Below are positions 1 through 64,000 of a stretch of DNA of 64,000 bases, one piece after another (positions within the stretch are counted from its first letter, which is position 1; the number at the start of each line of letters is the position of its first letter). The DNA lies in the IMG/VR virus record IMGVR_UViG_3300035698_029839, positions 186,001-250,000 of that record; one strand, written 5' to 3'. The notes below the pieces were generated by a model. It worked only from the letters and a program-made list of their open reading frames with translations. It had not been told where the DNA came from and did not search any database. The translations under genes and the position numbers were made by a program.

Positions 1-24
1 AAGATAAATAGTTTAAAAGAAAAA

Positions 25-312
25 GTGGAAGAGTTAAAAAATATAGATTGGGAGGTAGTAGAAAAAGAAAGATTCGAAGAAGTAAAATTTAATGAAAGTC
101 TCTTTGCGAAAATGGATAATATTAAAGTAGAGAGAGACGGAATAAAAGAAGAAAATAAGAAAGTTAAAGTAGAAAATAAGAAAGTTAAAGTAGAAAATAT
201 TCTTATTCATGAGCAAAATTTAGATTTGCTTAAAACTATTAAAGATTTAAAAAGTCATTCTGATCGTTTTAAATTACTGGATCTCGGAATAGAATTGGAT
301 TACGATGAATAA
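25..312 (+). CDS. hypothetical protein, coiled-coil-like, C-terminal RFxLLDL motif
   Basis: ORF track; internal 21-bp tandem repeat encoding ENKKVKV twice; stop overlaps the next start. Confidence 0.6.
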   Translation: MEELKNIDWEVVEKERFEEVKFNESLFAKMDNIKVERDGIKEENKKVKVENKKVKVENILIHEQNLDLLKTIKDLKSHSDRFKLLDLGIELDYDE

Positions 313-1300
313 AATTGTATGTGGAAATGCTTTAGATGAATTAAAAAAGTTAGAAGATGAAAGTATTGATCTTATCATTACTTCTCCTCCCTATTGGGGA
401 CAAAGAAATTATTCGGAACATTCAGATGAGATAGGAAATGAAAAATATGTTTTTGAGTATTTAGATAATCTAGAAATTGTTTTTGCTGAATGTTTAAGAG
501 TGTGTAAAATAACAGGTAGTATTATTTTTAATATTGGAGACAAATACATAAAAGGAGATCTTCATCTTATACCATATCGTTTTGCAATCAGGATGAAAGA
601 GAAATATCACCCTCCTCTAAAACTTATAAATGAGATTACATGGGTTAAGACTAATCCAACTCCCAGACAATATGATAAAAGATTAATTAGTGCTACAGAG
701 CCATTTTTTCATTTTGTTAAAAATAAAGATTACTATTATAATAGGACTGCTTTTTTAGATTATAATCAACCTATTAAAGCTAATACTTCTCCTAAAAAGG
801 GTGAGAAATATAGAAAAATGATATATGATTCTAATTTGACTATAAAAGAAAAATTTAATGCTTTATTAAGTCTTCAAAAGACTCAACGGGAGCTTCTTCA
901 GGGCAAAATAGCAGATTTTCGTATGAAGATACGAGGTATCCATAAGAAAGCCTTTGGAGGGCAATCTGGGGGTCGTAACAGCCAAATAGACAAGCAAGGA
1001 TATACTATAATTAGGATGTATGGAAAGAAGTTAAAAAGAGATGTTATAGAGAATTCTGTGGCAAATACAAAAAATATTGATCATCCAGCGGTTTTTCCCT
1101 TGAAAGTGATTACGGAATTGGTTAAACTACTTTCTAAAGAGAATAGTGTCGTTTTAGATCCTTTTTGCGGTAGTGGACAGGTATGTTTGGCTGCTAAGTC
1201 TTTAAATAGAAGATATTTAGGTATAGATTTAAATAAAAAATACTGTGAATTAGCCATAAAAAGATTACTTGGCATAAATAAGGTAGAAAGTGTATTATGA
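305..1300 (+). CDS. DNA N4-cytosine/N6-adenine methyltransferase (beta class)
   Basis: Catalytic TSPPY near the N-terminus, HPAVFP, and SAM-binding DPFCGSG near the C-terminus. Confidence 0.93.
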   Translation: MNKIVCGNALDELKKLEDESIDLIITSPPYWGQRNYSEHSDEIGNEKYVFEYLDNLEIVFAECLRVCKITGSIIFNIGDKYIKGDLHLIPYRFAIRMKEKYHPPLKLINEITWVKTNPTPRQYDKRLISATEPFFHFVKNKDYYYNRTAFLDYNQPIKANTSPKKGEKYRKMIYDSNLTIKEKFNALLSLQKTQRELLQGKIADFRMKIRGIHKKAFGGQSGGRNSQIDKQGYTIIRMYGKKLKRDVIENSVANTKNIDHPAVFPLKVITELVKLLSKENSVVLDPFCGSGQVCLAAKSLNRRYLGIDLNKKYCELAIKRLLGINKVESVL

Positions 1301-2094
1301 TTTACATTAGAAAAAATGGTATATTTTATGAGAATGATTATAAACCTGAGACTGAAAAATATATCATGATAAAAATTGAGAGTGTTATCCCTTATTTGAA
1401 TGAAGTAATTCGTATTGATGCAGGAATTACTCTGGAGGATTTGTTTTCTATAATAGAAGAAGATGAAGATATTTTTAATGTAGTATTTGGATCTCATCTA
1501 GGACATTTTCCTCTTCGTCCATTTATTGATGAGATTAATAAAAATTGTCTACCAGAGAGTAGGGAAGAATTAGAGTTTATTGAATTATCGTGGGTGGCAG
1601 AACAATTCGATTATAAAAAATTCTATGAAAAATTCAAAGATGAAAAAAGAGATGAGAATAATATTTTTACTACACCTTCAGAGCCAGATGGTAGCGAAGT
1701 AAATGAGATCGACATTAATGTAGATGTTCACGGTTGGGGCAAATATGAGCCACAAGAGGATGAGGTATACGAGGAAGGAGAAGAACCTCCGACTCGTACA
1801 TGTTATGGTATTGATTTTATTCCCTTATACAGATTAAAACATTTATCTATTAAACTAAATAAAGATTTTATCTTAAGAGAAGACAAATACGATGGTAAGG
1901 AAAATATTGTAGTGCAGGGAGAAAAAGAATTTACAGTTTTTGAGGTATTCGGAGAGATACTTTCAGAAATAACATTTGCTGGGTTGCCAGAAGATAGGGA
2001 CGAACAATGGAGAGATGTTCTGCTCGATGTAGAAGGTTATAAAGAAAAATTAGATAACGAAGAAAATGACGAAAAAGAAACGGAGAACTCATGA
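1297..2094 (+). CDS. hypothetical acidic protein
   Basis: 265-aa ORF coupled by ATGA overlaps at both ends. Confidence 0.7.
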   Translation: MIYIRKNGIFYENDYKPETEKYIMIKIESVIPYLNEVIRIDAGITLEDLFSIIEEDEDIFNVVFGSHLGHFPLRPFIDEINKNCLPESREELEFIELSWVAEQFDYKKFYEKFKDEKRDENNIFTTPSEPDGSEVNEIDINVDVHGWGKYEPQEDEVYEEGEEPPTRTCYGIDFIPLYRLKHLSIKLNKDFILREDKYDGKENIVVQGEKEFTVFEVFGEILSEITFAGLPEDRDEQWRDVLLDVEGYKEKLDNEENDEKETENS

Positions 2095-2609
2095 GAAGAA
2101 TATTATTTATAATTATTTGTGTTTTTAGTAGTTTAACATATGGAAGTTCTGTTTCTCCAACTTTTAATGGAAGTAGATCGCCTTGGCTTAATTTAATAGG
2201 CAATGATATACCAATTTATGTAGATTCAGGGACTGAAATAGGACTGACTAATTCTAATAATGGGACCACTCCATTCGATTTTATGTTTATCGTATGTTAT
2301 GGTAATCTTTCATTCGGTATTTCTAATGTTAGTAGTTATCCCGTAACTGGAGGTGTGCTTAACATGGGTATTAATGGGTCATCTCTCTTCTTAAATGGAA
2401 TTCATAATGGTGCGGGAAGCCCGATTATGGGTATTGATATGATTGGCGATGCTTATGTCCATGTTTATGAGAAAGATATAGCTTGTGGACAACCGAGTTG
2501 TTATTACGAAGAAATTGGGTCTTTCACAGTTGGTAATCCTGTTCCAGAATTATCTTCTATTATATTATTATCCTTAGGAGTGTTTGGGATTAGAGGTTGC
2601 CGTAATTAG
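2091..2609 (+). CDS. PEP-CTERM-like exported protein
   Basis: N-terminal signal peptide; C-terminal VPELSSIILLSLGVFGIRGCRN (VPE motif, hydrophobic helix, basic tail). Confidence 0.7.
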   Translation: MRRILFIIICVFSSLTYGSSVSPTFNGSRSPWLNLIGNDIPIYVDSGTEIGLTNSNNGTTPFDFMFIVCYGNLSFGISNVSSYPVTGGVLNMGINGSSLFLNGIHNGAGSPIMGIDMIGDAYVHVYEKDIACGQPSCYYEEIGSFTVGNPVPELSSIILLSLGVFGIRGCRN

Positions 2610-2652
2610 ATTTTATAAAAAGTTTTATATAATAAAAGTGTAAGGGATAAAA

Positions 2653-3153
2653 ATGACAGATAAAAAAGAACAAAATGTAGATGAAGATTTTGGAGATAAT
2701 TTAGCTTCTCTTATAGGAGCATTAGCAAAAGAAATGAAAGATAATCCCGTAAAGATGGAATCGGAATTCGAATATCCAATGGAATTTTTAGGTATTAAAA
2801 AACATCCATTAAAAAATATTAATGATAAAAAAACAGGATCGTTAGTACAAATAAGACCTTGTGCTGATGAGTACGGAGATAAAACATATCTCGGTATTTA
2901 TATAGGAGAAATTCCTATAGAATTTAATATTGGATTATATACAAAGACTAATATGCTAGCTATTACAGATATGACTAATCCTGCTATATTTGTACCTGAT
3001 CTTAAAAAAGTTATTTTTGGTTATGAGTCATGGTGGGGAGAGATAGAATCGGAAGAGCAACTTAAAGAAATAACAGATAACGATATTGATAATATCTGGT
3101 ACGTTAAAGCTTTGAAACAATTAAATGAAGAGAATAAAGAAAAAAAGTTATGA
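2653..3153 (+). CDS. hypothetical phage protein
   Basis: 166-aa ORF with upstream AAGGG RBS. Confidence 0.7.
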   Translation: MTDKKEQNVDEDFGDNLASLIGALAKEMKDNPVKMESEFEYPMEFLGIKKHPLKNINDKKTGSLVQIRPCADEYGDKTYLGIYIGEIPIEFNIGLYTKTNMLAITDMTNPAIFVPDLKKVIFGYESWWGEIESEEQLKEITDNDIDNIWYVKALKQLNEENKEKKL

Positions 3154-3777
3154 GAATTTAAGATGGAAACTTATAGATGTCAATTTTGTGAAGAAGAAAG
3201 CCCTGTAAAAGAATGGACTAATGGTAGGAACGATTGTCCAAAATGTGGCATGAGTTATGATTGGCTATTGGCTCAAGATAGTGAAGAATAGGAGAGAGGA
3301 AAGATGGACTGGAAACAGGAGCAGAAGATAATCAAATATCTAAATAAGATTAATGATGAGATTGAAGGAGTAGGACAACATATTGATTTTATAAAAGATG
3401 TTTCTAGACATTTAAGAGATGCAAGATTTGAAATCTTACAGGTTATTGGATTATTAAAATTGCATAATGATAAAGAAAATGGTAAAGAAGAAAATGGCAA
3501 AGAGAAAACTGTACAACATAGAATTGAAGAATAGAAAAACTGATCCTGGAGATAAATTGTCTTGGTTCACTCTTATAGAAGCTATGGCCGTTAGTATAAC
3601 ATTTACAAAAGGGTATATAGCTTGTAGTCAGGGTTATTATCCTTCTCCAGATATTCGGGTAGTTGATTATTTCTCTGGGGAAATTATTGAAGAAATAAAA
3701 GGGAATAGTGAAGTAACTGTAAATAAAAATTAAATGTGCTTTTTTCGTAAGAATCACCCACCAGGAAAATACTATTT

Positions 3778-4092
3778 TTGGAGAATAAAATGAATGTAGA
3801 AATTTTAAAGCTTGTTAACGGAGATGATCTTATCTCTGATGTTAGTCGTGATGATGCAGGACATATCATTTTAGATAATCCTGCCAGGTTAGTGATGTTC
3901 CCATCAGATTCTGGAGATATGAGTCTAGCATTGCTTCCGTGGTGCCCTTATTCTGATAAAATAAATTTTACTATTAAAGAGGATCATGTTTTAACTAACA
4001 TACCTGTTCCACAAGAACTTTATGATGAATATAATGATAAGTTTGGTCCTGGTATTGTAACCCCACCTAGCCCTAGTGGTATCATAATTTAA
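3778..4092 (+). CDS. Sm-like fold phage protein
   Basis: ILKLVNGDDLI...LDNP...LLPW pattern typical of small T4-like Sm-fold proteins; true start may be ATG 3790. Confidence 0.55.
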   Translation: MENKMNVEILKLVNGDDLISDVSRDDAGHIILDNPARLVMFPSDSGDMSLALLPWCPYSDKINFTIKEDHVLTNIPVPQELYDEYNDKFGPGIVTPPSPSGIII

Positions 4093-4414
4093 GGATTAAA
4101 AGATGGAAAATAGAAAGCGAAAAGCATTACTTATTTTAGGGGTAACAGCATTTGTATCTATTATTATCTCTTTATTTCTAGGAATAATAATAGTGACTGT
4201 CTTTCCTCTTTTGGTAACTTTCTCATTAGTTTTAATAGGTATGCTGTGTAAATGGGGTATTGAATGGTGTATAAGAAATAGAGAAAGATTCAAATTTCGA
4301 GAAAGAACTAATAAGATAAAGAAAAAATTAAAAGTAGATGAAGGAATAAATGCTGTTAAAGAAAGTTATCAAATTTTGAAAGAAAAAAAATAAGATATTC
4401 AGGAGTAATAAAAT

Positions 4415-5380
4415 ATGAGTGATATCATTTCAAGTGTATGGCAGATTTGTGACCAATTTATTTATGATGGGATAAGTAATTATGTCTCTATTAATGATGA
4501 GGGAATAAGTAGGGTAGCGGTGAACATAAAAAAAGAATTAGATGATATGAAGGATCACTGGTGGGGATATCCAAAGTGTTTTAAAGAAGATTCTTATGAG
4601 CTTCCTTATAAAATGATGTATTATGAGTTACTAGCTGATTCTATAAACTATCAGTATTGGTATGGTAAGCATGATATTAGGCCTAATGGAGCTTGTGCTA
4701 CTAAAATGTATGAGATTTTGGACAATGCATTTTATTCAGTTGAAACTCGAACTAGAGAGACTGTTGATTGTACAGGAGAGAATGTATGTGAAGAAGTTAC
4801 AAAAATTTTTATTGAAGATATATCAAAGGCAAGATTCCCTAATTTGGAAAATAGAGTAAAACACATAAAAGAAGTGTCGGCTCTTATTAAAAATAAGGAT
4901 TTAGATGTTATTAAAAATAAGGATTTAGATGTTGTTAATTATATATCTGATAAGATTTGTAAAAATGAGATGAGTATAGAAGAATTTTTAGATTTCATTA
5001 TCACAAAATTACCTGGTTATGCAGAAGATATGTTTTTGAAAAGAGCTTTTCTTTTACCGATTATGTTGTATAGGAGATTGCAATGGTTTAAAGATGATAT
5101 ACATCTTGTCCCTGTTCCAGCCGATTATCAAATTCCTAAAGTGCTGGAGGAAATGGAGTGTATTAATTATAGTTATACTCTTTCTGATAAGATACAAAAT
5201 GGAGAATTAATTCCTGCTGGATCTTTAGAAGAATGTGAAATTAGGGCAGCTACTATATTAGCATGTAAAAAGTTATCAGAATTGTCAGGACAGAAAATGT
5301 GTGACATTGATACATATTTATGGTTAAAAAGAAATGAAGTTGATAAACCATTCCACCTTACTGTTACCACAAATTATTAG
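4415..5380 (+). CDS. queuosine salvage protein (DUF2419 / Qng1-like queuosine nucleotide N-glycosylase)
   Basis: FLKRAFL, PADYQIPKVL, ECEIRAAT, IDTYLW and C-terminal PFHLTVTTNY motifs. Confidence 0.85.
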   Translation: MSDIISSVWQICDQFIYDGISNYVSINDEGISRVAVNIKKELDDMKDHWWGYPKCFKEDSYELPYKMMYYELLADSINYQYWYGKHDIRPNGACATKMYEILDNAFYSVETRTRETVDCTGENVCEEVTKIFIEDISKARFPNLENRVKHIKEVSALIKNKDLDVIKNKDLDVVNYISDKICKNEMSIEEFLDFIITKLPGYAEDMFLKRAFLLPIMLYRRLQWFKDDIHLVPVPADYQIPKVLEEMECINYSYTLSDKIQNGELIPAGSLEECEIRAATILACKKLSELSGQKMCDIDTYLWLKRNEVDKPFHLTVTTNY

Positions 5381-5389
5381 GAGTAAATA

Positions 5390-5656
5390 GTGTCTGATTT
5401 ATTAGTGGGATGTAGAGTTATTATTGATGGAGAAGGCGAAGGTATTATAGTAAAATGAGACAGAGGGCCTCAAAATGATAAAATATTATGGGTTCTTTTT
5501 TCGGACGGACAATTATTTGGAAAACAAGCAGAGCATAGTTCTATAAGGATACATCCAGATGATGTTAAATTTATAGTAGCATTAAATAAAAATTATAAAC
5601 TTAGAGAAAAAATACTATCTCGAACTACAAACCGTCTTAATATTTTGGATTTATAA
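5390..5656 (+). pseudogene. 88-codon reading frame interrupted by one in-frame TGA (5456-5458)
   Basis: AGGAG RBS plus GTG start; the frame fills the whole gap, ends NRLNILDL and overlaps the next ATG. Confidence 0.65.
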
Positions 5657-6101
5657 TGAAAAACTTAAAAGAATTTAGTAAAGAATATTTCGAAGAAAAA
5701 AAGAAATATGATAAGAGAAAAAAAGTTTTAGAAGATAGACTTGAAATAGCAGAATCAAATTTAAGAAAACTTAGAAAACTAACTCCTGAGCGTATAATAA
5801 AGCCTCTTGCGAAGGCCATACAAAAAGAATTAAAAGCAAAAGCTTATTATGTGATAAATATAGATTCTATATTCTCGACTGTTACTGTGATCTGGGTATC
5901 AGAACCAGATATGAAAAAATGCAGGGAGGAACATAAGATAGCAAAACTTGAAATATTTATAGCATCATATGATGAAAAAGTATTTATAATAGAAAGAGGT
6001 GAAGATGATGAAATTTATTATAATAAGCAATGCCGAGGCAAAGGGGTGAAGTGGTTGGCTAAATATGCAAAACAAAATTCAATAGATGGCAGAAAAAAGA
6101 A

Positions 6102-6956
6102 ATGACAACTAATATATATTTACAAAGTGATTTTCAAGAATCTTATGATAAGTATCTTCATGATCCTATGGGTAAAATCAGATGGAAAAGACTTTCTCGC
6201 GGAGGAAGAAATAGAAGAGAGATATTTAAATTATTAGAAAATTATGTAGGTGCTGTGGGAGGAAGGATAGATCATGTGGTTCCTCATGGAATAGTAAGGG
6301 ATTTATATGATAGGTATCGAGATGAAAGGATAATAGATGGTAAGGTTGAACGGAATTATAGATGGAAAGAACTTGGACTTCAACATTGTTTTAGAGATTT
6401 GGTTATTTATATAGATGAAATGGCACATAGGGGAGAAGGGAAAATAGCAGAAAATGTAGAAGGGGCACTTATTGAATATCCCGATCATTATGCTTCTGTT
6501 TTACTATCTGATAATAGAAATATTTATCCAACTTCAATATCTTATAGAGATTTGTATATCGGAGATCAAATATTTAGATTAAAATATCAATCTCTTACTG
6601 ATGGATGGAGATCTAATTGTGGGTATGTTAATATAATTTATGAAAATAGATCTCATTTATATGAGAATCAATTTACTCCTGCTTTTACAAAAAAAGAAGG
6701 GATACATATAATATCTCCTATTTTTGCTTTTGATTATATCGAAGTGAATGTAGAAAGAAGTCAATATCCTGATGGTATTCCAGAAAGATTTTATGTAGAT
6801 TTTAATGAAGCTCCTGGAATACCTGAAGAAGTAGTAGTTTGTAAACTTGGTCATGAGAGATACGGAGAGTTAATTTCATTCTATGATCTTATTTCAGAAA
6901 AAGAAATTTCCGAAATAATAGAAAAAACTTTGAAAAGTGAAAAGATATTGTTATAA
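6102..6956 (+). CDS. divergent ATP-grasp (RimK-like) protein
   Basis: HRGEGK, WRSN, FAFDY and DFNEAPG in RimK-like order. Confidence 0.45.
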   Translation: MTTNIYLQSDFQESYDKYLHDPMGKIRWKRLSRGGRNRREIFKLLENYVGAVGGRIDHVVPHGIVRDLYDRYRDERIIDGKVERNYRWKELGLQHCFRDLVIYIDEMAHRGEGKIAENVEGALIEYPDHYASVLLSDNRNIYPTSISYRDLYIGDQIFRLKYQSLTDGWRSNCGYVNIIYENRSHLYENQFTPAFTKKEGIHIISPIFAFDYIEVNVERSQYPDGIPERFYVDFNEAPGIPEEVVVCKLGHERYGELISFYDLISEKEISEIIEKTLKSEKILL

Positions 6957-8563
6957 TGGGAATATGGTTAACAAAAAAACAATATACTAGGTATATTAAT
7001 TTTACTACGGATACAGGTAAGGAATTAGCAGATATGAATAATACCCCAGTTAAATCACCAGTGAGACACAATAATAATTTAAGTACGGCTATACAATCAG
7101 AAGTTGTAAGAAAAACAGAATTTTTGGATGATGAATATCCTTTCGGTGATTGTGAGGAGGCTCAGGTGGAAGGTGGAGCGGCTGAAACAATGAATTTAGA
7201 AGAAAAAAACAAGCAAATAGAAGAGAACTTAGCGAAAGTTAAATTTGCAGATCAAATTAAGATAGATTTTATACCCTCTATTGATTATAGAATATTGTGT
7301 AGATTTCTAGGTGTTACTACTGTAAATGACATAAAGAACCATCCCTTTCAGTCCCATCCACTTATTACTTTGATATTAATGGAGAGTCTTAATGGGTTTA
7401 TGGAACAAGAAGGATATGAAATGGTTGGAGAATTAAATTTTGACAATCATGGTAATTCTGTACCTCCTGATAAGAATCCATGGAACGTAAGGGGCAAAGA
7501 AACCACCTTTACTATAACTGGTTTTTTATTCTTTGAAAAAATAAAAGGAGAGAAGAAGGACAATGTCTCATTCTTTTTATTCTCAGATCTTGAAAGAGGT
7601 GGAGCTTCTATTACTTGTTATAGCACAGATACTAACAAATCTAAAGATATTGTTAATGATTTGCAAATATATTCCAAAAAGAACAATTGTTTAAGAGGAG
7701 CGAAACTTAAAGATGTAAACATGATTACTGCTTCTTTTTCTGAGGTAGATCTTAGAGCAGAAGATTCAAGACCAGAGTATACTTGGGACAATTATTACTA
7801 TTCTGATGAAATTAAAGATTTATTTCAATTAGAGGTTTTTGATTTTGTTGAAAATGTAAAAAAATATAACGAATGTAATATTTATAAAAGAGGGATCATT
7901 TTGCATGGTAGGCCAGGGTGTGGAAAAACCACAATCGGTAATATCCTCTGTAATATGACCCCTAACAATACGGTAATATGGATAACTCCTGAAATTTTAT
8001 CAGAGAACAATTATAAAGCTATGTCTTCGATAAAAGCTCTTTATAAATTAGCTGATTTTCTTTCGCCATGTATCATTATGCTTGAAGATTTAGATTTGTT
8101 TAGTCAGGACAGGGAAAGAGGTGGAGATGTTATTTCTCTTGGGGCGCTGATGAATATTCTTGATGGTGTTAATACTATTTCTAATTCTGTCACTATTGGC
8201 ACTACAAATAGATTGGGATCTATTGAAACAGCATTAAGAAATAGACCTGGCCGATTTGATAGAATAATAGAGATAGAATCTCTTTCAAAAGATCTTAGGA
8301 CCAAGATGTTTAAAGAAAGATTAAAAGAATGGAAAGTTTCTAAAAACACTTTAGATTATGTTGCTGATAAAACCGACGAATGGACAGGTGCAGAAGTACA
8401 AGAGTTTATTAATAGTCTTAATCTCAAACACATTAGTAGTAAAAGAAAAATCAAAAAGATGAGTCAGTCATGGGCAGAAGAGATTATAGGCACTTTGAGT
8501 AATTTCGGTGTCGGAGGATCTAGTTCTGGTTTCGGCTTCGGTGGAAAAATTAAAAATGATTGA
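6956..8563 (+). CDS. AAA+ ATPase
   Basis: Walker A GRPGCGKT, Walker B IIMLEDLD, sensor TTN, second region of homology ALRNRPGRFDR. Confidence 0.93.
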   Translation: MGIWLTKKQYTRYINFTTDTGKELADMNNTPVKSPVRHNNNLSTAIQSEVVRKTEFLDDEYPFGDCEEAQVEGGAAETMNLEEKNKQIEENLAKVKFADQIKIDFIPSIDYRILCRFLGVTTVNDIKNHPFQSHPLITLILMESLNGFMEQEGYEMVGELNFDNHGNSVPPDKNPWNVRGKETTFTITGFLFFEKIKGEKKDNVSFFLFSDLERGGASITCYSTDTNKSKDIVNDLQIYSKKNNCLRGAKLKDVNMITASFSEVDLRAEDSRPEYTWDNYYYSDEIKDLFQLEVFDFVENVKKYNECNIYKRGIILHGRPGCGKTTIGNILCNMTPNNTVIWITPEILSENNYKAMSSIKALYKLADFLSPCIIMLEDLDLFSQDRERGGDVISLGALMNILDGVNTISNSVTIGTTNRLGSIETALRNRPGRFDRIIEIESLSKDLRTKMFKERLKEWKVSKNTLDYVADKTDEWTGAEVQEFINSLNLKHISSKRKIKKMSQSWAEEIIGTLSNFGVGGSSSGFGFGGKIKND

Positions 8564-8741
8564 ATACGTTAGTACACCTGATAATTGTCCATTTCGAAGA
8601 ATAGATTTTGATGGTTTTCCAGATGGCTGTAAATTTGATGAAACAGAATGTTTAGATGATGATTTCCCTGAAGATTGTCCTTTAAGAAATGAAGATATTA
8701 TAGTTAAAAAAGATTAAGACAACTGCCGAGTCCGCAACGGT

Positions 8742-8791
8742 TCCCAGCTTCCTCTTGTAAAATAGTTTTCTGTAGGAAGCTGGGATTTTTT
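8742..8791 (+). terminator. intrinsic terminator
   Basis: Perfect 12-bp stem TCCCAGCTTCCT/AGGAAGCTGGGA followed by T6. Confidence 0.8.
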
Positions 8792-8920
8792 AAAAAGATT
8801 AAAGTTCAAAAGTGATTGTGACGATAAGAAAACAGAGAGTTATCTTTTAATTCTTTAACTTCTTATTATATATGGAGTTATAGCTTTTTTCAAAAAATAA
8901 TAAAAAATGTTATTTTCTAT

Positions 8921-8948
8921 TTGACTTAAAAGTAGAAAGTAGTATAAT
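8921..8948 (+). promoter_or_regulatory. sigma70-type promoter of the Ro60 gene
   Basis: TTGACT-N16-TATAAT; AAGGAG RBS before ATG 9013. Confidence 0.75.
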
Positions 8949-9012
8949 TGCCAAAGTAGAAATTAGTATATCTAAAATAGTTAATTAGGTTGATTTTTAA
9001 AGGAGAAATAAA

Positions 9013-10740
9013 ATGGCTAAGTATGCAAATCATGTAGCAAATCCAAAGACTCCTCAAAATGAGAGAGCAAAGAGCACCCAAGTAAAAGGTAAGGCAGGTG
9101 GTTTTGTCTTTAAAGTTGATGACTGGACAAGACTTAATCGTTTCTTAATCATTGGTAGTGAAAATGGTTCTTACTACGCTTCAGAGCGTAAGTCAACTAT
9201 GGAAAACTATAATTGCATTTTGAGATGTTTGAAACTTGATGCCAAGAAAACTGTGGATACTATTGTAGAGATTAGTGATAAGGGTCGTGCGGTAAAGAAC
9301 GATCCTGCTATTTTTGCTCTGGCAGTATGTAGTGTTCACGGAGATGAAAAGACTAAGGCACATGCTAATAGTGTTATGCCTAAAGTTGCTCGTTTCTCTA
9401 CTGCTTTTTTTACGTGGATTGATGCGGTCAATACATTGAAGGAAGGTCGTAAGGGTAAGGGTCTGTTGAGGGCTATAGGAAGATGGTACACAGAGAAAGA
9501 CCCTGTAAGGCTAGCTTATCAAATTTGCAAATATCCAGGTCGTTCAGTAGGTGGTCAAAGATGGACTCATGCTGATGCTCTTCGTATGGCAAGAATTTCT
9601 CCATCTAGGGACGGCAAGCCTTCTAAAAATGGTAAGGCTTTAACTATTCCTACTGATGATCATGCAGTTGTATTCCATTATGCAACACATGGGATTACAA
9701 CTGCTAAAGTTTTGAAGGCAAGGCAGGCAGAGGAAAAAGTTACTGGCAAGAAACAAGAAGCTCCTGGTATCTCGGAAGAGCAGTATGAAGCTTTGAAAGA
9801 TAGTAAGCTTAAGTATATCTGGGCACATGAGCAATGTAAGATTGCTATGAAGAACAGTGAAGTAGTTTCTTTGATTAGTGATTACAATCTTACTAGAGAG
9901 TCTATTCCTCCTCAATTCAGAAATGAATTAGAGATACAGAAAGCATTATTGCCAGGTATGCCAATGACAGCATTGATTCGTAACTTGGGTAGTATGACCT
10001 CTTCGGGTCTTCTAAAACCTTTGAGTGATGAGACTTCAGCAGTAATTGATAAAATTACAAATGATGAAATTCTGAAGAGGAGTCGTATTCATCCTATGAC
10101 AATTATGCTAGCCCTTAAAACTTATAGTAGCGGTGCTGGTATGAGGACTACATGGAAACCAGTATCATCAATTAAAGATGCTATGGAAGATGCTTTTTAC
10201 AAAGCTTTTAACTATGTTGAGCCAACTGGAAAGAAATTTTTGTTTGGTGTTGATGTTAGTGGTTCTATGGGTTGGGGTGATACTGCTGTTATGAGTCCTC
10301 GTGAGGCAGCGGCAGTGGTGGCTATGACGTGTGCTAGAACAGAGAAGAACTATGATATAATGGGTTTTTCTCACACATTCTCTAAGCTTAATATCACTGC
10401 TAAGGATAGTTTAGATACTGTAATTAGAAGGACTTCTAATTTAAACTTTGGTGGAACTGATTGCGCACTTCCTATGATGTATGCAATTAAAAATGAATTG
10501 GATGTAGATGTATTTGTTGTCTTAACAGACAATGAAACTTGGTGTGGTGGTATTCATCCATTTGAAGCATTGAAACAGTATCGTAAGAAATTTAATAAAA
10601 ATGCAAAGCTTGCAGTGTTGGCTTTTGATAGTAATGAATTTACTATTGCTGATCCAAGTGATGCAGGTATGATGGATATCGCTGGTTTGGATTCTAACGT
10701 ACCTAAAGTGTTAGCAGAATTTGCAGCAGGTAGACTTTAA
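9013..10740 (+). CDS. rsr: Ro60/TROVE-domain RNA-binding protein (Rsr-like) with C-terminal vWA domain
   Basis: AGGFVF...RLNRFLIIGS...YY, MPMTALIRNLG, RIHP, MIDAS DVSGSM, GGTDCALPM, TDNETW, IADPSDAGMMDIAGLD. Confidence 0.95.
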   Translation: MAKYANHVANPKTPQNERAKSTQVKGKAGGFVFKVDDWTRLNRFLIIGSENGSYYASERKSTMENYNCILRCLKLDAKKTVDTIVEISDKGRAVKNDPAIFALAVCSVHGDEKTKAHANSVMPKVARFSTAFFTWIDAVNTLKEGRKGKGLLRAIGRWYTEKDPVRLAYQICKYPGRSVGGQRWTHADALRMARISPSRDGKPSKNGKALTIPTDDHAVVFHYATHGITTAKVLKARQAEEKVTGKKQEAPGISEEQYEALKDSKLKYIWAHEQCKIAMKNSEVVSLISDYNLTRESIPPQFRNELEIQKALLPGMPMTALIRNLGSMTSSGLLKPLSDETSAVIDKITNDEILKRSRIHPMTIMLALKTYSSGAGMRTTWKPVSSIKDAMEDAFYKAFNYVEPTGKKFLFGVDVSGSMGWGDTAVMSPREAAAVVAMTCARTEKNYDIMGFSHTFSKLNITAKDSLDTVIRRTSNLNFGGTDCALPMMYAIKNELDVDVFVVLTDNETWCGGIHPFEALKQYRKKFNKNAKLAVLAFDSNEFTIADPSDAGMMDIAGLDSNVPKVLAEFAAGRL

Positions 10741-10751
10741 TCTTAAAACAT

Positions 10752-10785
10752 AAGGCAATGGAGAGTAAATCCCATTGCCTTTTTT
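10752..10785 (+). terminator. intrinsic terminator after Ro60
   Basis: AAGGCAATGG/CCATTGCCTT stem plus T-tract. Confidence 0.8.
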
Positions 10786-10839
10786 GCTCTTTATAAATTA
10801 GTAGTGTCAAGGAAGATTATTTAATAAAGGAGATGCACC

Positions 10840-11421
10840 ATGTCCCTATGGGATCAGAATAAGATGTTATACATTTTACACAGAAACGGAGTTAGCAGAA
10901 AGAATATTTTATTTATAATGAATGATTTAAAAACTTCTGAAACTTTTGGTACAGAAAATGATTTTGAAGATGAATTTGAAGATGATTGGGAGCTTGTAGA
11001 ACAAAAAGCATTTTTGTTATTTGAAAGCAATGTATCAAGTAAAGCAAAAATACTTGCTTTGAGAAACATAAAGAAAAAAGAAGAAGAATTTGAAAATACA
11101 AGGAAATGTCAGTACCTTACGGATCAAGAGGGAAGGATTCAGACAAAACGTAAAGAGCTTATAGAACAAGGGGTTATAGAACCTGATAAACTAACTCATC
11201 AAAAAACTCTTAAACTTACTACAAGATATGGTAGGTCTCCTTTACATGAAGCAATTGCTATGAGAGATATTCGTTTAGTAGAAAAATATCTTAAAAGTGA
11301 AAAATATCTTGACAAAGTAGATAATAACGGTCATACTGCTATGGAGATGGCATATTATGAGAATTATACTGATGCCTTAGCTCTATTTAAAAAGTACACA
11401 TTGACCAAAAAAGTTGGTTAA
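10840..11421 (+). CDS. ankyrin-repeat protein
   Basis: GRSPLHEA and DNNGHTAMEMA ankyrin motifs. Confidence 0.8.
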   Translation: MSLWDQNKMLYILHRNGVSRKNILFIMNDLKTSETFGTENDFEDEFEDDWELVEQKAFLLFESNVSSKAKILALRNIKKKEEEFENTRKCQYLTDQEGRIQTKRKELIEQGVIEPDKLTHQKTLKLTTRYGRSPLHEAIAMRDIRLVEKYLKSEKYLDKVDNNGHTAMEMAYYENYTDALALFKKYTLTKKVG

Positions 11422-11427
11422 TTTGAA

Positions 11428-11453
11428 AATTCCAGACAAGTGGTTTTTTAAAA
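11428..11453 (+). repeat. dispersed intergenic motif AATTCCAGACAAGTGGTTTTTTAAAA (first copy)
   Basis: Exact 26-mer also at 19277, 35545, 36884 and 41917; variants at about 38617, 56238, 56331, 57565 and 57976. Confidence 0.9.
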
Positions 11454-11498
11454 TACTAACGTAGAAATGAATAAATATTTTTTTTACGGAAAGGTTTT

Positions 11499-11945
11499 AT
11501 GATGAAAGTAAAAGTTGGAACAAATGAGTATTTGATGCATTGGGAGAAGCGTAAATTCAATCCTCTTACTGGCAAAAATACGGATAAAGAATTGGAATCC
11601 ACTGATTGTATTATCAGCAGATTGAATTCTGATGGAACGACAGCGGTGATTGCACGAGGCCATGTAAGTCAAACTTCTTGTGATCCGTCAAACGGTGTTA
11701 TGGCAAGAAGGTTGTCTTTTATTAAGGCAATCAAAGGTATGGATAGACTAGCACGTAAGGCATTAGGCGATGAGTACAATAGAACTTGTCGCGTTGTGCC
11801 GAGAACTCTTGGTCAGAAGAATCGCAAGTTAAGAAATCGTATCCTTGCTCTTCAAAAAGCATTAGCTATGGCTAATAGCATGATCAGTGGTGGAGAATCT
11901 CATACAGAAAAATCTGAGAAAGTAATAAAATCAGTAATGATTTAA
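11499..11945 (+). CDS. hypothetical phage protein
   Basis: 148-aa ORF downstream of the TTCCAGACAA motif, with GAAAGG RBS. Confidence 0.7.
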   Translation: MMKVKVGTNEYLMHWEKRKFNPLTGKNTDKELESTDCIISRLNSDGTTAVIARGHVSQTSCDPSNGVMARRLSFIKAIKGMDRLARKALGDEYNRTCRVVPRTLGQKNRKLRNRILALQKALAMANSMISGGESHTEKSEKVIKSVMI

Positions 11946-12022
11946 GAAGAGGAAAATTTCTCTTATTCTGGAACATATATCTTACAGATATATTGCAGAT
12001 ATATTACAATTGAATAGTCAGC

Positions 12023-12055
12023 AGGGATGTGAGTTTGTGTTTACATCCCTTTTTT
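12023..12055 (+). terminator. intrinsic terminator
   Basis: AGGGATGTGA/TTACATCCCT stem plus T-tract. Confidence 0.75.
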
Positions 12056-12131
12056 ATTTTAAAAGAGGAACTAGCTACTCCTTTATCGAATATAATAAAT
12101 AAAGGTTTATTATATAGAAGGGGAGTATAAA

Positions 12132-13028
12132 ATGAAAAAATGGACACCAAAAGAAGATAGTTTTTTAGAAAATAATGTTGGATCTTTAACATATAAACAG
12201 ATGGCGGACAATCTAAAAAGAACAAGAATGTCTGTGATGAAGCATTGTCAATGGAGAGGATTATCTAACTCTATACTGAGTGAAAAAACTCGATTTAAGA
12301 AAATATATAAAGTTAATGATAATTTTTTTAGTAACTATAATATTTTATCTTGTTACTACGCTGGATTGATAGCTTCTGATGGAAGCATTCATAAAAAAAG
12401 TAATGCGATATCAATAACTCAAGCTAAAAGTAGATTATCTTGTTTAGAAAAATTTAAGAAAGATGCTGGTTATAATGGAGTTATATATGGCCCTACAAAA
12501 ACAATAGGACAAGATGCTTACGCTCTGGTTATTAGTAGTAAAAAATGGAAAAAAGATTTAAAAAATAATTTTATGATTACACCTAATAAATCTTTAACAC
12601 TTTTACCTCCTGATTTAACTGATAAAAAAATGATAATTAGTTTTATAAATGGTTTGATTGATGGGGATGGGTCTGTTGGAGCTTATAATTATAAGAATAA
12701 AAAAGATATCGTTCCTATAATTACTTTTTGCGGAACAAAAAGTATAGTCGAGTGGGTTGCTAATAATTTAAATAAATATTTTATAATTAAAAATAGGACA
12801 ATACGTTATAGGCAGATAATTTCTAACAATACTTATTTTTTAAGTTTCAGTGGATGTAGGGTTATAAAATTTTATCAGTATCTTGTAAAAAATGATATCC
12901 CCTTTATGCGTTGTAAATGGAGCAGAATGGTAGATAAGTTATTTGTAAAAGGGCTGGATTACTATTTAAAAAACAAAAGAAAGACTAATAAGAGGGATAA
13001 TAATGGAAGATTTTGTAAAATTAGTTAA
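12132..13028 (+). CDS. free-standing LAGLIDADG homing endonuclease with N-terminal HTH
   Basis: YYAGLIASDGS and FINGLIDGDGS motifs; WTPKED HTH-like N-terminus. Confidence 0.9.
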   Translation: MKKWTPKEDSFLENNVGSLTYKQMADNLKRTRMSVMKHCQWRGLSNSILSEKTRFKKIYKVNDNFFSNYNILSCYYAGLIASDGSIHKKSNAISITQAKSRLSCLEKFKKDAGYNGVIYGPTKTIGQDAYALVISSKKWKKDLKNNFMITPNKSLTLLPPDLTDKKMIISFINGLIDGDGSVGAYNYKNKKDIVPIITFCGTKSIVEWVANNLNKYFIIKNRTIRYRQIISNNTYFLSFSGCRVIKFYQYLVKNDIPFMRCKWSRMVDKLFVKGLDYYLKNKRKTNKRDNNGRFCKIS

Positions 13029-14211
13029 AGAATTAAGTATAGAACATCCTGCAAGAGTCATAGAATTCTCTGACTTAACTAAGGGATTGTTCGCAGAAGT
13101 GGCAAAGGGTAATATTAATGTAGGTTATCACCCAGAGTTTCCACATCTTGCTATATTTAAATACTCTCTAGGTTGTGTTATGGAAAGAAACTGGAATAAA
13201 TTTACTATTATGGCTAGAGGTCTAATATTAGACCTTAAAAATAAAAGTGTTATCGCTACTCCGTTCATAAAATTTTGGAATTATGATGAGATTTTTTCTG
13301 CTATATCTATTCTTGAGCCAGAGTTTACTATTACAGAGAAGATGGATGGCTCACTAGGTATAATGTTCTTCTATGCAGATAAGTTTAGATTTGCAACAGC
13401 AGGTTCATTTATATCTGAACAAGCTCAATGGGCAGAACAATGGATGTACAACAAGATGCCTTTGGATAAAATAGATAAGACTAATACTTATTTGTTTGAG
13501 ATAATTTATCCAGAGAATAAGATTGTGGTTACTTATGATTTTGAAGGACTAGTTTTGCTTGGTATCTTTGATACTTATGGTTTAGAATATAACTATGAGC
13601 AATTAAAGTGGGAAGCTTCATATATGGGAACATCTTGTACTCCACAACATGATTTCGCAGATATGGACAGCATACTTAATAATGCTAAGACTTTAGATAG
13701 CAACAATGAAGGATATGTAATACGGTTCAAGAACGGGATACGTTTGAAGATTAAGGGCGATGAATATGTTCGTATACATAGATTAATATCAAGAGTAACA
13801 CCTCTTGCTATCTGGGAATCTATCATAAACGGAGATGACTTAACAGAAGTAAAGGAAGAATTACCAGAAGAGATGGAAAAAGACTTTGATGCTATAACTG
13901 CAATTCTTTACGAGAAGTTAGAAATCTTTGTAAAAGAAGTAGAAGCTCTGCATTCTGAAACTAAGTTAATGTCGGATAAAGCATTGGGTCTTTATATACA
14001 AAGAAATCCCGAAGGTTGGGGAGATAGAACATTTAAAAGATCTTTGAGATATATTTTTCCTATGAGAAAAAATAAGTTCTATGAATCTCTTAAAGAAAAA
14101 GGATCGTTAGGTCGTAAGAAGATTTTTAATGAGTTTAGACCTACATCTAATAGATTAGAAGGTTATACACCATCATCAGCAGTTAATAGATTTGCCGATA
14201 TGGACACCTAA
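13003..14211 (+). CDS. RNA ligase, T4 Rnl1-like
   Basis: ARGLI, PFIKFWN, adenylation motif EKMDGS, FEII, EGYV, LKIKGDEY. Confidence 0.9.
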   Translation: MEDFVKLVKELSIEHPARVIEFSDLTKGLFAEVAKGNINVGYHPEFPHLAIFKYSLGCVMERNWNKFTIMARGLILDLKNKSVIATPFIKFWNYDEIFSAISILEPEFTITEKMDGSLGIMFFYADKFRFATAGSFISEQAQWAEQWMYNKMPLDKIDKTNTYLFEIIYPENKIVVTYDFEGLVLLGIFDTYGLEYNYEQLKWEASYMGTSCTPQHDFADMDSILNNAKTLDSNNEGYVIRFKNGIRLKIKGDEYVRIHRLISRVTPLAIWESIINGDDLTEVKEELPEEMEKDFDAITAILYEKLEIFVKEVEALHSETKLMSDKALGLYIQRNPEGWGDRTFKRSLRYIFPMRKNKFYESLKEKGSLGRKKIFNEFRPTSNRLEGYTPSSAVNRFADMDT

Positions 14212-14826
14212 ATCACTTTTCACTTTTCAAAAAAACAATTTGTAAGTGAAAGTGATTTAGGTTATAATTAAGGCAGTAATGTTAACTACTACTGAAGGCG
14301 TGCAAATGAAAAGTGAATATGGGTGTTATGTTTTAATGTTGTCGTATGTTGATGAGAACTGGATGGATATAGGCGGTAATATTTATCCACCAGAAGGTTT
14401 TGTAGAAGCTAAAAATTTTACAAGAGATATTGATGTCAGATTTGGATTGAATGGGATTTTATGGGGAAAAACTTGTTATTTTCCATATGAGCAAATTAAC
14501 AAAGGGAATTGGACGGTTGTAAAAACAGAATTGATTGACGATTTGATTAAAACAGAACATTATTATAATCGTTATAAATTTCCAAATGGATGGATAGTTT
14601 ATTCTGGTAGTTTAAGAGACTCTGCTAAATATATAGTAAGACATAAAAATGATGACAGTTTTTCCGAAGATGGAAAATGGATTCAAGCAGAAGAAATAGC
14701 TGGATCTCGTCAATGGATGAAAGATCATAATTTAGAGTAGGAATAAATGGTGCTAAAGCATTTTGTATTTTTTTATATTTTCTATTTAAATATTTTTAAT
14801 AAATAAAAATTATAGAAAGAAGGTGT

Positions 14827-15516
14827 ATTATATATTTTATTGGTGACGTTCATGAAGAATTCAAAACCTATGAATATATTGTTTTGAAAATGCAACACAA
14901 AGGAGGTAGAAAAGGTATGGAATTTTCTCTTCAAGTTGGAGATATGGGTATTGGATTTCCTGATTATGGAGATTATTCTAAAGATGGTAAAAGTTGGTCT
15001 CCTATAATGCCTTCTGATCATATGTTTTTTAATGGCAATCATGATAATCCTTTATTATGTAAAACTCATCCTAACTATTTAGGAGATTGGGGGTATATCC
15101 CTGATCCAAATATGTTTTATGTTTCTGGCGGTTTTTCTATAGATCATGCTTATAGATTTGTTGATATGACTTGGTGGAAAGATGAAGAATTGAATAATGA
15201 AGAAATGTCTAAAGCTTTAGATTCTTATAAAATTAATAAACCAAAAATAGTGGTATCTCATGAATGTCCATTAGGAGTTAAAATAGATTTTGTTACTAAT
15301 TCATGGAAGTTTGATGTCAACAGTAGAACAGAGGAATTACTACAAAGTATGTTTGAAATACATCAACCTGACTACTGGATTTTTGGACATCATCATCAAA
15401 GAAAAGAGTTGGATAAAAATGGAACTCATTTTGTGTGTTTAGATGAGTTGATAGGTGGTAAAATAAATGATTGTATTTATGAAATAAAAGGTTTAACTTG
15501 GGAAGGATATAAATAA
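14827..15516 (+). CDS. calcineurin-like metallophosphoesterase (probable non-AUG start)
   Basis: In-frame IYFIGDVH lies upstream of the called start; also QVGDMG, GNHDN, VSHECP, FGHHH. Confidence 0.85.
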   Translation: MIYFIGDVHEEFKTYEYIVLKMQHKGGRKGMEFSLQVGDMGIGFPDYGDYSKDGKSWSPIMPSDHMFFNGNHDNPLLCKTHPNYLGDWGYIPDPNMFYVSGGFSIDHAYRFVDMTWWKDEELNNEEMSKALDSYKINKPKIVVSHECPLGVKIDFVTNSWKFDVNSRTEELLQSMFEIHQPDYWIFGHHHQRKELDKNGTHFVCLDELIGGKINDCIYEIKGLTWEGYK

Positions 15517-15827
15517 TGCCGTATATACTACAAGAACAAAGAGATAGATTAGATCCTATGATAGAACATCTTTCAAAAGATTTGTTAGAGCATCTTGATG
15601 TAGGAGAGTATAATTATGTAATGACTAAGCTTATGCATGAATTTATATTGAAGAAGGGTATAAAATATAAAAACTTCAGTGCCGCTAAAGCAGTGTTGAT
15701 GGATGCTAGAGATGAACTTAGTAGAATTCCAATGGGATTTTATGAAGATGAAAAAATAAGAGCCAATGGTTTTATTAGTGAATTAGATTTACACTCGCGT
15801 AGGAGCAAGGGAGATTCGACAATATGA
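15516..15827 (+). CDS. conserved phage protein (DUF6899-like)
   Basis: MPYI...GEYNY...YEDEKIRANG pattern. Confidence 0.55.
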   Translation: MPYILQEQRDRLDPMIEHLSKDLLEHLDVGEYNYVMTKLMHEFILKKGIKYKNFSAAKAVLMDARDELSRIPMGFYEDEKIRANGFISELDLHSRRSKGDSTI

Positions 15828-16606
15828 TTGGAGCTATAATAGGCGATGTAGTAGGTTCTCCTTATGAAGGGAGAAGAATGAATTTCTTCGATTATGATTT
15901 TCCTCTCTTCAACGAAAGATCTACGTTTACAGATGATACTATTTTAACTGTTGCTACTGCCAAGGCCATACTTGAGGATATTCCTTATGGAACAGCGTAT
16001 CTTGAGCTAGGTAGAAAATATAGACGTAAGGGTTATGGTAGTGCTTTTGAAGAGTGGTTATGTTCTCCTGACCCTCAACCGTATGGTAGCTGGGGCAATG
16101 GCTCGGCTATGAGAATTAGCCCTATCGGTCTTTATTTTGATACTCCATCAAAGGTTGGTATAGAGGCTGCGAAGAGTTCTAAAATAACTCATAATCATCT
16201 TGATGCTATACAGGGTGCATCAGCTATTGCCTTAGCTATTCATTATGCTAAATGTGAGGGCAATAAGGAACAGATTAAAGATATTGTAAAAGCTATGTAT
16301 AATTATGAGTTTGAAAAGGATTGGGAATTTTATAGAAATAATTATAAATTTGATATTACCTGTAAGGGCACTGTTATTCAGGCATTAACCGTTTTCTTTG
16401 AATCAAATAGTTTTGAAGATTGCATAAGGAAATCTGTGTTAATGGGAGGAGATACAGATACATTAGCTTGTATAGCGGGTTCTGTAGCGGAAGCATATTA
16501 TAAAGATATACCTGAAGATATAGCAACAGAAGCTTTAGGCAAAATTCCTGATGAGTTTTTAACTATTGTAAGAGAATTTTACAAAACGATGAGAACAAGT
16601 ATATGA
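15824..16606 (+). CDS. ADP-ribosylglycohydrolase (DraG/ARH family)
   Basis: GAIIGDVVGS, FTDDT, SWGNGSAMR, ITHNH, GGDTDT. Confidence 0.93.
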   Translation: MIGAIIGDVVGSPYEGRRMNFFDYDFPLFNERSTFTDDTILTVATAKAILEDIPYGTAYLELGRKYRRKGYGSAFEEWLCSPDPQPYGSWGNGSAMRISPIGLYFDTPSKVGIEAAKSSKITHNHLDAIQGASAIALAIHYAKCEGNKEQIKDIVKAMYNYEFEKDWEFYRNNYKFDITCKGTVIQALTVFFESNSFEDCIRKSVLMGGDTDTLACIAGSVAEAYYKDIPEDIATEALGKIPDEFLTIVREFYKTMRTSI

Positions 16607-17262
16607 TTAAGATAGCAGCAATATCTGATATGCATGGTCAACTATCTTTCAAAGTCCCAGAAGTAGATTTGCTTTTGATAGCGGGAGATTTGTGCCCCGC
16701 TCGTCATGAACCATATCTTTGTGTTGATTTTCAATCTAATTGGTTAAATCTCGATTTTAGATATTGGTTATCAGATCAACCGATTAAAGAGTGTGTAGCA
16801 GTAGCAGGAAATCATGATTGGATATGGGAAAAAGCTAAAGATCAAGTTCCTAAAATGAATGCTAATTTCCATTATATAGAAGATGAATCAATAGAGATTC
16901 TTGGTCAAAAAATATATGGAACTCCAGTACAGTTACCTTTTAATAATTGGGCTTTTAATAAAGATGAAAAATCGATTCAAAAACATTGGGACAATATCCC
17001 TGAAGGCCTAGATATACTTCTTCTTCATAGTCCTCCGTATGGATTTTTAGATAGAACTAATCCTCTTAATTATGAATCAGAAAGAATTGGGAGTAAAAGT
17101 CTTACAAAGAGAATAGAAGAAGTTTGTCCAAAACTTGTTGTATTTGGTCACAATCATGAATCTCATGGCACTTTTGAAGAAAATGGGATCACTTACATCA
17201 ATGCTTCTCTAGTTGATGAGAGATATAAAATGACAAGAGAACCTATTGTGGTGGAATTATGA
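16603..17262 (+). CDS. calcineurin-like metallophosphoesterase
   Basis: ISDMHG, IAGD, AGNHD, HSPP, FGHNHE. Confidence 0.92.
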   Translation: MIKIAAISDMHGQLSFKVPEVDLLLIAGDLCPARHEPYLCVDFQSNWLNLDFRYWLSDQPIKECVAVAGNHDWIWEKAKDQVPKMNANFHYIEDESIEILGQKIYGTPVQLPFNNWAFNKDEKSIQKHWDNIPEGLDILLLHSPPYGFLDRTNPLNYESERIGSKSLTKRIEEVCPKLVVFGHNHESHGTFEENGITYINASLVDERYKMTREPIVVEL

Positions 17263-17918
17263 GTGAAGCAAAAAACAATGAATTAAATATAACACAATTT
17301 CCTAACGAATTAGGATTAGTATTATTTACTAGTCAAAAAGCAATAGAACAAATACGTGATTATAAAGTTGAGTTTCCAAAAGAATATAATGATAAAATAG
17401 AAAATTTTGTCCGTTTGCCCAAGTTCGTAATATATTTTTGGAACTACGTTATTAACAAACAACAAATACCTACTCAAGAACAATTTAAAGATGGGTATAT
17501 AAATTCGAAAGTTGTGCAAAAAGTTATTTCCAATTTTGATTTAATTGAAATCGAAGGATTAAGATGTAGATTAAATCGTGTTTTTCCATCATTAGTAAGA
17601 GATCTTATATTATCTTTACAGTTAAGAGAAAACAAAATTTTAAAAGATAACGAAGCAGGAATAAGATACAATATTCAATTGGATCTTAAGGGGATAGATA
17701 TTCTTGTAATATATAGGGGAATATATTATGGGGTTAGGTGTTTTGCTGATACTCCACGATCTAGAGATTATAAATCTATCAAGCCTGAGAGGACTCCAGA
17801 TTTTACTAATGTTACTTATATAGATTCTCCTCTTTGTTCTAAAAATACAGATAGCAAAGTATGGATATATGATGCCATAGGAGTAATTAGAGTGACTCAT
17901 AAATTAGGATTGGAGTAA
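17259..17918 (+). CDS. putative PD-(D/E)XK restriction-endonuclease-like protein
   Basis: LDLKGIDILV acidic strand resembles type II REase cores; weak evidence. Confidence 0.35.
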   Translation: MSEAKNNELNITQFPNELGLVLFTSQKAIEQIRDYKVEFPKEYNDKIENFVRLPKFVIYFWNYVINKQQIPTQEQFKDGYINSKVVQKVISNFDLIEIEGLRCRLNRVFPSLVRDLILSLQLRENKILKDNEAGIRYNIQLDLKGIDILVIYRGIYYGVRCFADTPRSRDYKSIKPERTPDFTNVTYIDSPLCSKNTDSKVWIYDAIGVIRVTHKLGLE

Positions 17919-17925
17919 TATAATT

Positions 17926-18726
17926 ATGAAAAAAGAATTACAAGAAAAATTATTTGAGAAATATCCTAAAATATTTCAAGACAAAGATAAAACTATTCAA
18001 GAAAGTCTTATACCAGAAGGTATATGTTGTGGTGATGGATGGTATTCGTTGATAGATCAACTTTGTTATTTTTTACAATTTGATGTAGATAAGAATAGTG
18101 GTCAACAAATAGTAGCATTTCAAGTTAAAGAAAAATTTGGGGGACTTAGGTTTTATATTAAAAAGGGATCTGATAAACAATATGGGACTATTCATTTTGC
18201 TGAATTTTTAAGTTATAAAGTTTGTGAAAAATGTGGTTCTACAAAAGATGTAAAACAAACCAAAGAAAGATACATTCAATCCTTATGCCTTGAATGTATA
18301 GAAAAAAAGAAAGGAAAGATTAATATGTTTTTTGGAAAAAAATTAAAAGAGTTAAGATTAAATAAAGCTAATATGGGATGTCATAAATTCGCAGAAGTGA
18401 TAGATATGCTCCCTTTAGATTTAAATCATATTGAATATGGGTATATAGAATACCCTAGAGATAAAGAATGGTTATTTAAAATTCAAGATGCATTTAAATT
18501 TGATGATATTGATAGCGATTGTACGGAATTGGCAAAATTATGGTCAGAACCTTTTGTAATGCAAAAAATGGATGAAGATATATTTCCTGGTCCTTTTACG
18601 TCTAAAGCAGATGGGACACAATTAACGATAGAAGAACTAAAGAAATTATGTCTTTTTTTGCAGAATCATGCAAAAGAGCATAATAAAAAAGCAAAGGAAT
18701 ATAATAAAAAACATAATGGAACATAA
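17926..18726 (+). CDS. conserved phage protein (QVKEKFGGLRFY family) fused to an XRE-type HTH domain
   Basis: N-half CGDGW/QVKEKFGGLRFY/CEKCG; internal RBS and ATG start MFFGKKLKELRL (HTH-like). Confidence 0.55.
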   Translation: MKKELQEKLFEKYPKIFQDKDKTIQESLIPEGICCGDGWYSLIDQLCYFLQFDVDKNSGQQIVAFQVKEKFGGLRFYIKKGSDKQYGTIHFAEFLSYKVCEKCGSTKDVKQTKERYIQSLCLECIEKKKGKINMFFGKKLKELRLNKANMGCHKFAEVIDMLPLDLNHIEYGYIEYPRDKEWLFKIQDAFKFDDIDSDCTELAKLWSEPFVMQKMDEDIFPGPFTSKADGTQLTIEELKKLCLFLQNHAKEHNKKAKEYNKKHNGT

Positions 18727-19356
18727 AGAAAAGATATTTAGAGAAAAACAAATGATGAAACACTGGGATGAAATAGATTCCAGGAAAGATGTTTTAATAG
18801 AATTAATGCTTTTAAAAAGAGAACCCCAACCGTTAGATTTCGTCCTTTTTTTTCAATGCTTGTCTATCGTTGCGGAGAAAATAGAAATTAACAAAGAGGA
18901 AATAATAAAAACTCCTAATAAGATAGATGTAGAAAATTTAGATGAGAAATTTAAGGCTATTTTTGAAGATCTATCTGATCAAGCTGAGAAATTTTGCGAT
19001 AAAAATGTTGTAGGAGAAATAGAGTGTTTATTTACTTCTTTAAATGATACTTTGCCAGTTAGCGATAGAATAACAGCAATTAATAAAATCAGGATGACAT
19101 CGTGGAAAGGTCTATTTTATAGGAAAGAAGAAATTTCGGAATTAATGGAGAGATATCCTAGAGATCTTAAAGGAGATGATTTTATACTTATTTTTAAATG
19201 TATAGCTATGATAGTACTAGAGTTAGATATAAAAAAGCAAGAGTCTGAGATATTAGAAAAGTTAAAATTTATCTAAAATTCCAGACAAGTGGTTTTTTAA
19301 AAAGTAGAGTATGGTGCAAATGATTGAACAAGCAATAGAAATAGATATAAAAGTTC

Positions 19357-19794
19357 TTGTTTTTCCTTATTGAAAAAATAATGATTAAAATATTAAGTTT
19401 AAATTGGAAGAAAGAAACAAAAATAATTTTATTATTAATTATTGTTTGTTTTTTAGTTACAGGATGTCAAAATACCCAACAAAAATGGGGGCAAGGAGAA
19501 GTCCATCCTGAATGGAAAAAATATTTTGGAAATAGTAATATTTCTCGTTTATTGTATCATAAAGGACTAGAAGAAAATAAAAGGAGACGCATAAGAGCAA
19601 AAATAAATGAGTGTTACGAGATAGATATTGAAGCATTTAAAGAGATAAATAAACAGTATAAGGTGCAACTTGAAGCTCTGGGGAATAGTGACATTATTTT
19701 TGCCGAACAGGATGAAAAATTAGAGAGAATGATTGAAAAGTTAGAAAAAAGATATGATTATGTAGATGTTCAAGATGAAAACGATAATGATTAA
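19357..19794 (+). CDS. putative lipoprotein
   Basis: Hydrophobic stretch ending in lipobox-like LVTGC. Confidence 0.5.
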   Translation: MFFLIEKIMIKILSLNWKKETKIILLLIIVCFLVTGCQNTQQKWGQGEVHPEWKKYFGNSNISRLLYHKGLEENKRRRIRAKINECYEIDIEAFKEINKQYKVQLEALGNSDIIFAEQDEKLERMIEKLEKRYDYVDVQDENDND

Positions 19795-21696
19795 ACAAAC
19801 AGTAGAAATAGATATAAAAATTTTGAGAATAATGATCCTGATGGCCGAGGATACTTTTTTTAGTGCAGAAGAAAGTAAATATTTTTCTCCTTGGTTGTTG
19901 AATTTTGCGTTAGAGTATCGAGATAGTAATGATTCTAATGATCAAATGGCTGTGTGGTCTGCATTAAGAACAGGAGCATCGATGCTCAGGCCTCATGAAA
20001 TTGATCGTTTATTACCATTTTTAGAAGAAGGACATATTATTGATACTAGTAAGGTTGCTTTAAAAATGATAGGTCGTTGTTGTGAAGTTCATTTCCCAAC
20101 AGAAATTGATAGTTACGATGAAGTTGCTCAACAAGTTTATCAAATTAATAAAAAATTAATAAAATCTATCATTACTGAAAGCGAACCTGCTGCAAAAGCC
20201 CAACTAGCTTTTTATGCTCTTATTACAATGGGTAGTAGTAATGCGGAGTTAATTGCTAGAGAAATGTGCAAACAGGAAAAATGGTTTATAAAAATGAGTC
20301 TTAGAAAATTGCTATTTTTAAGGGTTACTTTGGAAAATTATTTTAAGAATACCCTTACTTTGGAAAGTCATTTAAAAGGTAAATCTTTTAAATTACTAGA
20401 GGGTATTATTCATATCCTCGAAAATACAACAAAATAATTTTTATATATAGGAGCATAAGATGTTGAGAAGAAAAGGAGAATTTGAAATTAATGGATTTTG
20501 GATTTTTTTGATTTTAGTACTTTTTGTCCTTCCCCTTGTAAGGGTTTTAAAAAATGATGATGGAGAGAAATCAAAAAACCCAGAGAGCGGAAAAGTCCGT
20601 ACAAAAGTAGTTAGTGGCAAGGGAGAAGTTTTAGATATAAATCGTAATTCTGCTATTGCTCCTATTAATACTCGAGTTAAAATTCCCCTTAAAGAAAAAG
20701 CGGTAATCGTCAAGAAGAAGTTTATTGATGGAGAAGAAGAAGTTATAAAAATCTCATCTAAATATGCTATCACTATTTTTGATAGTCTCGGTGCATGGGA
20801 GATAAATATGTATGATGTGGATGGTCTTTTAGTAGAGTGGATTAAAATAACGGTATATTAAAAATATGAAAAATCAATTAAATGGAATAAAATTTGTTGT
20901 CCCAGATAAATTGTGGGGAGAGACTCAAGAATATGTTTTTAAACATATGCCAGAAATCAATGATTTTCTCAGAAAGGGTGTTTGTACAAAAGATACTACA
21001 CGTCATTTCTTATTTGATTCTCTAAGCTTGGTTATATCTGAGTTAAAAACTAATAAAGATAAATATCCCGCTATTACAATAAAAGAAGAAAATTGGGTAG
21101 ATATAACCATTGAATCTATAGGTGAAGAAGTTCCACCATTGACTGATTTCGATGCTAGTATTGAGTACATAGAAAATTTTAGATCTCTTATTTGGGGATA
21201 TATAAGAAATCATGAACAAATTTTAACACTTATTTTTTGGCGTTCATCTCGCAAAAAGAAAAAAGAGCTTATTCCTTTTGTTGATGAGCCATTTTTATCT
21301 TTTTTGATTAAATGTGCTACACTCGTATATTGCGAATGTTTTTTAAGAAAATTAGAAGAATTAGTATTACAATATAATGCTAAATAACACATGGTTAAAA
21401 AAAGTATAATTAAAACAGGTCAGGTTGTTTTGCTTTATTCTAAGCCACCAGATGAAGCTTTAATAGGTTTTGTGGATAGAATTGATTACCCTATTATAAC
21501 TATTCTTGTGATACCAAGAAGCGGAGCAAAAAATAAATTTGGAAAAATACAAAAAATAGATGTTTCTAAAAATATTCTTTTGAATATTTTATCCGAAGAA
21601 TTTATGAAAGATTATTTGACAAAAAAAGAAAAGAAGATTTTAAAAGAGATGAAGAAAGAAAATGAAACAGTTGATTTATTCGATGGAGAACATTAA

Positions 21697-22449
21697 ATGA
21701 AAAATATAGTGATAGCTTTTGTTGCGATAGTATCAATAGTGCTTTTTGTGGTACTCATAAATAATGATTCTCATGTCGATGTTTTTGCGGCTGAAAAAGA
21801 AACAAATAAACAAGTTTCTCAAGATACCGTCAATACAGAAATAGTCCTCACTAAGATCGAAGACACTTATACTATTTCTGAAGAAAGTTTAAATGACCCT
21901 ATAGAGCTAACTATCACTTTGGTCGATAAAACTTCTCCTAAAGTAGATAAAAGCATTCCTTCAAAGGTAGCTGTTTATTTAAAAGATGAAGTTGTTGAAT
22001 TAAAAATTGGAACTGGTCTTAAAGAAGTAGATCAGTCATGGGGCGAGCCCAGATCAGTCGAAAGAAAATATAAAGATGGTTACACAGAAATAATATGGAG
22101 ATATGGTGATTATTGGTCAAGAAAATCTAAGCTTAAAGGTAAGTATTATTATAAATTCGCAATATTTAAAGATGGTAAATTAGATTGGTACCGAAAAGAT
22201 GCAGATGTAAAAGTAAAGACACATAATCGTAATTCTGCGGTTCTAGACTATTTAGATGAAGGCCCTGTACCAACAAAAGGAATGAGTAAAAAAGATATAT
22301 ATAAAATATGGGGTCTTCCATATGGTATAGCATTAACCTGTTTTAATAATAAAACTGTTAAAGAGAGATGGATGTTTAGAATAGATGGTAAGTTATCTCA
22401 TTACTGTGAGTTAGAAAATAATAAACTAGTAGCTTGGGATGATTATTAA
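21697..22449 (+). CDS. secreted or membrane-anchored protein with two SmpA/OmlA-like repeats
   Basis: Signal peptide; IGTGLKEVDQSWGEP...W and KGMSKKDIYKIWGLP...W repeats. Confidence 0.45.
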   Translation: MKNIVIAFVAIVSIVLFVVLINNDSHVDVFAAEKETNKQVSQDTVNTEIVLTKIEDTYTISEESLNDPIELTITLVDKTSPKVDKSIPSKVAVYLKDEVVELKIGTGLKEVDQSWGEPRSVERKYKDGYTEIIWRYGDYWSRKSKLKGKYYYKFAIFKDGKLDWYRKDADVKVKTHNRNSAVLDYLDEGPVPTKGMSKKDIYKIWGLPYGIALTCFNNKTVKERWMFRIDGKLSHYCELENNKLVAWDDY

Positions 22450-22519
22450 TAATTTGAAAAGTGATTACATTCTCTTTATTCTAATATTATCTATAGAAAT
22501 GGACTATATATTAGAAAAA
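22447..22519 (+). repeat. 73-bp direct repeat, left of Type III R-M genes
   Basis: 68/73 identical to 26526-26598 by manual alignment. Confidence 0.9.
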
Positions 22520-22536
22520 TTTAAGAAAGGTATAAA

Positions 22537-24300
22537 ATGTTTAAAAATGATTACTCTGTATTAAATAAAAAAGATTTAATAGAAAAAGTGACAAAACAAG
22601 CTGCAAAATTAGATGAACAAGATAAAAAATTAGATGAACAGTCTAAAAGATATGGATTATTATGGGAAGATAAGCCAGAGAAAGTTGTAGAACAGTGTAG
22701 AAAAAATGTTCCGTTTTTAGTGGAGCAAAAAGAAAAATCAATAAAAAGAATTGGAGACAAACCTACTCACATCTTAATAGAAGGTGAAAACTATTATTCT
22801 TTATCTGTCCTGAGTTTTACTCATAAAAATAAAATAGATATCATATATATAGATCCTCCCTACAATAATGGAAAAGACAAGTGGAAATATAATAACAATA
22901 TAGTTGATATTAAAGATTCTTATAGGCATAGCAAATGGTTATCCCTTATGAGTAAAAGACTTATTTTAGCTAAAGATCTGCTAAAAGAAGATGGAGTTTT
23001 AATATGCACAATAGATCGTCATGAATCTAATAGATTGGGTTTATTATTAGAGAAAATATTTCCTAATAAAAAAATTGTATGTGTGACTATTGTTCACAAT
23101 CCAAGAGGAACGCAAGGCAATAATTTTTCTCATACTAATGAATATGCTTATTTTGTTTATCCTAGTGATGAAAAAAGATACATACAACAAAAATTACGCA
23201 ATGAATCATCTATAGAACCTCTAAGAAGATGGGGAGGGGAATCGGAAAGAAGATATGGAAAAAATGTTTTTTATCCTTTTATTATAAAAGATTTAGAGAT
23301 AGTTGATATTGGAGAAATTCCAGACGAAGACTTTCATCCTAAAAGCTCAACAATTATTAGAGATGATGGTTTGATTGAAGTATGGCCTATTGATAAAAAT
23401 GGAATAGAAAGAAAATGGAGATATTCGGCAGACAGTGTTAAAGAAGTGATAGAAGATATTCAAGTTATAAAACAAAAAAATAGCATTGAAATTAAAATTG
23501 CCATAAGAAAAGGAAACTATAAAACAGTATGGGTAGATAAAAAATATGATGCAAGTCAACATGGGACACAATTGCTAGGAAAGATTATTGATAAAAAATT
23601 TCCTTATCCCAAATCTATTTACGCTGTAAAAGACTGCTTAAAAGCTTGTGTCCACGACAAAAAGAATGCTATTATTCTTGATTTTTTTGCTGGGTCAGCA
23701 ACAACCGCTCATGCTGTTTTAGAGTTAAATAAAGACGATGAAGGGCAACGACAATTTATTATAGGGACTAGTGAAGAAGGAGATATTTGTAGAGATATAG
23801 CTATACCTAGAATACAAAAAGTGATAAATGGATATGATGTTATTACTAAAAAATATGATTATGGACTTGATGATCTGTGTTATTCTGAAGAAAAAAATGT
23901 AGAAAAAGTTTCTGCGACTGGTGATGGGTTAAAATGTTTTAAAATAGATTTCATGGAAGGAGAAAAAATCATAGATGATATTTTAGTAGAATTTTCTCCT
24001 CATGCTGTTGAGATTATTTGTGTTAAAGAAAATTGTTTTGATGAAGTCGTGGATACTAATGAATTTAAAATTTTTAAAAATATAAATGATAAATATATTG
24101 GAATAATTTGCGAGCACAATTTAGATTATGTTAAATCTTTTGTGGAACAGGTTAAAAAAATTGATAAGAAATTTATAATTTATGTTTTTTCTTATAATTC
24201 ACATATTAGTAATGAAGGATTTGAAGAAGTAGAAAATTTAGTAGAATTACGCTCGTTCCCTTATTTTATTTTGAATATCAATGAAAGGATTCATGAATAA
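22537..24300 (+). CDS. mod: Type III restriction-modification methyltransferase (Mod)
   Basis: YGLLWE, LIEGEN, IYIDPPYN, HSKWLS, FPYPKS, DFFAGSATT. Confidence 0.9.
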   Translation: MFKNDYSVLNKKDLIEKVTKQAAKLDEQDKKLDEQSKRYGLLWEDKPEKVVEQCRKNVPFLVEQKEKSIKRIGDKPTHILIEGENYYSLSVLSFTHKNKIDIIYIDPPYNNGKDKWKYNNNIVDIKDSYRHSKWLSLMSKRLILAKDLLKEDGVLICTIDRHESNRLGLLLEKIFPNKKIVCVTIVHNPRGTQGNNFSHTNEYAYFVYPSDEKRYIQQKLRNESSIEPLRRWGGESERRYGKNVFYPFIIKDLEIVDIGEIPDEDFHPKSSTIIRDDGLIEVWPIDKNGIERKWRYSADSVKEVIEDIQVIKQKNSIEIKIAIRKGNYKTVWVDKKYDASQHGTQLLGKIIDKKFPYPKSIYAVKDCLKACVHDKKNAIILDFFAGSATTAHAVLELNKDDEGQRQFIIGTSEEGDICRDIAIPRIQKVINGYDVITKKYDYGLDDLCYSEEKNVEKVSATGDGLKCFKIDFMEGEKIIDDILVEFSPHAVEIICVKENCFDEVVDTNEFKIFKNINDKYIGIICEHNLDYVKSFVEQVKKIDKKFIIYVFSYNSHISNEGFEEVENLVELRSFPYFILNINERIHE

Positions 24301-26528
24301 TGAATTTAAAAAAATACCAAAGAAAAGCTACAAATAAAATAGTAGAAGATTTATTGGAATGGTTGGGTGAAGAGCATAATAGAGATCCTAGAAGGTTGCT
24401 TTTCAAAGGGCCTACTGCTTGTGGTAAAACATTGACGATGTTTCACTCTATGGCAGAAACTAAAAAAGAATATGAAAATGTTGTGTTTTTATACATATGT
24501 TTTAATTCTTTACCAGAACAAACTAAGAAAGAATTTGAAAATTATGCTGAGAATAATGGATCTTTAAAATGTCAAATGATTGATTCTGAAGCTCATAATA
24601 ATCTGAAACCAGGTGAAATAGGAATTATAAAGTGGCAAAAAACTAATAAGAAAAATAACAGATTAATGATTGATGGAGAAACAAAATCTAATTTAAAGAA
24701 TATTATTAAAAACATAAGAAAAAAAGGGTGTAAGGTTATATTATATATTGATGAACCTCAGCATACGGCAGGAACGGAGAATTCTCAGAATACAATAAAC
24801 ATTATTAATCCTGATATAATAATGTATATTTCTGCCACTCCAGATATGAGTATTTCTTATGATGATGAAGCTATAATAAATGAAAAAGATGTAAAAAATG
24901 CACAAATGATAAGAAAGAAAATAATCACAAATGAAAGAATAAAGTATATAAGTGGGATTGATGATTCTATATTTATAAATGCATCACTTGACAAACGAAA
25001 AAGTCTTAAGCGTGATTTCCGAAGTCTAAATTTAGATTTCAATCCTTTATTACTTATTCAACTTCCTAATTTATCAGACAAATATTATGATATAGTTTAC
25101 GAAAGAACAATAAAATCGTTAAAAGATCAAGGAATAACCTTTAAGAATGGTAAGCTTGCAATTAATATAAGTGAGGATAAGCGTAATGTTGAGTTTATCA
25201 GAGAAAATAATAGTAAAGTTGATGTATTATTATTTAAGGAGGGTCTTATATATGGTTGGAATTGTCCTAGAGCTTATTTATGTTTAATGCTTAGGGGTAT
25301 TTCTGACAATCTCATAGTTAGGACTCAACTTGAAGGTAGAATTATACGAACATTAGGACAAAAATATTATCCTATAGAATCATTAAATTATGGATATATA
25401 TATCATAACTCATTATCATTGGAAATAGAAAGTGATAATGGAGATTTATATTATAATAAGAGTGCTTGTAGAAGTAAGGATGCTCCCACAAACATACAAT
25501 TGCCTTCTAGCTCTACAGTGCAATACTCTAAATATTATAAAATAGAAAGTAATTATAAAAAGTTTTTTAATAAAGCAGCAACAACAAATAAATTAAAAAA
25601 TAATATTTCTTTAAAAGTTAAAGATTTTATGGGAAAAATAGGAACTGATGGTGAGATAAATAATTTTGATAAAACTGGAAGTGTCGAAGAGAAGATTGTT
25701 TACAAACCAATTCTTGATGAAAGGCAGTTGCAAATAATATTTGAAAAATATATTTTAGAAAAAATAAAAGTATTTCAAGAGCCTTGTGTCGGATTAAATA
25801 TGTTAAAAGATACTCTTCGTAATTATTTTGTATCTCAGCTTAATCTTTCTACAAATGGTATTTTTGTAAAAATGCAAAAGATTATATTGTCAGATAAAGA
25901 TAACAAAGCACTCTTTGACAGTGTGCTTAATGAATCAATAGAAAACTATAAAAAACATTGGCAGAAACAATGCAGAAAATCTAAAGAAAAGTTTTTTAAA
26001 ATTCCGTCTGAGCTTCATTATAGGTTGAATTCTTTTAAAAAAACGGGACATAAATTAATAAAGTCTTCTAAGTCTTATATGCAACCTTTTTATATGTTAG
26101 AGCCGACAGGTCCAGAATTACTTTTTTTAGATTGGATTCATGAAAATCCCAATGTCAAAGGATTTTATAAAAATGGGACAAAAGATAAAGAGGGCATACA
26201 TTTTGGAATAACTTATGATAAGAGCGATGGGACTTTAGGATTATTTCATCCTGACTGGCTAGTTTTTTATGTTAATGGATCTATTGGAATTTATGATACT
26301 AAAGAAGGGCGCACCGCCTCAGAAGATGATGCAGGACCAAAAGCAAAATGTCTTTATAATTATATACTAAAAGTTTCGACTATCGACAGATTATTACATG
26401 GCGGCATTGTGACATTTGAAAAAGGAAGTTGTTATATTAATAGCTTAGAAAATTATAGCTATGATCGTAATAATTTATTAAGCACTGGATGGGAAATTTT
26501 TTCTGGTAATTTCATGTTGATTTACTAA
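24300..26528 (+). CDS. res: Type III restriction endonuclease subunit (Res)
   Basis: LKKYQ, GPTACGKT, DEPQH, SATP, GWNCPRA, QLEGRIIR; C-terminal FHPDW...YDTKEG nuclease; coupled to mod. Confidence 0.87.
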   Translation: MNLKKYQRKATNKIVEDLLEWLGEEHNRDPRRLLFKGPTACGKTLTMFHSMAETKKEYENVVFLYICFNSLPEQTKKEFENYAENNGSLKCQMIDSEAHNNLKPGEIGIIKWQKTNKKNNRLMIDGETKSNLKNIIKNIRKKGCKVILYIDEPQHTAGTENSQNTINIINPDIIMYISATPDMSISYDDEAIINEKDVKNAQMIRKKIITNERIKYISGIDDSIFINASLDKRKSLKRDFRSLNLDFNPLLLIQLPNLSDKYYDIVYERTIKSLKDQGITFKNGKLAINISEDKRNVEFIRENNSKVDVLLFKEGLIYGWNCPRAYLCLMLRGISDNLIVRTQLEGRIIRTLGQKYYPIESLNYGYIYHNSLSLEIESDNGDLYYNKSACRSKDAPTNIQLPSSSTVQYSKYYKIESNYKKFFNKAATTNKLKNNISLKVKDFMGKIGTDGEINNFDKTGSVEEKIVYKPILDERQLQIIFEKYILEKIKVFQEPCVGLNMLKDTLRNYFVSQLNLSTNGIFVKMQKIILSDKDNKALFDSVLNESIENYKKHWQKQCRKSKEKFFKIPSELHYRLNSFKKTGHKLIKSSKSYMQPFYMLEPTGPELLFLDWIHENPNVKGFYKNGTKDKEGIHFGITYDKSDGTLGLFHPDWLVFYVNGSIGIYDTKEGRTASEDDAGPKAKCLYNYILKVSTIDRLLHGGIVTFEKGSCYINSLENYSYDRNNLLSTGWEIFSGNFMLIY

Positions 26529-26598
26529 TAATTTGAAAAGTGATTGAATTCTCTTTATTCTAATGTTATCTATAGAAATGTACGATATATTAGAAAAA
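26526..26598 (+). repeat. 73-bp direct repeat, right of Type III R-M genes
   Basis: Partner of 22447-22519. Confidence 0.9.
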
Positions 26599-26606
26599 GG
26601 AGATAT

Positions 26607-26855
26607 ATGAGAATACAAGATTTTGGTGAAAGCTCTTTTAAATGTAAATTATTGGCAGGTAAGGCAGAAGATGTTTTACAGGATATGCCAGAGAATATCT
26701 TCCACATGGCCGTTACAAGCCCTCCATACTGGGATCAGAGACAATATCTATTCAGTGGGGCAGTCGTACTTAACAACAATTTGAGTGAGAGTGAAAAGGA
26801 AAAAATAGAAAAAGAGTTGGAAGAGTATGGAATCAAGCCAAAAATACAAGAATAA
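26607..26855 (+). CDS. N-terminal part of split DNA methyltransferase
   Basis: AAGGAG RBS, ATG 26607; AVTSPPYWDQRQY catalytic motif. Confidence 0.85.
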   Translation: MRIQDFGESSFKCKLLAGKAEDVLQDMPENIFHMAVTSPPYWDQRQYLFSGAVVLNNNLSESEKEKIEKELEEYGIKPKIQE

Positions 26856-27441
26856 AGATTGGTTATATGACCATTATATAGTTAAAAAATTATCAACTTA
26901 TCAAATTGGGGAGTTAGTAAGCAGGGATAGCAAAACTATATATAATCACTTAAAAAAGTTTAACATACCTACAAGAACTAGAGGAGAAAATCTTTCTAAA
27001 AAAGGCAATGATAATTACATGAAACATTGTGAGAAAAATCCTTTTGAAGGTAAAAATCATTCTGAGAAAACGAAGGAAATTTTAAGAATAAAAAGTTCCA
27101 GATCGAGACCAGATCTAAGGGGCAAGAAAAACGGGATGTACGGGAAGAAAGGAAAACTCAATCCGAATTATAAGGATGGCTCTTCTAGGGAAAGACAACT
27201 GATTTACGCTAGCTCAAGATGGAAAAAAATAGTTAGAAGGACTTTTAAAAGAGACAATTATTTATGTCGGAGATGTAGCGGCCGTAGTGAATATAAAAAT
27301 CCGCTACATTCTCATCACCTGAGATCATGGGCTAACAATTTAAAAAGCAGATTCGATATTAATAATTTGGTTACGCTATGCAAGAAATGTCATAATTTTG
27401 TTCATAGTAAAAAAAATATAAATAAGGATTTTATAATATGA
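26827..27441 (+). mobile_element. HNH homing endonuclease inserted in the MTase gene
   Basis: NUMOD3-like HSEKTKE and NPNYKDG; RDNYLCRRC...HSHH...NLVTLCKKCH. Confidence 0.9.
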
Positions 27442-28406
27442 AGATATGGGATATCAAAGAAATACCAGAACACTTAAAAAAACATTTTACTGCACCAGAG
27501 TTAGGACAAGAATCGACACCAGAAGAATATGTAGAAAATTTAGTTGCTATATGCAAAGAGGTAAAAAGAGTTCTGAGGAAAGATGGAACTTTCTGGCTTA
27601 ACATAGGAGATGGGTATTGTAAGAAGGCAGTTAAATCTCTAGGAATTAAACCTAAAGATATGGTTGGAATTCCTTGGATGCTTGCGTTCGCCATGAGAAA
27701 AGATGGATGGTATTTGAGAAGCGATATCATATGGCAGAAAACAAATCCTATGCCCGAAAGCACTAAGTCTAGGCCGTCCAAATCATATGAACATTTATTT
27801 CTCTTTTCTAAATCTGATAAATATTTTTATGATTATTTTGCTATTGCTGAACCTCAAAAAGAAATTTCTATTAAACGAGCATATTCTAAAAATAAAGTGA
27901 ACAAAAGAAAAGATGCTAATAGTAATGAGTATGCTATTAGCGGAAAGTCTCAAGATAAAACTTATAAAAAGTTGATAAAAACAATAGAAGAACTTGGGCC
28001 AGGAGAACTTCTTATGTGCAATAAGAAGGACGTTTGGACATTAGCAACTGCCAATACTAAGATAAAACATTTTGCTGTTTATCCTATGGAATTAATTAAA
28101 CCATGTATTTTTGCAGGTAGTTCTTTGAAGGGTTGTTGCCCAAAATGTCAAGCTCCATGGGTTAGAGAAGATAGGAAAAAATGGGTACCAAGTTGCGATT
28201 GTGGAGAAACAGAGGCAAAAGAATGTCTTGTTTTAGATCCTTTTAATGGATCTGGAACTACTGGAATCGTGTGCAGAGAATCTCATAGAAAATATGTAGG
28301 AATAGATATTAGTGAAAAATATCTTTCATATACAAGAAGTGAATTAATAGGATCTAAAATGGATGTAGAAGAGGTAGATACTGTTGAAGAAATTATTAAA
28401 TTATAG
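27438..28406 (+). CDS. C-terminal part of split DNA methyltransferase
   Basis: LGQESTPEEYV, RVLRKDGTFWLNIGD, HFAVYP, DPFNGSGTTG; lacks the SPPY motif, which is in 26607-26855. Confidence 0.9.
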   Translation: MKIWDIKEIPEHLKKHFTAPELGQESTPEEYVENLVAICKEVKRVLRKDGTFWLNIGDGYCKKAVKSLGIKPKDMVGIPWMLAFAMRKDGWYLRSDIIWQKTNPMPESTKSRPSKSYEHLFLFSKSDKYFYDYFAIAEPQKEISIKRAYSKNKVNKRKDANSNEYAISGKSQDKTYKKLIKTIEELGPGELLMCNKKDVWTLATANTKIKHFAVYPMELIKPCIFAGSSLKGCCPKCQAPWVREDRKKWVPSCDCGETEAKECLVLDPFNGSGTTGIVCRESHRKYVGIDISEKYLSYTRSELIGSKMDVEEVDTVEEIIKL

Positions 28407-28423
28407 AAAAATATTATTTTTTA

Positions 28424-28452
28424 CTTGACAAAAGTGAAAAAAGTAGTATAAT
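28424..28452 (+). promoter_or_regulatory. sigma70-type promoter; 29-bp perfect direct repeat (left copy)
   Basis: CTTGACAAAAGTGAAAAAAGTAGTATAAT, identical at 35512-35540. Confidence 0.85.
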
Positions 28453-28555
28453 GTGTTATAAATCAGTTGAATAAGTTTATTAGCCGACATTTCAATTTTC
28501 CTGATTTTATTGAAATGTCAGAAATCGCTCCTAAAGAGCAGAAAAGGAGTTTCCT

Positions 28556-29251
28556 ATGGATTCTCAAAAACGTATCCCCATCAAACGAGCAATCGAACTA
28601 GCAAAAATCATTTCTGAACAGTATAACATAAAAAGTTATAAAGATTGGAAAAACTTTATCAAAAGAGATTCTGATTCTACAGATGTTCCTGGGCCAGGAA
28701 AGACTTTTTTATCATTTAAAGCAGCAAAAAAGTTTGTTAAGTCTCTTAATTTAAAATCTATGCAAGAGTGGAGAGTATATTGTGATGAAAATCATATTGT
28801 AAATGTTCCTTCTCATCCTGCAAAACAGTATAAAAATGAATGGATATCTTGGAGTGATTTTCTAAAAGGAGATCACGAAGTCCCTTCTAAATTTCTACCA
28901 TTTAAAGAAGCTAGAAAGATAGTAAGAAGTCTGCATTTAGAGAGCTGCAAAGAATGGGACGAATATTGCAAGTCGGGGAAAAAGCCAAAAAATATCCCAC
29001 ATAGTCCTCAACATATCTACAAAGAAAATGGATGGCTGGGCTGGGATTGTTTTTTTGGCACAGGAGTTTATAAAGATATGGATGATGAAGAAATACTATT
29101 TGATATTAAGTCAGAATTATGCTATGTCGGGGAGACAATGGAAGCGTTAAGAGGAGATATGACAGATGAAGAGATTTTAATAGCTTATGAGCAACAAGCT
29201 GTAGAGGTTATTGAGGCTATTAAAGAATACATGAAAAAATATCCAAGATAA
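28556..29251 (+). CDS. integrase-repeat (INT_rpt-like) protein
   Basis: Two full and one partial FLxFxxAxxxV...EW...IPxxP..YK..W..W.DF repeats; acidic C-terminal tail. Confidence 0.8.
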   Translation: MDSQKRIPIKRAIELAKIISEQYNIKSYKDWKNFIKRDSDSTDVPGPGKTFLSFKAAKKFVKSLNLKSMQEWRVYCDENHIVNVPSHPAKQYKNEWISWSDFLKGDHEVPSKFLPFKEARKIVRSLHLESCKEWDEYCKSGKKPKNIPHSPQHIYKENGWLGWDCFFGTGVYKDMDDEEILFDIKSELCYVGETMEALRGDMTDEEILIAYEQQAVEVIEAIKEYMKKYPR

Positions 29252-29274
29252 TATCTAGAAGATGAGGAATAATA

Positions 29275-29886
29275 ATGCAACCAGATTACGGTTTATGTGA
29301 ATTCAAGTTAGAAGCTAGAGTAAAAGGCATAGAGATGTGGAAACATATCAGTGGCCTTAACTCTATTCCTATTGATAAACAATATATTACTTTGTGTAAT
29401 GTTCAAAATCCAGATTGTGAAGGTACTGAAATAGTTCAGTTGAAAAATATGGGAGTTATTTCTTCTTATTCACAATTTATTGGGATAGACAGAGATCAAC
29501 AGATCATTGACCAAAATAGGATTTGGATTCCTGAGGCAACGTGGATATGCGAAGAATGGAGTAATGCCATTCGTAAGATTGATAACTTCAATCCTGCTTT
29601 AATATATATGGATTTAACAAGCTGGGTTTGTTCCGACAGTGTGTTGGATATCATTGATTCGACTTTGCATCTATGTCCGATATATACAGTATTATTGATA
29701 AATGTAATGACAAATAATCCTCGTAGCAATCGTATTTTTGATAATAGATATATAATAGATAATTTACCAAAAACAGTTCCACCATCAGAGATGGCTAAGT
29801 GGTCCTCAAACGTTCATAATTTTACCTATAATGCTAGTGGAAAAACTGAAATGAGAACATTTTTGATGTTTAAAAAAAAGGATTGA
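29275..29886 (+). CDS. hypothetical protein, possible Rossmann methyltransferase-like fold
   Basis: FIGIDRD and LIYMD strands resemble class I MTase motifs; no clear GxGxG. Confidence 0.35.
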   Translation: MQPDYGLCEFKLEARVKGIEMWKHISGLNSIPIDKQYITLCNVQNPDCEGTEIVQLKNMGVISSYSQFIGIDRDQQIIDQNRIWIPEATWICEEWSNAIRKIDNFNPALIYMDLTSWVCSDSVLDIIDSTLHLCPIYTVLLINVMTNNPRSNRIFDNRYIIDNLPKTVPPSEMAKWSSNVHNFTYNASGKTEMRTFLMFKKKD

Positions 29887-29890
29887 ATAA

Positions 29891-31960
29891 ATGAGTAACA
29901 AGCAAAAGGCTCAGGCAAAACAAAGGAAACGAGTAAAAAAGAGATATAGCAATATAGATAGTGTTTATGGAGTTCATATAACTTCTCACGGACCAATATC
30001 TCAGAATGCTATGTATTTTGAAAAGATTGGATTAAAGCCAAAAAAATTATGGAAATGGCAAGAAAAGGCCAGAAAAAAATCTCATGGCAGCGGTAAATCC
30101 GTCCGATTCGTTAAAAGATTTTTTGCTACCCAGGCCCCATGTGGTTCTGGAAAAACAACATTTGGAATCTCTTCAGGAGTAGATGATATTGTCTTTTCTG
30201 CTTTCGGAAGAAAACAACTTTACATAGTTCCTATGAGGCACGTAGGAACTCCATTTGCCGAGGACGGTGAGTTAAAAACCATTCTTATCAAGGTGGGTAG
30301 AAAAACATGGGAATGGCATATGCACCCCAATCATAATTTTTGCTCAAAACCTGATATCGATGAATTAATCAAATGGCTTTTAATGACACCAGAAGAAGTA
30401 ACAATGTGTCGCGATAATGTTATTAGTGGATTGAACGCTGTGTGTTGCTATCAATCATTAATCATAGCTTGGAGTAAGTTAACAAAAAAACAAAAAAAAC
30501 AAGCTATTACTAATCTTACTTTGAGGGTTGATGAAGCGCATCATCTTAAGCATGTTTTGGACGAATTGGAATTTGAGTCTGATGAATTGAAAGAAGCTTA
30601 CAAAGAGGACGCAACTGGCATAGGTAATATTTGCACTTTCATCATAAATTGTGACGAGGTTAAAACTTCAAAAATTCATACTACTAGTGCTACAATGTAC
30701 CGTGGGGATAAGAAGTTTATTTTCTCCGATTCCGTAAAAGATGTTTTTGAGTATTATAATTATTCGTGGGCTGAGCATTTTGATACACTTGATGTAAGTG
30801 AATTTAATTTGTGTTATGCAGAATATGATGTAGATCCTATCCGACAGATTGCAGATAATATTTTAGCAGAACCTAATGAATACCATCTGGTTATTTTTCC
30901 TTCTAGAGGTCACAAGTGGAGGGATAAGGATGGCTTTGAGCTGGATCTGCTTATACAATATCTGAGAGAAGGAGGTATGCCAGAAGAAAGAATTATGGAC
31001 TTGGTTACAAAAGATAAGCAAAATAAGAATAAAAAGAAACTTAGGAATGAACCTAAGGAATTTGATGCAGAAAATCTTCCTAATTTTTCGGTTATAATAG
31101 CGTGTAATCTTGGGAGAGAAGGAACTAACATACCATATTGTTCTCGTCTACATAATGCAGCATCAGAAAACTCTATTACTCAAGCTATGCAAACTTTGGG
31201 AAGATTATTAAGAAGATGGTTTGGCAAGACAAAGATTGAGTCTATTATGTATATCAATAGTTTTATTGCTCCTGAGGACACTACTAAAAAAGATTTGCTT
31301 CAAAATAGGCAAAGTGCCATGTTGTTGTGTATGGTTCTTAAAAATGAATTTATGCCAATTTTGTTTCCATTTATTCCTCCTTCAAATGAAAATAGTGAAG
31401 CAGATACACCAGACTCTGAGCCAAAGCAGACTAGCTTACAAGAGCACCTTGGTGAAAATTTTCAAAACGTAATGTTAGAGCTTTCTAGGAGACATGATGC
31501 TCTTGACGATAAAAGCGAAACTTCTGTTAACGAGATGATACATGAACTATTGAGTGATCACGGTATAACAGAAAATGTAGATATTCTGACAGAGGCTATG
31601 AAAGTTAATATACTACGTCAAACTCTGAAAAAAGATATAAATATTCTTCCTGGCTTTGATGGTTTAGTAGATTTATCTGTCATGAAGGATTTTGGATATG
31701 ATACGATACGAGAAGTTTGTCATCCGACTTTACATTTCATGAGTCATCTTGGTAATGGGAAAAAAGATTTTGCTATTATAAAGAAAATTGGAGAAATGCT
31801 TTTTACTATTAAGAAGATCAGAGGGACAGCGTATGAAGCAACGACAGATGAGATTGTGGAGCACATAAAGAAAATGGGTTGGAGTAAAAAAGAGACGTTA
31901 GAGCAGATGTCTAATGGCATTAGGGTCTCTGCCGACAAATGGGAATTTAAGAATGGGTAG
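29891..31960 (+). CDS. SF2 (DEAH) helicase/ATPase
   Basis: WKWQ, APCGSGKT, VDEAHH, SAT, REGTNIP, QTLGRLLR. Confidence 0.88.
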   Translation: MSNKQKAQAKQRKRVKKRYSNIDSVYGVHITSHGPISQNAMYFEKIGLKPKKLWKWQEKARKKSHGSGKSVRFVKRFFATQAPCGSGKTTFGISSGVDDIVFSAFGRKQLYIVPMRHVGTPFAEDGELKTILIKVGRKTWEWHMHPNHNFCSKPDIDELIKWLLMTPEEVTMCRDNVISGLNAVCCYQSLIIAWSKLTKKQKKQAITNLTLRVDEAHHLKHVLDELEFESDELKEAYKEDATGIGNICTFIINCDEVKTSKIHTTSATMYRGDKKFIFSDSVKDVFEYYNYSWAEHFDTLDVSEFNLCYAEYDVDPIRQIADNILAEPNEYHLVIFPSRGHKWRDKDGFELDLLIQYLREGGMPEERIMDLVTKDKQNKNKKKLRNEPKEFDAENLPNFSVIIACNLGREGTNIPYCSRLHNAASENSITQAMQTLGRLLRRWFGKTKIESIMYINSFIAPEDTTKKDLLQNRQSAMLLCMVLKNEFMPILFPFIPPSNENSEADTPDSEPKQTSLQEHLGENFQNVMLELSRRHDALDDKSETSVNEMIHELLSDHGITENVDILTEAMKVNILRQTLKKDINILPGFDGLVDLSVMKDFGYDTIREVCHPTLHFMSHLGNGKKDFAIIKKIGEMLFTIKKIRGTAYEATTDEIVEHIKKMGWSKKETLEQMSNGIRVSADKWEFKNG

Positions 31961-33386
31961 ACGACTAAGACAGCAAGTAGAAGGTAGTTTGCCTTGGGAC
32001 CCAGTTCTTGCCTTAGAAGCTATGGAGGAACTATTCCCTAAGGTAGAATTTCTTTCATATGAAGAAGCAAGAGAATTTGTTGGACAATTTAAATTTGAAA
32101 ATGTAAGAGATTGGAGAGAATATCGCAAATCTTATAAAAAAACTATTATTAATATACCATCTCATCCTGAGACAATTTATAAAAATGAAGGTTGGATTAG
32201 TTGGGGGGATTTCTTAGGAACGGAGAATGTTTTTAAAAAAGATTTTCTTTCTTTTAAAAAAGCTAGACAATTTGTAAGAAAGTTAGGAATAAAGAGTTAT
32301 AGAGAATGGGAAAATTATTGCAAGACTGGTAAAAAACCATGTAATATCCCTTATAGCCCAAACACAACTTATAAAGATAAAGGTTGGATTAGTTTAGGAG
32401 ATTTCCTAGGAACAGGATATATTGCTCATCAGAATAGAGTTTATTTATCCTTTAAAAAAGCAAGAGAATTTGTAAAAAAATTAAATATAGAGGGTACAAA
32501 AGAATGGTTTGAATATTGTCGTTCAGGAAAAAAACCACACAATATTCCTTCTCATCCTGATAGAGTTTATGAAGATAAAGGTTGGGTTGGTATGGGAGAA
32601 TGGTTGGGAAATGGACATATTTCTTATCAGAATAGAATTTATTTATCCCTTAAAGAAGCTAGAGGATTTATAAAAAAATTAAAATTAAAAAGCAAAACAG
32701 AATGGTTAGAATATTCTAAATATAAGAAAAGACCTAGTAATATTCCTTCTAATCCAGATAAATTTTATAAAGATATAGGGTGGGTTAGTTTTGGCGATTT
32801 TTTAGGGACAGGTTATATTTGTAATAAAGATAGAGCTTATCTGTCTTTTAAAGAAGCAAGAAAATTTGTAAAAAAATTAAAACTAAAAGATACAAAAGAA
32901 TGGAACGATTATTGTAAGTCTAGTAAAAGACCGCATAATATCTCTGCCAAACCTGAAAGGATCTATAAGGATAAGGGTTGGATTAGTTTAGGAGATTTTC
33001 TTGGGACAGGATATGTGGCTTGCGTAAACAGGACTTTTCTTTCTTTCAAAGATGCCAGGAAGATTGTAAGAAAATTGGATTTTAAGAGTTCTACAGAATG
33101 GATCGAATATTGTAAGTCAGAAAATAGACTTAATAATATACCATCTAATCCAAATAAAAATTATAAAAATGAGTGGATATCTTGGCCTGATTTTTTGGGG
33201 AATATTTCTAAAAAAACAGAAAAACAACACATAAAATTCATGAAAAAAAATAATATAATAAATAGTAATCAATGGGTTGATTATCGTAAAGATGATAATT
33301 TTCAAGGACAAGGTTATCTTACAAATCCTTGGAGAGCTTTTGGTAAAACTGCAAAACAGTTTTTTGTAGAAATAAGGAACTGTTAA
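31953..33386 (+). CDS. tandem-repeat protein 1 (shared leader, 6 INT_rpt-like repeats, 1 type-B repeat)
   Basis: ATG 31953 overlaps the helicase stop; leader MGRRLRQQVEGSLPWDPVLALEAMEELFPK. Confidence 0.85.
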   Translation: MGRRLRQQVEGSLPWDPVLALEAMEELFPKVEFLSYEEAREFVGQFKFENVRDWREYRKSYKKTIINIPSHPETIYKNEGWISWGDFLGTENVFKKDFLSFKKARQFVRKLGIKSYREWENYCKTGKKPCNIPYSPNTTYKDKGWISLGDFLGTGYIAHQNRVYLSFKKAREFVKKLNIEGTKEWFEYCRSGKKPHNIPSHPDRVYEDKGWVGMGEWLGNGHISYQNRIYLSLKEARGFIKKLKLKSKTEWLEYSKYKKRPSNIPSNPDKFYKDIGWVSFGDFLGTGYICNKDRAYLSFKEARKFVKKLKLKDTKEWNDYCKSSKRPHNISAKPERIYKDKGWISLGDFLGTGYVACVNRTFLSFKDARKIVRKLDFKSSTEWIEYCKSENRLNNIPSNPNKNYKNEWISWPDFLGNISKKTEKQHIKFMKKNNIINSNQWVDYRKDDNFQGQGYLTNPWRAFGKTAKQFFVEIRNC

Positions 33387-33388
33387 GA

Positions 33389-34179
33389 ATGAGTAGATTA
33401 AGAGTACAACTTGAAGGTAGTTTGCCTTGGAATCCTGTTCTAGTCTCAGAATCTATGGAGCAACTATTCCCTAAAAGAACAGAGCAAGAGCATATAGACG
33501 TTATAAGGGATAATAATATAAGAAGTTCTCGGAGATGGTATAAATATTGGAGAGTAAATAATCTTGAAAAACAAGGCTATATGTCTGCACCTTGGGGATC
33601 TTTTAAAAAAACTCAAAAACAGTTCTTTGAAGAAGTCTATGGCAAAAAGAAAACCGAAGAAGAACATATAGATATTATAAAAAAAAAAATATAAAAAGTA
33701 ACAAACGATGGTATGAATATTATAAAAATAATAATCTTAAAGAACAAAGCTATTGGTCATCACCTTGGGTACATTCTAATAAATCTGTGAAACAATTTTT
33801 TGAAGAAATATTTGGTAAAAATATACATAAAACAGAAAAAGAACATATATTTTTTATGAAAAAAAACAATATAAAAAGCAGTAATCAATGGTATGAATAT
33901 TGGGAAAATACTAATTTTGAAAAACAAGGTTATATATCTGCACCTTGGAGAACTTTTAACAAAACAGCAAAACAATTTTTTGAAGAAATATATGGTAAAA
34001 ATATACATAAAACAGAAAAAGAACATATATTTTTTATGAAAAAAAACAATATAAAAAGCAGTAATCAATGGTGGGAATATTATAAAAATAATAATCTTAA
34101 AGAGCAAAGTTATTATTCAAAACCTTGGCAATCTTTTAAAAAAACTATTAAACAATTTTACTCACAGGTTAAACAATGA
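33389..34179 (+). CDS. tandem-repeat protein 2 (shared leader, 4 type-B repeats), frameshifted at A11 tract 33679-33689
   Basis: Leader MSRLRVQLEGSLPWNPVLVSESMEQLFPK; adding one A joins ORFs 33389-33694 and 33787-34179 in repeat register. Confidence 0.8.
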
Positions 34180-35504
34180 GTAGACTAAGAATACAACTTG
34201 AAGGTAGTTTGCCTTGGGACCCAGTTCTTGCCTTAGAAGCTATGTTTAAACTATTCCCTAAGATAGAATTTATTTCGTTTGAAGAGGCAAGAGAATTTGT
34301 AGTAAAATTGAATTTAAAAAGTGGAGAAGAATGGAGAGAATATTGTAAAAATGATAAGCCAAAGAATATTCCTGCTTCTCCAGACAGTGTATATAAAGAT
34401 AAATGGATAAGTATGAAAAATTGGTTAGGTAATGAAATGTTGTCTTTTGAAGATGCTAGAGAAGTTGCTCGAGGGTGGGGCTTAAAGAGTTATTTAGAAT
34501 GGATAAAATTACGTAAGAAAGGTAAAAGGCCTAGAAATATACCTGTTAATCCTTCAGCGTATTATCGTGATAGTGGATGGGTTAACTTTCATGATTTTTT
34601 GGGTTTTGAACCGTTAACATATGAAGAGGCTAGATCTTTTGTAGTAAATTTAAAATTAAAAAATGAAAAAGAGTGGAAAGAATATTGCGAATCAGGTAAG
34701 AAACCATATGAGATCCCAAAAAGTCCTGGAGGTGTTTATTCTAGTAGTTGGAAAGGTATCAGAAGTTGGCTTGGAACAGAATTTTTATCATTTGAAGAAA
34801 GTAGAGGTTTTGTAAGATCATTAAATTTTCAAAAAATAGAAGAATGGCAAGAATATTGTAAGTCAGAAGAAAAACCTATTAATATACCATCCTCACCCGA
34901 CACAGTTTATCGAGATAAAGGGTGGATTGATTGGTTTAATTTCTTAGGGATAAAAAAACAAAAGTTTTTATCTTTTGAAGAAGCTAGAACTTTTGTGGTT
35001 AAATTAAAATTAAAAAGTAAAAAAGAATGGCTTAAGTACCGTAAGTCAGGAAAAAAACCATCTAATATACCATCATCACCTCATATTAAGTATAAAAAAG
35101 ATTGGAAGGGAATGAAGTATTGGATAGGTATAAATTTTTTATCTTTTGAAGAATCTAGAACTTTTGTGGTTAAATTAAAACTAAAAAGTGTTAGATACTG
35201 GGAAGAATATTGCAAGTCTGGAAAAAAACCCATCAATATCCCCTTTAGACCCTCTGTAACTTATAAAAATAAGGGGTGGATTAGTTGGGGTGATTTTTTA
35301 GGAACAGGTAATATACATAGTTCGAGTATAGTTTATAAGGAGTTCCATGACGCTAAGAAATTTGTACATAGGTTGAATATTATGACTTTTAGGGAGTGGA
35401 CAGTTTATTGCGTATCTGGTAATAAACCAATAGATATACCATCTGGTCCTAAAAAAGTATATAAAGATGAGTGGGTTGATTGGAAAGATTTTTTAGGAAA
35501 ATAA
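34176..35504 (+). CDS. tandem-repeat protein 3 (shared leader, 7 INT_rpt-like repeats)
   Basis: Leader MSRLRIQLEGSLPWDPVLALEAMFKLFPK. Confidence 0.85.
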   Translation: MSRLRIQLEGSLPWDPVLALEAMFKLFPKIEFISFEEAREFVVKLNLKSGEEWREYCKNDKPKNIPASPDSVYKDKWISMKNWLGNEMLSFEDAREVARGWGLKSYLEWIKLRKKGKRPRNIPVNPSAYYRDSGWVNFHDFLGFEPLTYEEARSFVVNLKLKNEKEWKEYCESGKKPYEIPKSPGGVYSSSWKGIRSWLGTEFLSFEESRGFVRSLNFQKIEEWQEYCKSEEKPINIPSSPDTVYRDKGWIDWFNFLGIKKQKFLSFEEARTFVVKLKLKSKKEWLKYRKSGKKPSNIPSSPHIKYKKDWKGMKYWIGINFLSFEESRTFVVKLKLKSVRYWEEYCKSGKKPINIPFRPSVTYKNKGWISWGDFLGTGNIHSSSIVYKEFHDAKKFVHRLNIMTFREWTVYCVSGNKPIDIPSGPKKVYKDEWVDWKDFLGK

Positions 35505-35511
35505 CTTTTTT

Positions 35512-35540
35512 CTTGACAAAAGTGAAAAAAGTAGTATAAT
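35512..35540 (+). promoter_or_regulatory. sigma70-type promoter; 29-bp perfect direct repeat (right copy)
   Basis: Identical to 28424-28452; followed immediately by a TTCCAGACAA motif. Confidence 0.85.
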
Positions 35541-36851
35541 TGAAAATTCCAGACAAGTGGTTTTTTAAAAAGTAATAGTAGAAGTACGTTTTTTAAACAA
35601 AAATATGATTTTTTATGAACGGAGATGTTAAAATGAAAGATGCAAGAAAAGTGTCGATTTTGGAGAAGTACGATAGTTATGAAGCCGTCCCTGCTGCTTG
35701 TATAGCTTGGATTACGATGAGAGCAAGGAAAGAGGGCAAAAGCCCCACAATGGCAAAGGCTGGTTACAAGGCAGCATTCAAGAGGATACAGAACCAAACA
35801 GAGTTCGCTATCCTCAAAGAAGATGGCGGGTATCTTGGCGGTGGTATAAGTTCTATTCCTATCCATCATGTCATTAAAGCAAGAAACGGACAGGAACTGG
35901 CATCTAAGGTCGGGATTATCTATGACGAAATCCTGGAATGCGGAGACAAAGATTCCAAATCTTACAAACTGGCAATGAAGAAAAAAGAGATCAAGATTGT
36001 CTCTCTTCTTCACGACAGAAAGACTATTACTGTCGATGGTACCAAACTTAGTATCATCAGTGAACCCGAGTACGTAAGAATCTGCTAATCTTTATTACCT
36101 AAAAAGTGGAGACAGAAATGGAAATTAAAGATTTAGGTACTTTTAAGTTATTAGATGCTATTGAAGCATGGCAAGGAGATCCGAATCTCCATCCTCTTAC
36201 TTGTGGTAGTGATAATTGCGATCATGTTTCTCTTGTCGGCAAAGTAAAAACTATAAATGATGTACTTAACATTTCTTCTCAAAAAGGTGCTACAATCTTT
36301 TTAAAATGTCCTGAATGTGATTATACTCAAGATTTTGTTCCTGATTGTGTGTATAATTGGTATATTGGGACTCACTTAAATCATAAGATTCTTCTTGGTC
36401 AAGTTGTTGAAGTTAAATTTGACGAGGACTGCGGAGCAGATGCTATATTCTTTGGTGCGGATTATAAGTTCCCAGAGGGTTGTGAGTTCCTGTCTCCCTC
36501 CCTAAAGGTAGAAGGTGATAAGGAAATAGTTTTACGATTTATAGGCAAGCTGAGAGCGTTGGTGGTAGGTTATGCAAGAGATTGTGATGAGACACCTCTC
36601 TATTGTCTTAGCAACTTGAGAGTAAAATATAACTGTGATTATATGAACGATGAATTAAATAGCAAAATGAGTGAAACTATTGTTTACAAAAAATGGGCAA
36701 AGTATCTTGAAACGGGTTGGCCTGAAGAAAGTTTAACAGTTATTGAAGGTCAATTTGTTCCTCTTTTGTATAGCTCAATTTTTGAATATGAAGATGATAT
36801 GGTTCGAAGTCTCAAATAACTTTAAAAGTAAAGGCAGACTCGACCTCATTT

Positions 36852-36883
36852 AAAGGCATAAGTTATCCACTTATGCCTTTTTT
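36852..36883 (+). terminator. intrinsic terminator
   Basis: AAAGGCATAAGT/ACTTATGCCTTT stem plus T-tract. Confidence 0.8.
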
Positions 36884-37280
36884 AATTCCAGACAAGTGGT
36901 TTTTTAAAATGTAAAGAATAGATGCACAATCGAAAAATTTGAATACATATGTTAGTAGAGATAAGGAATTATGAAACAAAGTGATTTTTTAAATAGTTTA
37001 AAGATATATGTAAGTAAGACAGCTGGTTCTAAGAATCCAGAGATAACAGCAAATGCTATATATTTTATGACAAAGCAATATCCTGTAATACTAACTAATA
37101 AAAGGGTTTACATTAAAATCCTTAAAGAGATGAAGACCCATCTTATCGAGAAATTTGGTTGGAGTATGGTTGAAACTCACAAGTGTTTTTGTATTTTACA
37201 TGGATTGATGAAAATATTTTAAAATTGTCTTGACATGAAAGTGAAAGTGAAGTAGAATAGAATCTATTAATTTTATTTAA

Positions 37281-38579
37281 ATGAAAGGTTTTAAGATGAG
37301 TAGACAAAAAAAGGGTAGTGGTAAAAAAAAGGGAGGGTCTGCCCCCACTAGAAATAGGCAGTCAGTTGTTCGCGAGCTTACTCTTGCGGATAATACATCA
37401 GTGGTTCCTCAAGATATTCAGAAAAAGAAGGCTCCATATTTTGAGATAGATGTTATTAAAAAGTCTCAAAAAGGCGTAGATTATTTCTCTGGAGAAATGA
37501 GCTTAGCTCAATTAGCAGCTTTAACTCATGTAGATAACTATGACGGAGATCGTGCTGATGAGGGTGGTGGTCAAAGAGCTTTGTGCGAGTTAAGAGGAAA
37601 ACAATTCCGAGAATTTATCGTGGATTGTAATAATGTTTGTTTCGCAGAAATTCTTCTTAATGACAGAAACGGAGAGGTAGAGTTTAGATCTTTAAAAGAT
37701 ATGGGCATTACAGTTTCCGAACATGCTAAACTTGGGGCTATGCATGGGTTTTTAAAAATACCGTCTGGTGTTAAGTTGTTTGTTTACGATGGGCAAACAA
37801 GACGTTTTGGTTATTTGAGTCTGCTTCATTTTGATTTAGATATGTTTGGAACAGAAGCTTATAAGGATTATAAACATTTGAATATTCCTTTCTGTCTGTG
37901 TCAAGTTTCCGCTCGCGAAGAAACTCTTTTGTTTCTTCAGCATAATAAACAAATTTCAGTTCCCAATGACCATAAAGCTATGGTCTCGTGGCATGCTAAT
38001 AAAGACTTAAGTGATATGAAACATTATACTTATTCCGAAAAAGCAAGTTCTATTATTGCAGGGTTGATTTACATCATGGATAGAGATAGAAAAGGTCCTT
38101 GGTTTAATAGAATTGTTCAGCCTGATCTTTCTAAAGAAGAGAATAAGAGACGTTTTGGAACACACGGTGGTTTTAATACTGGCTTAAAACATTTCATTGG
38201 TTGGTTAAATAGAAATTACTGGAGTCCTGAAACTACAATCTCCGAAAAGAGCGAGGACTTGGCTGATATTTGTACAACATATTGGAGAGCTATGCAAAAG
38301 ACTTGTCCTAAGATATGGAGGAATCCTGAGAATTATATTCAGTTAAGACCTCACGGAATATCAACTTTGAGCTTACTGATGCATACTTTGTATATTGACT
38401 TTTTTGATAGAAATATTGACTGGAATATTGGAAATCTTCATACTTTTTTGAAAAAAAGTAAACTTATTACCACTCCTATAAAGTGGGAAATTGGTGGAGA
38501 TCTTCATAAAAGAGGAGGCAATTACAAAGCTCTTCAGTCCGTTGAATTTGATATTTATCAGCAAATTAAAAAGGGATAG
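37281..38579 (+). CDS. DGQHR-domain (DndB/ParB-like) protein
   Basis: GQRAL and VYDGQTR motifs, ETLLFLQHNKQ; own TTGACA-N17-TAGAAT promoter at 37230-37258. Confidence 0.75.
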   Translation: MKGFKMSRQKKGSGKKKGGSAPTRNRQSVVRELTLADNTSVVPQDIQKKKAPYFEIDVIKKSQKGVDYFSGEMSLAQLAALTHVDNYDGDRADEGGGQRALCELRGKQFREFIVDCNNVCFAEILLNDRNGEVEFRSLKDMGITVSEHAKLGAMHGFLKIPSGVKLFVYDGQTRRFGYLSLLHFDLDMFGTEAYKDYKHLNIPFCLCQVSAREETLLFLQHNKQISVPNDHKAMVSWHANKDLSDMKHYTYSEKASSIIAGLIYIMDRDRKGPWFNRIVQPDLSKEENKRRFGTHGGFNTGLKHFIGWLNRNYWSPETTISEKSEDLADICTTYWRAMQKTCPKIWRNPENYIQLRPHGISTLSLLMHTLYIDFFDRNIDWNIGNLHTFLKKSKLITTPIKWEIGGDLHKRGGNYKALQSVEFDIYQQIKKG

Positions 38580-38580
38580 T

Positions 38581-38620
38581 ATATAAGGGGAGAGGTTGAT
38601 AGCTTCTCCCTTATATTTTT
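38581..38620 (+). terminator. intrinsic terminator
   Basis: ATATAAGGG(G)AGA/TCTCCCTTATAT stem plus T-tract. Confidence 0.7.
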
Positions 38621-39484
38621 CCAGACAACTGATTTTCAGAAAATGTAATATATAAAAATTAATTTTGGAGATAATGTGAAAAAACAAGAAGCAAAAAAAT
38701 TAAGAGCAAAAGAAGCAGATGAGAGAATGGAAGAAAGAAGTAACAGATCTCCTGCTCAACAGATTGAAAGACTCGATACTTTGCTTGGTAAGGGTGTTGG
38801 AGCAGAATCAGAAAGAGCAAGGTTGCAGGAGCAAGTAGAAAAAGAAGCAGTACATCATGAGAAGAAGAAAAAGAAGAAAGACGTATAATATGAAAGTTTG
38901 TTTTGAAAAAATTGATTTCGAATTAGGCGAAGAAGTGTGGGTAGTTTGTGGTCCTAATCATAGTATGAAAACTTCTATCATAGCATTCCGAGGGATGGTC
39001 ATCAATGGTATAAGAGAAAAAGCTATTGGGATATTTAGAGAAGCTAAGTTGTCCAATCTTATTTTGGAAAAATATTTTGCTGATATAGATAATGGAGATA
39101 TTGTTCCCCTTAAATATTTAACCAAGGATGGAGATAAAGCAGGTGAATGGATGAAGTTTTATCCTGTTCGTATGAATTCTAATGAATGGCTTGTAACAAT
39201 AGGAGATAGAGATAAAAAAGAAAATGAAATAGGTAATATTGAGAACGGTTGTGAGCTGGGTTCGTGTTGTGCTGATATCTCTAATATAAGAGATTGTCTT
39301 GTTAGATGTCAAGAAAAAGGCGGAATTATAGGATGGGAAAGAGAAGATTTACAAGGGATAATTGATAATAGTTGTCATAATCTTCCTGAAAATCATTTGT
39401 TTCTAGATAGAATATTTTCTCAGTTAAATATAAAATGGGAAGCATAATGAAGAATAGTATTCAACAAGAGAGAAAAGAACTAAA

Positions 39485-39901
39485 ATGAATTGGGAATACA
39501 AAACAAAACAAAATGAAGAACGTATTGGTGCGTTACGAGTCTCTATTATTCATAATAGTGGGAATACTGAGATTCTTAATAATATGGGTTATCACAGTCC
39601 TGATGGATTTCAAATAGGGTATGCAGGATCTGGACCAGCAGATTTGGCTTATTCTATTTTGACAGATTATATGATTAGATCTAATAATATAGATTTAGTG
39701 GATATACCAGGGAGAGTAGAGATTTATCATCAATTATTTAAAAATGATTTTATTGTTGAAGCAAAAGAATCTTTAAGCATAGATAGCAATACTATTAAAC
39801 TTTGGTTAGATGTTCAAGATAATATTGATGATAAAAAAAGTGGATATCAATATTGGATGGAAAGATTAGATAGTGTTGGGAGAAAACAAGATAATGACTA
39901 A
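39485..39901 (+). CDS. DUF6166-like protein
   Basis: HSPDGFQIGYAGSGPADLAYSIL signature. Confidence 0.7.
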   Translation: MNWEYKTKQNEERIGALRVSIIHNSGNTEILNNMGYHSPDGFQIGYAGSGPADLAYSILTDYMIRSNNIDLVDIPGRVEIYHQLFKNDFIVEAKESLSIDSNTIKLWLDVQDNIDDKKSGYQYWMERLDSVGRKQDND

Positions 39902-41954
39902 ACTTATAATACCATCTATAGATGTAATAACTAAATTAATCGGTCAGCCTAATATCCAAAAATGGAAAGGTAATTGCTACTGTGTGGCATCGAGAATAGT
40001 TAATAAGAAAATTATTGATGATGATTGCAGAGCAATTTATGGCCATTATCTTGGACCAATATCATCTAAATCTTATTTTAGTGGGTATAAAAATATGCCA
40101 TTTATTCAACATGGATGGATATTATTGTCGAATGGTGATATCGTTGATCCTACCCGATGGGTGTTCGAAGCTAAAGAACCATACATAGCCCTTATAGATA
40201 GGGATGATGATACAGCAGAAGACTATGACGAAGGCGGTAATGAATGGAAGGAAGCTTTTGGAAATCCTCCTCCACCTTATAGCAAAAAGGACAGACAGTT
40301 TCCCTTTACTTTAGATGGATTTGACAAACTTGATGGAAGAACATATGTTCTGGATTTACTGGGAGATGAAAGGGTTGTGGTTAAAGAGATTTGCTTAGAT
40401 CAGATTTTTTGGTTAGCCAATTTATCTCTTGATACGTTGGGAGTACATGTTATGACAATTTATGCATATATCGTAGAGATGGGGCAAGGGGTTTTTATAC
40501 CTATTGACAATAGATTAAAAATTTTTGAGGGAAAAAAAGGATTTGAGCACTGGAAATAATATTGCTTATATTTAACAGAAAATGAAGGAAATTTTATAAT
40601 GTGGATTTATTATTATGCTTGTTTTGGGCCAGGACATCAAAGCGAAGATTATGGTTTTAAATCTTTTCCTGATGACTATGATAGAGAATCTATTAAAGAT
40701 AGTTTGTTTAATATGCTTTTTGATAAGTATAACGTGTCGTTAAGATTTTGGGAAGTAGAAAGACCTTCTGCTAATTATGTAGAAAAAGAAATGAGAGATA
40801 CAAAAGATAGAATAAAGAATCTTAGAAAATATCTTAAAACCCTAGAAGCAAAAAGTTGTTTTGTTCCTGAAGAAAAAGAAGAAGAAGATCTTGTTCTTAT
40901 GAAAAATTTGAGTGATAAAATTGTTCATGATCTTTTGAAACGTTTACATAATGCAGGATATATGTATTGTGCTTCTGATATAAGTAATTGGAAATATGGT
41001 AAAAAATGCCTTACAGAACCTAAAAGAAGTAAGATTTTAAGAATTATTAGAAAATCAAAAAGTTATCCAAGTTATTAGAATCTCTGGAGATAAAGATGTT
41101 TTTTAAGAAAATACAATGGCTGATATTAACAATCGTAGCATTTACTTCTGGAATAATCGTAACTGTTCAATGGATAGGTTCTGATTACGGAATGGAACTT
41201 TGGGACTTAGTTAAAAAACCAGATATTGTAGAAAAAGTCATACAAATAGAAGTTGTAAAAGTTGTAGTTATTTCTGATAATCATAAAATACAAATGATTA
41301 ACCAAGAATATAGAGATGCTCTTTTAAAACTTTCTGCGGTAATTTATTCTAACGATAATTATGGTAAAACAATGTATGACATTATGCACCAATATGCGGT
41401 GAAAGCATTGTCTGTGCCAGAAGTAATTAGCAATATGGATGAAAAATAAAATGAAGGAAACAGAACAAAAACTTGAGCGTGTAACTATTAGGATTACTGA
41501 GGAATCTGATCTGGGAGCACTGTGGCTTGGATTCAGTCACAATTTTGAAGTTGGAGATATTCTTCCTGCCGTGATCATAACTAAAGAGTATTGCGATATT
41601 CATGATGGCTATGTGCCAGGCTTTTTTATCCAAGGCTATGGCCCGATCTCGGAGATATTTTGCACGATAGATATAACTCAAAAAGATTATGATAGGCATA
41701 TTGCTAAACTTGAGAAAAAACTTGAAAAAACGATAAAAGATAAAGAAGATTTAATAGCTCTTGAAATAACTTTAAAAAAGCATATTGATTATCTCTGTGA
41801 GAAAAAATCTGTCAAATAAGCATATCCTCTTATTCTATATGGGGTTATAAAAAATCTAACTATTTCATTTTATCTATTGCAAATCAAAGTAGAATATAGT
41901 ATAATAGGGAAAGTGAAATTCCAGACAAGTGGTTTTTTAAAATACTATCGTAGA

Positions 41955-42575
41955 ATGAGTAAAAATAAAACACAATTAGATAATATTAAAGTAGATGTTC
42001 CTGAATGCCAAAGTGGCGATTGGAAAGTTGAAAAATTTACTATCGAAAAACAAGGGGCAAGTTTTCATAATATTAGAGAAGCGTTTGCCTATGGTTCTAC
42101 AGGAAGAGTTGTAGTTCCAGGAAAATATACAAGATTACTTAGGGGAAGAAATATTGTTATGTCTGACACACCTGCCGAACTGAAAGATTATAGTTATTTC
42201 ATTCATAAGGCGCATGGTCATGTTCTTATTAATGGGCTGGGTCTTGGTTGTGTGGTAGAAACTCTTTTTCACAAGAAAGAAGTAAAGACAATAACTGTTA
42301 TAGAAAGATCGTTAGATGTAATTAATCTTGTAGCAAAACATTACGAAGAGAAATGTCCTAGTGATAAGAAATTGTGGATTTTGTATAAGGATGCTTTGAC
42401 TCATAAACCTCCAAAAGGTGAAAGATATGGTGCTGTGTGGCATGATATATGGGATAATATCTGCGGAGATAATGTTGAAGATATGAAAAAACTTCATCGC
42501 AAATATGGTAGAAAAACTGAATGGCAAGGCAGTTGGTGTAGAGCCGAATGCGAATTAGCTAATAGGAGAAATTAA
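41955..42575 (+). CDS. class I SAM-dependent methyltransferase (spermidine-synthase-like fold)
   Basis: VMSDTPAE, VLINGLGLG, TVIE, WHDIW; ATG 41955 preferred as start. Confidence 0.75.
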   Translation: MSKNKTQLDNIKVDVPECQSGDWKVEKFTIEKQGASFHNIREAFAYGSTGRVVVPGKYTRLLRGRNIVMSDTPAELKDYSYFIHKAHGHVLINGLGLGCVVETLFHKKEVKTITVIERSLDVINLVAKHYEEKCPSDKKLWILYKDALTHKPPKGERYGAVWHDIWDNICGDNVEDMKKLHRKYGRKTEWQGSWCRAECELANRRN

Positions 42576-45500
42576 AAATGAAATGGATTAATTTTATTGA
42601 TGAAATGCCAAAGGTTGGACAGAAAGTTGCTTTATTCACGTACTTTAATGAGAATAAAAGTGCTAATATATGCACAGGTGTTGTATTGGATAAAAGTAAA
42701 AAAAGAAATATGTTTGCACGTCTTTATCCTGATGATACTATTTGTGTAGAAGCTGGAGTATCTCATTCTCTTGATGGCTATTTTTCAGTAACTGATACAT
42801 ATCTTTATGAATTAGCAATAGGCTTTAGAAAAGAAATAACAGAGAAAATAACAAAAGCTACTTGGATGAAAAGAAAAACTGCGAGACCATTTTTTGAGGG
42901 TAGATTGTTTGTTCCAAGACATGGCAGAAAAAAAACAGAATACATCGGTAGGTCAGCAACATATTGGACACCTATTGAGGAAGATATTCCTGAATCATTG
43001 CCTGAATTTCCTGAGCCTAAAACAATAACATTTATTTACGAACATGGTGAAAAAATGATATTAAAAAGTGATTGAGAAGAAATAAAAAATGCATGTGAAC
43101 TTTTTTTTAGGAGTAATTAAGATGAAAAAATTTATTAGAATGATGTTGATCGGTTTTTTAATTTTATCAGGAACTATGTGTGCCCCTACTCCAAAAGCTT
43201 ATGCAGCAGATAAGGCTAATGAGTGGAAGTTATGGGCATCAGGCAAAATTATAGATATAGATCCTCTGTATGTTAACGAGCTTGGCTTAATGATACATCT
43301 CTCTACTCATGGGGGAACTCGCTCATGGACTCAAGTATGGAAGAGTAATTTTGTGGGACATTGGCCATCTATCGGAGAAAAAGGTTCTTTTTATAGTCGA
43401 AAGTCCTCCAAAAATCGGAAAGCCGAGCAATGGAAATGGGTAATAGATAAAAGAAAAAAAGTCAGTCCCGCCGCAACAGCCGATGATCAAAAAATAAAAC
43501 CTGCGCCAATGGTAGTTCAAGAAGAATCAAATTGGCAAAAAGTAGATATCATTACTCCCGAAACGGATAAAGTGGTAGTAGTAAGATTTGATAATGGGAG
43601 AACCTCTACTGCCTATCTTAATAAGTATAAAGAATGGAAACTGGATATTGATAAAGATCGGTACGTTGGTGGTAAGACTATTATTAATATCAAAGAATGG
43701 AAAGATGCTGGTATTTAATGGAAAAAACATTTAAGGAAAAAAGGCATGATCTCAATCAAGAGATACAAGCTCTTGCGTGGGAAATGGATAGTAAAAAATG
43801 GGAATTAAAACAACTTGATAATAGTTGTCAGCATGAGTGGGACAAACCTGTTTATGATCCTATCTATCATAAATCTTATACTATACAAGGAGATGAACCT
43901 GGGACAATGGGTTCAGATTTTAGAGGTCCAACTTTTGTTCCTTCGGAGACAGAGAATCGTTGGAAACGTATGTGTAAAAAATGTGGAAAACAAGAATATA
44001 CTTATAAAAGCGAATCTAATGTAGTAAATAATCCAAAATTTTAGAAGTAATTTATTTTATAATTTAAGGAGTTTGTTATGGTTTCTTTAAGTCAAATACA
44101 AGAAGATGAAGTAAGATCTCAGGCAGGAATGAATAAAAAAAATATTATAGTTGATCCCAAAGTCTTGCGTAAAGAATTGCTTAAAAGATATTATGCTGAG
44201 TGCGTTAATGAAATGATAAAAATTATTTGTTCTTGTGATTTAAAAGAATCTAAGCCCAATAAGGTTAAAGGTAAAAAAGGAGAGCCGAGTATTAGTCCAA
44301 CAGCTTTGAATGATATGGCCGACATAGGTGATTTATATTAATAAAAATCAAAAGTTTTAATTATGATAGAAATAAAAGATTTAAAAAAAGAAGATCTCAA
44401 AAGAGCAGTTATTTATACTGATGGTGTGGGAGAAACAGAACAAGGGTATATAACTTCTTGGAATCAGAGGTTTATCTTTGTTGATTATGGACATAGTTGT
44501 GGCAGAGGAATAGCCACTGACCCTAACGATTTAGATTTTATGAGTGGATAAGGAGCAAAAATGCGTAATAGTGAAAAAATGATGGCAGCCGTAAGGGATA
44601 TAGGTATATCCTATAAGAAATGGCTAGATGCTTTAATGGTTCAACAAGAAGAGCAAGAAGTTTCTGTTCTTTTTGAAAAAAAGATTAATGAGTTGAATGA
44701 ATTAAATGATTTAGTAGCTAGAATAGATGCTATTTTTATGGAATCTGCTACTTCTATAGTGTGTGATGATTTGGACATAACTTCATTATTGTACTATCAA
44801 GGCATAAGAACTAAATTATGTATGATGATGGAGAATACAACCAAAATATTAGCAGTTACTATCGCTAATGCAGGAGATGAAGAAATACCTGATGCAACAG
44901 AAGTATTTGACAAACTTACTAGTGCAGGAATAGAAAGTATAAAAAAATATGCCTGGAAAAAAGATTAAGGTTGATATTTAATGAGAGAACCATTAACAAA
45001 AGGTGAATAAATTATGAGTATAAGAGATGAAATTATAAGAGTATATAAGAGAGAAGTTATGGCTCTTCCTGAAGGTGCTGTAGTCCATATGGGAGATTGT
45101 GGCATTAATAATTCTTTTTTAGGAGTATGTACGTGTGGTCTACATCACTGGCTAATGCAAGCAGGTCATGAGGTTGTTGAAGAACTTTATCCTAATTTTT
45201 TGGAAGAAGAAAATAATGAAGGTTTTATTGAATATCTATTGCAAGAATTTAAAACTGATAATCTCTATGTAAAAGAGAATGGGGAGTTTGTTAAAGTTGA
45301 AGAACCAGAACAATTGCCAGAAGAAGAAGTAAATAAAATAATAGATAAAATATTTAAAAAGAAAGGTACTGATGATGATTGATATAACAGGTGTAAATAT
45401 AGTAAAATTGGTTAAAAAGGCATATGAGCTATCCAGACCACAAGGTTTTGGTATGCTTCATTTTGATTCCACTCCTTTAACAGATGAAGAAGCTCAGTCT

Positions 45501-46532
45501 TTTATTGAATCTGATGGAACTGTTAGTCTTGATTATGTGAAGGGTAGAGCTTGTAAATTCAATGTCTCTAACAATGATGGTAATTTGTCTATTCGTGATC
45601 CTTGGTACGATCATTCTGATGATCAACTCTATCAGCTTCTTGCCCATGTGGGTATTACCTATAAGATAGGACAAAATGAGCATGGTTGTGCTTGTAACTG
45701 CGATAATTGCAGAATTAAGCAAGGTAAAGAAGCTCTTGGTTCTGCTGGCGGATTTGAATAATGATCAAGACAAAAGAAAAAGAATGGGATAAAAGAGTTT
45801 CTGGTGCTTTAGCTATTTTAGAAAAAACGGCAATGAAACGGTTGTTCGATTGCACCCATACTGTTGATAGGAAAAAACTTAGAAAAGGTCTTAAGGTATT
45901 TGTACTTGGAGAACCTAATGTTCAGTGGACTATCTCTGAAATAGAAAATAGAATGACTATTAAACAAGGTACAATTACTTTATCAAATGAGGGAATGGAA
46001 TCCATTAAAAGACATCCTTCTAAATTGTTTGTGAGTCAAGATAAGGCTATTAGTGCTTCTATTCAAGAGATAAATCAGACAAGAATGGTTATTCTTAGGA
46101 CTATGAAAGAAAATCTTGATCGGTTAGATGCTGTGAACAGAGTTAAAGAATTAAGAAAATTAAGGAATAAAAAAAGTAAACGAAAGGTTTAGTATGACAA
46201 AGATAATTGAAATGAATATTTTTATAGAGGAAATTCGTAAATGGGAACTGAATCCAGCAGAAGCTACTGCTCTAGCAGGAATGCTTATAGCCTCAGCGAT
46301 GGATAGACAAACAGAGCTGCAAAAGAAAAATATAGAGATACAGTTAGAAATGTCAGGACTAGCTACTGATATGTTTAAAAAGATGACTAAATTACTTAAC
46401 GAAATAGACGAAAAAGAGAAGTGGGAAATGCACAATGGTTAAAAAGAAAAAATATAAAAATAACTTTTTACCAGTGGTGATTATCATAGTATTATTATTA
46501 ACATTAATATATGTAGTAGTAGATATTCTATT

Positions 46533-46793
46533 ATGATAGAAACAAAAACAAAAATAACTAGTCCTAATGGTTTACATATGAGACCATGCGGAATGATTGT
46601 TGATTTAGCTAGTACTTTCAAAAGCCGAATCAACATCATCAAAGATGGGACAAAAGCTGATGCCAAAAGTATTATGGAGTTAACAATGCTTGCAGCATTA
46701 GCGGATGAAGAGTTAACTATAGCAGCAAAAGGAGAAGATGAACAAGAGGCTATTATAGCTTTGGAAGAATTAATTAGTAGTGATTTTAATTAA
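46533..46793 (+). CDS. ptsH: HPr family phosphocarrier protein
   Basis: GLHMRP (His15) and ADAKSIM (Ser46) motifs, 86 aa. Confidence 0.9.
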   Translation: MIETKTKITSPNGLHMRPCGMIVDLASTFKSRINIIKDGTKADAKSIMELTMLAALADEELTIAAKGEDEQEAIIALEELISSDFN

Positions 46794-47111
46794 AGGAATA
46801 GAAAGATGTCCGAAGAAGAAAAAATAAAAACTAATGAAGATTTGTTGTTAGAAGAGATAGATAGAGCTATAAAAGAAATAGAAGAAGGTTCAAAAACAGC
46901 AACAAATATAAGTAGAGATTATGCTGTGAAAATAGCTGAGTTTATAAACTGCAACAGTGAAGAAAAGATACAAGATGCGAATTTGTGGTTCAAATATTAT
47001 AAAGGAAAATCAGAAGCTTTGAAAGATGCTGTAGGTATTTTGAGAAGAAAGTTATCCTCATATCATGAAAGGAAAAATAGAAATGAAAAAATTCAGTAAT
47101 GGAGAAAAATT

Positions 47112-47747
47112 ATGAAAGAATTCACAGATCGCGCAAGAAAAGTAATGGCTTTGGCAAATCAGGAGGCTCAAAGGTTTAACCATGAATACATTGGCACTGA
47201 GCACGTTCTGCTCGGTCTGGTAAAAGAGGGTTCAGGCGTTGGAGCAAATGTTTTAAAAAACTTGGATCTGGATTTGAAAAAGCTACGTGTTGGAGTAGAG
47301 CAAATGGTTAAAAGTGGTCCAGATATAGTTGCTATGGGTACGTTCCCTAAAACCCTGCGGGTGAAAAGGGTTATAGAATTTGCGGCAGAAGAAGCCCAAT
47401 CTTTTAGTCATAGGTATATAGGAACTGAGCATATCCTGCTTGGTCTTCTGCGAGAAACTGAAGGAATCGCTGCTCAAGTACTTATGAGCCTAGGACTGAA
47501 ATTAAAAGATGTTCGCCAGGAAGTTCTTAGCATATTGGGTGTAGGTAAAGTTAAAGAAAAAAGTTGTGAGAGTTGCTTGTGCTTCCCTGTTTGTTTAATA
47601 ATAAAGCATATTCACGAAACTCCTATGATTGCTATTAAAGATCATCCCAAAATAGAAGAAACGGCAATGTCCATTAGCAGAAAATTTTATAAAATATTGC
47701 AGGAATCATGTGCATATTATACGGAGAAAAACGATGAAAAAGAATAG
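47112..47747 (+). CDS. stand-alone ClpC N-terminal (Clp repeat) domain with Cys-rich C-terminal extension
   Basis: FTDRARKVMALANQEAQRFNHEYIGTEHVLLGL and second YIGTEHILLGLL; no AAA module. Confidence 0.9.
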   Translation: MKEFTDRARKVMALANQEAQRFNHEYIGTEHVLLGLVKEGSGVGANVLKNLDLDLKKLRVGVEQMVKSGPDIVAMGTFPKTLRVKRVIEFAAEEAQSFSHRYIGTEHILLGLLRETEGIAAQVLMSLGLKLKDVRQEVLSILGVGKVKEKSCESCLCFPVCLIIKHIHETPMIAIKDHPKIEETAMSISRKFYKILQESCAYYTEKNDEKE

Positions 47748-47919
47748 AAAAGGATTCACATTTATTGAAGTAATAATTGTTATAGCTATAATAGTTATAG
47801 TATTTTCGCTTATCTCAAAGATGGCGTGGTACCTTGCTGTTGGACCAATTTTGAGCAATATAATACCCCTAGTAATAGGGGGAGTTATAGGTTATCTTGT
47901 CGGAAAAAATAAAAAGTAA
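47734..47919 (+). CDS. prepilin-type N-terminal cleavage/methylation peptide
   Basis: MKKNRKG/FTFIEVIIVIAII type IV pilin leader. Confidence 0.75.
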   Translation: MKKNRKGFTFIEVIIVIAIIVIVFSLISKMAWYLAVGPILSNIIPLVIGGVIGYLVGKNKK

Positions 47920-50523
47920 GATTTTTTACCTAACTCTGAAATAAAACTCTGAAACTTTTAGATTTTGTAAAAGTGAAAGTAAGAGTAAGAGAATACATAA
48001 CTCCTTTTATAGCAAGGGGTTATATATTTTTTTATATTATAGTTGACTTTTTTCTAAAAGTGATTATAATAAATTGGTAAAGTATAAATATTGAGGTAAT
48101 AATGACAGGTCCAAACTTAAAAGAAAAATTTGCTCAAATTGACAAGCTGATGGACACAGAGGGACTGGTTGAAGTAGAAAGATCTGGCAAACCAGGCGGC
48201 ACTGAGAATGCTATTTGTGTAGTATCAGTATCGTCTATTGGAGAGATTGAAGTTATAACTATTATCAATAAGAAAGATGCAGACGATTATTATCAGGAAG
48301 AATGTCAAGATTCGATTGCTTATGATTTTAATGAAGTCCCTGGTATTTATCTTATTGAGTTTAAAATAGAGGGTTCTGGCCCTGATCATAACGGAGAATA
48401 TGATTCATGGGCAGTATTTGTAAATGTTATAAAATATAAAGTCTCTATTGTAAATAAAAAAGATCAATTCGATAAAGAGACCTATTTTAAAAGTTTTGAG
48501 TCCAAAATATATAATGATGATCCTGGCTCTGAATTCCCGCGTGTTCTATTTATAATTAATGATAATGGAAAAGGTGTTATACTTGATATTTTAAATGAAG
48601 AAGTTGCTTATAAAAGTATTATTCAAGAGATGATAGGATATATGAACGAGATGGATCTTCGCATCGGTGTTTCTCCAGCATTAGAAGCTATGGGGCTATA
48701 TACGGCATCATTTTCTATTATCGGAGATATGGTTAATCTTTTTGATCGCGATCTAAATGAAGATATTAAAATTTTTGATATAAAATGTCTCTCTTTAATT
48801 CTGGAAGATGAACCTATCAAAATAATATCAAGAGAAGAGAAACAAAAAAAAGAATGGGATGGTTTCAGTAAATATGTAGATGAATTACGAATGAAAGAAG
48901 AACATATTATATGATTGGAATAATTATCAATACACTACTTGTTATAGTTGTTATTATAATAGCTATTTATTTGCATATTGTTAATAAAAAGAGAATAAAA
49001 ACATGGCAACAGTTTTTGGGTCAAACTGCTACGTGTTTAAGGGATGTGGTTGAAACACAAAAACAAATTAGAGTTCAAATGAAACAGGTAGAAAAAAATA
49101 AAGAAAAATCAATAAGTTTAAGTAGTTTAAATAAAGCATATAAGGAAGTTGCTGATGAAGACGAAGAAAAAAACCAAAAAGAAAAGACAATAATTAAAAC
49201 TTGTTTAGATTGTCCTGATCATAAAATTATTCACGATCCTGATCCACATGATTGGTATTCCAACCATGATATGGCGGTAGTATGTAAACTTGTTAAAAAT
49301 CCTAATATAGAACCTGATTCTAACTATACTTCGGACAGACAAGAATTTAGAAAATCGGCTTCTTCTTGCCGCCCATATAATTTAAAAAAAAAATCAACAA
49401 TTCCAGATTGGTGTCCTAGAAATAAAAAGAGGAAATAAGATCATGTTCGATTTTTGCGTTAAAATATGGAATGATTATCATAAAAAAATAGCTAAACGAA
49501 AAGTTGAAAAAGCTGTGAAGATGTTTGGTGAACTGGCTTCTAAAATAGATATCTTCAAGAGCCAGCAGTGTAATAGCCTTTATGTAGGAGAGGAAAAAGC
49601 CACTCAAAATAAGGTGATATTAGAAGATTTTAAAAAAGATCTCGAAAAATCAAAGCAAGAGACATGTATTTTAATAAAAGCTGTTGATGCTGTTGATAGG
49701 AAATTGTTAACTTCCGTTGTAATGGATTTTTATGACAGACATGCTACCAAAAATATAGATAAGGAGTAAAAATGAACAACATTATCAGACAGGCTAAAAA
49801 GTTTTGGGGCTTAGATGGATTTGTGGCCATTATATTCTCTATATTCACAATCAGCGCTTTGTTGAGAGGAAGCATTCTAGGATCTATCTTAATGGGTATA
49901 TTCTCCTACTGGTGGATAAAGAGAGTGTTAGGTAAACCTGCAAAACATAAGGGAGGTTATTCAACCTGCCAAAGTCCAAGAGATTTAGACTTATGAAAAA
50001 TCTAACAAAACAATACGTAGATGTTAATAAGGTATCAATAACAAAAATATTTTCTATCTCTGTAGTGACAATAAAACGGAGTAAAATTAAATGAGTATAA
50101 TAGGACAACAAATAGCAGAAGGCAAACGCAGATATGATTACATGGATAGAACAGATAAAAAAATACTAATGGATTGCGTGATGGGTTTCCATAAGCCAGA
50201 AGAACAATATCATCAAGGTGTATGTGGAAATTCTTTAAAAGATTTTTTCCCAAGAAGATGTAAACATTGCGGAGAACTATTGTATCCTGACAAATGGGAG
50301 CCAGTAGAATTTGTTGAATCAGATTGTGAGCATGAGGCTATAGGATATTATCATTCTGATAAAGAAGATGAGAAATTAGTTAACAGATTTCCACAACAAT
50401 GTAAAAAATGCGGAATAGATTTAAAACCCAAAACGTGGATATCAGTAGAAAAGTGGGTGTTATTAAAAGAAATAGAACAATTACAAGAATAACAAAAATC
50501 TTAAATTAAGGAAGGACAATATT

Positions 50524-51357
50524 ATGTCAAAAAAACAAAAACAAGAAGAAAAACAGGGACAGGTACAAAAACAAATTGATAAGTGTGTTTTTGTTCTAGA
50601 TGTCCCAAAATTAGAAGAAAAATCAAAGACAATAGCAGATGTTATGTACAATGTAGAAGGGGATAACTTCAAAGATTCTCTTTACACTATGATCAAAGCT
50701 AGAACACCTATAATTGCTATTCAGACGATAGAAGAAAAAAGATTTATGACCTATCTACAATATTTCAGGATATGTAAAAGTCTACAATTATTTACCTGGG
50801 ACATTGTTGATGGAGTGATAGACTACCAGAAACAGGATACGATAGATATTGATAATAAATGGACTAGAGATACAGGAACAGAACAAGAAAGAATTCTATC
50901 TTATATCACAGCACAATCTTCAAATTTAAGAAAAGAACATCTTAAAGAATATAAGGATAAGGGTTTGAGGGGAGATTTGTATGTTCTGCTCGATTTTCAA
51001 GGTTATTTAGATGTTCCAAGAATTGTAAGAAGATTAAAAACTCTTTCTAATATTAACTCTTTGACAACTACCATAATAGTTGGTCCTCAAATCAAGAATG
51101 AACTTGATTTAGAAATGAGAAAAATAATTCCTACGTTATGTCCACCAGATCCACAAGATGAAGATTTCAAGTTGGCTATCTATGAAATGGCAGATATAAT
51201 CGAAAACTCTGTGCCAGGAATTATTGATCACACAAAAGCAAATGAAGATCAATTACTAAAAGTGTTGCAAGGCAAAACAATCTATGAAGCACAATCATGG
51301 ATGGCTAATAACGTAGTAAAATATATGAATCTTTTAGGGAAAAAAGAAGAAGAATAA
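50524..51357 (+). CDS. Ycf46-like N-terminal (inactive AAA) domain protein
   Basis: IKARTPIIAIQTIEEKR, WDIVDG, LLDF...IVRRLK; no Walker A. Confidence 0.55.
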   Translation: MSKKQKQEEKQGQVQKQIDKCVFVLDVPKLEEKSKTIADVMYNVEGDNFKDSLYTMIKARTPIIAIQTIEEKRFMTYLQYFRICKSLQLFTWDIVDGVIDYQKQDTIDIDNKWTRDTGTEQERILSYITAQSSNLRKEHLKEYKDKGLRGDLYVLLDFQGYLDVPRIVRRLKTLSNINSLTTTIIVGPQIKNELDLEMRKIIPTLCPPDPQDEDFKLAIYEMADIIENSVPGIIDHTKANEDQLLKVLQGKTIYEAQSWMANNVVKYMNLLGKKEEE

Positions 51358-52202
51358 TGGGAAATATAAATACTATTAAAGATAAAGATGGGAATCTGAT
51401 AGCAGAGGCAGATATGGGACTAGCATGTTTCTCAATGGTTGTGGATATTATCCAAAAATATAATCCGACTAAGGTCGTAGGATTTCCTCGTCAAGAAGAA
51501 CTTGATGAACTACTCAACCCATGTTATGAAAAAGGAGAAGATTTTGAAGTAGTTCAACTTTTAACATTTATGAGCGATAAATCAATGTTTACAAAGGAAG
51601 ATATAAAAGCATTTGAAGAGGCAATTGAAAAGTGCAAATTTACGAATAGGGATAAAGGACCAAAGAAAATGCTCAGGAATATATGAGATATATAAGTCAT
51701 TGCAATATTAAACTTATTGCCTGTACTATCAAAAAAGAATGGATTACTGAAATCGGAAAAGAAAGAACAAATGGAGATGGATCGGGAATTGTTTTTATTG
51801 TTAAAAAAGCAATTTTTCCAAATTTTAAAGAGGATGTAGAAAATGAGCCATGTGTGGATCAAAAAAACTGCTTGGAATAAAATCTTAAATGACATAGTTA
51901 AGATACGAAAATTAGCTGATTCTAAGCCAGAATATAGATTATATTTTTATGGAATAGAAGTTTATTCTATAAATTATGCAAGAGCCAAATCTACAAAAGA
52001 AAATGAGTGGCTTAGTATATTAATCTGTGCCGTTGGAAAAACATGTCAAAATCCCGACTTTGATAGGCAAAGAGGAATTACAGTAAATACCATTGCCGCT
52101 TTTGATAAATGGTACATGGAAGAAAAAGAGATCAGAGAAAGATTATCACATTTAGAAGTTAGAAAAGTTGATACTATAAAAACATGTGGAGAAAAATAGA
52201 CA

Positions 52203-52631
52203 ATGTGTTTAGATAGATTAAAGACAAAAGAAGAAAAAAAAGAAATACTTAAGGACATGCCTAAAAAAAGTATAGTTGTTTATAAGGTTGTGAATAAATG
52301 TGAAGGTAAATATTTTCCACCTTGTCGTTATTGTGACTCATATGTAGAAGGACTAAACAAGGTTCCTATTTTTAGAAGATATATATCAACTTGTTGTCCA
52401 AATTATAAGGGAATTTTTTTAGATTATAAGGTAGGTTTTCATTCTTTTAAATATAAAAATGATGCTCAAAAATATTCTAATCATATAACATTAAATACTT
52501 CAACAGTTATCGAATGTCAAATAAATCAATCTTGGATTACAGAAATAGGAGAACAAAATTTAGGTGCTATAACATATTTCGGTATCTGTTTTGTAACCAA
52601 TAAGATAATTTTTCCAAAATATGAGGAATAA
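52203..52631 (+). CDS. paralog family MCL...YKV...GFH...W...IFP, copy 1
   Basis: Aligns by eye with 53610-54089 and 54080-54496. Confidence 0.75.
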   Translation: MCLDRLKTKEEKKEILKDMPKKSIVVYKVVNKCEGKYFPPCRYCDSYVEGLNKVPIFRRYISTCCPNYKGIFLDYKVGFHSFKYKNDAQKYSNHITLNTSTVIECQINQSWITEIGEQNLGAITYFGICFVTNKIIFPKYEE

Positions 52632-53609
52632 GAATTATAGATAGCTACGGAGAATATGATGTACAAATCATTATATAAAGATGAAAAAATGCAACAACTA
52701 GTTGACCAACTTATGAACGGAGAAATCACCGAAAAATAATATGAAAAAGAGATAAAACTGCTTAAACAATAATGATGGCAATTTCAGTAGTATAAAGTGA
52801 AAAAGAATGGCAATTCACAATCAAAAATAGAAAAATATCACTTTTTACCACCTTACTCTTGACAATGACAAAATATAGGCTATAATGAGAGTATAACTTT
52901 TTAAAATATTTTAAAATATTTATCTGAATAAAGGCTATTATGATGTTCTATGTAAGTGTTGACGGAAAAAGATAAGGGATATGGTTGAGAGCATTAACTA
53001 CTCATAAAAAATGTTGGATAAAAACAAAAGGATGTAAAAATGAAAAATTATTTAAAGAATTTTATAAAAATGGCATGGCCTGCTCTCATAGGATTCTCAA
53101 TAGGACAATCAATAGGTTTTTTCATCAGACCAATTTATACATTTATACATTTTATACATCTTATAACAGATTTAATAATATTCACAATTTTAATTTTTAT
53201 TCTATATAATATAGTAATTGGTATTGCTAAATTATGTAGAAGGGAGAAATCAAATAATGAAAATTCTTGATAAAATTAAAAAAGCATGGAAAAAAGCACT
53301 ACTCAACTATGTAAGTTATGTAATGAAGAAATAAAAGTTATAAAAACTAAAATAGACCACCCAATTATAGAAACAAGGACTAAAGATGAGTAAAGAAGAA
53401 AAACAAATAAGGATACCAACAGTTAAAGATATGCAACTTATTAATGATTACGCAGACGAACAAGATTTCTGGAAAAAAGATACTAAAGAAGAGGTGCTAG
53501 ATTTATTTGTAGTCTTAGTAGGATATGGATTAGAACCACAAAAAGCAATTAATAATATAAATGGTATGATAACTGCTATGAAAAATGAATATAGAAAGGG
53601 AAAATAATT

Positions 53610-54089
53610 ATGTGCTTAAGTATATTATTAACAAAAAAAGAAAAAGATAAAATATTAAAAAATATATCGAGAAAAGGATTGACCGTTTATAAGGTTGTAG
53701 AAGTGTGTAATAGGGAATATTATCCTATATATAGAGAACTCGATATAGAGAAATCACATTTTTCAGAAGGAAAAAATGTTGATATTCCTAGAGTTAAAAA
53801 GATAAGGACAGAAGATAAAATACCAACCTACTATAAGGCAGGATTCCACTTTTTCAAGAAATATAAAGATGCTCTAAAATCATTAAAATATTTAACTAAT
53901 ATTCATAAAAATAAAAAATTTAAATTTATTGAATGTAAAATACATAAATCATGGATTATCGCTATGGGAATGAATTTCATAGAAATTACAGGAGGAGGAG
54001 AAGAATCATTTGGAGTTAGTATAGTAGCTAATAAAGCTATTTTCCCAGATAAGAATGTGGAAAATGAGAAGGACCAAAAATGTGCCTAA
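53610..54089 (+). CDS. paralog family MCL...YKV...GFH...W...IFP, copy 2
   Basis: Shared motifs TVYKV, YKAGFH, CKIHKSWI, KAIFP. Confidence 0.75.
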   Translation: MCLSILLTKKEKDKILKNISRKGLTVYKVVEVCNREYYPIYRELDIEKSHFSEGKNVDIPRVKKIRTEDKIPTYYKAGFHFFKKYKDALKSLKYLTNIHKNKKFKFIECKIHKSWIIAMGMNFIEITGGGEESFGVSIVANKAIFPDKNVENEKDQKCA

Positions 54090-54496
54090 ATAGATTATTA
54101 ACAGAAAAACAAAAAACAAAAATATTAGACAAAATTACAAGAAAAGGTATTACTGTCTATAAGGTAATAAAAGTAATTAATTCTAAATTTTATCCTAGCT
54201 ATCAAGATAATGAGACTGCTTTTGAAGAAGGAACGAATATAGATGTTAATAAGACTAATAAATATTTGCATTTGTGGGAAGGCCCTGGAGAACAGAGAAT
54301 ATATAAGTCAGGTTATCATTCTTACAAAACTAAAAAAGCAGCAGAGAAATTACTAAGACATTTGAAGAATAACTGTATTGATTATAGGCTTATCCATTGT
54401 AAAATTCATAAATCATGGATACTAGAAATAGGCTTTGATCATGGTATTACTTTTGTAACAAGTAAAATAATTTTCCCTAAAAAAGAGAAGGACTAA
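54080..54496 (+). CDS. paralog family MCL...YKV...GYH...W...IFP, copy 3
   Basis: Shared motifs TVYKV, YKSGYH, CKIHKSWI, KIIFP. Confidence 0.75.
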   Translation: MCLNRLLTEKQKTKILDKITRKGITVYKVIKVINSKFYPSYQDNETAFEEGTNIDVNKTNKYLHLWEGPGEQRIYKSGYHSYKTKKAAEKLLRHLKNNCIDYRLIHCKIHKSWILEIGFDHGITFVTSKIIFPKKEKD

Positions 54497-55058
54497 AATG
54501 ACTATATATGAAAAAAGATGGGACAGAGTTAAAGAACTAGCTACGCAGATAATAGAACTACGAAAAGAAGCTGAAAAAGAATTCGGAAATGATACTATAT
54601 TTATGTACCAAGATGAACGAGTAACAGGAGAACTACTTATAAGAGAATCAGATATATCTATAATAGATGAAGGTTGTACCTATAATCTGTTTGAGAATAA
54701 TCCAGATTGGGACAATGGCTCTAATAGCACAATGAAAGAAATAAAACAAATCTTCGACGATATTAAAATCTATGTCCCATATAAAAAAAGGACCAAAAAT
54801 GTGCCTAAATAGAATATTATCAAAACATAAGGAAAACTAAAAAATGATATCTAAAATATCTAAAAAATCTTATCAATATATAAAGAAATTTATAAAAAAG
54901 ACATATCCTATGCATGTTGGAATCGCTGTAGGACAAGTATTGTGTCTAATATTTATCCCTGCTCATACAATAGCATTATCGTTAATAATACAATTGTTCT
55001 TATCGATAGTTACTTTTATGCTATATACTATGAGTATATTTACTAAATAGAAATAAAA

Positions 55059-55124
55059 ATGTTAGAAATAATAACTCTTATAATATCTTTCCAAATATGA
55101 TAGATATTAACAATAATTATTGTA
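55059..55124 (+). pseudogene. decayed duplicate of the 5' end of gene 55159-55374
   Basis: 54/66 nt identical; TGG TGG changed to TGA TAG. Confidence 0.75.
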
Positions 55125-56209
55125 AAATTATTTTCCCAAAAAATGAGGAAGAATAACAATGTTAGAAATAATAGCCCTAATAGTATCTTTTCAAGTATGG
55201 TGGTTACTAGCAATAATTACTGTAGTATCCTTCCTAATCACCTATATTATATCTCCTCCTCCCGTAGATGGATCTGGTATAATGCCCTTTCCTGACCCTA
55301 CAGGAGCTATATATTTTGTAATATGTATAATACTAAACCTTATAATGTGGTTGATCTACTTCATAGCAACTTAATCGCGGAAAATTAATAATAACTAATA
55401 CAAAGGAACAATGATGAAAAACATTATAACAGAATGGACAGCATGTAATACAGGAAACACATGGACTGATGAAGATATAGAGCTAGTACTATCTGCTCCT
55501 CCTCTATCCTCTAATTTCCATAAAATAGGAAGAGCTATTGGTAGATCATATAAAGCTATAGAATTTGTCTATATTGTAGCTTCTACTCCAGTACCTACTC
55601 TAAAAGAAACAGGAAGATGGAGTAATCCTTATATAAGACATATAGCGAGAGTTAGCCGTAAAGTAGGATGGAGAAAAGGCTGGGGATGGAAAAAATCTAA
55701 TTTGTTGGAAAATGATGAAAATGAATAAACCTATAAAACAGAAACCAAAACCATTAAAAACTCTTACTAAAGAACAAATAAGAGAATCTATACAATATAC
55801 TATAAAGAATGATATTTGTTATGGAATATTCAAAGCACCAAATAATAACTAATAATGATAATAATCAATGTGTAATAAGATATATAATAATACCTTATAA
55901 TAACTAATAATAGAAACACATAATATCTCTCTTATGAAGAGATCCATAATAAGAAATAATACAATATGATTAGTCCTAATAGGCTAGCACTCTGTCGATA
56001 TTTAGATTTTTTATCTATTGTCGATAGTCCTGACCTATTAGAGAGATCAATATATTTGATAGGATATACAGATATTTAACAGGTAAAATACTGGTTTATA
56101 ACATAGAAAATACTGGTTCTCGATGAATCTTTATAAAAAAGAGAAAAAATATCTGGAAAATTAATAGATTTTTTTATTAAAATTTAAGATTATCCTATCG
56201 AAAAATCGA

Positions 56210-56342
56210 TTGTCTGGAATATCGACAGTATCGAAAAAATTCCAGACAAGCAGGAATTTTCTTGCAAAAGTGAATGAAAAATGGTAAGATATAGAAAATA
56301 GGTTGTCTGGAAAAGAGGGAGTGATTAACTAATTCCAGACAA
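56210..56342. promoter_or_regulatory. two inverted pairs TTGTCTGGAA-N20-TTCCAGACAA flanking a sigma70-like promoter
   Basis: Pairs at 56210-56249 and 56303-56342; TTGCAA-N17-TAAGAT between them. Confidence 0.8.
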
Positions 56343-56370
56343 GTGGTTCTTTGATAGAAAGGTAGCAACA

Positions 56371-57075
56371 ATGGTAGAAATTATGTATAGGCCCTCAGAT
56401 GTGGGTAAAGAGGTAAGGAATAGTCATGGAAAGATAATAAAAATAAGAAAATATCATTTAACAGAAAAGGAAAAAAAGATAGCACAAAACAAGTGGTCAA
56501 AAGTTACAGATAATACGGACAAAAGGATAGTCAAGAGAGCAGGAGAGATCTTTTTCAATCCATTCCGCAAGGGAGTCTATTATTATCAGATATGTTCTTT
56601 ATTTTTATTAGGAGCAAATAAGTGGCATAGTCTGAACTCTATCCTTAAAAAGATGGAGAAAATAATGTCAGAGGTAATAGTCAGAAAAGATGGAATTAGA
56701 ATGACATCATGGGAGAAATTCAGAGGTAAGTCTCAAAGAGTCCATGCTCTTCGCTGTAAGGATTATAAGGGAAGGGTACAGGAGAATATGGTTCTTCTTC
56801 AAAGATTGACTAAATTCCATCCTTACGGATATAAGCTAAGACAAGTATGTAGTGCAATAGATATCATGAGAGTTACTAAGAGAGGATTTCCTAATGGTTG
56901 TTACTCTTATAGGCTACATACTTATGATAATGAGAATCAAGCACTGCCTATGAGAGATTATAGTCAATTTGTTTTTCCTCGACATGAGAGAAAATATGTA
57001 AGTTACAAGTTTATAGGAACTGTTATAACAATGGACAAGGTTATAACTGAAGGGAAAGTAAATGAGATGTCATAA
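56371..57075 (+). CDS. basic hypothetical protein, possibly DNA-binding
   Basis: 234 aa, K/R-rich, directly downstream of the inverted-pair region. Confidence 0.6.
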   Translation: MVEIMYRPSDVGKEVRNSHGKIIKIRKYHLTEKEKKIAQNKWSKVTDNTDKRIVKRAGEIFFNPFRKGVYYYQICSLFLLGANKWHSLNSILKKMEKIMSEVIVRKDGIRMTSWEKFRGKSQRVHALRCKDYKGRVQENMVLLQRLTKFHPYGYKLRQVCSAIDIMRVTKRGFPNGCYSYRLHTYDNENQALPMRDYSQFVFPRHERKYVSYKFIGTVITMDKVITEGKVNEMS

Positions 57076-58008
57076 ATGCAATCAAGATAGTATAAAGATT
57101 GTCATGGATGATGATTTGTCGAAATCTACAATTCACATTATATGTGATATATGTGGTTTAGATATCGATAGTGGTGATAACCCAATGCTCTGTGATCTGT
57201 TTATTTATAATGAGAATCTAGAGGCAGCAGAGAAATTAGGTATAGAAGCCTATATAGAAGATAAAAAGATAGGAGATAATCCTTATACTTTACTTCAATC
57301 TGATCAGATCCTTCTTAATAAGAGATGGGAGATAGGATTTAATAAGGAAAAAGATAGTTATGAGAAAGAGGCCTTATTAATTTCTGCCGAAAATTTAAAA
57401 TATGCTCTAGAAAAAATGGAAGAAGAAAAAACTATTCTTACAGAACAACAAGCAGAACTATCTAAAAACCATACAAAACTATCTAAAAAGGTTAAGAAGC
57501 TCTCTAAGATAGGATACTTGATGGGTTATAAGTATAAAAAAGACCTATTAAAGATAGTCTTAGAAATTCCAGACAAGTGATTTTCTAATCCTATATATAA
57601 AGAACATATATAAAGGAGAAATCATGAGTGATAAGAAAGCATATGTAGACGGTAATTTTGTTGTAGGAGTAGGGTCATATTATCTGTTACGCTGGGCGAT
57701 AGCCTTTTACCCTGCTTTGGTATTTGCAGCATGGATAGTAGAATTAACAAGGCCTGAGGCAGGAGAAAAAGAGACACTCCTTTACTTATTAACTGGCCCT
57801 TTATTCTGTATAGTCTTTACTTTTTGTATATCTAGAATGTTGTTAGTTATTAAGGAATCATGGCCTTTCCTTGTGGGTCTTTATGCTATTACCTTATACC
57901 CGTTTATTAAATTTATGCAGTGGCATGGTAGTTCTGGTGATACTCCTTTTCCTGGAGTTGACTGGTTTCCTTGGTAATTCCAGACAAGTGGTTTTTTAAT
58001 AGTATCAT

Positions 58009-58983
58009 ATGGAGGTAATTATGAATAATAATGTTAAAAAGTTATCAGATATTGAAGCAAGTCCTGTTATTAGGAACAGAACATGGTTTAATGATCTTGA
58101 TCAAGTATATGGAACGAGTATTTCTCCTACTCATAATCTTGGTATGCCTAAAGGTAAGATTAGCTTATGGGCAGGAGAAAGAGGAGTTGGTAAGAGTAGA
58201 TTGTGTATTGAGGTAGTCAAGAAATTTACTACTAACTATTCTGATGGTAAGGTTTTATATTTTCTAACAGAAGCTCCTTTGAATGATTTTGCTCAATGGG
58301 CAGTTGATGATAATTGGCATTATAAGCATATGGTAGAATGTAGTGGTGCTAATAAGATAGATGAGATGGTTGAAATTATTTATCAAGTTAGGCCAAAACT
58401 TATATTTATTGATAGTGTTAACCAGATTGAAGATTTTACAGGCACTGCCAAATCTGCTAAAAGGCTTATAGATGGTGTTGAAGATATAAAAGGTTTAAGA
58501 GAAGCTACTTATGATGTAGGTGCTCACTTAATCTTATTAGGTCAGATGAATGGAGATGGAAAGACTATTAAAGGTGGTTCAAGTTTGCCTCACTTGGTAG
58601 ATATAGAGTTATATGTAGTTATTGAAGATAAGAATAAGGGTTTATTTAGAATAGAAGTAGGTACAAAGCATAGATATGGCAGAACAGATAGAACTGCTAG
58701 GTTCCTGCATACTGACTATGGAGTAAATGAGGCATCTGAATCAGTTACTAATGATTTACCTGATGGTTATAGAAGAGTTTCAGGTTTGAGTCAGAGTGGT
58801 TTTATTACTGTTGGTCCTGATGGCTTGGCAGATACCAATGATCCTGAGTTTTTAGAGCATTTGGAGGCACATAGGTTAATTAACAATATGAACTCTGAAT
58901 CTGTCTATGATCCTGGTGATCCTGGTTTAGGATTACATATTAAGAACAGGGTTCCTACTTTATGGGAAAGATTTATTGGATAA
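58009..58983 (+). CDS. RadA/Sms-like RecA-family ATPase core
   Basis: AGERGVGKS, IFIDSVN, LPHLVD, KHRYG (KNRFG variant); lacks zinc finger and Lon-like domain. Confidence 0.8.
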   Translation: MEVIMNNNVKKLSDIEASPVIRNRTWFNDLDQVYGTSISPTHNLGMPKGKISLWAGERGVGKSRLCIEVVKKFTTNYSDGKVLYFLTEAPLNDFAQWAVDDNWHYKHMVECSGANKIDEMVEIIYQVRPKLIFIDSVNQIEDFTGTAKSAKRLIDGVEDIKGLREATYDVGAHLILLGQMNGDGKTIKGGSSLPHLVDIELYVVIEDKNKGLFRIEVGTKHRYGRTDRTARFLHTDYGVNEASESVTNDLPDGYRRVSGLSQSGFITVGPDGLADTNDPEFLEHLEAHRLINNMNSESVYDPGDPGLGLHIKNRVPTLWERFIG

Positions 58984-59285
58984 AGTTCTTGTAAAGTGAA
59001 AGAGCTTTGGTTATAATTTTTTTAAAGAAGAGCCCATTCTTATGTAAAATGAGTAAGGATAGGTACTTGAGTCTTTTTTCTATTAACAAATTTAACAATT
59101 CGTTAATATATTCTTTAAAAAAATTAAAAAGTAGAGATAAAGTTATTGAAAAGTGAAAGTGAGTTAGTATAATAAGAGATATTGTATCACCCCTCCTCCT
59201 TTGGGGAGAATGATATTTTTTATTGTTTTCCCCAAAATTTTTAAATTAGGGGGTTGACAAGTGAAAGTAGATGTGATAGTATAGA

Positions 59286-59472
59286 GATTCGCGATAGGAG
59301 GTTCTTAATTGAACTGGCTTATCTATGCGGGTCGATGATTCGTGAATAAGGGGAGAATAGGGATATTAATTTATCTCTATTACTCCTAACTATAAATGGG
59401 ACTTAGACGGTTCCCATCGTTACTATGGTTATAGTAGTGAGAGGTACTGGGTTACTTCTCGCTACTATTTTT
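59286..59472 (+). ncRNA. unclassified structured RNA (three hairpins plus terminator)
   Basis: TTGACA promoter at 59254; hairpins GATTCGC/GCGGGTC, GGAGAATAGGGATA/TATCTCTATTACTCC, ATGGGAC/GTTCCCAT; terminator ATAGTAGTGAGAGGTA/TACTTCTCGCTACTAT plus T-tract. Confidence 0.55.
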
Positions 59473-59574
59473 AAAAAAGATTAAAGAAAAAAAAAGGATT
59501 ATCCGATAGTAGTTAATAAATAGAAAGTAATTAGTTTTTGTTCGAGAAAATACAAATTAAGGAATAAACAAGAG

Positions 59575-59727
59575 ATGACTATCTCAACCAGAAATCCTGT
59601 TGTCGCAAATTTACGAAGAAGAAACCATACCTTGGCAGTGCAGCCGATAAGCTGTGCCTTTATTGGTCAAAGGTATGCGGATATGCTCTGGTCCAATTGT
59701 CCTGAAAAGAAACATGGATCGGGGTAG
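59575..59727 (+). CDS. putative attenuator leader peptide, 50 aa: MTISTRNPVVANLRRRNHTLAVQPISCAFIGQRYADMLWSNCPEKKHGSG
   Basis: AAGGA upstream; all 20 amino acids, 40 distinct codons; start and stop lie in the two strands of one helix. Confidence 0.65.
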   Translation: MTISTRNPVVANLRRRNHTLAVQPISCAFIGQRYADMLWSNCPEKKHGSG

Positions 59728-59788
59728 TCGCTTTTGAATTTATAGTTCCTCGTTCAAAGGCGATTACCAAAGGTAATCGTCTTTTTTT
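59723..59788 (+). terminator. antiterminator/terminator switch upstream of the tRNA array
   Basis: Antiterminator 59723-59738/59753-59768 (16 bp, 2 GU) excludes terminator GGCGATTACC-AAA-GGTAATCGTC-T7. Confidence 0.8.
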
Positions 59789-59811
59789 ATTAGAAAAAAG
59801 TAAAGAGAAAA

Positions 59812-59964
59812 ATGGAAACAATAGAAATGTTTAGAGAAATAGCGAAAGTTGATAAGATTCAGGAAAATCATAATGATTTTTATGAAATGGCTGAGAAGTA
59901 TGGATTTTGTACTCCTTGGAGTAATTGTGAAGAGGGTAATGAGTATAGTTCTTTAAAAACGTAA
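59812..59964 (+). CDS. small hypothetical protein (50 aa)
   Basis: ATG 59812 to TAA 59964, manual translation METIEMFREIAKVDKIQENHNDFYEM... Confidence 0.4.
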   Translation: METIEMFREIAKVDKIQENHNDFYEMAEKYGFCTPWSNCEEGNEYSSLKT

Positions 59965-60008
59965 TGAATATAGTTCTTTAAAAAGTAAATAGTATTATCA
60001 CTTAAAAT

Positions 60009-60081
60009 TGTCCTTTAGTGTAATGGCTTAGCACGATTGCCTTTGACGCAATCAGTCGAAGTTCGAATCTTCGGAGGACAG
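60009..60081 (+). tRNA. tRNA-Gln(UUG)
   Basis: Cloverleaf; anticodon loop CT-TTG-AC; T loop TTCGAAT. Confidence 0.9.
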
Positions 60082-60178
60082 CTATGAATAGGATAATGTA
60101 TAAAAATAAAAAAAGGAGTATTCCCCTATTATCAGAATATATATAATATAAAGTACATTTTAATAATAGGAGATTGTA

Positions 60179-60892
60179 ATGAAACAAAAAACAGGGCCTA
60201 AAAGGACTAGTATTATATGGCAGATGTCAAAAAAAGATTTTACAGAAAATGTGAAAAAAAGTTCTACTTTTAAAGAGATATTAAAATATTTTGGATTAGA
60301 AAATAAAGGTAGCAATTACAAAACATTAAAAAAAAGATTAGAGGAAGAAAATATAAATTATTCTCATATTCCTACAGGAGTAGGATGTAACAAAGGAATG
60401 AAAATAAATAGAAAAGCTATCTCATTAGAAAAAGTAATGATAGAAAATTCTACTTATTGCAGGGGGACTCTTAAAAAAAGATTATTAAAGAATGGTATGT
60501 TAGAAAATAAATGTATGATCTGTGATCAACTACCTGAACATAATGGGATTAAATTAGTAATGGTTTTAGATCATATTAATGGAACTCCTAATGATCATAG
60601 ATTAGAAAATTTAAGATTACTTTGTCCTAATTGCAATAGCCAACAATCAACTTTTGCTGGAAAAAGGCATAAAAAACATTATTATTGTGAAAAATGTGGG
60701 AATAAAAGAAAAAATAAACAAAGTAAATATTGTTTTAGTTGTTCTGTTAAATTAAATGGGCAAAATAGAAGAAAAGTTAAAAATAGACCATCTAAAGAAA
60801 AATTATTAAAAGAAATAAAAGAAACTAATTATTGTGCTGTTGGTAGAAAATATGATGTAAGTGATAGTGCTATTAGAAAATGGTTGAAATGA
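60179..60892 (+). CDS. HNH endonuclease in tRNA array (paralog 1)
   Basis: CMIC...LDHING..NDHRLENLRLLCPNCNSQ; C-terminal HTH. Confidence 0.9.
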   Translation: MKQKTGPKRTSIIWQMSKKDFTENVKKSSTFKEILKYFGLENKGSNYKTLKKRLEEENINYSHIPTGVGCNKGMKINRKAISLEKVMIENSTYCRGTLKKRLLKNGMLENKCMICDQLPEHNGIKLVMVLDHINGTPNDHRLENLRLLCPNCNSQQSTFAGKRHKKHYYCEKCGNKRKNKQSKYCFSCSVKLNGQNRRKVKNRPSKEKLLKEIKETNYCAVGRKYDVSDSAIRKWLK

Positions 60893-60895
60893 TAT

Positions 60896-60969
60896 TCCCA
60901 TGTAACTCAATTAGGCAGAGTGGCACGCTGTTAACGTGTTGGTTGTAGGTTCGATTCCTACCGTGGGAG
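60896..60969 (+). tRNA. tRNA-Asn(GUU)
   Basis: Cloverleaf; loop CT-GTT-AA. Confidence 0.9.
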
Positions 60970-61081
60970 TTCGATTCTTTGAAAAGTAAATAGGGGTTCC
61001 AAAAGGAACACACATTGTGTTAAGTTTTAATTACTAACACATGGAGAGGTATAGCACTGAGTGGTATCTCTCCATGTTTTC

Positions 61082-61155
61082 TGACCTATAGCTTATGTGG
61101 GAAAAGCATTCGTCTTATAAGCGAAAGAGTCCAGGTTCGAATCCTGGTGGGTCAA
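61082..61155 (+). tRNA. tRNA-Ile(UAU)
   Basis: Cloverleaf; loop CT-TAT-AA; A73. Confidence 0.88.
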
Positions 61156-61158
61156 TAT

Positions 61159-61231
61159 AGGCATAAAGCTCAGCAGGCAGAGCATCGTGCTGATATCACG
61201 AAGGCCGTTGGTTCGAATCCAGCTATGCCTA
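61159..61231 (+). tRNA. tRNA-Ile(GAU)
   Basis: Cloverleaf; loop CT-GAT-AT. Confidence 0.9.
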
Positions 61232-61299
61232 TTAGAAAGAGGAATTCTTCTTTTTTTCCCGAAATAATATAGAATAAAGGACAAAAGGGAGAATTCATC

Positions 61300-61518
61300 A
61301 TGAAAGAAGTCTTGATAGAATTAGTAAAAAGGGTAAGTAGGAAAGCAGTTATATTAGCAATAGCTATGGTGTTGGTATATATGGTTATTATAACACCGAA
61401 TGCCGTAAATGCAGTGATAGCTATAGGGGTGATTTCTGGTTTATCAATAGTAGGAGCAGGACTTCAATTTTATTTAGATCTTAAAAAGATCAAAGATGAC
61501 GAAACAGATAAAATTTAA
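61300..61518 (+). CDS. small two-helix membrane protein (holin-like)
   Basis: SRK followed by two hydrophobic segments and a charged tail. Confidence 0.5.
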   Translation: MKEVLIELVKRVSRKAVILAIAMVLVYMVIITPNAVNAVIAIGVISGLSIVGAGLQFYLDLKKIKDDETDKI

Positions 61519-61659
61519 GCAGGTTGAATGTGAGTAAGTTATCGCTTATGGAGCCTGATGTGGATGGTTCGATTCCTCCTCTCTCGATTACAAATTGTTC
61601 GAGAGATAGCTTAACGGTAGAGCGCAGTAAAAACACTTATTCCTCCCACATATCTGCTT
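61517..61659 (+). ncRNA. YrlA-like Y RNA with permuted tRNA-like domain (Y1)
   Basis: Terminal stem AAGCAGGT/ATCTGCTT; T arm GGATGGTTCGATTCCTCC, then closed acceptor-like stem TCTCTCGA/TCGAGAGA, then D arm AGCTTAACGGTAGAGC; Ro60 gene in the same window. Confidence 0.8.
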
Positions 61660-61669
61660 TTTTAAACTT

Positions 61670-61763
61670 AGAAATATGGTGATAGGGCCTACAAAGCTTG
61701 GGTCAGCCAACTACCCTAGGGACGCAAGTCATTGGTCTGGGGTCGAGTCCCAGTCATATTTCT
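61670..61763 (+). ncRNA. aberrant tRNA-like RNA without a canonical anticodon loop
   Basis: Acceptor-like AGAAATATGG/TCATATTTCT, T arm CTGGG-GTCGAGT-CCCAG, enlarged branched anticodon arm. Confidence 0.5.
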
Positions 61764-61770
61764 CTTTTTT

Positions 61771-61844
61771 ACCCGCTTCGCTTAGTTGGCTAAAGCATCT
61801 GTCCTACAAACAGAAGATCGTAGGTTCGAGTCCTATCGCGGGTA
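61771..61844 (+). tRNA. tRNA-Val(UAC)
   Basis: Cloverleaf; loop CC-TAC-AA (C33). Confidence 0.85.
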
Positions 61845-61846
61845 TT

Positions 61847-61970
61847 ACACAGGTTGATCGCATGAAGGTTATCGGATAAAACATTTTTTCTTCAAACAAA
61901 AAATGCAAGTAGGGTTCAAACCCTTACAACCCAGAAATGGGAAAATTCTTCTGCACTAACATATCTGTGT
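61847..61970 (+). ncRNA. Y-RNA-like ncRNA (Y2)
   Basis: ACACAGGTTGA...GGTTATCG at 5' end and ACATATCTGTGT at 3' end; internal hairpin plus T-arm-like GTAGGG-TTCAAAC-CCTTAC. Confidence 0.7.
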
Positions 61971-61973
61971 TTT

Positions 61974-62044
61974 CCCCTATTGGTGTAATGGGAGCACGTG
62001 GCACTGTCGATGCCAGGGCAGCAGATCGAAACTGCTATGGGGGG
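61974..62044 (+). tRNA. tRNA-Asp(GUC)
   Basis: Cloverleaf; loop CT-GTC-GA; G73; T loop ATCGAAA. Confidence 0.85.
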
Positions 62045-62049
62045 TTTTT

Positions 62050-62131
62050 GAGAGTATTGAGCAATTGGTGGCTTATCTGGCTGTAACCCAGATTCTGAAA
62101 AGACTTGTAGGTTCGAATCCTTCTGCTCTCA
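62050..62131 (+). tRNA. tRNA-Tyr(GUA)
   Basis: Cloverleaf with long variable arm; loop CT-GTA-AC. Confidence 0.9.
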
Positions 62132-62134
62132 TTT

Positions 62135-62251
62135 GGAGTTACTATGAATAAGAATTCTAGAAACTTATTTTAGTACTTTAGTCGTCTAAGGGCAAGGATA
62201 CCTGTGCAAGCAGGAGATATGGTGTTCGAGTCGTCATCTAAATATTACTCC
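62135..62251 (+). ncRNA. degenerate tRNA-like element in a larger closing stem
   Basis: GGAGT/ACTCC closure; D-arm-like GTCTAAGGGCAAGGAT, short CCTG-TGCAAG-CAGG arm, TTCGAGT T loop. Confidence 0.45.
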
Positions 62252-62256
62252 TAAAT

Positions 62257-62347
62257 GGTAAGTTGGCAGAGTCTGGCTTATTGCACTTGGTTGCTAACCA
62301 AGAGGGCCTTGAATAAGGTCCCATAGGTTCAAATCCTATACTTACCG
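62257..62347 (+). tRNA. tRNA-Ser(GCU)
   Basis: Cloverleaf with long variable arm; loop TT-GCT-AA; G73. Confidence 0.92.
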
Positions 62348-62429
62348 TTAGTGTGGAAAGCCGCACACGTAGTTACTTCCTTTTCGAAGGAGCAGACTAG
62401 GCTTGACGAAGGGGAAGAGACTCCTAACT

Positions 62430-62516
62430 GGATGAGCAAGCAGATTGGTGACTGCACTGGTTTTGAAAACCAACGAGCCTTTAAAAGCCTTGAGAGTTCG
62501 ATTCCCTCCTCATCCG
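62430..62516 (+). tRNA. tRNA-Ser(UGA)
   Basis: Long variable arm; loop TT-TGA-AA; G73. Confidence 0.88.
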
Positions 62517-62522
62517 CTTATT

Positions 62523-62595
62523 AGCGATATGGTGAAAATGGTAATCATAGATCCTTCATAAGGATCAGTTCCTGGTTCGATTCCAGATATCGCTA
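62523..62595 (+). tRNA. tRNA-Met or Ile2 (CAU)
   Basis: Cloverleaf; loop TT-CAT-AA; no initiator GGG/CCC stem. Confidence 0.85.
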
Positions 62596-62603
62596 TTTAT
62601 CAA

Positions 62604-62679
62604 CTGAACGTGGGGAAGTTTGGCCTAACCCGCCTGGTCTGGAGCCAGGAGAACGCTGGTTCAAATCCAGCCGTTCAGA
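62604..62679 (+). tRNA. tRNA-Pro(UGG)
   Basis: C1-G72, A73; stem CCTGG/CCAGG; loop TC-TGG-AG (C33, A37). Confidence 0.82.
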
Positions 62680-62787
62680 TTTTGTAACACCGAATAGAAA
62701 ATAAGCAGTCAAGACATATGTTTTATTAAAGGAATCCTGTCTTTTATGTCGAATATATAGATATAAGTTATTTAGATAGGAGATAAA

Positions 62788-63477
62788 ATGAGAAAAAGAA
62801 CAAGTGTTGTGTGGAAGATATCAATAGAAGAATTAAAAAAGATAGTAAAAAAGAATGATAGTTTTGCAAAAATTTTAAAACATTTTGGGATGGCAATAGC
62901 AAGTGGAAACTATAAAACATTAAAAAAAAGATTAAATTATGAAAATATAAGTTATTCTCATATATCTCAAGGGCTTAATAATAATAAAGGAAGAAAATTT
63001 CCAGAAAGAGCTATTCCCTTAAAAGAAGTAATGGTAAAAAACTCTACCTATTGTAGGGGAACTCTTAAAAAAAGATTATTAAAAAAGGGTTTATTAGAAA
63101 ATAAATGTAATATTTGTGGACAAATTTCTGAACATAATAATATTAAGTTAATAATGGTTTTAGATCATATAAATGGAGTTTCTAATGATCATCGCGTAGA
63201 GAATTTAAGATTGCTTTGTCCTAATTGTAATAGCCAACAAAAAACATTTGCGGGAAGAAATTCTGTAAGAAAAAAATATAACTGTATTACTTGTGGTAAA
63301 AAAATTACAAAACATTCAAAATTGTGTAAAAGTTGCAGTGCTAGATTGCAAAAAAGAAAAGTTAAAAATAGACCTTCAGTAGAACAATTATTAAAAGAAA
63401 TAAAAGAAACTAATTATTGTGTTGTTGGTAGGAAATATGAAGTAAGTGATAATGCAGTAAGAAAATGGTTAAAATAA
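62788..63477 (+). CDS. HNH endonuclease in tRNA array (paralog 2)
   Basis: Close paralog of 60179-60892 (NSTYCRGTLKKRLLK, LENLRLLCPNCNSQQ-like, LLKEIKETNYC). Confidence 0.9.
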   Translation: MRKRTSVVWKISIEELKKIVKKNDSFAKILKHFGMAIASGNYKTLKKRLNYENISYSHISQGLNNNKGRKFPERAIPLKEVMVKNSTYCRGTLKKRLLKKGLLENKCNICGQISEHNNIKLIMVLDHINGVSNDHRVENLRLLCPNCNSQQKTFAGRNSVRKKYNCITCGKKITKHSKLCKSCSARLQKRKVKNRPSVEQLLKEIKETNYCVVGRKYEVSDNAVRKWLK

Positions 63478-63479
63478 AA

Positions 63480-63551
63480 GGCCCATTCTTCTAGTGGCTA
63501 GGATATCAGGGTTTCATCCTGAAAACAGCGGTCCGACTCCGCTATGGGCTA
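63480..63551 (+). tRNA. tRNA-Glu(UUC)
   Basis: Cloverleaf; loop GT-TTC-AT; T loop TCCGACT. Confidence 0.85.
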
Positions 63552-63559
63552 TTTAATCA

Positions 63560-63597
63560 AGGCAGAAACTGAGGGTTCGAGTCCCTTCCAGAGTATT
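63560..63597 (+). pseudogene. orphan tRNA 3' half
   Basis: GAGGG-TTCGAGT-CCCTT T arm with no matching 5' half. Confidence 0.5.
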
Positions 63598-63600
63598 CCT

Positions 63601-63672
63601 GCTCTTCTGGTGTAACGGTTAGCATCCGTGATTCTCAGTCACGAGATAGGGGTCCGACTCCCCTGAAGAGTA
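63601..63672 (+). tRNA. tRNA-Glu(CUC)
   Basis: Cloverleaf; loop TT-CTC-AG; T loop TCCGACT. Confidence 0.85.
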
Positions 63673-63825
63673 TTTTTCCTCTTATAAGTCCTTGTCTTTT
63701 ATGGATTTAAAAAAATATTAAAAAAATTGGAAAAAAGTTATTGAAAAGTGAAAGAAAATCCGATATAGTAATATCATCATAACGAAAGTTATGACTTCTT
63801 TTACAAGTTAATAGAGAGAAAAAAG

Positions 63826-63896
63826 AAACGGGTTGAAGTCTAAAAGTTATCGATCCTTGAAAATCAAACACACTTTTTGACACACCATATCCGTTT
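63826..63896 (+). ncRNA. minimal Y-RNA-like ncRNA (Y3)
   Basis: AAACGGGTTGA...AAGTTATCG at 5' end and CATATCCGTTT at 3' end; inner stem GTC-AAAAGT/ACTTTT-GAC. Confidence 0.7.
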
Positions 63897-63910
63897 TTTC
63901 TAAAATATGC

Positions 63911-64000
63911 ATGTGGGTTGATTGATATTGGTTATCGATAATTACTGTGAAAAAGTGCAAGTAAGGATCAAAAAAGAGATTTAGGTAAAGTTAGATTGAG
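63911..64000 (+). ncRNA. Y-RNA-like ncRNA (Y4), truncated by the window end
   Basis: GGGTTGA...GGTTATCG; shares TGCAAGTA(A/G)GG with Y2. Confidence 0.55.

What the first reader, a model, noticed from the sequence alone, without database searches (positions are those of the whole stretch)
9013..17262. Clustered RNA repair and de-ADP-ribosylation toolkit
Seen: Ro60, an ankyrin protein, an Rnl1-like ligase, two metallophosphoesterases and an ADP-ribosylglycohydrolase within 8 kb. Established: T4 Rnl1 with Pnk heals PrrC-cut tRNA, Ro60 co-occurs with RNA repair genes, and ARH enzymes reverse ADP-ribosylation. Inference: the protein arm of a tRNA-protection system whose RNA arm (tRNAs, Y RNAs, attenuator) sits at 59.5-64 kb. 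The phosphoesterases may heal 2',3'-cyclic phosphate ends. No 5' kinase is visible in this window.
Basis: partly seen in the sequence, partly recalled or inferred. Interest (0 to 1): 0.62.

Follow-up and report, generated by a model that had tools for sequence, protein, structure and literature searches.

The report
Phage Ro60, Y-RNA and RNA-ligase cluster
A huge salt-lake phage keeps an RNA-binding Ro60 protein, an RNA ligase, two phosphoesterases and an ADP-ribose-removing enzyme side by side, and encodes several Ro60 partner RNAs among its tRNA genes. This is a new variant of the known phage RNA-repair toolkits, and only part of it can be tied to RNA repair.

Summary
Window 9013-17262 encodes Ro60 (TROVE plus vWA with a MIDAS motif), a two-repeat ankyrin protein, an Rnl1-family ligase with intact catalytic motifs, two calcineurin-type metallophosphoesterases and an ADP-ribosylglycohydrolase. 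The block is syntenic in about 10 related phage contigs. Ro60, the ankyrin protein, the DUF7666-like protein and the second phosphoesterase are always there. The ligase is in 8 of 10, the glycohydrolase in 7 of 10, and the first phosphoesterase with DUF6899 in about 6. The RNA arm is real: a YrlA-type Y RNA lies at 61517-61665, with 19 of 30 base pairs showing compensatory changes across 10 copies. There are at least four further copies in and just beyond the window. No polynucleotide kinase lies in the 297-kb contig. Two relatives carry a T4-type Pnk at a syntenic slot that is empty here. Outside this clade, homologues of these genes do not cluster. A Ro60/Y-RNA plus Rnl1 RNA-repair core is well supported. 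End-healing by the phosphoesterases, and any RNA role for the glycohydrolase, remain inference.

The parts
6956..8563 (+). AAA+ ATPase (535 aa; classic AAA module at residues 314-441, N-terminal 300 aa unknown). It lies directly upstream of Ro60 in 7 of the 9 relative contigs that cover this position.
   Evidence: Pfam AAA 4.7e-20; CDC48/PAN/FtsH-type NCBIfam hits below cut-off; synteny
9013..10740 (+). Ro60 (Rsr-like) RNA-binding protein: TROVE ring plus vWA domain with MIDAS motif DVSGS
   Evidence: a promoter-like TTGACT-16-TATAAT at 8921-8948 (the scan as a whole is not enriched over shuffles)
10840..11421 (+). Protein with two C-terminal ankyrin repeats; always the gene after Ro60
   Evidence: Pfam Ank_2 E 1e-4, below cut-off; orthologue profile against PDB hits 249 ankyrin chains, best 3.5e-22
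11499..11945 (+). Unknown 148-aa phage-specific protein, present in only some relatives; followed by a terminator-like hairpin at 12023-12050
12132..13028 (+). Free-standing LAGLIDADG homing endonuclease with an N-terminal HTH-like part. Its 3' end overlaps the ligase start by 26 nt. It is absent at this site in all relatives.
   Evidence: PF14528 1.5e-7, phrog_4645 5.9e-23; synteny
13003..14211 (+). Rnl1-family ATP-dependent RNA ligase. Motif I lysine (KMDGS), motif III Glu, motif IV EG and motif V KxK all align with T4 Rnl1.
   Evidence: PF09511 5.3e-15, phrog_562 1.4e-54, TIGR02308 1e-18 (below the equivalog cut-off), 2c5u E 8.5e-13 with alignment
14306..14740 (+). 144-aa DUF7666-like protein of unknown function. 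It is present in every relative, always just upstream of the phosphoesterase genes (separated from them only by the ADP-ribosylglycohydrolase gene or a homing-endonuclease insertion in some), and after the ligase when that is present.
14827..15516 (+). Metallophosphoesterase 1 (all five calcineurin-type motifs), with a non-canonical ATT or ATA start after a Shine-Dalgarno-like GAAAGAAGG
   Evidence: (PF00149 1.4e-7 with the extended N-terminus)
15516..15827 (+). DUF6899 protein. Its start codon overlaps the stop of phosphoesterase 1, and it follows that gene wherever that gene is present.
   Evidence: PF21840 1e-16
15824..16606 (+). ADP-ribosylglycohydrolase (ARH/DraG fold) with both acidic metal-binding motifs (TDDT, GGDTDT); overlaps its neighbours by 4 nt
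   Evidence: PF03747 6.2e-34, phrog_6572 5.8e-51, PDB MJ1187/ARH3/DraG hits
16603..17262 (+). Metallophosphoesterase 2, MPPED2-like (class III phosphodiesterase type); present in all relatives
   Evidence: PF00149 1.6e-11; 3rl4 E 1.7e-27 over residues 80-219; synteny
61517..61665 (+). YrlA-type Y RNA: closing stem with an invariant GGUUG/CAUAUC core, then V region, T-arm, acceptor-like hairpin and D-arm, ending in a U run
61845..61973 (+). Second Y-RNA-like gene: same closing stem, different internal module
   Evidence: model R1, 32.3 bits, E about 1e-4
63824..63909 (+). Third, minimal Y-RNA-like gene (closing stem and a small loop only)
   Evidence: model R1, 30.9 bits, E about 1e-4 to 1e-3
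60009..63673 (+). Array of 13 tRNA genes that hosts the Y RNAs, interrupted by two HNH-like ORFs (60179-60892 and 62788-63477)

Best explanation
The region is a lineage-specific gene block of a clade of very large salt-lake phages. It has two layers.

Core, well supported: a Ro60 ribonucleoprotein and an Rnl1-family ligase form an RNA surveillance and repair unit. The Ro60 ring, with its vWA domain, is partnered by a small family of YrlA-type, tRNA-mimicking Y RNAs encoded in the phage's tRNA array. Its job is most likely to keep tRNAs, both the phage's own and the host's, usable when host anticodon nucleases or stress damage them. In this picture Ro60 with Y RNA captures or presents damaged structured RNA, and the ligase reseals 5'-phosphate/3'-hydroxyl breaks.

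Periphery, inferred: a translationally coupled sub-operon of phosphoesterase 1, DUF6899, ADP-ribosylglycohydrolase and phosphoesterase 2 is preceded by a DUF7666-like protein. It plausibly supplies end-cleaning activities, namely opening or removing 2',3'-cyclic or 3'-phosphates and removing ADP-ribose adducts. These genes are gained and lost among relatives and may equally act on their own.

The 5'-kinase step is not encoded in the 297 kb at hand. In two relatives a T4-type Pnk supplies it. In this phage it must come from the unsampled 38% of the genome or from the host, or the ligase works only on breaks that already carry a 5'-phosphate.
For: Shown:
- The domain assignments and intact catalytic or metal-binding motifs of Ro60, the ligase, both phosphoesterases and the glycohydrolase.
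- The Y-RNA family. A seed alignment of 4 copies gives 14 of 30 pairs with compensatory changes. The covariance model finds copies not in the seed, at 80 and 60 bits just beyond the window end and at 32 and 31 bits inside the window. Over 10 copies, 93.7% of cells pair against 76% in shuffles and 44-60% in slid controls, and 19 of 30 pairs are compensatory with 0 of 500 shuffles as high.
- The Y-RNA architecture (stem, V, T, acceptor-like, D) is that described for YrlA (PMC4201824).
- The block recurs in about 10 relatives at 36-84% protein identity, including a distant one with a different upstream gene.
- The five genes 14827-17918 have start and stop codons that overlap by 1-4 nt.
- The ligase's nearest GenBank phage homologue lies 0.75 kb from a polynucleotide kinase among tRNA genes. 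Two clade members carry a kinase plus 3'-phosphatase Pnk.

Established knowledge:
- T4 Rnl1 with Pnk repairs PrrC-cut tRNA.
- Salmonella rsr-yrlBA-rtcBA is an RNA-repair operon induced by damaged tRNA (PMC7790460).
- Jumbo phages were already noted to combine Rnl1/Rnl2, Pnk-HAD, phosphoesterases and, rarely, TROVE proteins (PMC7824862).
Against: - No activity was tested.
- Clustering is conserved only within a clade whose whole neighbourhood is syntenic, so it does not show selection for linkage.
- The ligase is absent in 2 of 10 relatives that keep Ro60, the DUF7666-like protein and phosphoesterase 2. The glycohydrolase is absent in 3 of 10 and phosphoesterase 1 in about 4 of 10.
- The association of the glycohydrolase with the ligase (7/1/0/2) gives Fisher p = 0.07 without any correction for relatedness.
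- Homologues of the glycohydrolase and of phosphoesterase 2 in other phages are not near each other or near RNA-repair genes.
- Ro60 in other phages has no ligase neighbour.
- The only studied phage Ro60, from Thermus phage phiLo, co-opts host PNPase rather than a ligase (PMC12135203).
- No kinase, RtcB, KptA or Macro domain was found in this contig.
Confidence: 0.5

Rival explanations
1. The block is a mosaic accessory or counter-defence island. The genes are neighbours because this part of the genome collects auxiliary genes, and each acts alone. Ro60 with Y RNA re-tunes host PNPase and RNA turnover. The ligase works with a Pnk encoded elsewhere. Phosphoesterase 2 is a class III phosphodiesterase that destroys cyclic-nucleotide or cyclic-oligonucleotide defence signals. 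The glycohydrolase erases ADP-ribose placed on phage DNA, RNA or proteins by host ADP-ribosyltransferase defence toxins, or degrades ADP-ribose-derived signals.
For: - Content varies among relatives, and homing endonucleases are inserted at different points.
- Phosphoesterase 2 is closest to MPPED2, whose family hydrolyses cAMP/cGMP and other phosphodiesters (PMC10547211).
- The nearest glycohydrolase homologues are single genes in small Bacteroides and Porphyromonas phages. In the 735-kb phage LR756501 the glycohydrolase and phosphoesterase-2 homologues lie 77 kb apart.
- Phage-borne ADP-ribose erasers, though of the unrelated NADAR fold, are proven counter-defences against DarT (PMC11825919).
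- A phage Ro60 attenuates host PNPase (PMC12135203).
- The surrounding genes are DNA methylases, helicases and unknowns.
Against: - The order Ro60, ankyrin protein, ligase, DUF7666-like protein, phosphoesterase persists down to about 36-45% identity, and next to a different upstream gene.
- The five downstream genes are translationally coupled.
- The glycohydrolase was seen only in contigs that also have the ligase (7 of 8, against 0 of 2).
- No cyclic-nucleotide or ADP-ribose target is identified.
Confidence: 0.35
2. The block encodes an NAD-linked RNA-end repair pathway. The DUF7666-like protein is a very divergent ADP-ribosyltransferase-fold enzyme, either Tpt1/KptA-like or an RNA-end ADP-ribosylating enzyme. 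The glycohydrolase and phosphoesterases process the resulting ADP-ribose or cyclic-phosphate products, so that the Rnl1-type ligase can complete a fungal/plant-style healing-and-sealing reaction without a T4-type Pnk.
For: - In the Foldseek-independent structure search, more than 35 of the 50 best chains are ADP-ribosyltransferase-fold proteins: TreX, TreTu, Arr, PARPs, DarT1, ParT, and diphtheria, pertussis and cholix toxins.
- The gene always sits between the ligase and the phosphoesterase/glycohydrolase genes.
- No canonical KptA exists in the clade.
- Iyer et al. describe KptA-based clean-up in jumbo phages.
Against: - All Z scores are 5.3 or lower, within the tool's stated noise range.
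- Only one of five AF2 models was confident, and Foldseek against the PDB found nothing.
- The clear relatives are DUF7666 proteins of unknown function.
- No conserved His or Arg sits in the place of an H-Y-E, R-S-E or KptA catalytic set.
- The protein is kept in relatives that lack both the ligase and the glycohydrolase.
Confidence: 0.07

Closest known systems
T4 Rnl1 + Pnk tRNA anticodon-loop repair (counter to PrrC)
   Same: The ligase is of the Rnl1 family, and all nucleotidyl-transferase motifs align with T4 Rnl1. The phage has many tRNAs. Two clade members have a bifunctional kinase/HAD-phosphatase Pnk.
   Different: No Pnk lies in this contig, and its syntenic slot is empty (window 49438-49772). 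The ligase scores far below the T4 RnlA equivalog cut-off (67.6 against 242 bits). Sequence similarity ends at about residue 281, before the tRNA-specifying C-terminal domain. Ro60, the phosphoesterases and the glycohydrolase have no T4 counterpart at this locus.
Bacterial rsr-yrlBA-rtcBA RNA-repair operon (Salmonella) and the Ro60/Y RNA/PNPase RYPER complex (Deinococcus); Ro60 of Thermus phage phiLo
   Same: There is a Ro60 with a vWA/MIDAS domain, plus YrlA-type tRNA-like Y RNAs, in several copies per genome. Ro60 is genetically linked to an RNA ligase.
   Different: The ligase is ATP-dependent Rnl1, not RtcB. There is no RtcA or RtcR. The Y RNAs lie about 50 kb from Ro60, inside the tRNA array, rather than next to it. 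The Rfam YrlA model scores only 20 bits. Conserved partners here are an ankyrin protein and an AAA+ ATPase.
Jumbo-phage RNA-repair repertoires catalogued by Iyer et al. 2021 (PMC7824862)
   Same: The general kit is the same: ATP-grasp RNA ligases, phosphoesterases for end clearing, occasional TROVE proteins and large tRNA sets.
   Different: That survey names 2H, cRec and HAD enzymes for end clearing, and Macro/NADAR for ADP-ribose products. Here the candidates are two calcineurin-type phosphoesterases and an ARH-fold hydrolase, arranged in one block with DUF7666-like and DUF6899 proteins.
Clostridium thermocellum Pnkp (metallophosphoesterase healing domain) and class III phosphodiesterases (Rv0805, MPPED1/2)
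   Same: They share the calcineurin-type binuclear metallophosphoesterase fold. From my own knowledge, enzymes of this fold can hydrolyse 2',3'-cyclic phosphates. Phosphoesterase 2 matches MPPED2 at E 1.7e-27.
   Different: There is no fused kinase or ligase domain. Neither PDB sequence search listed a Pnkp phosphatase domain among its matches, and no direct comparison with Pnkp was made. The substrate is unknown.

Membership tests
Ro60 / TROVE (Rsr) | TROVE ring domain followed by a vWA domain with a MIDAS motif | tested here: met
   PF05731 1.8e-30, PF25045 1.9e-61; DVSGS at residues 414-418. NF041674 Rsr scores 418 bits, below its equivalog cut-off of 900.
Ro60 / TROVE (Rsr) | A partner Y RNA encoded in the same genome | tested here: met
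   A covarying YrlA-type RNA family, with at least 3 copies in the window and 2 just beyond it. Physical binding is not testable here.
YrlA Y RNA (Rfam RF02553) | Reaches the Rfam gathering score | tested here: not met
   20.4 bits against 69, E 0.98
YrlA Y RNA (Rfam RF02553) | A long closing stem plus a tRNA-like module in the order V, T-arm, acceptor-like stem, D-arm | tested here: met
   RNAalifold consensus and pair counts, compared with the description in PMC4201824
Rnl1 (T4 RnlA) RNA ligases | Covalent nucleotidyl-transferase motifs I (Lys), III (Glu), IV (EG) and V (KxK) | tested here: met
   Residue-by-residue alignment to 2c5u. T4 Lys119 is replaced by Ala, and the significance of this is unknown.
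Rnl1 (T4 RnlA) RNA ligases | The Rnl1-specific C-terminal helical domain that confers tRNA specificity | tested here: inconclusive
   Sequence similarity to T4 Rnl1 ends at about residue 281 of 402. The protein was not folded.
Rnl1 (T4 RnlA) RNA ligases | NCBIfam equivalog score | tested here: not met
   TIGR02308 67.6 bits against a cut-off of 242. The protein is a family member, not an equivalog.
T4-type healing-and-sealing system (Rnl1 + Pnk) | A 5'-kinase/3'-phosphatase encoded by the same phage | tested here: not met
   The 297-kb contig has no AAA_33/PNK3P protein and no homologue of the relatives' Pnk. The syntenic slot is empty. The contig is only about 62% of the genome.
Calcineurin-like metallophosphoesterases | Motifs GDxH, GD, GNH(D/E), H and GHxH | tested here: met
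   All are readable in both proteins. Scores are PF00149 1.4e-7 and 1.6e-11.
RNA 2',3'-cyclic phosphodiesterase / 3'-phosphatase (end healing) | Activity on RNA 3' ends | not testable with these tools
   The only evidence is fold-level precedent and gene position.
ADP-ribosylglycohydrolase (ARH/DraG, PF03747) | Domain above the gathering score, with both acidic metal-binding motifs | tested here: met
   118 bits against 26; TDDT and GGDTDT motifs. The DraG and Tri1 equivalog cut-offs are not reached, and the substrate class is unknown.
Ankyrin repeat proteins | Ankyrin repeat consensus | tested here: met
   A single sequence falls below the Pfam cut-off. The orthologue profile hits 249 ankyrin chains, best 3.5e-22, over two repeats.
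DUF7666 (PF24703) | Match to the family | tested here: inconclusive
   There is no direct Pfam hit at E <= 0.1. Distant profile hits do carry DUF7666 above its cut-off. Structure TM is 0.72-0.73, and the BFVD E-value is 3e-8.
ADP-ribosyltransferase fold (for the DUF7666-like protein) | Significant structural match and a catalytic residue set | tested here: not met
   Z <= 5.3, and no conserved catalytic triad or tetrad. This is kept only as a lead.

The most novel reading that the evidence does not exclude
The DUF7666-like protein, phosphoesterase 1 with DUF6899, the ARH-fold hydrolase and phosphoesterase 2 together form a previously undescribed RNA-end healing route that feeds an Rnl1-type ligase without a T4-type Pnk. 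It might do this by removing ADP-ribose caps or 2'/3'-phosphate products from damaged tRNA ends, with Ro60 and its tRNA-like Y RNAs acting as the platform that holds the broken RNA.
Probability: 0.1. Interest if true: 0.8.

Novelty: new variant of a known kind. Interest (0 to 1): 0.45.

Why it matters
Phage Ro60 proteins are common, but their role is barely known. The only biochemical study links one to host PNPase. This clade places Ro60 next to an RNA ligase and gives it at least five tRNA-like Y RNAs embedded in a tRNA array. That makes the idea of Ro60 as a repair platform directly testable with a small set of recombinant parts. The clade also offers natural variants for comparison: with and without Pnk, ligase, glycohydrolase and phosphoesterase 1. 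It puts an ARH-fold ADP-ribose hydrolase and two phage-type metallophosphoesterases on the list of candidate RNA-end or counter-defence enzymes. It also gives the DUF7666 and DUF6899 families a reproducible genomic context.

Tried and rejected
- Megablast of the region against GenBank phages found no match.
- The Rfam gathering scan found no Y RNA. A permissive scan of 8400-17400 found nothing next to Ro60.
- The two large gaps in the tRNA array are HNH-like ORFs, not RNA genes.
- Searches of the contig for AAA_33, RtcB, KptA, Macro and ART-PolyVal all came back negative.
- A screen of all P-loop ORFs gave only AAA+, helicase, RecA, clamp-loader, an AAA_28 (NadR-type) kinase and a CoaE fusion. 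None is a polynucleotide kinase.
- The AF2 model of phosphoesterase 1 was too poor to search (pLDDT 55). Its PDB profile search gave only a 46-residue Dbr1 match. The two phosphoesterases are not close paralogues (E 0.03).
- For the DUF7666-like protein, Foldseek against the PDB was empty. The ADP-ribosyltransferase-fold enrichment at Z <= 5.3 was not accepted as a fold assignment.
- The DUF6899 word search returned only close relatives. The unknown 148-aa protein has only phage hypotheticals as neighbours in the ESM Atlas.
- No paper mentions DUF7666, DUF6899 or DUF4774.
- The second RNA ligase has no PDB sequence match.
- The sequencing-run search found only DNA runs from salt-lake metagenomes. 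Read laying was therefore not used, and no expression evidence exists.

Full report
**Source and setting.** The window is bases 186001-250000 of a 297,710-bp IMG/VR virus record, judged about 62% complete. GC content is about 31%, and nearly all genes lie on the + strand. Near-identical DNA is found only in salt-lake metagenomes, with no RNA runs. Megablast against GenBank phages finds nothing. The best phage Ro60 relatives are 36-39% identical.

**Observation.** ORF listing and Pfam/PHROG scans give this gene order on the + strand:

| Coordinates | Product |
|---|---|
| 9013-10740 | Ro60 |
| 10840-11421 | ankyrin protein |
| 11499-11945 | unknown, 148 aa |
| 12132-13028 | LAGLIDADG homing endonuclease |
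| 13003-14211 | Rnl1-family ligase |
| 14306-14740 | unknown, 144 aa |
| ~14827-15516 | metallophosphoesterase 1 |
| 15516-15827 | DUF6899 protein |
| 15824-16606 | ADP-ribosylglycohydrolase |
| 16603-17262 | metallophosphoesterase 2 |

- Ro60 has the TROVE and Ro60-type vWA domains and a MIDAS motif.
- The ankyrin call is weak for the single sequence, but a profile of nine orthologues hits 249 ankyrin chains in the PDB.
- The ligase aligns with T4 Rnl1 through motif I (Lys), III, IV and V.
- The glycohydrolase keeps both acidic metal-binding motifs and matches MJ1187, ARH3 and DraG structures.
- Phosphoesterase 2 matches MPPED2 at E 1.7e-27.
- Phosphoesterase 1 is listed by the ORF tool from a TTG at 14884. 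Its GDVH motif lies in frame upstream, where the frame is open from 14803 without any ATG, GTG or TTG. The same holds in three of five orthologues, which begin at ATT or ATC after a Shine-Dalgarno-like sequence. Two orthologues have ATG.
- The five genes from 14827 to 17918 have start and stop codons that overlap by 1-4 nt, so they are probably co-translated.

**Relatives.** Pattern scans and exact-protein look-ups recovered the block in these sources:
- four IMG/VR records: G001 (548 kb, complete), G002 (351 kb), G003 and G004;
- six further metagenome contigs: L030, L032, L033, L035, L057 and L058.

Protein identities to the window run from 84% down to about 36%.
- Ro60, the ankyrin protein, the 144-aa protein and phosphoesterase 2 are present wherever the contig covers their position. 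One Ro60 is truncated to 277 aa.
- The AAA+ ATPase upstream of Ro60 is present in 7 of the 9 relatives that cover its position.
- The ligase is present in 8 of 10. It is absent in G004 and L030.
- The glycohydrolase is present in 7 of 10. It is absent in G001, G004 and L030, and absent from the whole of the complete G001 genome.
- Phosphoesterase 1 with DUF6899 is present in about 6.
- The homing endonuclease is unique to the window at this site. Relatives carry other endonuclease genes at other points.

The glycohydrolase was seen only where the ligase is present. With these numbers, Fisher p = 0.07, uncorrected for relatedness. Flanking genes of unrelated function (Q_salvage, methylases, unknowns) are syntenic too, so conserved order alone does not prove functional coupling.

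**Outside the clade.**
- Ro60 of Sinorhizobium phage Phosso lies among tail genes. In LinStu and Karp it lies in or near tRNA arrays. None has a ligase, phosphoesterase or glycohydrolase nearby.
- The ligase's closest GenBank phage homologue, in Streptomyces phage Yaboi, lies 0.75 kb from a polynucleotide kinase among tRNA and tmRNA genes. This is the classical pairing.
- The closest homologues of the glycohydrolase and of phosphoesterase 2 are in Bacteroidota phages and in huge uncultured phages. There they stand alone or lie 77 kb apart.

**Kinase.**
- The contig has no AAA_33 or PNK3P protein.
- A screen of all Walker-A ORFs found no polynucleotide kinase.
- G002 and G003 each encode a kinase plus HAD-phosphatase protein of T4 Pnk architecture. 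These genes have no homologue in this contig.
- In G002 the gene lies between two genes whose window orthologues are separated by only 334 bp (window 49438-49772). The gene is therefore absent at that site here.
- G001 has only a 177-aa AAA_33 kinase, next to an ART-PolyVal gene.
- The contig also lacks RtcB, KptA and Macro.
- Outside the window, the contig does have a second RNA_ligase-family gene (genome 163766-164785) and an AAA_28 kinase.

**RNA arm.** ARAGORN finds 13 tRNAs at 60009-63673. Rfam at gathering threshold finds no Y RNA. A permissive scan gives a 20-bit YrlA hit at 61555-61629.

This stretch is conserved in G002 and G001. It folds as a long closing stem that encloses a T-arm, a hairpin and a D-arm. 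Four copies from three phages give a consensus of 30 pairs, 14 of them with compensatory changes.

A covariance model built on them finds further copies that were not in the seed:
- genome 251247-251392 (80 bits) and 251563-251686 (60 bits), just past the window end;
- window 61845-61973 (32 bits);
- window 63824-63909 (31 bits, stem only);
- more copies in G001 and G002.

Over ten copies, 93.7% of cells pair. This compares with 76% after shuffling and 44-60% when partners are slid. Nineteen of 30 pairs have double changes, and 0 of 500 shuffles do as well. The alignment was fitted to the model, which favours it somewhat.

The order stem, V, T, acceptor-like, D is the YrlA architecture of Chen et al. 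(PMC4201824). The inner five pairs of the closing stem never vary, and they are the likely Ro60 site. The large gaps at 60179-60892 and 62788-63477 are HNH-like ORFs.

**The unknowns.**
- The 144-aa protein has only close relatives by word search. A profile search of 1.84 billion representatives gives 238 hits. Distant hits carry Pfam DUF7666, often together with DUF4774.
- Its AF2 model has pLDDT 88 for one of five models. It matches DUF7666 clusters at TM 0.72-0.73 and a BFVD DUF7666 protein at E 3e-8.
- Foldseek against the PDB finds nothing. The wide VIA search gives only Z <= 5.3. More than 35 of its 50 rows are ADP-ribosyltransferase-fold proteins. I keep this as a lead, not a result.
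- Small members of this family keep the position next to a phosphoesterase even in distant contigs. A 285-aa member sits in an unrelated context.
- DUF6899 and the 148-aa protein remain uninformative.
- The phosphoesterase-1 model was too poor to use.

**Interpretation.** The well-supported part is a Ro60/Y-RNA particle genetically tied to an intact Rnl1-type ligase, in a phage with a large tRNA set. That matches the known logic of RNA repair in T4, in the Salmonella rsr-rtcBA operon (PMC7790460), and in the jumbo-phage survey of Iyer et al., which already lists Rnl1/Rnl2, Pnk-HAD, phosphoesterases and occasional TROVE proteins (PMC7824862).

The phosphoesterase and glycohydrolase sub-operon is physically and translationally linked, but it varies among relatives. 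Its members resemble enzymes that act on small phosphodiesters and on ADP-ribose adducts generally. Its members could clean RNA ends. They could equally be independent counter-defence enzymes against cyclic-nucleotide signalling or ADP-ribosylating toxins. Phage ADP-ribose erasers of another fold are proven counter-defences (PMC11825919). The only studied phage Ro60 modulates host PNPase (PMC12135203).

I put about 0.5 on the repair module with an accessory healing layer, 0.35 on the mosaic island, and under 0.1 on an NAD-linked pathway involving the DUF7666-like protein.

**Novelty.** Each component family and the general idea are known. The particular block appears undescribed. It comprises an AAA+ ATPase, Ro60, the ankyrin protein, Rnl1, the DUF7666-like protein, a phosphoesterase, DUF6899, the ARH enzyme and a second phosphoesterase, with a multi-copy Y-RNA family in the tRNA array. 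This genome also lacks Pnk at the site where relatives carry it. I rate it a new variant of a known kind, of moderate interest.

**Limits.** There are no activity or expression data. The contig is incomplete. The relatives are few and not independent.

Noticed in passing
window 14803-14886; L012:12727-12802, L032:7722-7776, L035:11336-11447: The catalytic GDxH motif of metallophosphoesterase 1 lies upstream of the first ATG/GTG/TTG. In 4 of 6 orthologues the gene can start only at ATT or ATC (ATT or ATA in the window), 3-6 nt after a Shine-Dalgarno-like sequence. Two orthologues use ATG. This looks like a conserved non-canonical, probably weak, start codon.
   Followed up: partly
window 12132-13028: A LAGLIDADG homing endonuclease with an HTH-like N-terminus is inserted just upstream of the ligase and overlaps its first 26 nt. 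It is absent at this site in all relatives, which carry other endonuclease genes elsewhere in the block (for example L012:11807-12649 and 15061-15891 on the minus strand).
   Followed up: partly
window 49438-49772: This is the syntenic slot where relative G002 has a T4-type polynucleotide kinase-phosphatase (L025:10270-11283). Only 334 bp lie between the flanking orthologues here, so the gene was lost here or gained there.
   Followed up: yes
window 60179-60892 and 62788-63477: Two HNH-like ORFs sit inside the tRNA array. The DNA of the second is 77% and 69% identical to two separate places in G001, so it is a mobile element spreading within these genomes.
   Followed up: partly
window 61670-61765: A 94-nt element lies between the Y RNA and tRNA-Val. 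It has a 10-bp closing stem, a T-arm-like hairpin (GGGGTCGAGTCCC) and a U run. ARAGORN does not call it as a tRNA, even allowing introns, and it is absent at this spot in G002. It could be a degenerate tRNA or another tRNA-like small RNA.
   Followed up: partly
window 4415-5380: A queuosine-salvage (Q_salvage, PF10343) gene is conserved a few genes upstream of Ro60 in all relatives that cover its position. The phage encodes tRNAs of the queuosine family (Asn-GTT, Asp-GTC, Tyr-GTA). A possible link to tRNA modification was not examined.
   Followed up: no
window 6956-8563; genome 20782-22440: A classic-clade AAA+ ATPase with an unknown 300-aa N-terminus is the conserved upstream neighbour of Ro60 (a vWA protein). 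A paralogue elsewhere in the genome carries a GGACT-like N-terminal domain.
   Followed up: no
genome 163766-164785, 173159-173713, 289800-290936 (outside the window; L005, L008): There is a second RNA_ligase-family (PF09414) protein of 339 aa, with the transferase domain in its C-terminal half and no PDB sequence match. There is also an AAA_28 (NadR-type) small kinase and a cytidylyltransferase-like/dephospho-CoA-kinase fusion.
   Followed up: partly
window 59481-59790: A 310-nt stretch upstream of the first tRNA is 80% identical to G002 and holds a sub-threshold SpF36 sRNA hit at 59751-59801 (34 bits against 48). It was not analysed.
   Followed up: no
L016:886-1962 (G001): The complete 548-kb relative lacks the glycohydrolase. 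It has an ART-PolyVal ADP-ribosyltransferase gene directly followed by a 177-aa AAA_33 kinase, plus two Macro-domain genes elsewhere. ADP-ribose chemistry is thus handled differently across the clade.
   Followed up: partly

What the first reader, a model, noticed from the sequence alone, without database searches (positions are those of the whole stretch)
26607..28406. DNA methyltransferase split into two ORFs by an intron-less HNH gene
Seen: the TSPPY motif is in an 82-aa ORF with its own RBS and stop. The rest of the enzyme is in a separate ORF starting at 27438. The HNH gene overlaps both (29 nt and 4 nt), leaving no room for intron core structure, and there are no intein motifs. The break falls in an inserted loop between SPPY and LGQE. 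Established precedent: phage Aeh1 nrdA is split by mobE and reassembles after translation. Inference: a two-chain MTase whose catalytic and SAM-binding motifs are on different polypeptides.
Basis: partly seen in the sequence, partly recalled or inferred. Interest (0 to 1): 0.6.

Follow-up and report, generated by a model that had tools for sequence, protein, structure and literature searches.

The report
Endonuclease cassette splits phage DNA methyltransferase
A selfish HNH endonuclease gene has cut a phage DNA methyltransferase gene into two separately translated pieces, and it sits between two short conserved peptide-coding arms, found in many other split methyltransferases, that probably help the two pieces reassemble without RNA or protein splicing.

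Summary
An 82-aa ORF (26607-26855) carries motif IV (TSPPY). A 204-aa HNH gene (26827-27441) overlaps it by 29 nt. A 322-aa ORF (27438-28406, PF01555) overlaps the HNH gene by 4 nt.

A related phage has the uninterrupted gene. It shows that the insert is exactly 26760-27497 (738 nt), with no host codon lost or duplicated. I found no intron signal and no intein features.

It is a 31-aa tail on the N-fragment and a 20-aa head on the C-fragment, and both arrived with the cassette.

The same tail and head recur in methyltransferases only 30-46% identical to this one. They occur at three different insertion sites and flank different HNH genes in either orientation. About 90 protein clusters (50% identity) end in this tail, against two contiguous tail-head forms. 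Codon changes in tail and head are mostly synonymous.

A complex prediction rebuilds the fold from the two chains and places tail against head (score 0.87, best control 0.00).

Most likely this is a two-chain methyltransferase assembled with cassette-borne adaptor peptides. That would be a conserved, portable version of the single known Aeh1 NrdA/mobE case. Expression and activity are untested.

The parts
26528..26606 (+). Conserved upstream leader with a promoter-like site and the Shine-Dalgarno sequence (AAGGAG, 26597-26602) of the N-fragment
   Evidence: The same ~70-nt element lies upstream of the 587-aa methyltransferase gene (22449-22519) and of the unsplit gene in L113. A promoter-like site lies at 26533-26561.
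26607..26759 (+). Native part of the N-fragment (codons 1-51), with catalytic motif IV TSPPY at 26715-26729
   Evidence: It is colinear with L113 5983-6153 and with unsplit relatives P0002-P0041.
26760..27497 (+). Inserted cassette of 738 nt: tail-coding arm, HNH gene, head-coding arm
   Evidence: The empty-site comparison with L113 shows that positions 6153 and 6154 are adjacent there. Window and L013 are about 99% identical from 26736 to 27491 but unrelated upstream of 26640.
26760..26855 (+). 31-aa C-terminal tail of the N-fragment plus its stop codon (26853-26855)
   Evidence: The tail is absent from unsplit relatives. It is conserved in other split loci. Window versus L018 gives dN 0.13 and dS 1.09; window versus L014 differs at codon positions 4/3/18. 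The tail profile finds almost only short N-fragments in 1.84 billion representative proteins.
26827..27441 (+). HNH homing-endonuclease gene (204 aa); HNH/zinc motif at residues 147-194 (27265-27408); weak N-terminal HTH and NUMOD3-like matches
   Evidence: Pfam PF01844 1.3e-8; PHROG 8446 4e-22; PDB 5h0m 2.8e-6. The Cys4, His and Asn columns are invariant in alignment A4.
27424..27428 (+). AAGGA Shine-Dalgarno sequence for the C-fragment, inside the conserved last codons of the HNH gene; the HNH stop overlaps the C-fragment start (ATGA, 27438-27441)
   Evidence: Read from the sequence. The same stop/start overlap is seen in L014 and L019, and in free-standing relatives upstream of full-length methyltransferase genes.
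27438..27497 (+). 20-aa N-terminal head of the C-fragment (motif IWDI..IPxHLKKxF)
   Evidence: Window versus L014: the head is 92% identical while the native methyltransferase part is 46%. Codon-position differences are 1/0/7, with dN 0.023. The head is present in all split loci examined.
27498..28406 (+). Native part of the C-fragment (302 codons plus stop): the remaining methyltransferase motifs, a Cys-rich insert and SAM-binding motif I at 28236-28262
   Evidence: It is colinear with L113 6154-7014, 74% identical at the amino-acid level. PF01555 match. The closest solved chains by sequence are beta-class methyltransferases.

Best explanation
A 738-bp mobile cassette has inserted cleanly after codon 51 of a beta-class (PF01555, N4-cytosine or N6-adenine) DNA methyltransferase gene. 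The host is a large (at least 298 kb), ~31% GC phage from salt-lake metagenomes. The cassette is a free-standing HNH homing-endonuclease gene flanked by two short coding arms. Nothing is spliced. The 5' arm extends the upstream fragment by 31 residues and supplies its stop codon. The end of the HNH gene supplies a ribosome-binding site. The 3' arm supplies a start codon and 20 residues for the downstream fragment. The enzyme is therefore made as two chains. The 82-aa chain carries catalytic motif IV. The 322-aa chain carries the rest of the fold and SAM-binding motif I. The two chains reassemble by fold complementation: the N-fragment strand slots between two strands of the C-fragment sheet. 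The tail and head pack against each other as a small strand/helix unit that stabilises the assembly, which makes the insertion nearly neutral for the phage. The HNH enzyme presumably cuts uninterrupted methyltransferase alleles near the motif IV coding sequence. Repair then copies the whole cassette, arms included, into them. Shown here: the anatomy, the clean insertion, the recent transfer of the cassette, protein-level selection on the arms, and their confinement to split genes. Inferred: separate translation, reassembly, enzyme activity, the adaptor role of the arms and the cleavage target.
For: (1) L113, a partly syntenic related phage, has an uninterrupted 355-aa gene. Window 26589-26759 matches L113 5983-6153 and window 27498-28358 matches L113 6154-7014. 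(2) No splicing signal was found. Rfam at E up to 10 finds no intron in 26000-29000. The flanks show no excess RNA structure (z -1.2 and -0.7). There are 30 in-frame stops between the fragments. The two fragments are in different frames in L019, L031, L041 and L111. (3) The same tail | endonuclease gene | head layout occurs in methyltransferases 46%, 44% and 30% identical to this one, and both fragment ORFs are intact each time. (4) The arms are under purifying selection as protein (and the codon listing). (5) Window and L013 share a ~99% identical cassette (26736-27491) but have different N-terminal methyltransferase sequence and different neighbours. (6) A profile of TSPPY plus tail, run against 1.84 billion representative proteins, gives 97 hits. 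About 90 are 60-240-aa N-fragments ending in the tail; only two hits are contiguous tail-head forms. The ESM Atlas lists 30 clusters of similar short viral proteins. (7) complex prediction on the two chains scored 0.87, 0.87 and 0.86, with a best control of 0.00. That mark was reached by 51 of 78 solved complexes and 2 of 108 mismatched pairs. The runs agree in at least 79% of contacts, and the partner's pLDDT is at least 73. Tail residues 51-82 touch head residues 1-25, and N-fragment residues 32-37 lie against C-fragment residues 45-53 and 263-267. [quoted passage not shown]
Against: There are no expression, splicing or activity data, because no RNA run holds this sequence. The complex score may only reflect the model's memory of the single-chain methyltransferase fold. 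The genome has at least three other PF01555 genes, including an unsplit paralog, so loss of this enzyme might be tolerated. Contiguous tail-head forms exist (P0244, P0216). The endonuclease gene between the arms differs in type and orientation among loci. The arms could therefore predate the HNH gene rather than travel with it. In the Aeh1 case the tails were not needed for the two halves to bind each other (PMC3045599), so 'adaptor' may be too simple a description.
Confidence: 0.7

Rival explanations
1. The tail-head unit is an older, small in-frame insertion domain of some methyltransferases. Various HNH genes later used its coding sequence as a landing site. On this view the split is tolerated because the unit is a surface hairpin, and the arms are not cargo of the endonuclease gene. 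The enzyme would still be a two-chain methyltransferase.
For: There are contiguous forms without an endonuclease gene: P0244 (454 aa, site B, locus L107) and P0216 (site A). Three different endonuclease genes lie between the same arms, and the window's own HNH family occurs in both orientations.
Against: The empty allele L113 and all close unsplit relatives lack the unit entirely. Contiguous forms are 2 against about 90 split clusters. Window and L013 share tail, HNH gene and head as one ~99% identical block. The contiguous forms are equally well explained by later loss of the endonuclease gene.
Confidence: 0.2
2. The methyltransferase is dead. The two ORFs are remnants, and the conserved arms serve the endonuclease (its expression, regulation or target recognition) rather than the methyltransferase.
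For: The genome carries several other methyltransferase genes, one of them an unsplit paralog. No activity data exist.
Against: A 322-codon frame stays open in a 31% GC genome, and both fragments are intact in every diverged lineage examined. All near-invariant family residues seen in alignment A1 are retained. A start codon and Shine-Dalgarno sequence sit at the head in each locus. The arms are conserved even where the HNH gene is on the opposite strand, which argues against a role in HNH translation.
Confidence: 0.1
3. The insert is removed after transcription or translation, by a group I or group II intron, an intein or split intein, or by ribosomal bypass, so that a single-chain enzyme results.
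For: Many HNH-interrupted phage genes are splicing group I introns (PMC7344957). [quoted passage not shown] In this window the two fragments happen to share a frame.
Against: Rfam finds no intron. Only 67 nt and 56 nt of the insert lie outside the HNH ORF, and these stretches show no excess structure. Their conservation has a three-base period, so it is protein-coding conservation. The base before the 5' junction is G, whereas my recollection is that group I introns have U there. Tail plus head total 51 aa, far short of a Hint domain. There is no Cys, Ser or Thr at the first insert residue, no His-Asn before the downstream junction, and the residue after that junction is Glu. The fragments are in different frames in four of seven loci.
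Confidence: 0.03

Closest known systems
Aeromonas phage Aeh1 nrdA-a / mobE / nrdA-b (Crona et al. 2011, PMC3045599)
   Same: A free-standing HNH gene lies inside an enzyme gene, with no RNA or protein splicing. Active-site residues are split between two chains. A C-terminal tail and an N-terminal head are absent from unsplit homologs and came with the insertion. The endonuclease gene overlaps the downstream fragment.
   Different: The host gene is a DNA methyltransferase, not a ribonucleotide reductase. The Aeh1 tails are a unique pair, and the authors expected such tails to be undetectable by similarity. Here the same tail/head pair recurs in about 90 clusters, at three sites, with different endonuclease genes. 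The tail/head function is untested here.
[quoted passage not shown] 2009, PMC2677866)
   Same: The gene order is the same: N-part with extension, endonuclease gene, extension with C-part. They occur mostly in phage metagenomes, and gene control elements come in with the endonuclease gene.
   Different: The arms here total 51 aa and lack every intein block and every catalytic residue, so no trans-splicing is expected. Assembly would be non-covalent.
Phage T4 gene 39 / mobA / gene 60 topoisomerase split (discussed in PMC3045599; bypass cassette in bioRxiv 10.1101/2022.08.31.505936)
   Same: An HNH-family mob gene splits an enzyme gene into two translated parts with tail-like extensions. The mobile cassette carries extra sequence that neutralises its own insertion.
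   Different: The T4 cassette also carries a 50-nt ribosomal bypass element. Nothing of that kind is seen here.
Group I introns with HNH ORFs in phage genes (for example Pectobacterium phage CB7, PMC7344957)
   Same: An HNH gene interrupts a conserved phage gene at a catalytic motif.
   Different: There is no intron core here, and the flanks of the HNH ORF are translated and selected as protein.
Naturally two-subunit DNA methyltransferases such as M.AquI and M.EcoHK31I (my recollection, not checked here)
   Same: An active DNA methyltransferase assembled from two polypeptides.
   Different: As I recall, those are C5-cytosine enzymes with no endonuclease gene between the parts and no shared adaptor peptides.

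Membership tests
Beta-class N4/N6 DNA methyltransferase (Pfam PF01555) | Profile match above the curated cut-off | tested here: met
   The C-fragment scores 134.8 bits against a cut-off of 26.7. Solved chains that match the C-fragment by sequence are beta-class enzymes, including CcrM, M.RsrI, M.MboIIA and M.PvuII. The fold of the relative P0244 matches the same enzymes.
Beta-class N4/N6 DNA methyltransferase (Pfam PF01555) | Catalytic motif IV (D/S)PP(Y/F) and SAM-binding motif I FxGxG, in the order IV then I | tested here: met
   TSPPY lies at 26715-26729 in the N-fragment and DPFNGSGTT at 28236-28262 in the C-fragment.
Beta-class N4/N6 DNA methyltransferase (Pfam PF01555) | Methyl transfer to DNA | not testable with these tools
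   This needs co-expression of both ORFs and a methylation read-out.
HNH endonuclease (Pfam PF01844), homing type | HNH motif with zinc-binding cysteines, plus a DNA-binding module | tested here: met
   PF01844 scores 35.3 bits against a cut-off of 21.4. C147, C150, H163, H164, N180, C185, C188, H189 and H193 are invariant in A4. The NUMOD3 and HTH matches are weak.
HNH endonuclease (Pfam PF01844), homing type | Presence/absence polymorphism at one site, with transfer between alleles | tested here: met
   The site is empty in L113. A near-identical cassette sits in a different allele and context in L013.
HNH endonuclease (Pfam PF01844), homing type | Cleavage of the empty allele | not testable with these tools
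   This needs an in-vitro cleavage assay.
Group I intron | Conserved catalytic RNA core (P3-P9), U before the 5' splice site, G at the 3' end | tested here: not met
   Rfam gives no hit at E up to 10. The flanks have no excess structure. The base before the junction is G. Flank conservation has a three-base, protein-coding period.
Intein / split intein ('fractured gene') | Hint domain blocks; Cys/Ser/Thr at intein residue 1 and at the first C-extein residue; terminal His-Asn | tested here: not met
   Tail 31 aa plus head 20 aa. The first insert residue is Ala. The head ends in TAP, followed by Glu. None of these positions is conserved as required across loci.
Aeh1 NrdA-type split gene with element-derived tails | Free-standing endonuclease gene between two translated halves, with extensions absent from unsplit homologs | tested here: met
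Aeh1 NrdA-type split gene with element-derived tails | Tails required for activity of the reassembled enzyme | not testable with these tools
   Support is indirect only: purifying selection on the arms and a predicted tail-head contact.

The most novel reading that the evidence does not exclude
The tail/head pair is a portable, sequence-conserved split-protein adaptor. It travels with homing-endonuclease genes and lets them colonise permissive sites of enzyme genes at almost no cost. That would be a third kind of self-neutralising intervening element beside introns and inteins, acting by non-covalent protein complementation. It would be widespread in phages: about 90 clusters at 50% identity, three insertion sites, and genomes from low-GC (window ~31%) to visibly GC-rich (L041, L111, L112).
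Probability: 0.45. Interest if true: 0.85.

Novelty: new variant of a known kind. Interest (0 to 1): 0.7.

Why it matters
A gene split by a free-standing homing endonuclease and rescued by element-derived tails has been shown for one case, Aeh1 NrdA. Its authors suggested this might be a general mechanism, but they expected such tails to be too variable to find by similarity. Here a single recognisable tail/head pair recurs across many diverged methyltransferases, at several sites, with different endonuclease genes. That makes their idea testable on a family scale. It would explain how endonuclease genes can sit inside catalytic cores without introns or inteins. It may also provide a natural, compact (about 50 aa in total) heterodimerising tag for engineering split proteins. 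On the practical side, gene callers and annotators will often miss or mislabel these 60-100-aa N-fragments.

Tried and rejected
- **Rfam:** the scan at E up to 10 gave only chance snoRNA-like hits.
- **RNA folds:** folding the two non-HNH flanks showed nothing above shuffled controls.
- **Pfam on the tail-head unit (P0244:88-140):** no family. The N-fragment's weak DAHP_snth_FXD hit (E 0.034) was dismissed as chance.
- **The search for related loci with the HNH protein alone:** only distant hits.
- **Phage GenBank collection:** no close relative. The best methyltransferase matches are about 40% identical and unsplit.
- **RNA evidence:** no RNA run holds the stretch, so splicing could not be tested with reads.
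- **Read laying (3,801 letters, within the operators' 6,000 limit):** this gave contigs only. A joint at 26733->27723 in one X7 contig has a 23-letter side at 85% likeness. I take it for another organism's methyltransferase, not a cassette-free allele.
- **Shared frame of the two fragments:** I considered that it hints at read-through or an intein. I rejected this because of the 30 in-frame stops and because four of seven other loci use different frames.
- **Head 'IWDI...H..F' versus intein block F:** the resemblance was considered and dropped, because the spacing and the terminal residues do not fit.
- **Literature:** three full-text searches found no paper on an HNH-split N4/N6 methyltransferase.

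Full report
**1. The observation**

The window is G000:C1:186001-250000 of an IMG/VR virus record of 297,710 bp, estimated 62% complete. It is about 31% GC, all long ORFs lie on the + strand, and there are 13 tRNA genes. DNA contigs that match it come from salt-lake metagenomes.

- The N-fragment is 26607-26855 (82 aa). It has TSPPY at 26715-26729 and AAGGAG four bases before its ATG.
- The HNH ORF is 26827-27441 (204 aa; PF01844 1.3e-8, PHROG 8446 4e-22, PDB 5h0m 2.8e-6).
- The C-fragment is 27438-28406 (322 aa; PF01555 5.5e-39; motif I at 28236-28262).

The overlaps are 29 nt and 4 nt. Exact contigs from independent runs span both junctions.

**2. Where exactly the gene is broken**

The word search with the C-fragment found unsplit relatives of 349-365 aa at 60-75% identity. 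Aligned with both fragments, they run straight from 'SPPYWxQRDYxVxG' into 'QLGQExTPEEY'.

One of them, P0004, lies in a related large phage (L113) that shares partial synteny upstream. Window 26589-26759 matches L113 5983-6153, and window 27498-28358 matches L113 6154-7014. The insert is therefore 26760-27497, 738 nt, with no host codon lost or duplicated.

It follows that the last 31 residues of the N-fragment (the tail) and the first 20 of the C-fragment (the head) are not a native loop. They belong to the inserted DNA.

**3. Not an intron, not an intein**

- Rfam at E up to 10 finds no intron.
- Only 67 and 56 nt of the insert lie outside the HNH ORF, and they fold no better than shuffled sequence (z -1.2 and -0.7).
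- The frame shared by the two fragments has 30 stops between them.
- In four of seven comparable loci the two fragments are in different frames.
- Tail plus head total 51 aa. They lack the Cys/Ser/Thr and His-Asn positions of inteins, and no such residue is conserved across loci.

**4. The same layout elsewhere**

A search with the 82-aa N-fragment and a search with the HNH protein, followed by contig look-ups, gave these loci:
- L013: HNH 99% identical.
- L018: N-fragment 76% identical.
- L014-L017: HNH 69%, native methyltransferase part 46%.
- L019: HNH 54%, C-fragment 44%.
- L020-L022: HNH 51%, a different methyltransferase subfamily at 30%.

IMG/VR added L031 and L041.

Every one has an N-fragment ending in a tail of the form '..VVLxxxLxxxExxxIxxELxxxGIxP'. 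Every one has a C-fragment beginning with a head of the form 'IWDIxxIPxHLKKxF', with a start codon at or near the HNH stop.

Between window and L014 the head is 92% identical, the tail 71%, the HNH 69%, and the native methyltransferase only 46%.

**5. The arms are selected as protein**

The codon listings show many synonymous changes under conserved residues.

| Comparison | Result |
|---|---|
| Tail, window vs L018 | dN 0.13, dS 1.09 |
| Tail, window vs L014 | differences at codon positions 1/2/3 = 4/3/18 |
| Head, window vs L014 | differences 1/0/7; dN 0.023, dS saturated |
| HNH gene, window vs L014 | differences 45/29/95; dN 0.21, dS 2.0 |

A three-base period of this kind fits coding constraint, not RNA structure.

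**6. The cassette moves**

Window and L013 are about 99% identical from 26736 to the end of L013 (window 27491). That span covers the tail, the HNH gene and the head. Identity falls to about 85% over the TSPPY codons and to nothing upstream of 26640. The N-terminal 30 residues and the neighbouring genes differ. Together with the empty site in L113, this is the signature of recent homing with a short co-conversion tract.

More distant members of the HNH family (33-39% identity) are free-standing. They sit between a helicase gene and a full-length methyltransferase gene, often with the same stop/start overlap. The family as a whole is therefore tied to methyltransferase genes.

**7. How widespread, and is the tail ever part of an unsplit enzyme?**

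This claim rests on the absence of relatives, so I used the one exhaustive search on a profile of TSPPY plus tail (A2). Among 1.84 billion representative proteins, 97 score at E <= 0.001. Sorting them gave the following:
- 77 short N-fragments split just after motif IV (site A). A few of these are atypical.
- 10 split after 'GLEPTxDCG' (site B).
- 5 split after the 'IPxRFxIA' helix (site C).
- 6 others. Five of these are unrelated repeat proteins, and one is P0244.

All the site B and site C fragments end in the same tail.

P0244 is a 454-aa unsplit methyltransferase with tail and head joined directly at site B. P0216, counted among the site A hits, is a second contiguous case.

The ESM Atlas lists 30 clusters of similar 76-91-aa viral proteins.

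**8. The gene between the arms varies**

- L108 (site B) has an HNH gene of another type on the opposite strand.
- L109 (site C) has a different 170-aa ORF with HNH-like motifs.
- L111 and L112 (site A, high GC) have the window's own HNH family (46-48% identical) on the opposite strand.

Tail and head are conserved in all of them. This is the main reason to keep the rival reading open, in which the arms predate the endonuclease gene.

Against that rival: the empty allele has no arms, contiguous forms are rare, and the window/L013 block includes arms and HNH gene together.

**9. Reassembly**

Complex prediction on the two chains gave scores of 0.87, 0.87 and 0.86, with a best control of 0.00. 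That mark was reached by 51 of 78 solved complexes and 2 of 108 mismatched pairs. The runs agree in at least 79% of contacts, and the partner's pLDDT is at least 73.

N-fragment residues 32-37 lie between C-fragment residues 45-53 and 263-267, as one strand of the Rossmann-like sheet. Tail residues 51-82 touch head residues 1-25. The score may partly reflect memory of single-chain methyltransferases, so it supports binding but does not show it.

An AlphaFold2 model of P0244 (pLDDT 78.9) shows the joined unit as a short strand, a 14-residue helix and a short helix, at pLDDT 66-83. Its fold matches CcrM, M.RsrI, M.BceJIV, M.MboIIA and M.PvuII.

**10. Comparison with what is known**

The nearest precedent is Aeh1 nrdA-a/mobE/nrdA-b. 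There, tails that arose with the mobE insertion are essential for activity. The authors proposed that this may be general but expected such tails to escape similarity searches (PMC3045599).

[quoted passage not shown] Many HNH-interrupted phage genes are true introns (PMC7344957); this one is not.

Three full-text searches found no paper on an HNH-split N4/N6 methyltransferase.

**11. Verdict**

- **Novelty:** a new variant of a known kind. It is a conserved, recurrent tail/head pair in a new host enzyme family, found at three sites.
- **Confidence:** about 0.7 that the enzyme works as two chains, and about 0.45-0.5 that the arms act as assembly adaptors carried by the mobile element.
- **Untested:** expression, lack of splicing, activity and the cleavage target all remain to be tested at the bench.

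Noticed in passing
P0019, P0042; L031:2826-4208: Some relatives of this methyltransferase carry an in-frame insertion of about 170 aa with a LAGLIDADG-like motif. It lies between the 'ALR' helix and 'GWYLR', which is the same permissive site C used by the tail/head cassette. I saw no obvious intein splicing blocks. L031 has both this insertion and the HNH cassette.
   Followed up: partly
L003:1399-2547 (G000 173701-174849) and L003:31-870: The same phage genome holds an unsplit 382-aa paralog, 42% identical to the C-fragment, with an empty site A. Two genes upstream lies a 279-aa ORF with NUMOD3 and TnsA-like endonuclease matches, possibly another free-standing homing endonuclease.
   Followed up: partly
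window 22449-22519 and 26528-26598; L113:5922-5991: A conserved leader of about 70 nt, with a promoter-like site, is repeated upstream of the 587-aa methyltransferase gene and of the split gene. It is also present upstream of the unsplit gene in the related phage.
   Followed up: partly
window 28425-28452: A perfect sigma-70 consensus promoter (TTGACA, 16 nt, TATAAT) lies just downstream of the methyltransferase stop, probably starting the next transcription unit.
   Followed up: no
window 60009-63673: A cluster of 13 tRNA genes, all on the + strand, including two tRNA-Ile, two tRNA-Ser and two tRNA-Glu.
   Followed up: no
window 305-1300, 22537-24300, 24300-26528: The region is rich in DNA-modification genes: two further PF01555 methyltransferase genes and a 742-aa ResIII-type helicase gene directly upstream of the split gene.
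   Followed up: no
L029, L030, L032, L035, L037, L039, L040: Distant members of the same HNH family (33-39% identical) are free-standing between a helicase-like gene and a full-length methyltransferase gene of another subfamily, often with an overlapping stop and start. The family seems specialised on methyltransferase loci.
   Followed up: partly
P0236, P0198, P0240: Non-methyltransferase proteins contain tandem repeats of a tail-like motif ('LTxEExxxIxxELxELGI'). This could be chance resemblance of an amphipathic helix, or a hint that the tail derives from a more general module.
   Followed up: no
L013:57-644: The contig that carries the near-identical cassette has a second, unrelated HNH gene (195 aa) three genes upstream.
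   Followed up: no

What the first reader, a model, noticed from the sequence alone, without database searches (positions are those of the whole stretch)
28556..35504. SF2 helicase with three tandem-repeat proteins sharing one N-terminal peptide: possible interchangeable specificity subunits
Seen: three consecutive genes (31953, 33389, 34176) start with the same roughly 29-aa leader, RLRxQxEGSLPW(D/N)PVLxxE(A/S)MxxLFPK; 45 nt are identical between copies 1 and 3. They then carry different arrays of roughly 60-66-aa repeats: 6 type A plus 1 type B; 4 type B; 7 type A. Type A is INT_rpt-like (FLSFxEARxFV...EW...IPSxP..YK..W..W.DFLG). Type B (KTEKEHI.FMKKNNI.S..QW......GY...PW..F.KT.KQFF) I do not recognise. 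The first gene overlaps the stop of a DEAH helicase. Upstream lie an MTase-fold-like ORF and a fourth repeat protein lacking the leader. Established: INT_rpt-like repeats are often fused to SF2 helicases. Inference: here the fusion is replaced by a docking peptide, so one motor could use several modular, TALE/zinc-finger-like DNA readers. The shared leader DNA could also serve as a recombination handle for swapping arrays.
Basis: partly seen in the sequence, partly recalled or inferred. Interest (0 to 1): 0.8.

Follow-up and report, generated by a model that had tools for sequence, protein, structure and literature searches.

The report
Helicase operon with leader-tagged DNA-binding proteins
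A jumbo phage from a salt lake carries a conserved operon in which an unusual helicase and a methyltransferase-shaped partner are followed by several basic repeat proteins that all start with the same 29-residue tag, and related phages repeat this layout with their own tags, which suggests one motor served by exchangeable DNA-binding subunits, though no interaction has been shown.

Summary
Three consecutive genes (31953, 33389, 34176) begin with one ~29-aa leader, with 45 identical nt between copies 1 and 3. They carry 6A+1B, 4B and 7A repeats. Type A is Pfam INT_rpt. Gene 1 overlaps the stop of a DEAH helicase by 8 nt.

Comparative data add three results.
- The core (a ~200-aa class-I-methyltransferase-fold protein plus this helicase, then overlapping genes for small helical repeat proteins) recurs in about ten loci, including the cultured jumbo phage Tunturi 5.
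- The leader is rare: 13 clusters among 1.84 billion representatives. Wherever context was recoverable it lies in this operon.
- The leader is portable. One relative has six tagged genes, one of them a non-repeat DUF3102 protein. At least four other lineages have their own different N-terminal element shared by the genes downstream of the helicase.

Best reading (confidence ~0.45): the tag recruits alternative DNA-binding modules to a common partner, most simply the helicase/methyltransferase-fold pair, making this a split form of helicase–INT_rpt/HA fusions.

A TALE-like code is not supported, and a recombination-handle role could not be resolved. No interaction, DNA binding or virion location was tested. 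Rivals are a T4-like packaging signal, a plain inherited N-cap, and a nucleotide-level start-region constraint.

The parts
28556..29251 (+). First gene of the module: one half-unit plus two INT_rpt-like units, no leader, acidic helical C-terminal tail (pI 4.2)
   Evidence: (INT_rpt E=3.3e-4, below threshold). Syntenic homologues of 236-266 aa in L005, L006, L007 and L011.
29275..29886 (+). 203-aa protein with a class I SAM-methyltransferase (Rossmann) fold. No glycine-rich SAM loop is evident. It is the most conserved partner of the helicase.
   Evidence: AF2 pLDDT 83, pTM 0.84. Foldseek against PDB gives 455 hits at E<=1e-3, all 50 listed being SAM methyltransferases or MTase-fold chains, TM ~0.55. 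ESM Atlas lead. 42-88% identity across six loci. 64 unnamed clusters.
29891..31960 (+). Divergent SF2 DEAH helicase/translocase (689 aa) with an uncharacterised ~230-aa C-terminal region
   Evidence: GSGKT, VDEAHH and QTLGRLLRR motifs. Pfam Helicase_C 21.3 bits (cut-off 23.5). PHROG 16 weak. 16 homologous clusters. No PDB sequence relative, even with a profile.
31953..33386 (+). g1: leader, then 6 type A (INT_rpt) units and 1 type B unit; pI 9.7. The start overlaps the helicase stop by 8 nt.
31953..32042 (+). Leader copy 1 (30 aa)
33389..33694 (+). g2, 5' piece: leader, type B unit 1 and the start of unit 2, ending at a stop after the frame shift
33389..33475 (+). Leader copy 2 (29 aa)
33679..33689 (+). 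A11 homopolymer where the g2 reading frame shifts by -1. A12 would be in frame.
   Evidence: No contig from four runs spans it.
33631..34179 (+). g2, 3' piece in the -1 frame: the rest of unit 2 plus type B units 3 and 4
34176..35504 (+). g3: leader, then 7 type A (INT_rpt) units; pI 9.6. ATGA overlap with the g2 stop.
34176..34262 (+). Leader copy 3 (29 aa)
   Evidence: AF2: residues 1-10 pLDDT 51, helix at 16-26.

Best explanation
This is a conserved jumbo-phage operon. A divergent SF2 DEAH helicase and a small methyltransferase-fold protein form the invariant core. Directly downstream, with overlapping or abutting stop and start codons, lie one to six genes for basic DNA-binding proteins. 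In this lineage they are INT_rpt arrays (type A), a divergent INT_rpt-like array (type B) and, in relatives, a DUF3102 protein.

Each downstream protein starts with the same ~29-residue tag. The tag's most conserved N-terminal half is not predicted to be part of the repeat fold.

The most likely mechanism is that the tag is a common recruitment peptide. It brings alternative DNA-binding modules to one shared partner, most simply the helicase/methyltransferase-fold pair encoded just upstream. The operon would then be a split, multi-subunit version of the helicase-INT_rpt and helicase-HA fusions seen elsewhere.

Shown here: the anatomy, the synteny, the portability of the tag, the lineage-specific tags, and the folds.
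Inferred: DNA binding by the arrays, the tag-partner contact, and the identity of the partner.
For: 1. Synteny.
- An MTase-fold protein plus helicase plus downstream repeat genes occur in L005, L006, L007, L008, L009, L011, L015 and L016. The upstream 199-210-aa ORFs of L008 and L009 were identified by alignment.
- Helicase plus repeat genes also occur in the cultured phage Tunturi 5.

2. The leader is rare and confined.
- It matches 13 clusters among 1.84e9 representatives. Ten of these matches are at the N-terminus; P0025 and P0026 carry it internally, and P0029 and P0030 are low-complexity matches.
- All long enough to judge are followed by type A or B units.
- Wherever context exists, the tagged genes lie in the helicase operon.

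3. Portability. L011 has six consecutive tagged genes: B x7, A x5, A (about 6), DUF3102 (32.8 bits against a cut-off of 24.4), A x2 and A x5.

4. Lineage-specific shared N-termini.
- L006: two genes, 72% identical to each other and 16% to the window type.
- L008: four genes.
- L015: three genes with an identical 20-aa start.
- L016: two genes.
- Tunturi 5: gp99 and gp98.

5. Structure. In the AF2 model of leader plus two units (pLDDT 89), residues 1-10 score 51 and residues 11-20 score 80, with one extra helix at 16-26. The invariant QLEGSLPW stretch therefore lies outside regular secondary structure.

6. The arrays are strongly basic, pI 9.6-9.8. INT_rpt is found fused to Helicase_C/ResIII, GIY-YIG, DUF559 and integrases.

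7. Gene junctions suggest coupled expression: an 8-nt overlap, a 2-nt gap and a 4-nt overlap.
Against: - No interaction was predicted or measured, because no multimer tool was available.
- L009's two downstream genes share no obvious leader.
- The tag may bind another partner or direct the proteins elsewhere.
- Codons 2-10 of the leader show almost no synonymous variation (4/105 against 50/180 for codons 11-29). Part of the conservation is therefore at the nucleotide level.
- Neither the helicase nor the methyltransferase-fold protein has a characterised relative that would indicate a binding site.
- DNA binding by INT_rpt is inferred from its fusion partners and its charge only.
Confidence: 0.45

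Rival explanations
1. The leader is a targeting or packaging signal, like the capsid targeting sequence of T4 internal proteins. Under this reading, diverse basic DNA-binding cargo is loaded into the head (or another phage compartment) and delivered with the DNA. The helicase is merely a neighbour or a co-delivered protein.
For: - A short conserved N-terminal element on diverse, fast-evolving, basic cargo encoded in tandem matches the T4 IP/CTS logic (my own knowledge).
- The operon lies among restriction-modification and DNA-modification genes: a type III RM, DNA methyltransferases and a DGQHR/DndB-like gene. L011 and L009 have AcrVA2-like neighbours. This fits an anti-restriction role.
- A Glu at leader position 21 is kept in 13 of 14 copies.
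Against: - That Glu is K or Q in P0028, P0025 and P0031 and lies inside the predicted helix.
- L006-type leaders have no such Glu.
- Strict adjacency to the helicase across lineages with unrelated tags is not explained.
- No structural genes are nearby.
- No virion proteomics exist, including for Tunturi 5.
Confidence: 0.18
2. The leader has no separate function. It would be the N-terminal cap of the first repeat, inherited through tandem gene duplication and domain shuffling, and kept because it stabilises the first unit.
For: - The second half of the leader forms a confident helix ending in LFPK, immediately before unit 1 (pLDDT 80-89).
- LFPK or FFPQ is kept even in the divergent L006 and L007 leaders.
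- By eye, the leader resembles the C-terminal half of a type B unit.
Against: - The same leader heads a DUF3102 protein that has no repeat unit.
- It heads type B arrays whose units differ from type A.
- Its identity (~70% between paralogues and between genomes) is well above that of the repeats (~45-50%).
- Profile comparisons of the leader with type A or type B units are not significant (P=0.08 and 0.16).
- Five further lineages each keep a shared N-terminal element.
Confidence: 0.2
3. The conserved element acts at the nucleic-acid level. It could be a shared translation-initiation or coupling region, an operator for a translational regulator, or a homology patch for recombination between arrays.
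For: - Codons 2-10 use one codon almost exclusively across 14 copies from 5 loci (4/105 minor codons against 50/180 later).
- There is an 18-nt exact core in all three window copies and a 45-nt identity between copies 1 and 3.
- Array number and order differ between close relatives: 3 genes here against 6 in L011, and a B array comes first in L005 and L011.
- L010 is 98.7% identical up to the end of unit 1 and then diverges.
Against: - No stable or shared RNA fold was found (z from -0.8 to +1.6), and there is no Rfam match.
- Codons 11-29 vary synonymously while the peptide is kept, so selection acts on the protein too.
- Leaders are about as alike between genomes as within them, which gives no sign of ongoing gene conversion.
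- Read joints all had sides under 30 nt and are unreliable.
- A/T-rich early codons are common at gene starts in any AT-rich genome.
Confidence: 0.1

Closest known systems
SF2 helicases with C-terminal HA (PF03457) or INT_rpt (PF14882) repeats
   Same: An SF2 motor is associated with arrays of ~55-65-aa helical repeats. Atlas clusters combine Helicase_C/ResIII with INT_rpt. In L008 and L016, the N-termini of the downstream genes give weak hits to the second half of the HA profile (E 0.002-0.03).
   Different: Here the repeats are separate polypeptides, present as 1-6 paralogues, each with a shared N-terminal tag, and a methyltransferase-fold partner is present. The window's leader itself does not match HA.
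Type I restriction-modification enzymes (one HsdR motor and HsdM with exchangeable HsdS specificity subunits)
   Same: The logic is similar: a translocase plus a methyltransferase-type subunit, with target choice delegated to a separate, variable DNA-binding subunit.
   Different: There is no sequence or domain relationship. No PADLOC hit beyond weak Cas3/PbeA matches, no TRD architecture, and no evidence of methylation or cleavage. This is an analogy only.
T4 internal proteins with a capsid targeting sequence
   Same: A short conserved N-terminal leader on diverse, basic, rapidly evolving cargo encoded in tandem.
   Different: The leader is three times longer. No conserved protease site could be shown, and the genes are tied to a helicase operon rather than to head genes. 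Virion location is untested.
Phage receptor-binding proteins with a conserved N-terminal anchor and variable C-terminal modules; polymorphic toxin cassettes
   Same: A conserved N-terminal adaptor shared by tandem paralogues with swappable C-terminal parts.
   Different: The cargo here consists of intracellular-type DNA-binding domains, not tail fibres or toxins.

Membership tests
Pfam INT_rpt (PF14882) | Profile match above the gathering score | tested here: met
   g1 65.6 bits and g3 63.3 bits against a cut-off of 26.5. The 28556 ORF scores only 21.3 bits.
Pfam INT_rpt (PF14882), type B repeat | Profile match or demonstrable homology to type A | tested here: inconclusive
   No Pfam hit. hhalign of type A against type B gives P=2.7e-4 over 38 columns. 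The type B HMM weakly hits helix 1-2 of type A units. The nearest Atlas clusters are INT_rpt at 0.86-0.87, which is a lead only.
SF2 helicase | Walker A (motif I), DExH (motif II) and an arginine-rich motif VI, in order | tested here: met
   APCGSGKT, VDEAHH and QTLGRLLRR are read and are invariant in the 15-sequence alignment.
SF2 helicase | Curated profile match above threshold | tested here: not met
   Helicase_C 21.3 bits against 23.5. ResIII is only weak in homologues. cas3_core 16.5 bits against 102.
Class I SAM-dependent methyltransferase | Seven-stranded Rossmann-like fold | tested here: met
   AF2 pTM 0.84. 455 PDB hits at E<=1e-3, all 50 listed being SAM methyltransferases or MTase-fold chains.
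Class I SAM-dependent methyltransferase | Glycine-rich SAM loop after strand 1, acidic residue after strand 2 | tested here: inconclusive
   Strand 1 is followed by CNxQ...EG, not GxGxG. The invariant G70/D72 after strand 2 fits the acidic residue. No Pfam or NCBIfam hit.
HA, helicase-associated domain (PF03457) | Profile match in the window's leader or repeats | tested here: not met
   No HA hit in any window protein. Window-type leaders against the HA-like leaders of L008 and Tunturi 5 give hhalign P=0.16.
T4-type capsid targeting sequence | Shared N-terminal leader on unrelated cargo | tested here: met
T4-type capsid targeting sequence | Conserved prohead-protease site at the end of the leader; proteins present in virions | not testable with these tools
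   The Glu at position 21 is not universal. No proteomics exist.
TALE-like programmable repeats | Near-identical units with one or two hypervariable positions | tested here: not met
   Units are 38-57% identical to the reference unit, and variability is scattered over at least 8 columns.
Programmed frameshift or transcriptional slippage site | Slippery run conserved in relatives at the same place | tested here: not met
   The A11 run is present, but the intact type B genes of L004 and L011 and P0027 have no such run. Reads did not resolve its length.

The most novel reading that the evidence does not exclude
One phage SF2 motor, together with its methyltransferase-fold partner, is programmed by a set of interchangeable, separately encoded DNA-binding subunits that dock through a lineage-specific N-terminal peptide. 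This would be a new class of multi-specificity DNA translocase or modifier in jumbo phages. It is analogous in logic to type I restriction-modification specificity subunits but unrelated in sequence, and it may be used for host takeover or anti-defence.
Probability: 0.3. Interest if true: 0.8.

Novelty: new variant of a known kind. Interest (0 to 1): 0.62.

Why it matters
Helicases fused to HA or INT_rpt repeats are common but almost unstudied, and the function of these repeats is not known. This operon separates the motor from the repeat modules and marks every module with a recognisable tag. That turns a vague domain association into testable pairwise interactions.

The pattern recurs in at least six jumbo-phage lineages, from salt lakes, marine water and tundra soil. 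One of them is a cultured phage, Tunturi 5 (gp100, gp99, gp98), so experiments are possible.

If the tag is a docking peptide, this would be a natural system of exchangeable DNA-targeting subunits for a translocase. If it is a packaging signal, it would identify a new family of injected DNA-binding proteins in jumbo phages.

Either way, the work defines two unannotated protein families: the helicase (16 clusters) and the methyltransferase-fold partner (64 clusters).

Tried and rejected
- Leader as a half repeat: hhalign of the leader profile against type B and type A units was not significant (P=0.16 and 0.08).
- Leader homologous to the HA-like leaders of L008 and Tunturi 5: it looked convincing by eye, but hhalign gave P=0.16.
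- RNA element in the leader DNA: folds of five copies differ and z-scores run from -0.8 to +1.6. Rfam gave no match at E<=0.1 in 26000-36500.
- Solved-structure relatives of the INT_rpt fold: Foldseek of the two-unit model against PDB gave nothing below E=3. The profile against PDB sequences gave only weak PASTA-domain hits (E=0.019), which I treat as chance.
- Helicase relatives in PDB, by single sequence and by profile: none.
- PADLOC: nothing for the module apart from weak Cas3/PbeA matches.
- Reads: four salt-lake runs are low-depth contigs. None spans the A11 run, and all joints have sides under 30 nt, so neither the frame shift nor array rearrangements could be judged.
- megablast of the region against GenBank phages: no match.
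- tblastn of the 203-aa protein against GenBank phages: no match.
- Literature on INT_rpt, DUF3102 and Tunturi 5: nothing functional. The HA-domain NMR paper cited in PMC12191111 could not be opened.
- Protease-site reading of the leader: the candidate Glu is not universal.
Full report
**Source and setting**

The window is part of IMG/VR contig IMGVR_UViG_3300035698_029839, which is 297,710 bp and therefore a jumbo phage. It is about 30% G+C, and all substantial ORFs are on the + strand. There is a cluster of 13 tRNA genes near its end. Near-identical sequence occurs in salt-lake metagenomes. The region has no nucleotide match in GenBank phages.

**Observation**

- Genes starting at 31953, 33389 and 34176 begin with one ~29-aa leader.
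- The longest exact DNA identity between copies 1 and 3 is 45 nt (31980-32024 against 34200-34244). There are no further copies in the window.
- The repeat content is 6 type A plus 1 type B; 4 type B; and 7 type A.
- Type A is Pfam INT_rpt, well above threshold.
- The first tagged gene overlaps the helicase stop by 8 nt. The next junctions are a 2-nt gap and an ATGA overlap.

One point was missed. Gene 2 is interrupted. Frame 1 ends at 33694, and the remaining units continue in the -1 frame (open from 33631). The switch lies in an A11 run at 33679-33689. One more A would give an in-frame unit like its neighbours. Intact type B genes in relatives have no such run. A sequencing or assembly error, or a recent mutation, is therefore more likely than a programmed shift. 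Public contigs did not span the run.

**Type B**

- The type B HMM weakly hits the first two helices of type A units.
- Profile-profile comparison gives P=2.7e-4 over 38 columns.
- The nearest language-model clusters are INT_rpt, a lead only.

Type B is best described as a divergent relative of INT_rpt that Pfam does not yet cover.

**The other module proteins**

The helicase (29891-31960):
- It has Walker A, DEAH and motif VI in order.
- It only grazes curated profiles.
- It has no solved relative by sequence or by profile.
- It belongs to a family of 16 clusters found on contigs of up to 472 kb.

The 203-aa protein (29275-29886):
- It is more conserved than the helicase: 42-54% identity where the helicase shows 39-45%.
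- It has no family annotation in any library, and its 64 clusters carry no source names.
- It models confidently as a class I methyltransferase fold (lead).
- It lacks the usual glycine-rich loop, so activity is open.

The 231-aa protein (28556-29251) has two INT_rpt-like units and an acidic tail.

The arrays are strongly basic, pI 9.6-9.8.

**Comparative genomics**

This is the main new evidence.

Close relatives (helicase ~80% identical):
- L005 has the same gene order, and a tagged type B gene overlaps the helicase stop.
- L011 has a DNA methyltransferase, a 240-aa protein, a 203-aa protein and the helicase, then six consecutive tagged genes. These are B x7, A x5, A (about 6), a DUF3102 protein, A x2 and A x5. 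Homologues of the window's next two ORFs follow.
- L013 shows the helicase C-terminus followed by a tagged B x5 gene.
- L004 holds three tagged genes in a row after a DUF3102-like gene. This matches the inner part of the L011 layout, as does the P0002 contig.

A profile of the leader searched against 1.84 billion cluster representatives found 13 matches. Ten are N-terminal, two (P0025, P0026) are internal, and P0029 and P0030 are low-complexity matches. All long enough to judge are followed by type A or B units. The leader is therefore rare and, where context exists, confined to this operon.

More distant relatives:
- At 44-45% helicase identity (L006, L007), the downstream INT_rpt gene starts with a different ~30-aa N-terminus. 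In L006 the DUF3102 gene starts with that same L006-type N-terminus: 72% identity between the two, 16% to the window type.
- At 37-39% identity, the helicase and the methyltransferase-fold protein persist, but the downstream genes carry other repeat families.
  - L008 has four genes with a shared HA-like N-terminus.
  - L015 has three genes with an identical 20-aa start.
  - L016 has two genes with an HA-like N-terminus and non-repeat cargo.
  - L009 has two repeat genes without an obvious shared leader.
- In the cultured jumbo myovirus Tunturi 5, gp100 (helicase, 39% identity) is followed by gp99 and gp98. These repeat proteins share about 45 N-terminal residues. Its upstream 207-aa protein is not similar to the 203-aa protein.

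**The leader itself**

- In an AF2 model of leader plus two units (pLDDT 89), each unit is two longer and two short helices. The leader adds one helix (residues 16-26). The first ten residues score 51, so the invariant QLEGSLPW stretch is not part of a confidently folded element.
- No solved fold resembles the model.
- Across 14 copies from five loci, codons 11-29 vary synonymously while the peptide is kept. Codons 2-10 almost never vary. There is therefore selection on the protein, plus an added nucleotide-level constraint at the very start.
- No stable or shared RNA fold was found, and there is no Rfam match.
- Leaders are about as similar between genomes as within them. This points to purifying selection rather than ongoing gene conversion among close relatives. 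The wholesale difference between the window-type and L006-type leaders, on the same two kinds of cargo, shows concerted change at greater depth.

**Mechanism**

Several facts fit a recruitment peptide that ties alternative DNA-binding modules to a common partner:
- the tag is portable and sits on three kinds of cargo;
- each lineage has its own tag;
- the tagged genes always lie directly after the helicase, with coupled junctions;
- fused helicase-INT_rpt proteins exist.

The helicase/methyltransferase-fold pair is the simplest candidate partner. I give this about 0.45.

It is not shown. A packaging or targeting signal in the manner of T4 internal proteins (0.18), a plain structural N-cap (0.2) and a nucleic-acid-level element (0.1) remain open. 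A further variant is that the methyltransferase-fold protein recognises the tag as a substrate. N-terminal protein methyltransferases are among the fold hits, but so are many other classes.

The recombination-handle idea has no direct support. However, array number and order do differ between close relatives, and L010 diverges exactly at a unit boundary. That divergence may be an assembly artefact.

**Comparison with known systems, and novelty**

The parts are known kinds: an SF2 helicase, INT_rpt, DUF3102 and a methyltransferase fold. The arrangement is not described in the literature I could search. That arrangement is a conserved motor pair followed by a variable set of separately encoded DNA-binding proteins, unified by a lineage-specific N-terminal tag. 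I rate it a new variant of a known kind (helicase-associated repeat proteins), with interest 0.62.

**Limits**

- No multimer prediction, binding data or expression data were available.
- Many relatives are short metagenomic contigs.
- The HA assignments of the distant leaders are all below the Pfam threshold.
- The status of gene 2 is unresolved.

Noticed in passing
window 22537-26528: The phage encodes what looks like a complete type III restriction-modification pair. 22537-24300 matches type III Mod methyltransferases (PADLOC MTase_III, E=7e-77). The abutting 24300-26528 has a ResIII domain and matches type III Res weakly.
   Followed up: partly
window 26607-28397: An N6/N4 DNA methyltransferase gene is split. 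Residues 1-51, including the SPPY motif, map to 26607-26759, and residues 52-353 map to 27498-28397 when compared with the intact L011 homologue. The 738-nt insert carries an HNH endonuclease ORF (26827-27441). The insert contains stops, so it is not an intein. No group I intron was detected by Rfam.
   Followed up: partly
window 33679-33689: An A11 run breaks gene 2. The frame-1 product would be a 101-aa leader-plus-one-unit protein, and A12 would restore a four-unit array. This could be an error, a mutation or slippage. Contigs from four runs stop short of the run.
   Followed up: partly
window 31953-31982 and equivalents in L004, L005, L011, L013: The first ten codons of the leader use nearly a single codon each across 14 copies (4/105 minor codons against 50/180 for codons 11-29). 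The GSLP codons can form a small GGUA...URCC hairpin, but fold energies are not above shuffles.
   Followed up: partly
L010:1-1096 (ERZ27315476) against window 31280-32219: A contig 98.7% identical to the window up to the last base of g1 unit 1 then continues with unrelated sequence and gives a 114-aa tagged protein (P0022). It is either a strain with a truncated array or an assembly break at a repeat.
   Followed up: partly
L006:11059-11616: One protein combines the L006-type leader, a single type A unit and a DUF3102 domain. This shows domain shuffling between the array and DUF3102 genes.
   Followed up: yes
window 37281-38579: A DGQHR/DndB-like protein (NCBIfam TIGR03187, 81.6 bits; Pfam DndB) lies a few genes downstream of the operon.
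   Followed up: no
window 35615-36819: The two ORFs after the arrays (157 aa and 237 aa, no family hits) are syntenic with L011 13516-14742. They may belong to the same unit.
   Followed up: no
window 9013-14211 and 60009-63673: An RNA-repair-type gene set is present: PHROG 850 'RNA-binding protein' at 9013-10740 and an RNA ligase at 13003-14211. There is also a cluster of 13 tRNA genes.
   Followed up: no
L011:14900-15898 and L009:4343-5401: AcrVA2-like proteins lie near the helicase operon in two relatives. None was looked for in the window.
   Followed up: no

What the first reader, a model, noticed from the sequence alone, without database searches (positions are those of the whole stretch)
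61517..64000. Four Y-RNA-like ncRNAs with a constant Ro60-type stem and different tRNA-like cargo, interleaved with tRNAs
Seen: elements at 61517, 61847, 63826 and 63911 share 5' GGTTGA-N8to10-GTTATCG, and the three complete ones end CATATC(T/C)G. Their terminal stems differ in sequence yet still pair (GCAGGT/ATCTGC, ACACAGGT/ATCTGTGT, AAACGGGT/ATCCGTTT), which is compensatory change. Cargo differs: Y1 has T arm, closed acceptor stem and D arm; Y2 has a hairpin with loop CTTCAAAC plus a T arm; Y3 only a small GAT-CCTTGAAA-ATC hairpin; Y4 an ACT-GTGAAAA-AGT hairpin. Established: the T-before-D permuted order is the YrlA Y RNA architecture, and Y RNAs bind Ro60, encoded at 9013-10740. Inference: one Ro60 scaffold loaded with interchangeable tRNA-fragment mimics, perhaps decoys for anticodon nucleases or adaptors for repair enzymes. 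The anticodon reading of the small loops is ambiguous. The Y RNAs lie about 50 kb from Ro60, within the tRNA array rather than beside the gene.
Basis: partly seen in the sequence, partly recalled or inferred. Interest (0 to 1): 0.82.

Follow-up and report, generated by a model that had tools for sequence, protein, structure and literature searches.

The report
Phage Y RNA family inside tRNA array
A giant salt-lake phage that encodes the RNA-binding ring protein Ro60 also carries six small "Y RNA" partner genes with one constant Ro60-type stem and different inner modules, tucked between its tRNA genes about 51 kb from the Ro60 gene.

Summary
The motif GGTTGA-N9-10-GTTATCG occurs 4 times, all on the + strand (0.01 expected). 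Each complete copy ends CAYATC plus the complement of its 5' flank. The genome has six such genes: Y4 is a 255-nt RNA running past base 64000, and Y5 and Y6 lie just beyond. Related metagenomic phages yield 124 distinct copies, all in tRNA arrays. Both stems covary.

A covariance model built only from the minimal phage copies finds 46 matches in 80 bacterial Ro60 (rsr) loci. All are on the rsr strand and 45 lie within 1.5 kb of the gene. 800 kb of unrelated viral DNA gives 3 chance-level hits. Several of the bacterial RNAs tested pass Rfam's threshold for nematode stem-bulge RNAs, which are Y RNA homologues. The phage RNAs share their layout: a bulged lower helix, an upper stem, and UUAUC opening the loop.

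Y1 and Y5 carry the permuted tRNA-like domain of YrlA. Y5 scores 37 bits, like a known mycobacteriophage YrlA.

These are Y RNAs of a diverged helix type. Ro60 binding and expression are untested. The anticodon-decoy idea has no support; a role as an RNA-repair adaptor is plausible.

The parts
61517..61659 (+). Y1 (type A). Y RNA with terminal stem, GGUUGA/CAUAUC helix, upper stem, GUUAUCG, then a V hairpin, T arm (bulged U), closed acceptor-like stem-loop and D arm. A U-run follows.
   Evidence: Motif and 3' end. Partial Rfam YrlA match at 61555-61629, 20.4 bits, which is weak. Orthologues L019 9138-9272 and L128 696-825 are found end to end by model R1.
61847..61970 (+). Y2 (type B). Y RNA whose cargo is an A-U hairpin, a T-arm-like hairpin and a small hairpin. 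It lies 2-3 nt from tRNA-Val upstream and tRNA-Asp downstream.
   Evidence: R1 match 37.7 bits, E=5.6e-5, over the whole model. Fold z-score -3.2. tRNA coordinates.
63823..63899 (+). Y3 (type C). Minimal Y RNA: only the lower helix, upper stem, GUUAUCG and a short unconserved loop. A U-run follows.
   Evidence: Alignment A2 of 24 such elements with consensus structure. R1 72.1 bits. It aligns collinearly with bacterial rsr-adjacent RNAs.
63912..64000 (+). Y4 (type D), 5' part only. The full RNA is about 255 nt and ends near 64166. It carries a roughly 200-nt structured cargo of unknown kind.
   Evidence: L136 507-761. In alignment A4 of 13 orthologues, 19 of 39 pairs show compensatory change. 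No Rfam family.
9013..10740 (+). Ro60 (TROVE + vWA) gene, the presumed protein partner.
   Evidence: Pfam. PDB 1YVP E=3.5e-114.
13003..14211 (+). Rnl1-type (T4 RNA ligase 1 family) RNA ligase, a conserved neighbour of Ro60.
   Evidence: Pfam RNA_lig_T4_1 E=5.3e-15. The same neighbourhood occurs in relatives.
14884..17262 (+). Two calcineurin-like phosphoesterase genes (14884-15516, 16603-17262) flanking an ADP-ribosylglycohydrolase gene (15824-16606). Part of the conserved Ro60 cluster.
   Evidence: Pfam. Synteny in relatives.
6956..8563 (+). AAA ATPase gene just upstream of Ro60, a conserved neighbour.
   Evidence: Pfam AAA E=4.7e-20. The same order occurs in L287, L291 and the P0062 contig.
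61770..61845 (+). tRNA-Val. Its 3' end lies 2 nt before Y2.
   Evidence: ARAGORN and Rfam.
61973..62045 (+). tRNA-Asp. Its 5' end lies 2-3 nt after Y2, so RNase P cleavage would set the 3' end of Y2.
   Evidence: ARAGORN and Rfam. The processing step is an inference.
63741..63769 (+). Promoter-like site (TTGAAA-17-TATAGT) about 55 nt upstream of Y3.
   Evidence: Consensus scan, 10 of 12. The number of such sites in the region is not above shuffles, so this is weak.

Best explanation
The four elements, plus two more just past the window's end, are genes for Y RNAs, the small non-coding partners of Ro60. They belong to a diverged lineage found so far in a clade of huge phages from salt-lake and similar metagenomes.

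Shown:
- Each RNA closes its 5' and 3' ends into a stem.
- The core of that stem is an invariant helix, 5' R-GGUUGA paired with 3' CAYAUC-Y and carrying one unpaired pyrimidine.
- Above it comes a covarying upper stem, whose last pair uses the G of GUUAUCG. UUAUC then opens the loop.
- The same three-part layout occurs in the small RNAs that flank bacterial rsr genes (shown here) and in metazoan Y RNAs and nematode sbRNAs (from the literature).
- The loop holds one of at least six module types: none, the permuted tRNA-like V-T-AS-D domain of YrlA, a T arm plus hairpins, or a 200-nt structured domain.

Inferred:
- The phage Ro60 (9013-10740) binds the constant helix, mainly its invariant 5' strand.
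- The RNAs are transcribed with the tRNA array and released by tRNA-processing enzymes: RNase P at the next tRNA's 5' end and a tRNA 3'-end nuclease upstream.
- The variable modules tether Ro60 to different partners.

The most likely setting is RNA repair or quality control during infection. Ro60 lies in a conserved cluster with an Rnl1-type RNA ligase and phosphoesterases. Recruitment of host PNPase is the main alternative.
For: Motif statistics: 4 matches against 0.01 expected.

Family size: 163 motif sites in related loci, of which 146 have the CAYATC end with paired flanks, giving 124 distinct copies.

Structure:
- The RNAalifold consensus has 9 of 17 pairs with double-sided change.
- On 111 distinct sequences, 92.9% of cells are paired, against 82.3% when shuffled and 32-60% when slid. 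There are 219 double-sided changes against 64 expected; 0 of 500 shuffles reach this.
- Upper-stem duplex energy is -5.6 kcal/mol with an element's own 3' strand and -3.2 with another element's, p=1e-33.

Link to Ro60:
- Model R1, built only from minimal phage copies, gives 46 hits in 41 of 80 bacterial or MAG rsr loci. All are on the rsr strand, 34 lie within 300 nt and 45 within 1.5 kb of the gene.
- 801 kb of unrelated viral loci that carry the primary motif by chance give 3 hits at E=5-8.
- The bacterial hits read GGGCCGAAG...GGGUUAUC...CUUGUCC, which fits Chen's GNCGAAN0-1G motif (PMC4201824).
- In the 11 bacterial loci scanned, seven of these RNAs, in six loci, pass the Rfam threshold of RF01656, nematode sbRNAs. 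sbRNAs are Y RNA homologues with a bulged lower stem, an upper stem and UUAUC at the loop's 5' end (PMC4450293, PMC4726728).
- Cross-lineage covariation in the helix: GGGCCGA/CUUGUCC, GGGUCGA/CUUAUCC, and phage GGGUUGA/CAYAUCC.
- Two other marine phage-like contigs have four and three Y-like RNAs with different cargo directly upstream of Ro60.
- All three IMG/VR contigs that carry these RNAs also encode the closely related Ro60.

YrlA likeness: Y5 aligns to all of RF02553 at 37.2 bits, E=4e-7 on its own stretch of 161 bases. A known-type mycobacteriophage YrlA scores 36.1.

Processing: all 568 tRNAs in the loci are on the same strand as the elements. 37 of 113 elements have a tRNA ending within 10 nt upstream, and 46 of 108 have a tRNA starting within 10 nt downstream.

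Repair context.
Against: - There is no direct evidence of transcription. No RNA run was listed.
- There is no evidence of Ro60 binding. The complex predictor gave no usable result for protein-RNA.
- The literal Ro-binding motif is changed: UU stands where bacteria and animals have CC, and the 3' strand differs. No phage element reaches Rfam's Y_RNA, sbRNA or YrlA thresholds.
- The genes are 51 kb from Ro60, unlike nearly all described bacterial and phage Y RNAs, which lie within 4 kb.
- Co-occurrence with Ro60 could be checked on only three large contigs. The metagenome fragments with arrays are too short to contain Ro60.
- The function of the modules is entirely inferred.
Confidence: 0.72

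Rival explanations
1. The RNAs are Y RNAs that bind the phage Ro60, but their job is to capture host polynucleotide phosphorylase in a RYPER-like machine. This would degrade structured host RNA or divert PNPase from host defence, rather than serve RNA repair.
For: D. radiodurans Yrn1 tethers Rsr to PNPase, and Thermus phage phiLo Ro60 with its two Yrl RNAs binds host PNPase in vitro (PMC12135203; bioRxiv 10.1101/312249). The identity evidence is the same as for the best explanation.
Against: Nothing in the cargo was tested for PNPase binding. Six module types are more than one partner needs. The conserved neighbours of Ro60 are a ligase and phosphoesterases, not nucleases.
Confidence: 0.2
2. 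One reading: the modules imitate tRNA pieces and soak up host tRNA-cleaving defence nucleases, with or without Ro60.
For: The elements sit in a tRNA array, which in phages is often linked to countering tRNA depletion. About 70 of the 124 copies carry a tRNA-like T arm, acceptor-like stem-loop and D arm, by my reading of the lists (the script's own T+D class holds 25).
Against: The tRNA-like types have no anticodon arm, because the Y stem occupies that place (YrlA structure, bioRxiv 10.1101/312249). The small loops proposed as anticodon mimics are not conserved in length or sequence. The strict conservation of the Ro-type helix would be unexplained.
Confidence: 0.06
3. The elements are not functional RNAs of their own. 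They would be processing spacers, decayed tRNA genes or a small repeat that spread within tRNA arrays.
For: They lie between tRNAs and some contain tRNA arms. Single-sequence folds are not much better than shuffles for Y1, Y3 and Y4.
Against: Compensatory changes occur in two helices across 111 sequences. Six paralogue types are kept in order in genomes whose Ro60 proteins are only 73-84% identical. There is sequence-plus-structure similarity to rsr-adjacent RNAs in bacteria. The arms of Y1 and Y5 are no closer to neighbouring tRNAs than generic arms are.
Confidence: 0.02

Closest known systems
Bacterial YrlA and YrlB (Salmonella Typhimurium, Mycobacterium smegmatis; Chen et al. 2014, PMC4201824; Rfam RF02553)
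   Same: Ends pair into a stem holding the Ro-binding motif. A YUAY/UUAUC element follows the upper stem. Y1 and Y5 carry the permuted V-T-AS-D tRNA-like domain with GG in the D loop and UUCGA in the T loop. A genome holds more than one Y RNA, including small ones without a tRNA domain.
   Different: The helix reads RGGUUGA/CAYAUCY instead of GNCGAA(N)G/CUUGUCC. There are six genes rather than two. They lie 51 kb from Ro60 inside a tRNA array rather than within 4 kb. They score below the Rfam threshold (37 bits against 69). There are extra cargo types, including a 200-nt domain.
Small RNAs flanking rsr in uncultured bacteria and MAGs (found here, L207-L286)
   Same: They align collinearly over the whole length of the minimal phage type and are found by the phage-derived model.
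   Different: They keep the canonical CC (or UC) in the 5' strand and CUUGUCC in the 3' strand. They sit next to rsr, and they pass Rfam RF01656.
Thermus phage phiLo Yrl1/Yrl2 with phiRo60 (PMC12135203), and the mycobacteriophage, CcrColossus and phage G YrlA-like RNAs (PMC4201824)
   Same: A phage encodes both Ro60 and its Y RNAs, with several Y RNAs per phage.
   Different: Those RNAs lie just upstream of Ro60 and keep the CGAA motif. There are two rather than six, they are not in a tRNA array, and no comparable range of cargo is described.
Vertebrate Y RNAs and nematode stem-bulge RNAs (PMC4726728, PMC4450293; Rfam RF00019, RF01656)
   Same: Lower stem with a single unpaired pyrimidine, an upper stem, UUAUC at the 5' end of a variable loop, and often a 3' U-run.
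   Different: No phage element matches those Rfam models at E<=10. The eukaryotic RNAs are Pol III transcripts, and a role in DNA replication is not implied here.
Deinococcus radiodurans Yrn1 / RYPER
   Same: A modular Y RNA that tethers Ro60 to an effector. This is a possible working model.
   Different: The module layout differs, and PNPase binding is untested here.

Membership tests
Y RNA (Ro60-associated ncRNA, general) | The 5' and 3' ends pair into a long stem split into lower and upper parts | tested here: met
   Consensus structure and covariation. Upper-stem own-partner test.
Y RNA (Ro60-associated ncRNA, general) | Conserved Ro60-binding helix with one unpaired pyrimidine, homologous to that of known Y RNAs | tested here: met
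   The phage-derived model R1 finds rsr-flanking RNAs: 46 hits, all on the rsr strand, 45 within 1.5 kb. The control search is clean. The alignment is collinear, with C-G to U-A covariation.
Y RNA (Ro60-associated ncRNA, general) | Literal 5'-strand motif GGUCCGA (animals) or GNCGAAN0-1G (bacteria) | tested here: not met
   All copies read GGUUGA(A/U), with U in place of the C.
Y RNA (Ro60-associated ncRNA, general) | UUAUC (YUAY) directly after the upper stem | tested here: met
   GUUAUC is invariant in alignment A2 and kept in the bacterial relatives. The literature describes the motif (PMC4450293, PMC4201824).
Y RNA (Ro60-associated ncRNA, general) | The genome encodes a Ro60 orthologue | tested here: met
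   ORF 9013-10740. All three IMG/VR contigs that carry the RNAs also encode Ro60.
Y RNA (Ro60-associated ncRNA, general) | Physical binding to, and stabilisation by, Ro60 | not testable with these tools
   The complex predictor returned no usable result for protein-RNA.
Y RNA (Ro60-associated ncRNA, general) | Expressed as a discrete small RNA | not testable with these tools
   No RNA run was listed. Only salt-lake DNA runs hold the sequence.
Bacterial/phage YrlA (Rfam RF02553) | Score at or above the Rfam gathering threshold (69 bits) | tested here: not met
   Y5 37.2 bits (full model), the L019 type F copy 34.0, Y1 20.4 (partial). For calibration, the mycobacteriophage LinStu YrlA scores 36.1.
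Bacterial/phage YrlA (Rfam RF02553) | Permuted tRNA-like domain: V loop, T arm, closed acceptor-like stem-loop, D arm | tested here: met
   Met for Y1, Y5 and their orthologues. Not met for Y2, Y3, Y4 and Y6.
Bacterial/phage YrlA (Rfam RF02553) | Encoded within about 4 kb of Ro60 on the same strand | tested here: not met
   Same strand, but 51 kb away. R1 finds nothing in the 10 kb either side of Ro60 in the four related contigs.
Bacterial/phage YrlA (Rfam RF02553) | tRNA-type modifications and RNase P / CCA-adding substrate behaviour | not testable with these tools
   Needs biochemistry.
Vertebrate Y RNA / nematode sbRNA (Rfam RF00019, RF01656) | Match to the family model | tested here: not met
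   No phage element matches at E<=10 or E<=5. In the 11 bacterial loci scanned, seven relatives in six loci pass RF01656.

The most novel reading that the evidence does not exclude
One phage Ro60 ring is programmed by a set of six interchangeable Y RNA adaptors that are made in step with the phage's tRNAs. Each inner module (tRNA-like elbow, T-arm hairpins, 200-nt domain, or none) would direct Ro60 and the co-encoded Rnl1 ligase and phosphoesterases, or host PNPase, to a different class of damaged or host RNA. The whole would form a phage counter-defence against RNA-cleaving immunity. The shared bulged helix plus UUAUC in phage, bacterial and animal RNAs would then mark a single ancient Ro60-Y RNA particle that also moves horizontally.
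Probability: 0.25. Interest if true: 0.85.

Novelty: new variant of a known kind. Interest (0 to 1): 0.64.

Why it matters
Y RNAs are known in animals, some bacteria and a few phages, but what their variable modules do is still open, above all the tRNA-like domain of YrlA. This phage clade offers a natural series: one constant Ro60-type helix carrying at least six different modules, in 124 sequence variants, next to an obvious set of candidate partners (Rnl1 ligase, phosphoesterases, AAA ATPase). That makes the question of which module recruits what directly testable.

It also shows three practical points:
- Y RNA genes can sit far from Ro60, inside tRNA arrays, where the usual search beside the rsr gene misses them.
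- Rfam's models miss this helix variant.
- Small RNAs next to bacterial rsr genes share the UUAUC and bulged-helix layout of animal Y RNAs closely enough to pass a nematode family threshold. This bears on whether bacterial and animal Y RNAs are homologous.

Tried and rejected
It gives no evidence either way.
- Searches for sequencing runs found only salt-lake DNA runs and listed no RNA run.
- Rfam at gathering thresholds finds only tRNAs in the window.
- MAFFT on the four raw elements gave a poor alignment. Anchoring on the motifs was needed.
- R1 with filters off mis-aligns copies with long inserts and misses Y2, so that run is uninformative. With default filters R1 also misses the window's own Y1, though it finds Y1's orthologues.
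- I tested whether the T and D arms of Y1, Y5 and Y6 were recently copied from neighbouring tRNAs. Best identities are 13-15 of 19 and 11-12 of 17, which is generic, so there is no sign of recent derivation.
- The array-bearing metagenome fragments contain neither Ro60 nor the ligase, so co-occurrence cannot be judged from them.
- BLASTN of the region against 50,697 GenBank phages gave only tRNA-level and homing-endonuclease matches.
- A literature check of my recollection that Ro60 K170/R174 are needed for Y RNA binding found nothing in the held library. The aligned residues K173 and R177 are invariant in 16 homologues, but I do not use this as evidence.
- Promoter and terminator scans are not enriched over shuffles.
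- The anticodon-mimic reading of the small loops is rejected, because the loops are not conserved.

Full report
**What is in the sequence.** The window is part of a 297.7-kb IMG/VR viral contig. Public DNA runs that hold this stretch are salt-lake metagenomes. Positions 60009-63673 hold 13 tRNA genes, all on the + strand.

The motif GGTTGA-N(7-12)-GTTATCG occurs four times, at 61522, 61852, 63831 and 63916, all on the + strand. Shuffles give a mean of 0.01 and none reaches four. The three copies that are complete in the window end in CATATC followed by the complement of the bases before GGTTGA. The ends therefore close into a stem.

The Ro60 ORF at 9013-10740 is real. It matches Pfam TROVE and vWA_Ro60 and the Xenopus Ro60 structure at E=3.5e-114.

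DNA just past the window's end (L136; L136 position + 63405 = window position) shows three things.
- Y4 is a 255-nt RNA, 63912 to about 64166.
- Y5 lies at about 65251-65377.
- Y6 lies at about 65565-65673.

Two related huge-phage contigs of 350 kb and 548 kb have Ro60 proteins 84% and 73% identical. The 350-kb one carries the same six types in the same order within its tRNA array. The stretch held from the 548-kb one shows at least two of them.

A metagenome scan with a type-specific pattern returned 48 loci. Across all these loci there are 163 motif sites. Of these, 146 have the CAYATC end with at least 3 paired flanking bases, giving 124 distinct sequences.

Module types:
- Minimal, 65-78 nt (Y3).
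- V hairpin, T arm, closed acceptor-like stem-loop and D arm, 117-147 nt (Y1, Y5). By my reading of the listed sequences this is the majority, about 70 of 124.
- T arm directly after GUUAUCG, plus two hairpins (Y6).
- An A-U hairpin plus a T-arm-like hairpin (Y2).
- A hairpin plus a T-like arm, about 90-100 nt (not present in this genome).
- A 230-290-nt type with a structured cargo (Y4).

**Structure.** An alignment of 24 minimal copies gives a consensus of a lower stem and an upper stem with a short internal loop between them. In 9 of its 17 pairs both sides change while the pair is kept.

A covariance model built from that alignment (R1) finds the other module types end to end. It treats their cargo as an insertion. 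On the resulting 111 distinct sequences:
- 92.9% of cells form pairs, against 82.3% after shuffling and 32-60% when partners are slid.
- There are 219 double-sided changes against 64 expected.
- 0 of 500 shuffles reach the observed covariation.

That alignment is fitted to the model, so I also ran an independent test. The 5' strand of the upper stem pairs better with its own 3' strand than with another element's: -5.6 against -3.2 kcal/mol, p=1e-33.

The helix core (GGUUG with CAYAUC) does not vary. That pattern is expected for a protein-contacted surface, although the search patterns favour it.

**Are they Y RNAs?** Four lines of evidence say yes.

(i) R1 was built from phage sequences only. 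I ran it on 80 bacterial or MAG loci centred on rsr genes (39-45% protein identity). It gives 46 hits in 41 loci. All are on the rsr strand, 34 lie within 300 nt and 45 within 1.5 kb of the gene. As a control I used 801 kb from 100 unrelated viral contigs that contain the primary motif by chance. That gives three hits at E=5-8.

(ii) The bacterial hits read xxCGGGCCGAAG-N6-GGGUUAUC-loop-CUUGUCCGxx. This fits the GNCGAAN0-1G Ro-binding motif and the following YUAY of Chen et al. (PMC4201824). They align collinearly with the phage minimal type over their whole length.

The helix covaries across lineages:

| Lineage | 5' strand | 3' strand |
|---|---|---|
| Bacteria | GGGCCGA | CUUGUCC |
| Bacteria | GGGUCGA | CUUAUCC |
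| Window clade | RGGUUGA | CAYAUCY |
| Marine contig L288 | GGACUGA | CUUGUCC |
| Marine contig L290 | GGGCUGA | CGCGUCC |

. Either register leaves one unpaired pyrimidine: the second U of the 5' strand, as in animal Y RNAs, or the Y of the 3' strand. I cannot tell which is right.

(iii) In the 11 bacterial loci I scanned, seven of these RNAs, in six loci, pass the Rfam gathering score of RF01656. That family is the nematode stem-bulge RNAs CeN72/CeN74. The literature treats them as homologues of vertebrate Y RNAs, with a bulged lower stem, an upper stem and a conserved UUAUC at the 5' end of the loop (PMC4450293, PMC4726728). In the phage RNAs, UUAUC sits at exactly that place.

(iv) Y5 aligns with the whole Rfam YrlA model at 37.2 bits, E=4e-7 on its own stretch of 161 bases. 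The alignment includes the T arm, acceptor-like stem and D arm. This is below the curated 69 bits. However, a Bxz1-type mycobacteriophage, the kind in which Chen et al. reported YrlA, scores only 36.1. The match of the window's Y1 is weak at 20.4 bits, no better than a chance junction of two tandem tRNAs at 19.9 bits. Y1's orthologues do better.

**Link to Ro60 in phages.**
- In IMG/VR, the type-specific patterns occur only in three contigs, and each of these also encodes the related Ro60.
- R1 finds no Y RNA within 10 kb of Ro60 in this clade, and none next to Ro60 in relatives of 50% and 67% identity.
- Two more distant marine phage-like contigs keep several Y-like RNAs of different cargo directly upstream of Ro60. 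L288 has four, interleaved with a tRNA. L290 has three, one of them with a long cargo.

A set of Y RNAs with one helix and varied cargo is therefore a recurring feature of Ro60-encoding phages. Placing the set in the tRNA array 51 kb away is particular to this clade.

**How they are probably made (inference).**
- All 568 tRNAs in the loci lie on the same strand as the elements.
- A tRNA ends within 10 nt upstream of 37 of 113 elements. A tRNA starts within 10 nt downstream of 46 of 108.
- Y2 is separated from tRNA-Val and tRNA-Asp by 2-3 nt.
- 53 of 124 elements are followed by a U-run.

Co-transcription with the array, and release by RNase P and tRNA 3'-end processing, is the simplest reading. 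The two best promoter-like sites in the region lie upstream of Y3 (63741-63769) and end 7 nt before Y4's stem (63877-63906). Such sites are not enriched over shuffles, so this is weak.

**What they probably do (inference).** Ro60 lies in a gene order that is conserved in relatives down to 46% identity: AAA ATPase, Ro60, a small ankyrin-repeat protein, Rnl1-type RNA ligase, ADP-ribosylglycohydrolase, metallophosphoesterase. From general knowledge, Rnl1 with an end-healing phosphoesterase is the phage T4 solution to anticodon-nuclease damage. In bacteria, rsr and its Y RNAs often sit with the RtcB ligase (bioRxiv 10.1101/312249).

I therefore favour Ro60-Y RNA particles as adaptors in RNA repair or quality control during infection, with the modules choosing partners. 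Capture of host PNPase, as proposed for Thermus phage phiLo (PMC12135203), is the main alternative.

The decoy idea is weak. The tRNA-like types lack an anticodon arm, and the small loops are not conserved.

**Limits.** There is no transcript evidence and no binding evidence. Co-occurrence with Ro60 rests on three contigs. The cargo classes come from simple pattern matching plus my own reading of the lists. E-values from R1 are rough.

**Verdict.** The Y RNA identity is well supported. This is a new variant of a known kind: a diverged helix, six paralogues, a location inside the tRNA array, and new cargo types.

Noticed in passing
L220 5770-5836 and 5857-5925; L260 5836-5904; L215 1094-1163; L241 5863-5932; L207 422-490; L209 5835-5903: Small RNAs directly upstream of rsr in uncultured bacteria pass the Rfam gathering score of the nematode stem-bulge RNA family RF01656. 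They share the GGGCCGAAG...GGGUUAUC...CUUGUCC layout. A review states that bacterial Y RNAs are not homologous with vertebrate ones (PMC4726728), so this similarity may deserve its own study.
   Followed up: partly
L241, L257, L258, L260, L209, L251 (around position 6001 of each): In several Verrucomicrobia and Chloroflexi MAG contigs the rsr gene sits inside arrays of about 10-25 same-strand tRNA genes. These may be prophages, mis-binned phages or tRNA islands.
   Followed up: no
L288 8999-9505; L290 9556-9985: Two marine phage-like contigs have four and three tandem Y-like RNAs with different cargo directly upstream of Ro60. Each has its own helix variant (GGACUGA, GGGCUGA). In L288 one is separated from the next by a tRNA-Ile.
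   Followed up: partly
window 6956-17262: Conserved gene order: AAA ATPase, Ro60, ankyrin-repeat protein, (LAGLIDADG insert), Rnl1 RNA ligase, phosphoesterase, ADP-ribosylglycohydrolase, phosphoesterase. The order is kept in relatives down to 46% Ro60 identity. From general knowledge, an AAA ATPase next to a vWA-domain protein recalls the MoxR-vWA pairing.
   Followed up: partly
window 63912-64000 and on to about 64166 (L136 507-761): The roughly 200-nt cargo of the long Y RNA has covarying helices and conserved single-stranded motifs (AACGCC, GGGAAGACU, AAAUUUCCC, UCCAAU). It matches no Rfam family.
   Followed up: partly
window 62349-62429: An unannotated element between tRNA-Ser(GCU) and tRNA-Ser(UGA) that folds far better than shuffles (z=-3.64, 0 of 200).
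   Followed up: no
window 61666-61767; L136 768-1430; L136 2084-2158: Further tRNA-like pieces that ARAGORN does not call. One lies between Y1 and tRNA-Val and has a clean T arm; it is absent from the 350-kb relative. Several odd units have GUAGGUGUGACUCCUAC arms. One is a cloverleaf with anticodon UGC, probably a second tRNA-Ala.
   Followed up: partly
window 60179-60892 and 62788-63477; L136 2347-2755: Paralogous HNH/zinc-ribbon ORFs, resembling homing endonucleases, are inserted within the tRNA array. Their C-terminal ends are nearly identical in sequence.
   Followed up: no
window 63877-63906: The best sigma-70-like match in the region (TTGACA-18-TAAAAT, 11 of 12) has its -35 box inside the 3' strand of Y3 and ends 7 nt before the stem of Y4. 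This would make Y4's 5' end a transcription start. It is not clearly conserved in L019.
   Followed up: no
window 61301-61519: A small ORF with a hydrophobic core ends with its stop codon inside the first bases of Y1's terminal stem. The same junction (TTTAAGCAGGTTGA) is kept in L019.
   Followed up: no
L288 2311-2551 (-) and 8672-8890 (+): Two HEARO RNAs above the Rfam threshold, one of them just upstream of the Y RNA cluster.
   Followed up: no
window 305-1300, 4415-5380, 22537-26528, 37281-38579: Other annotated genes: two DNA N6/N4 methylases, a queuosine-salvage protein, a ResIII-type helicase and a DndB-like protein.
   Followed up: no
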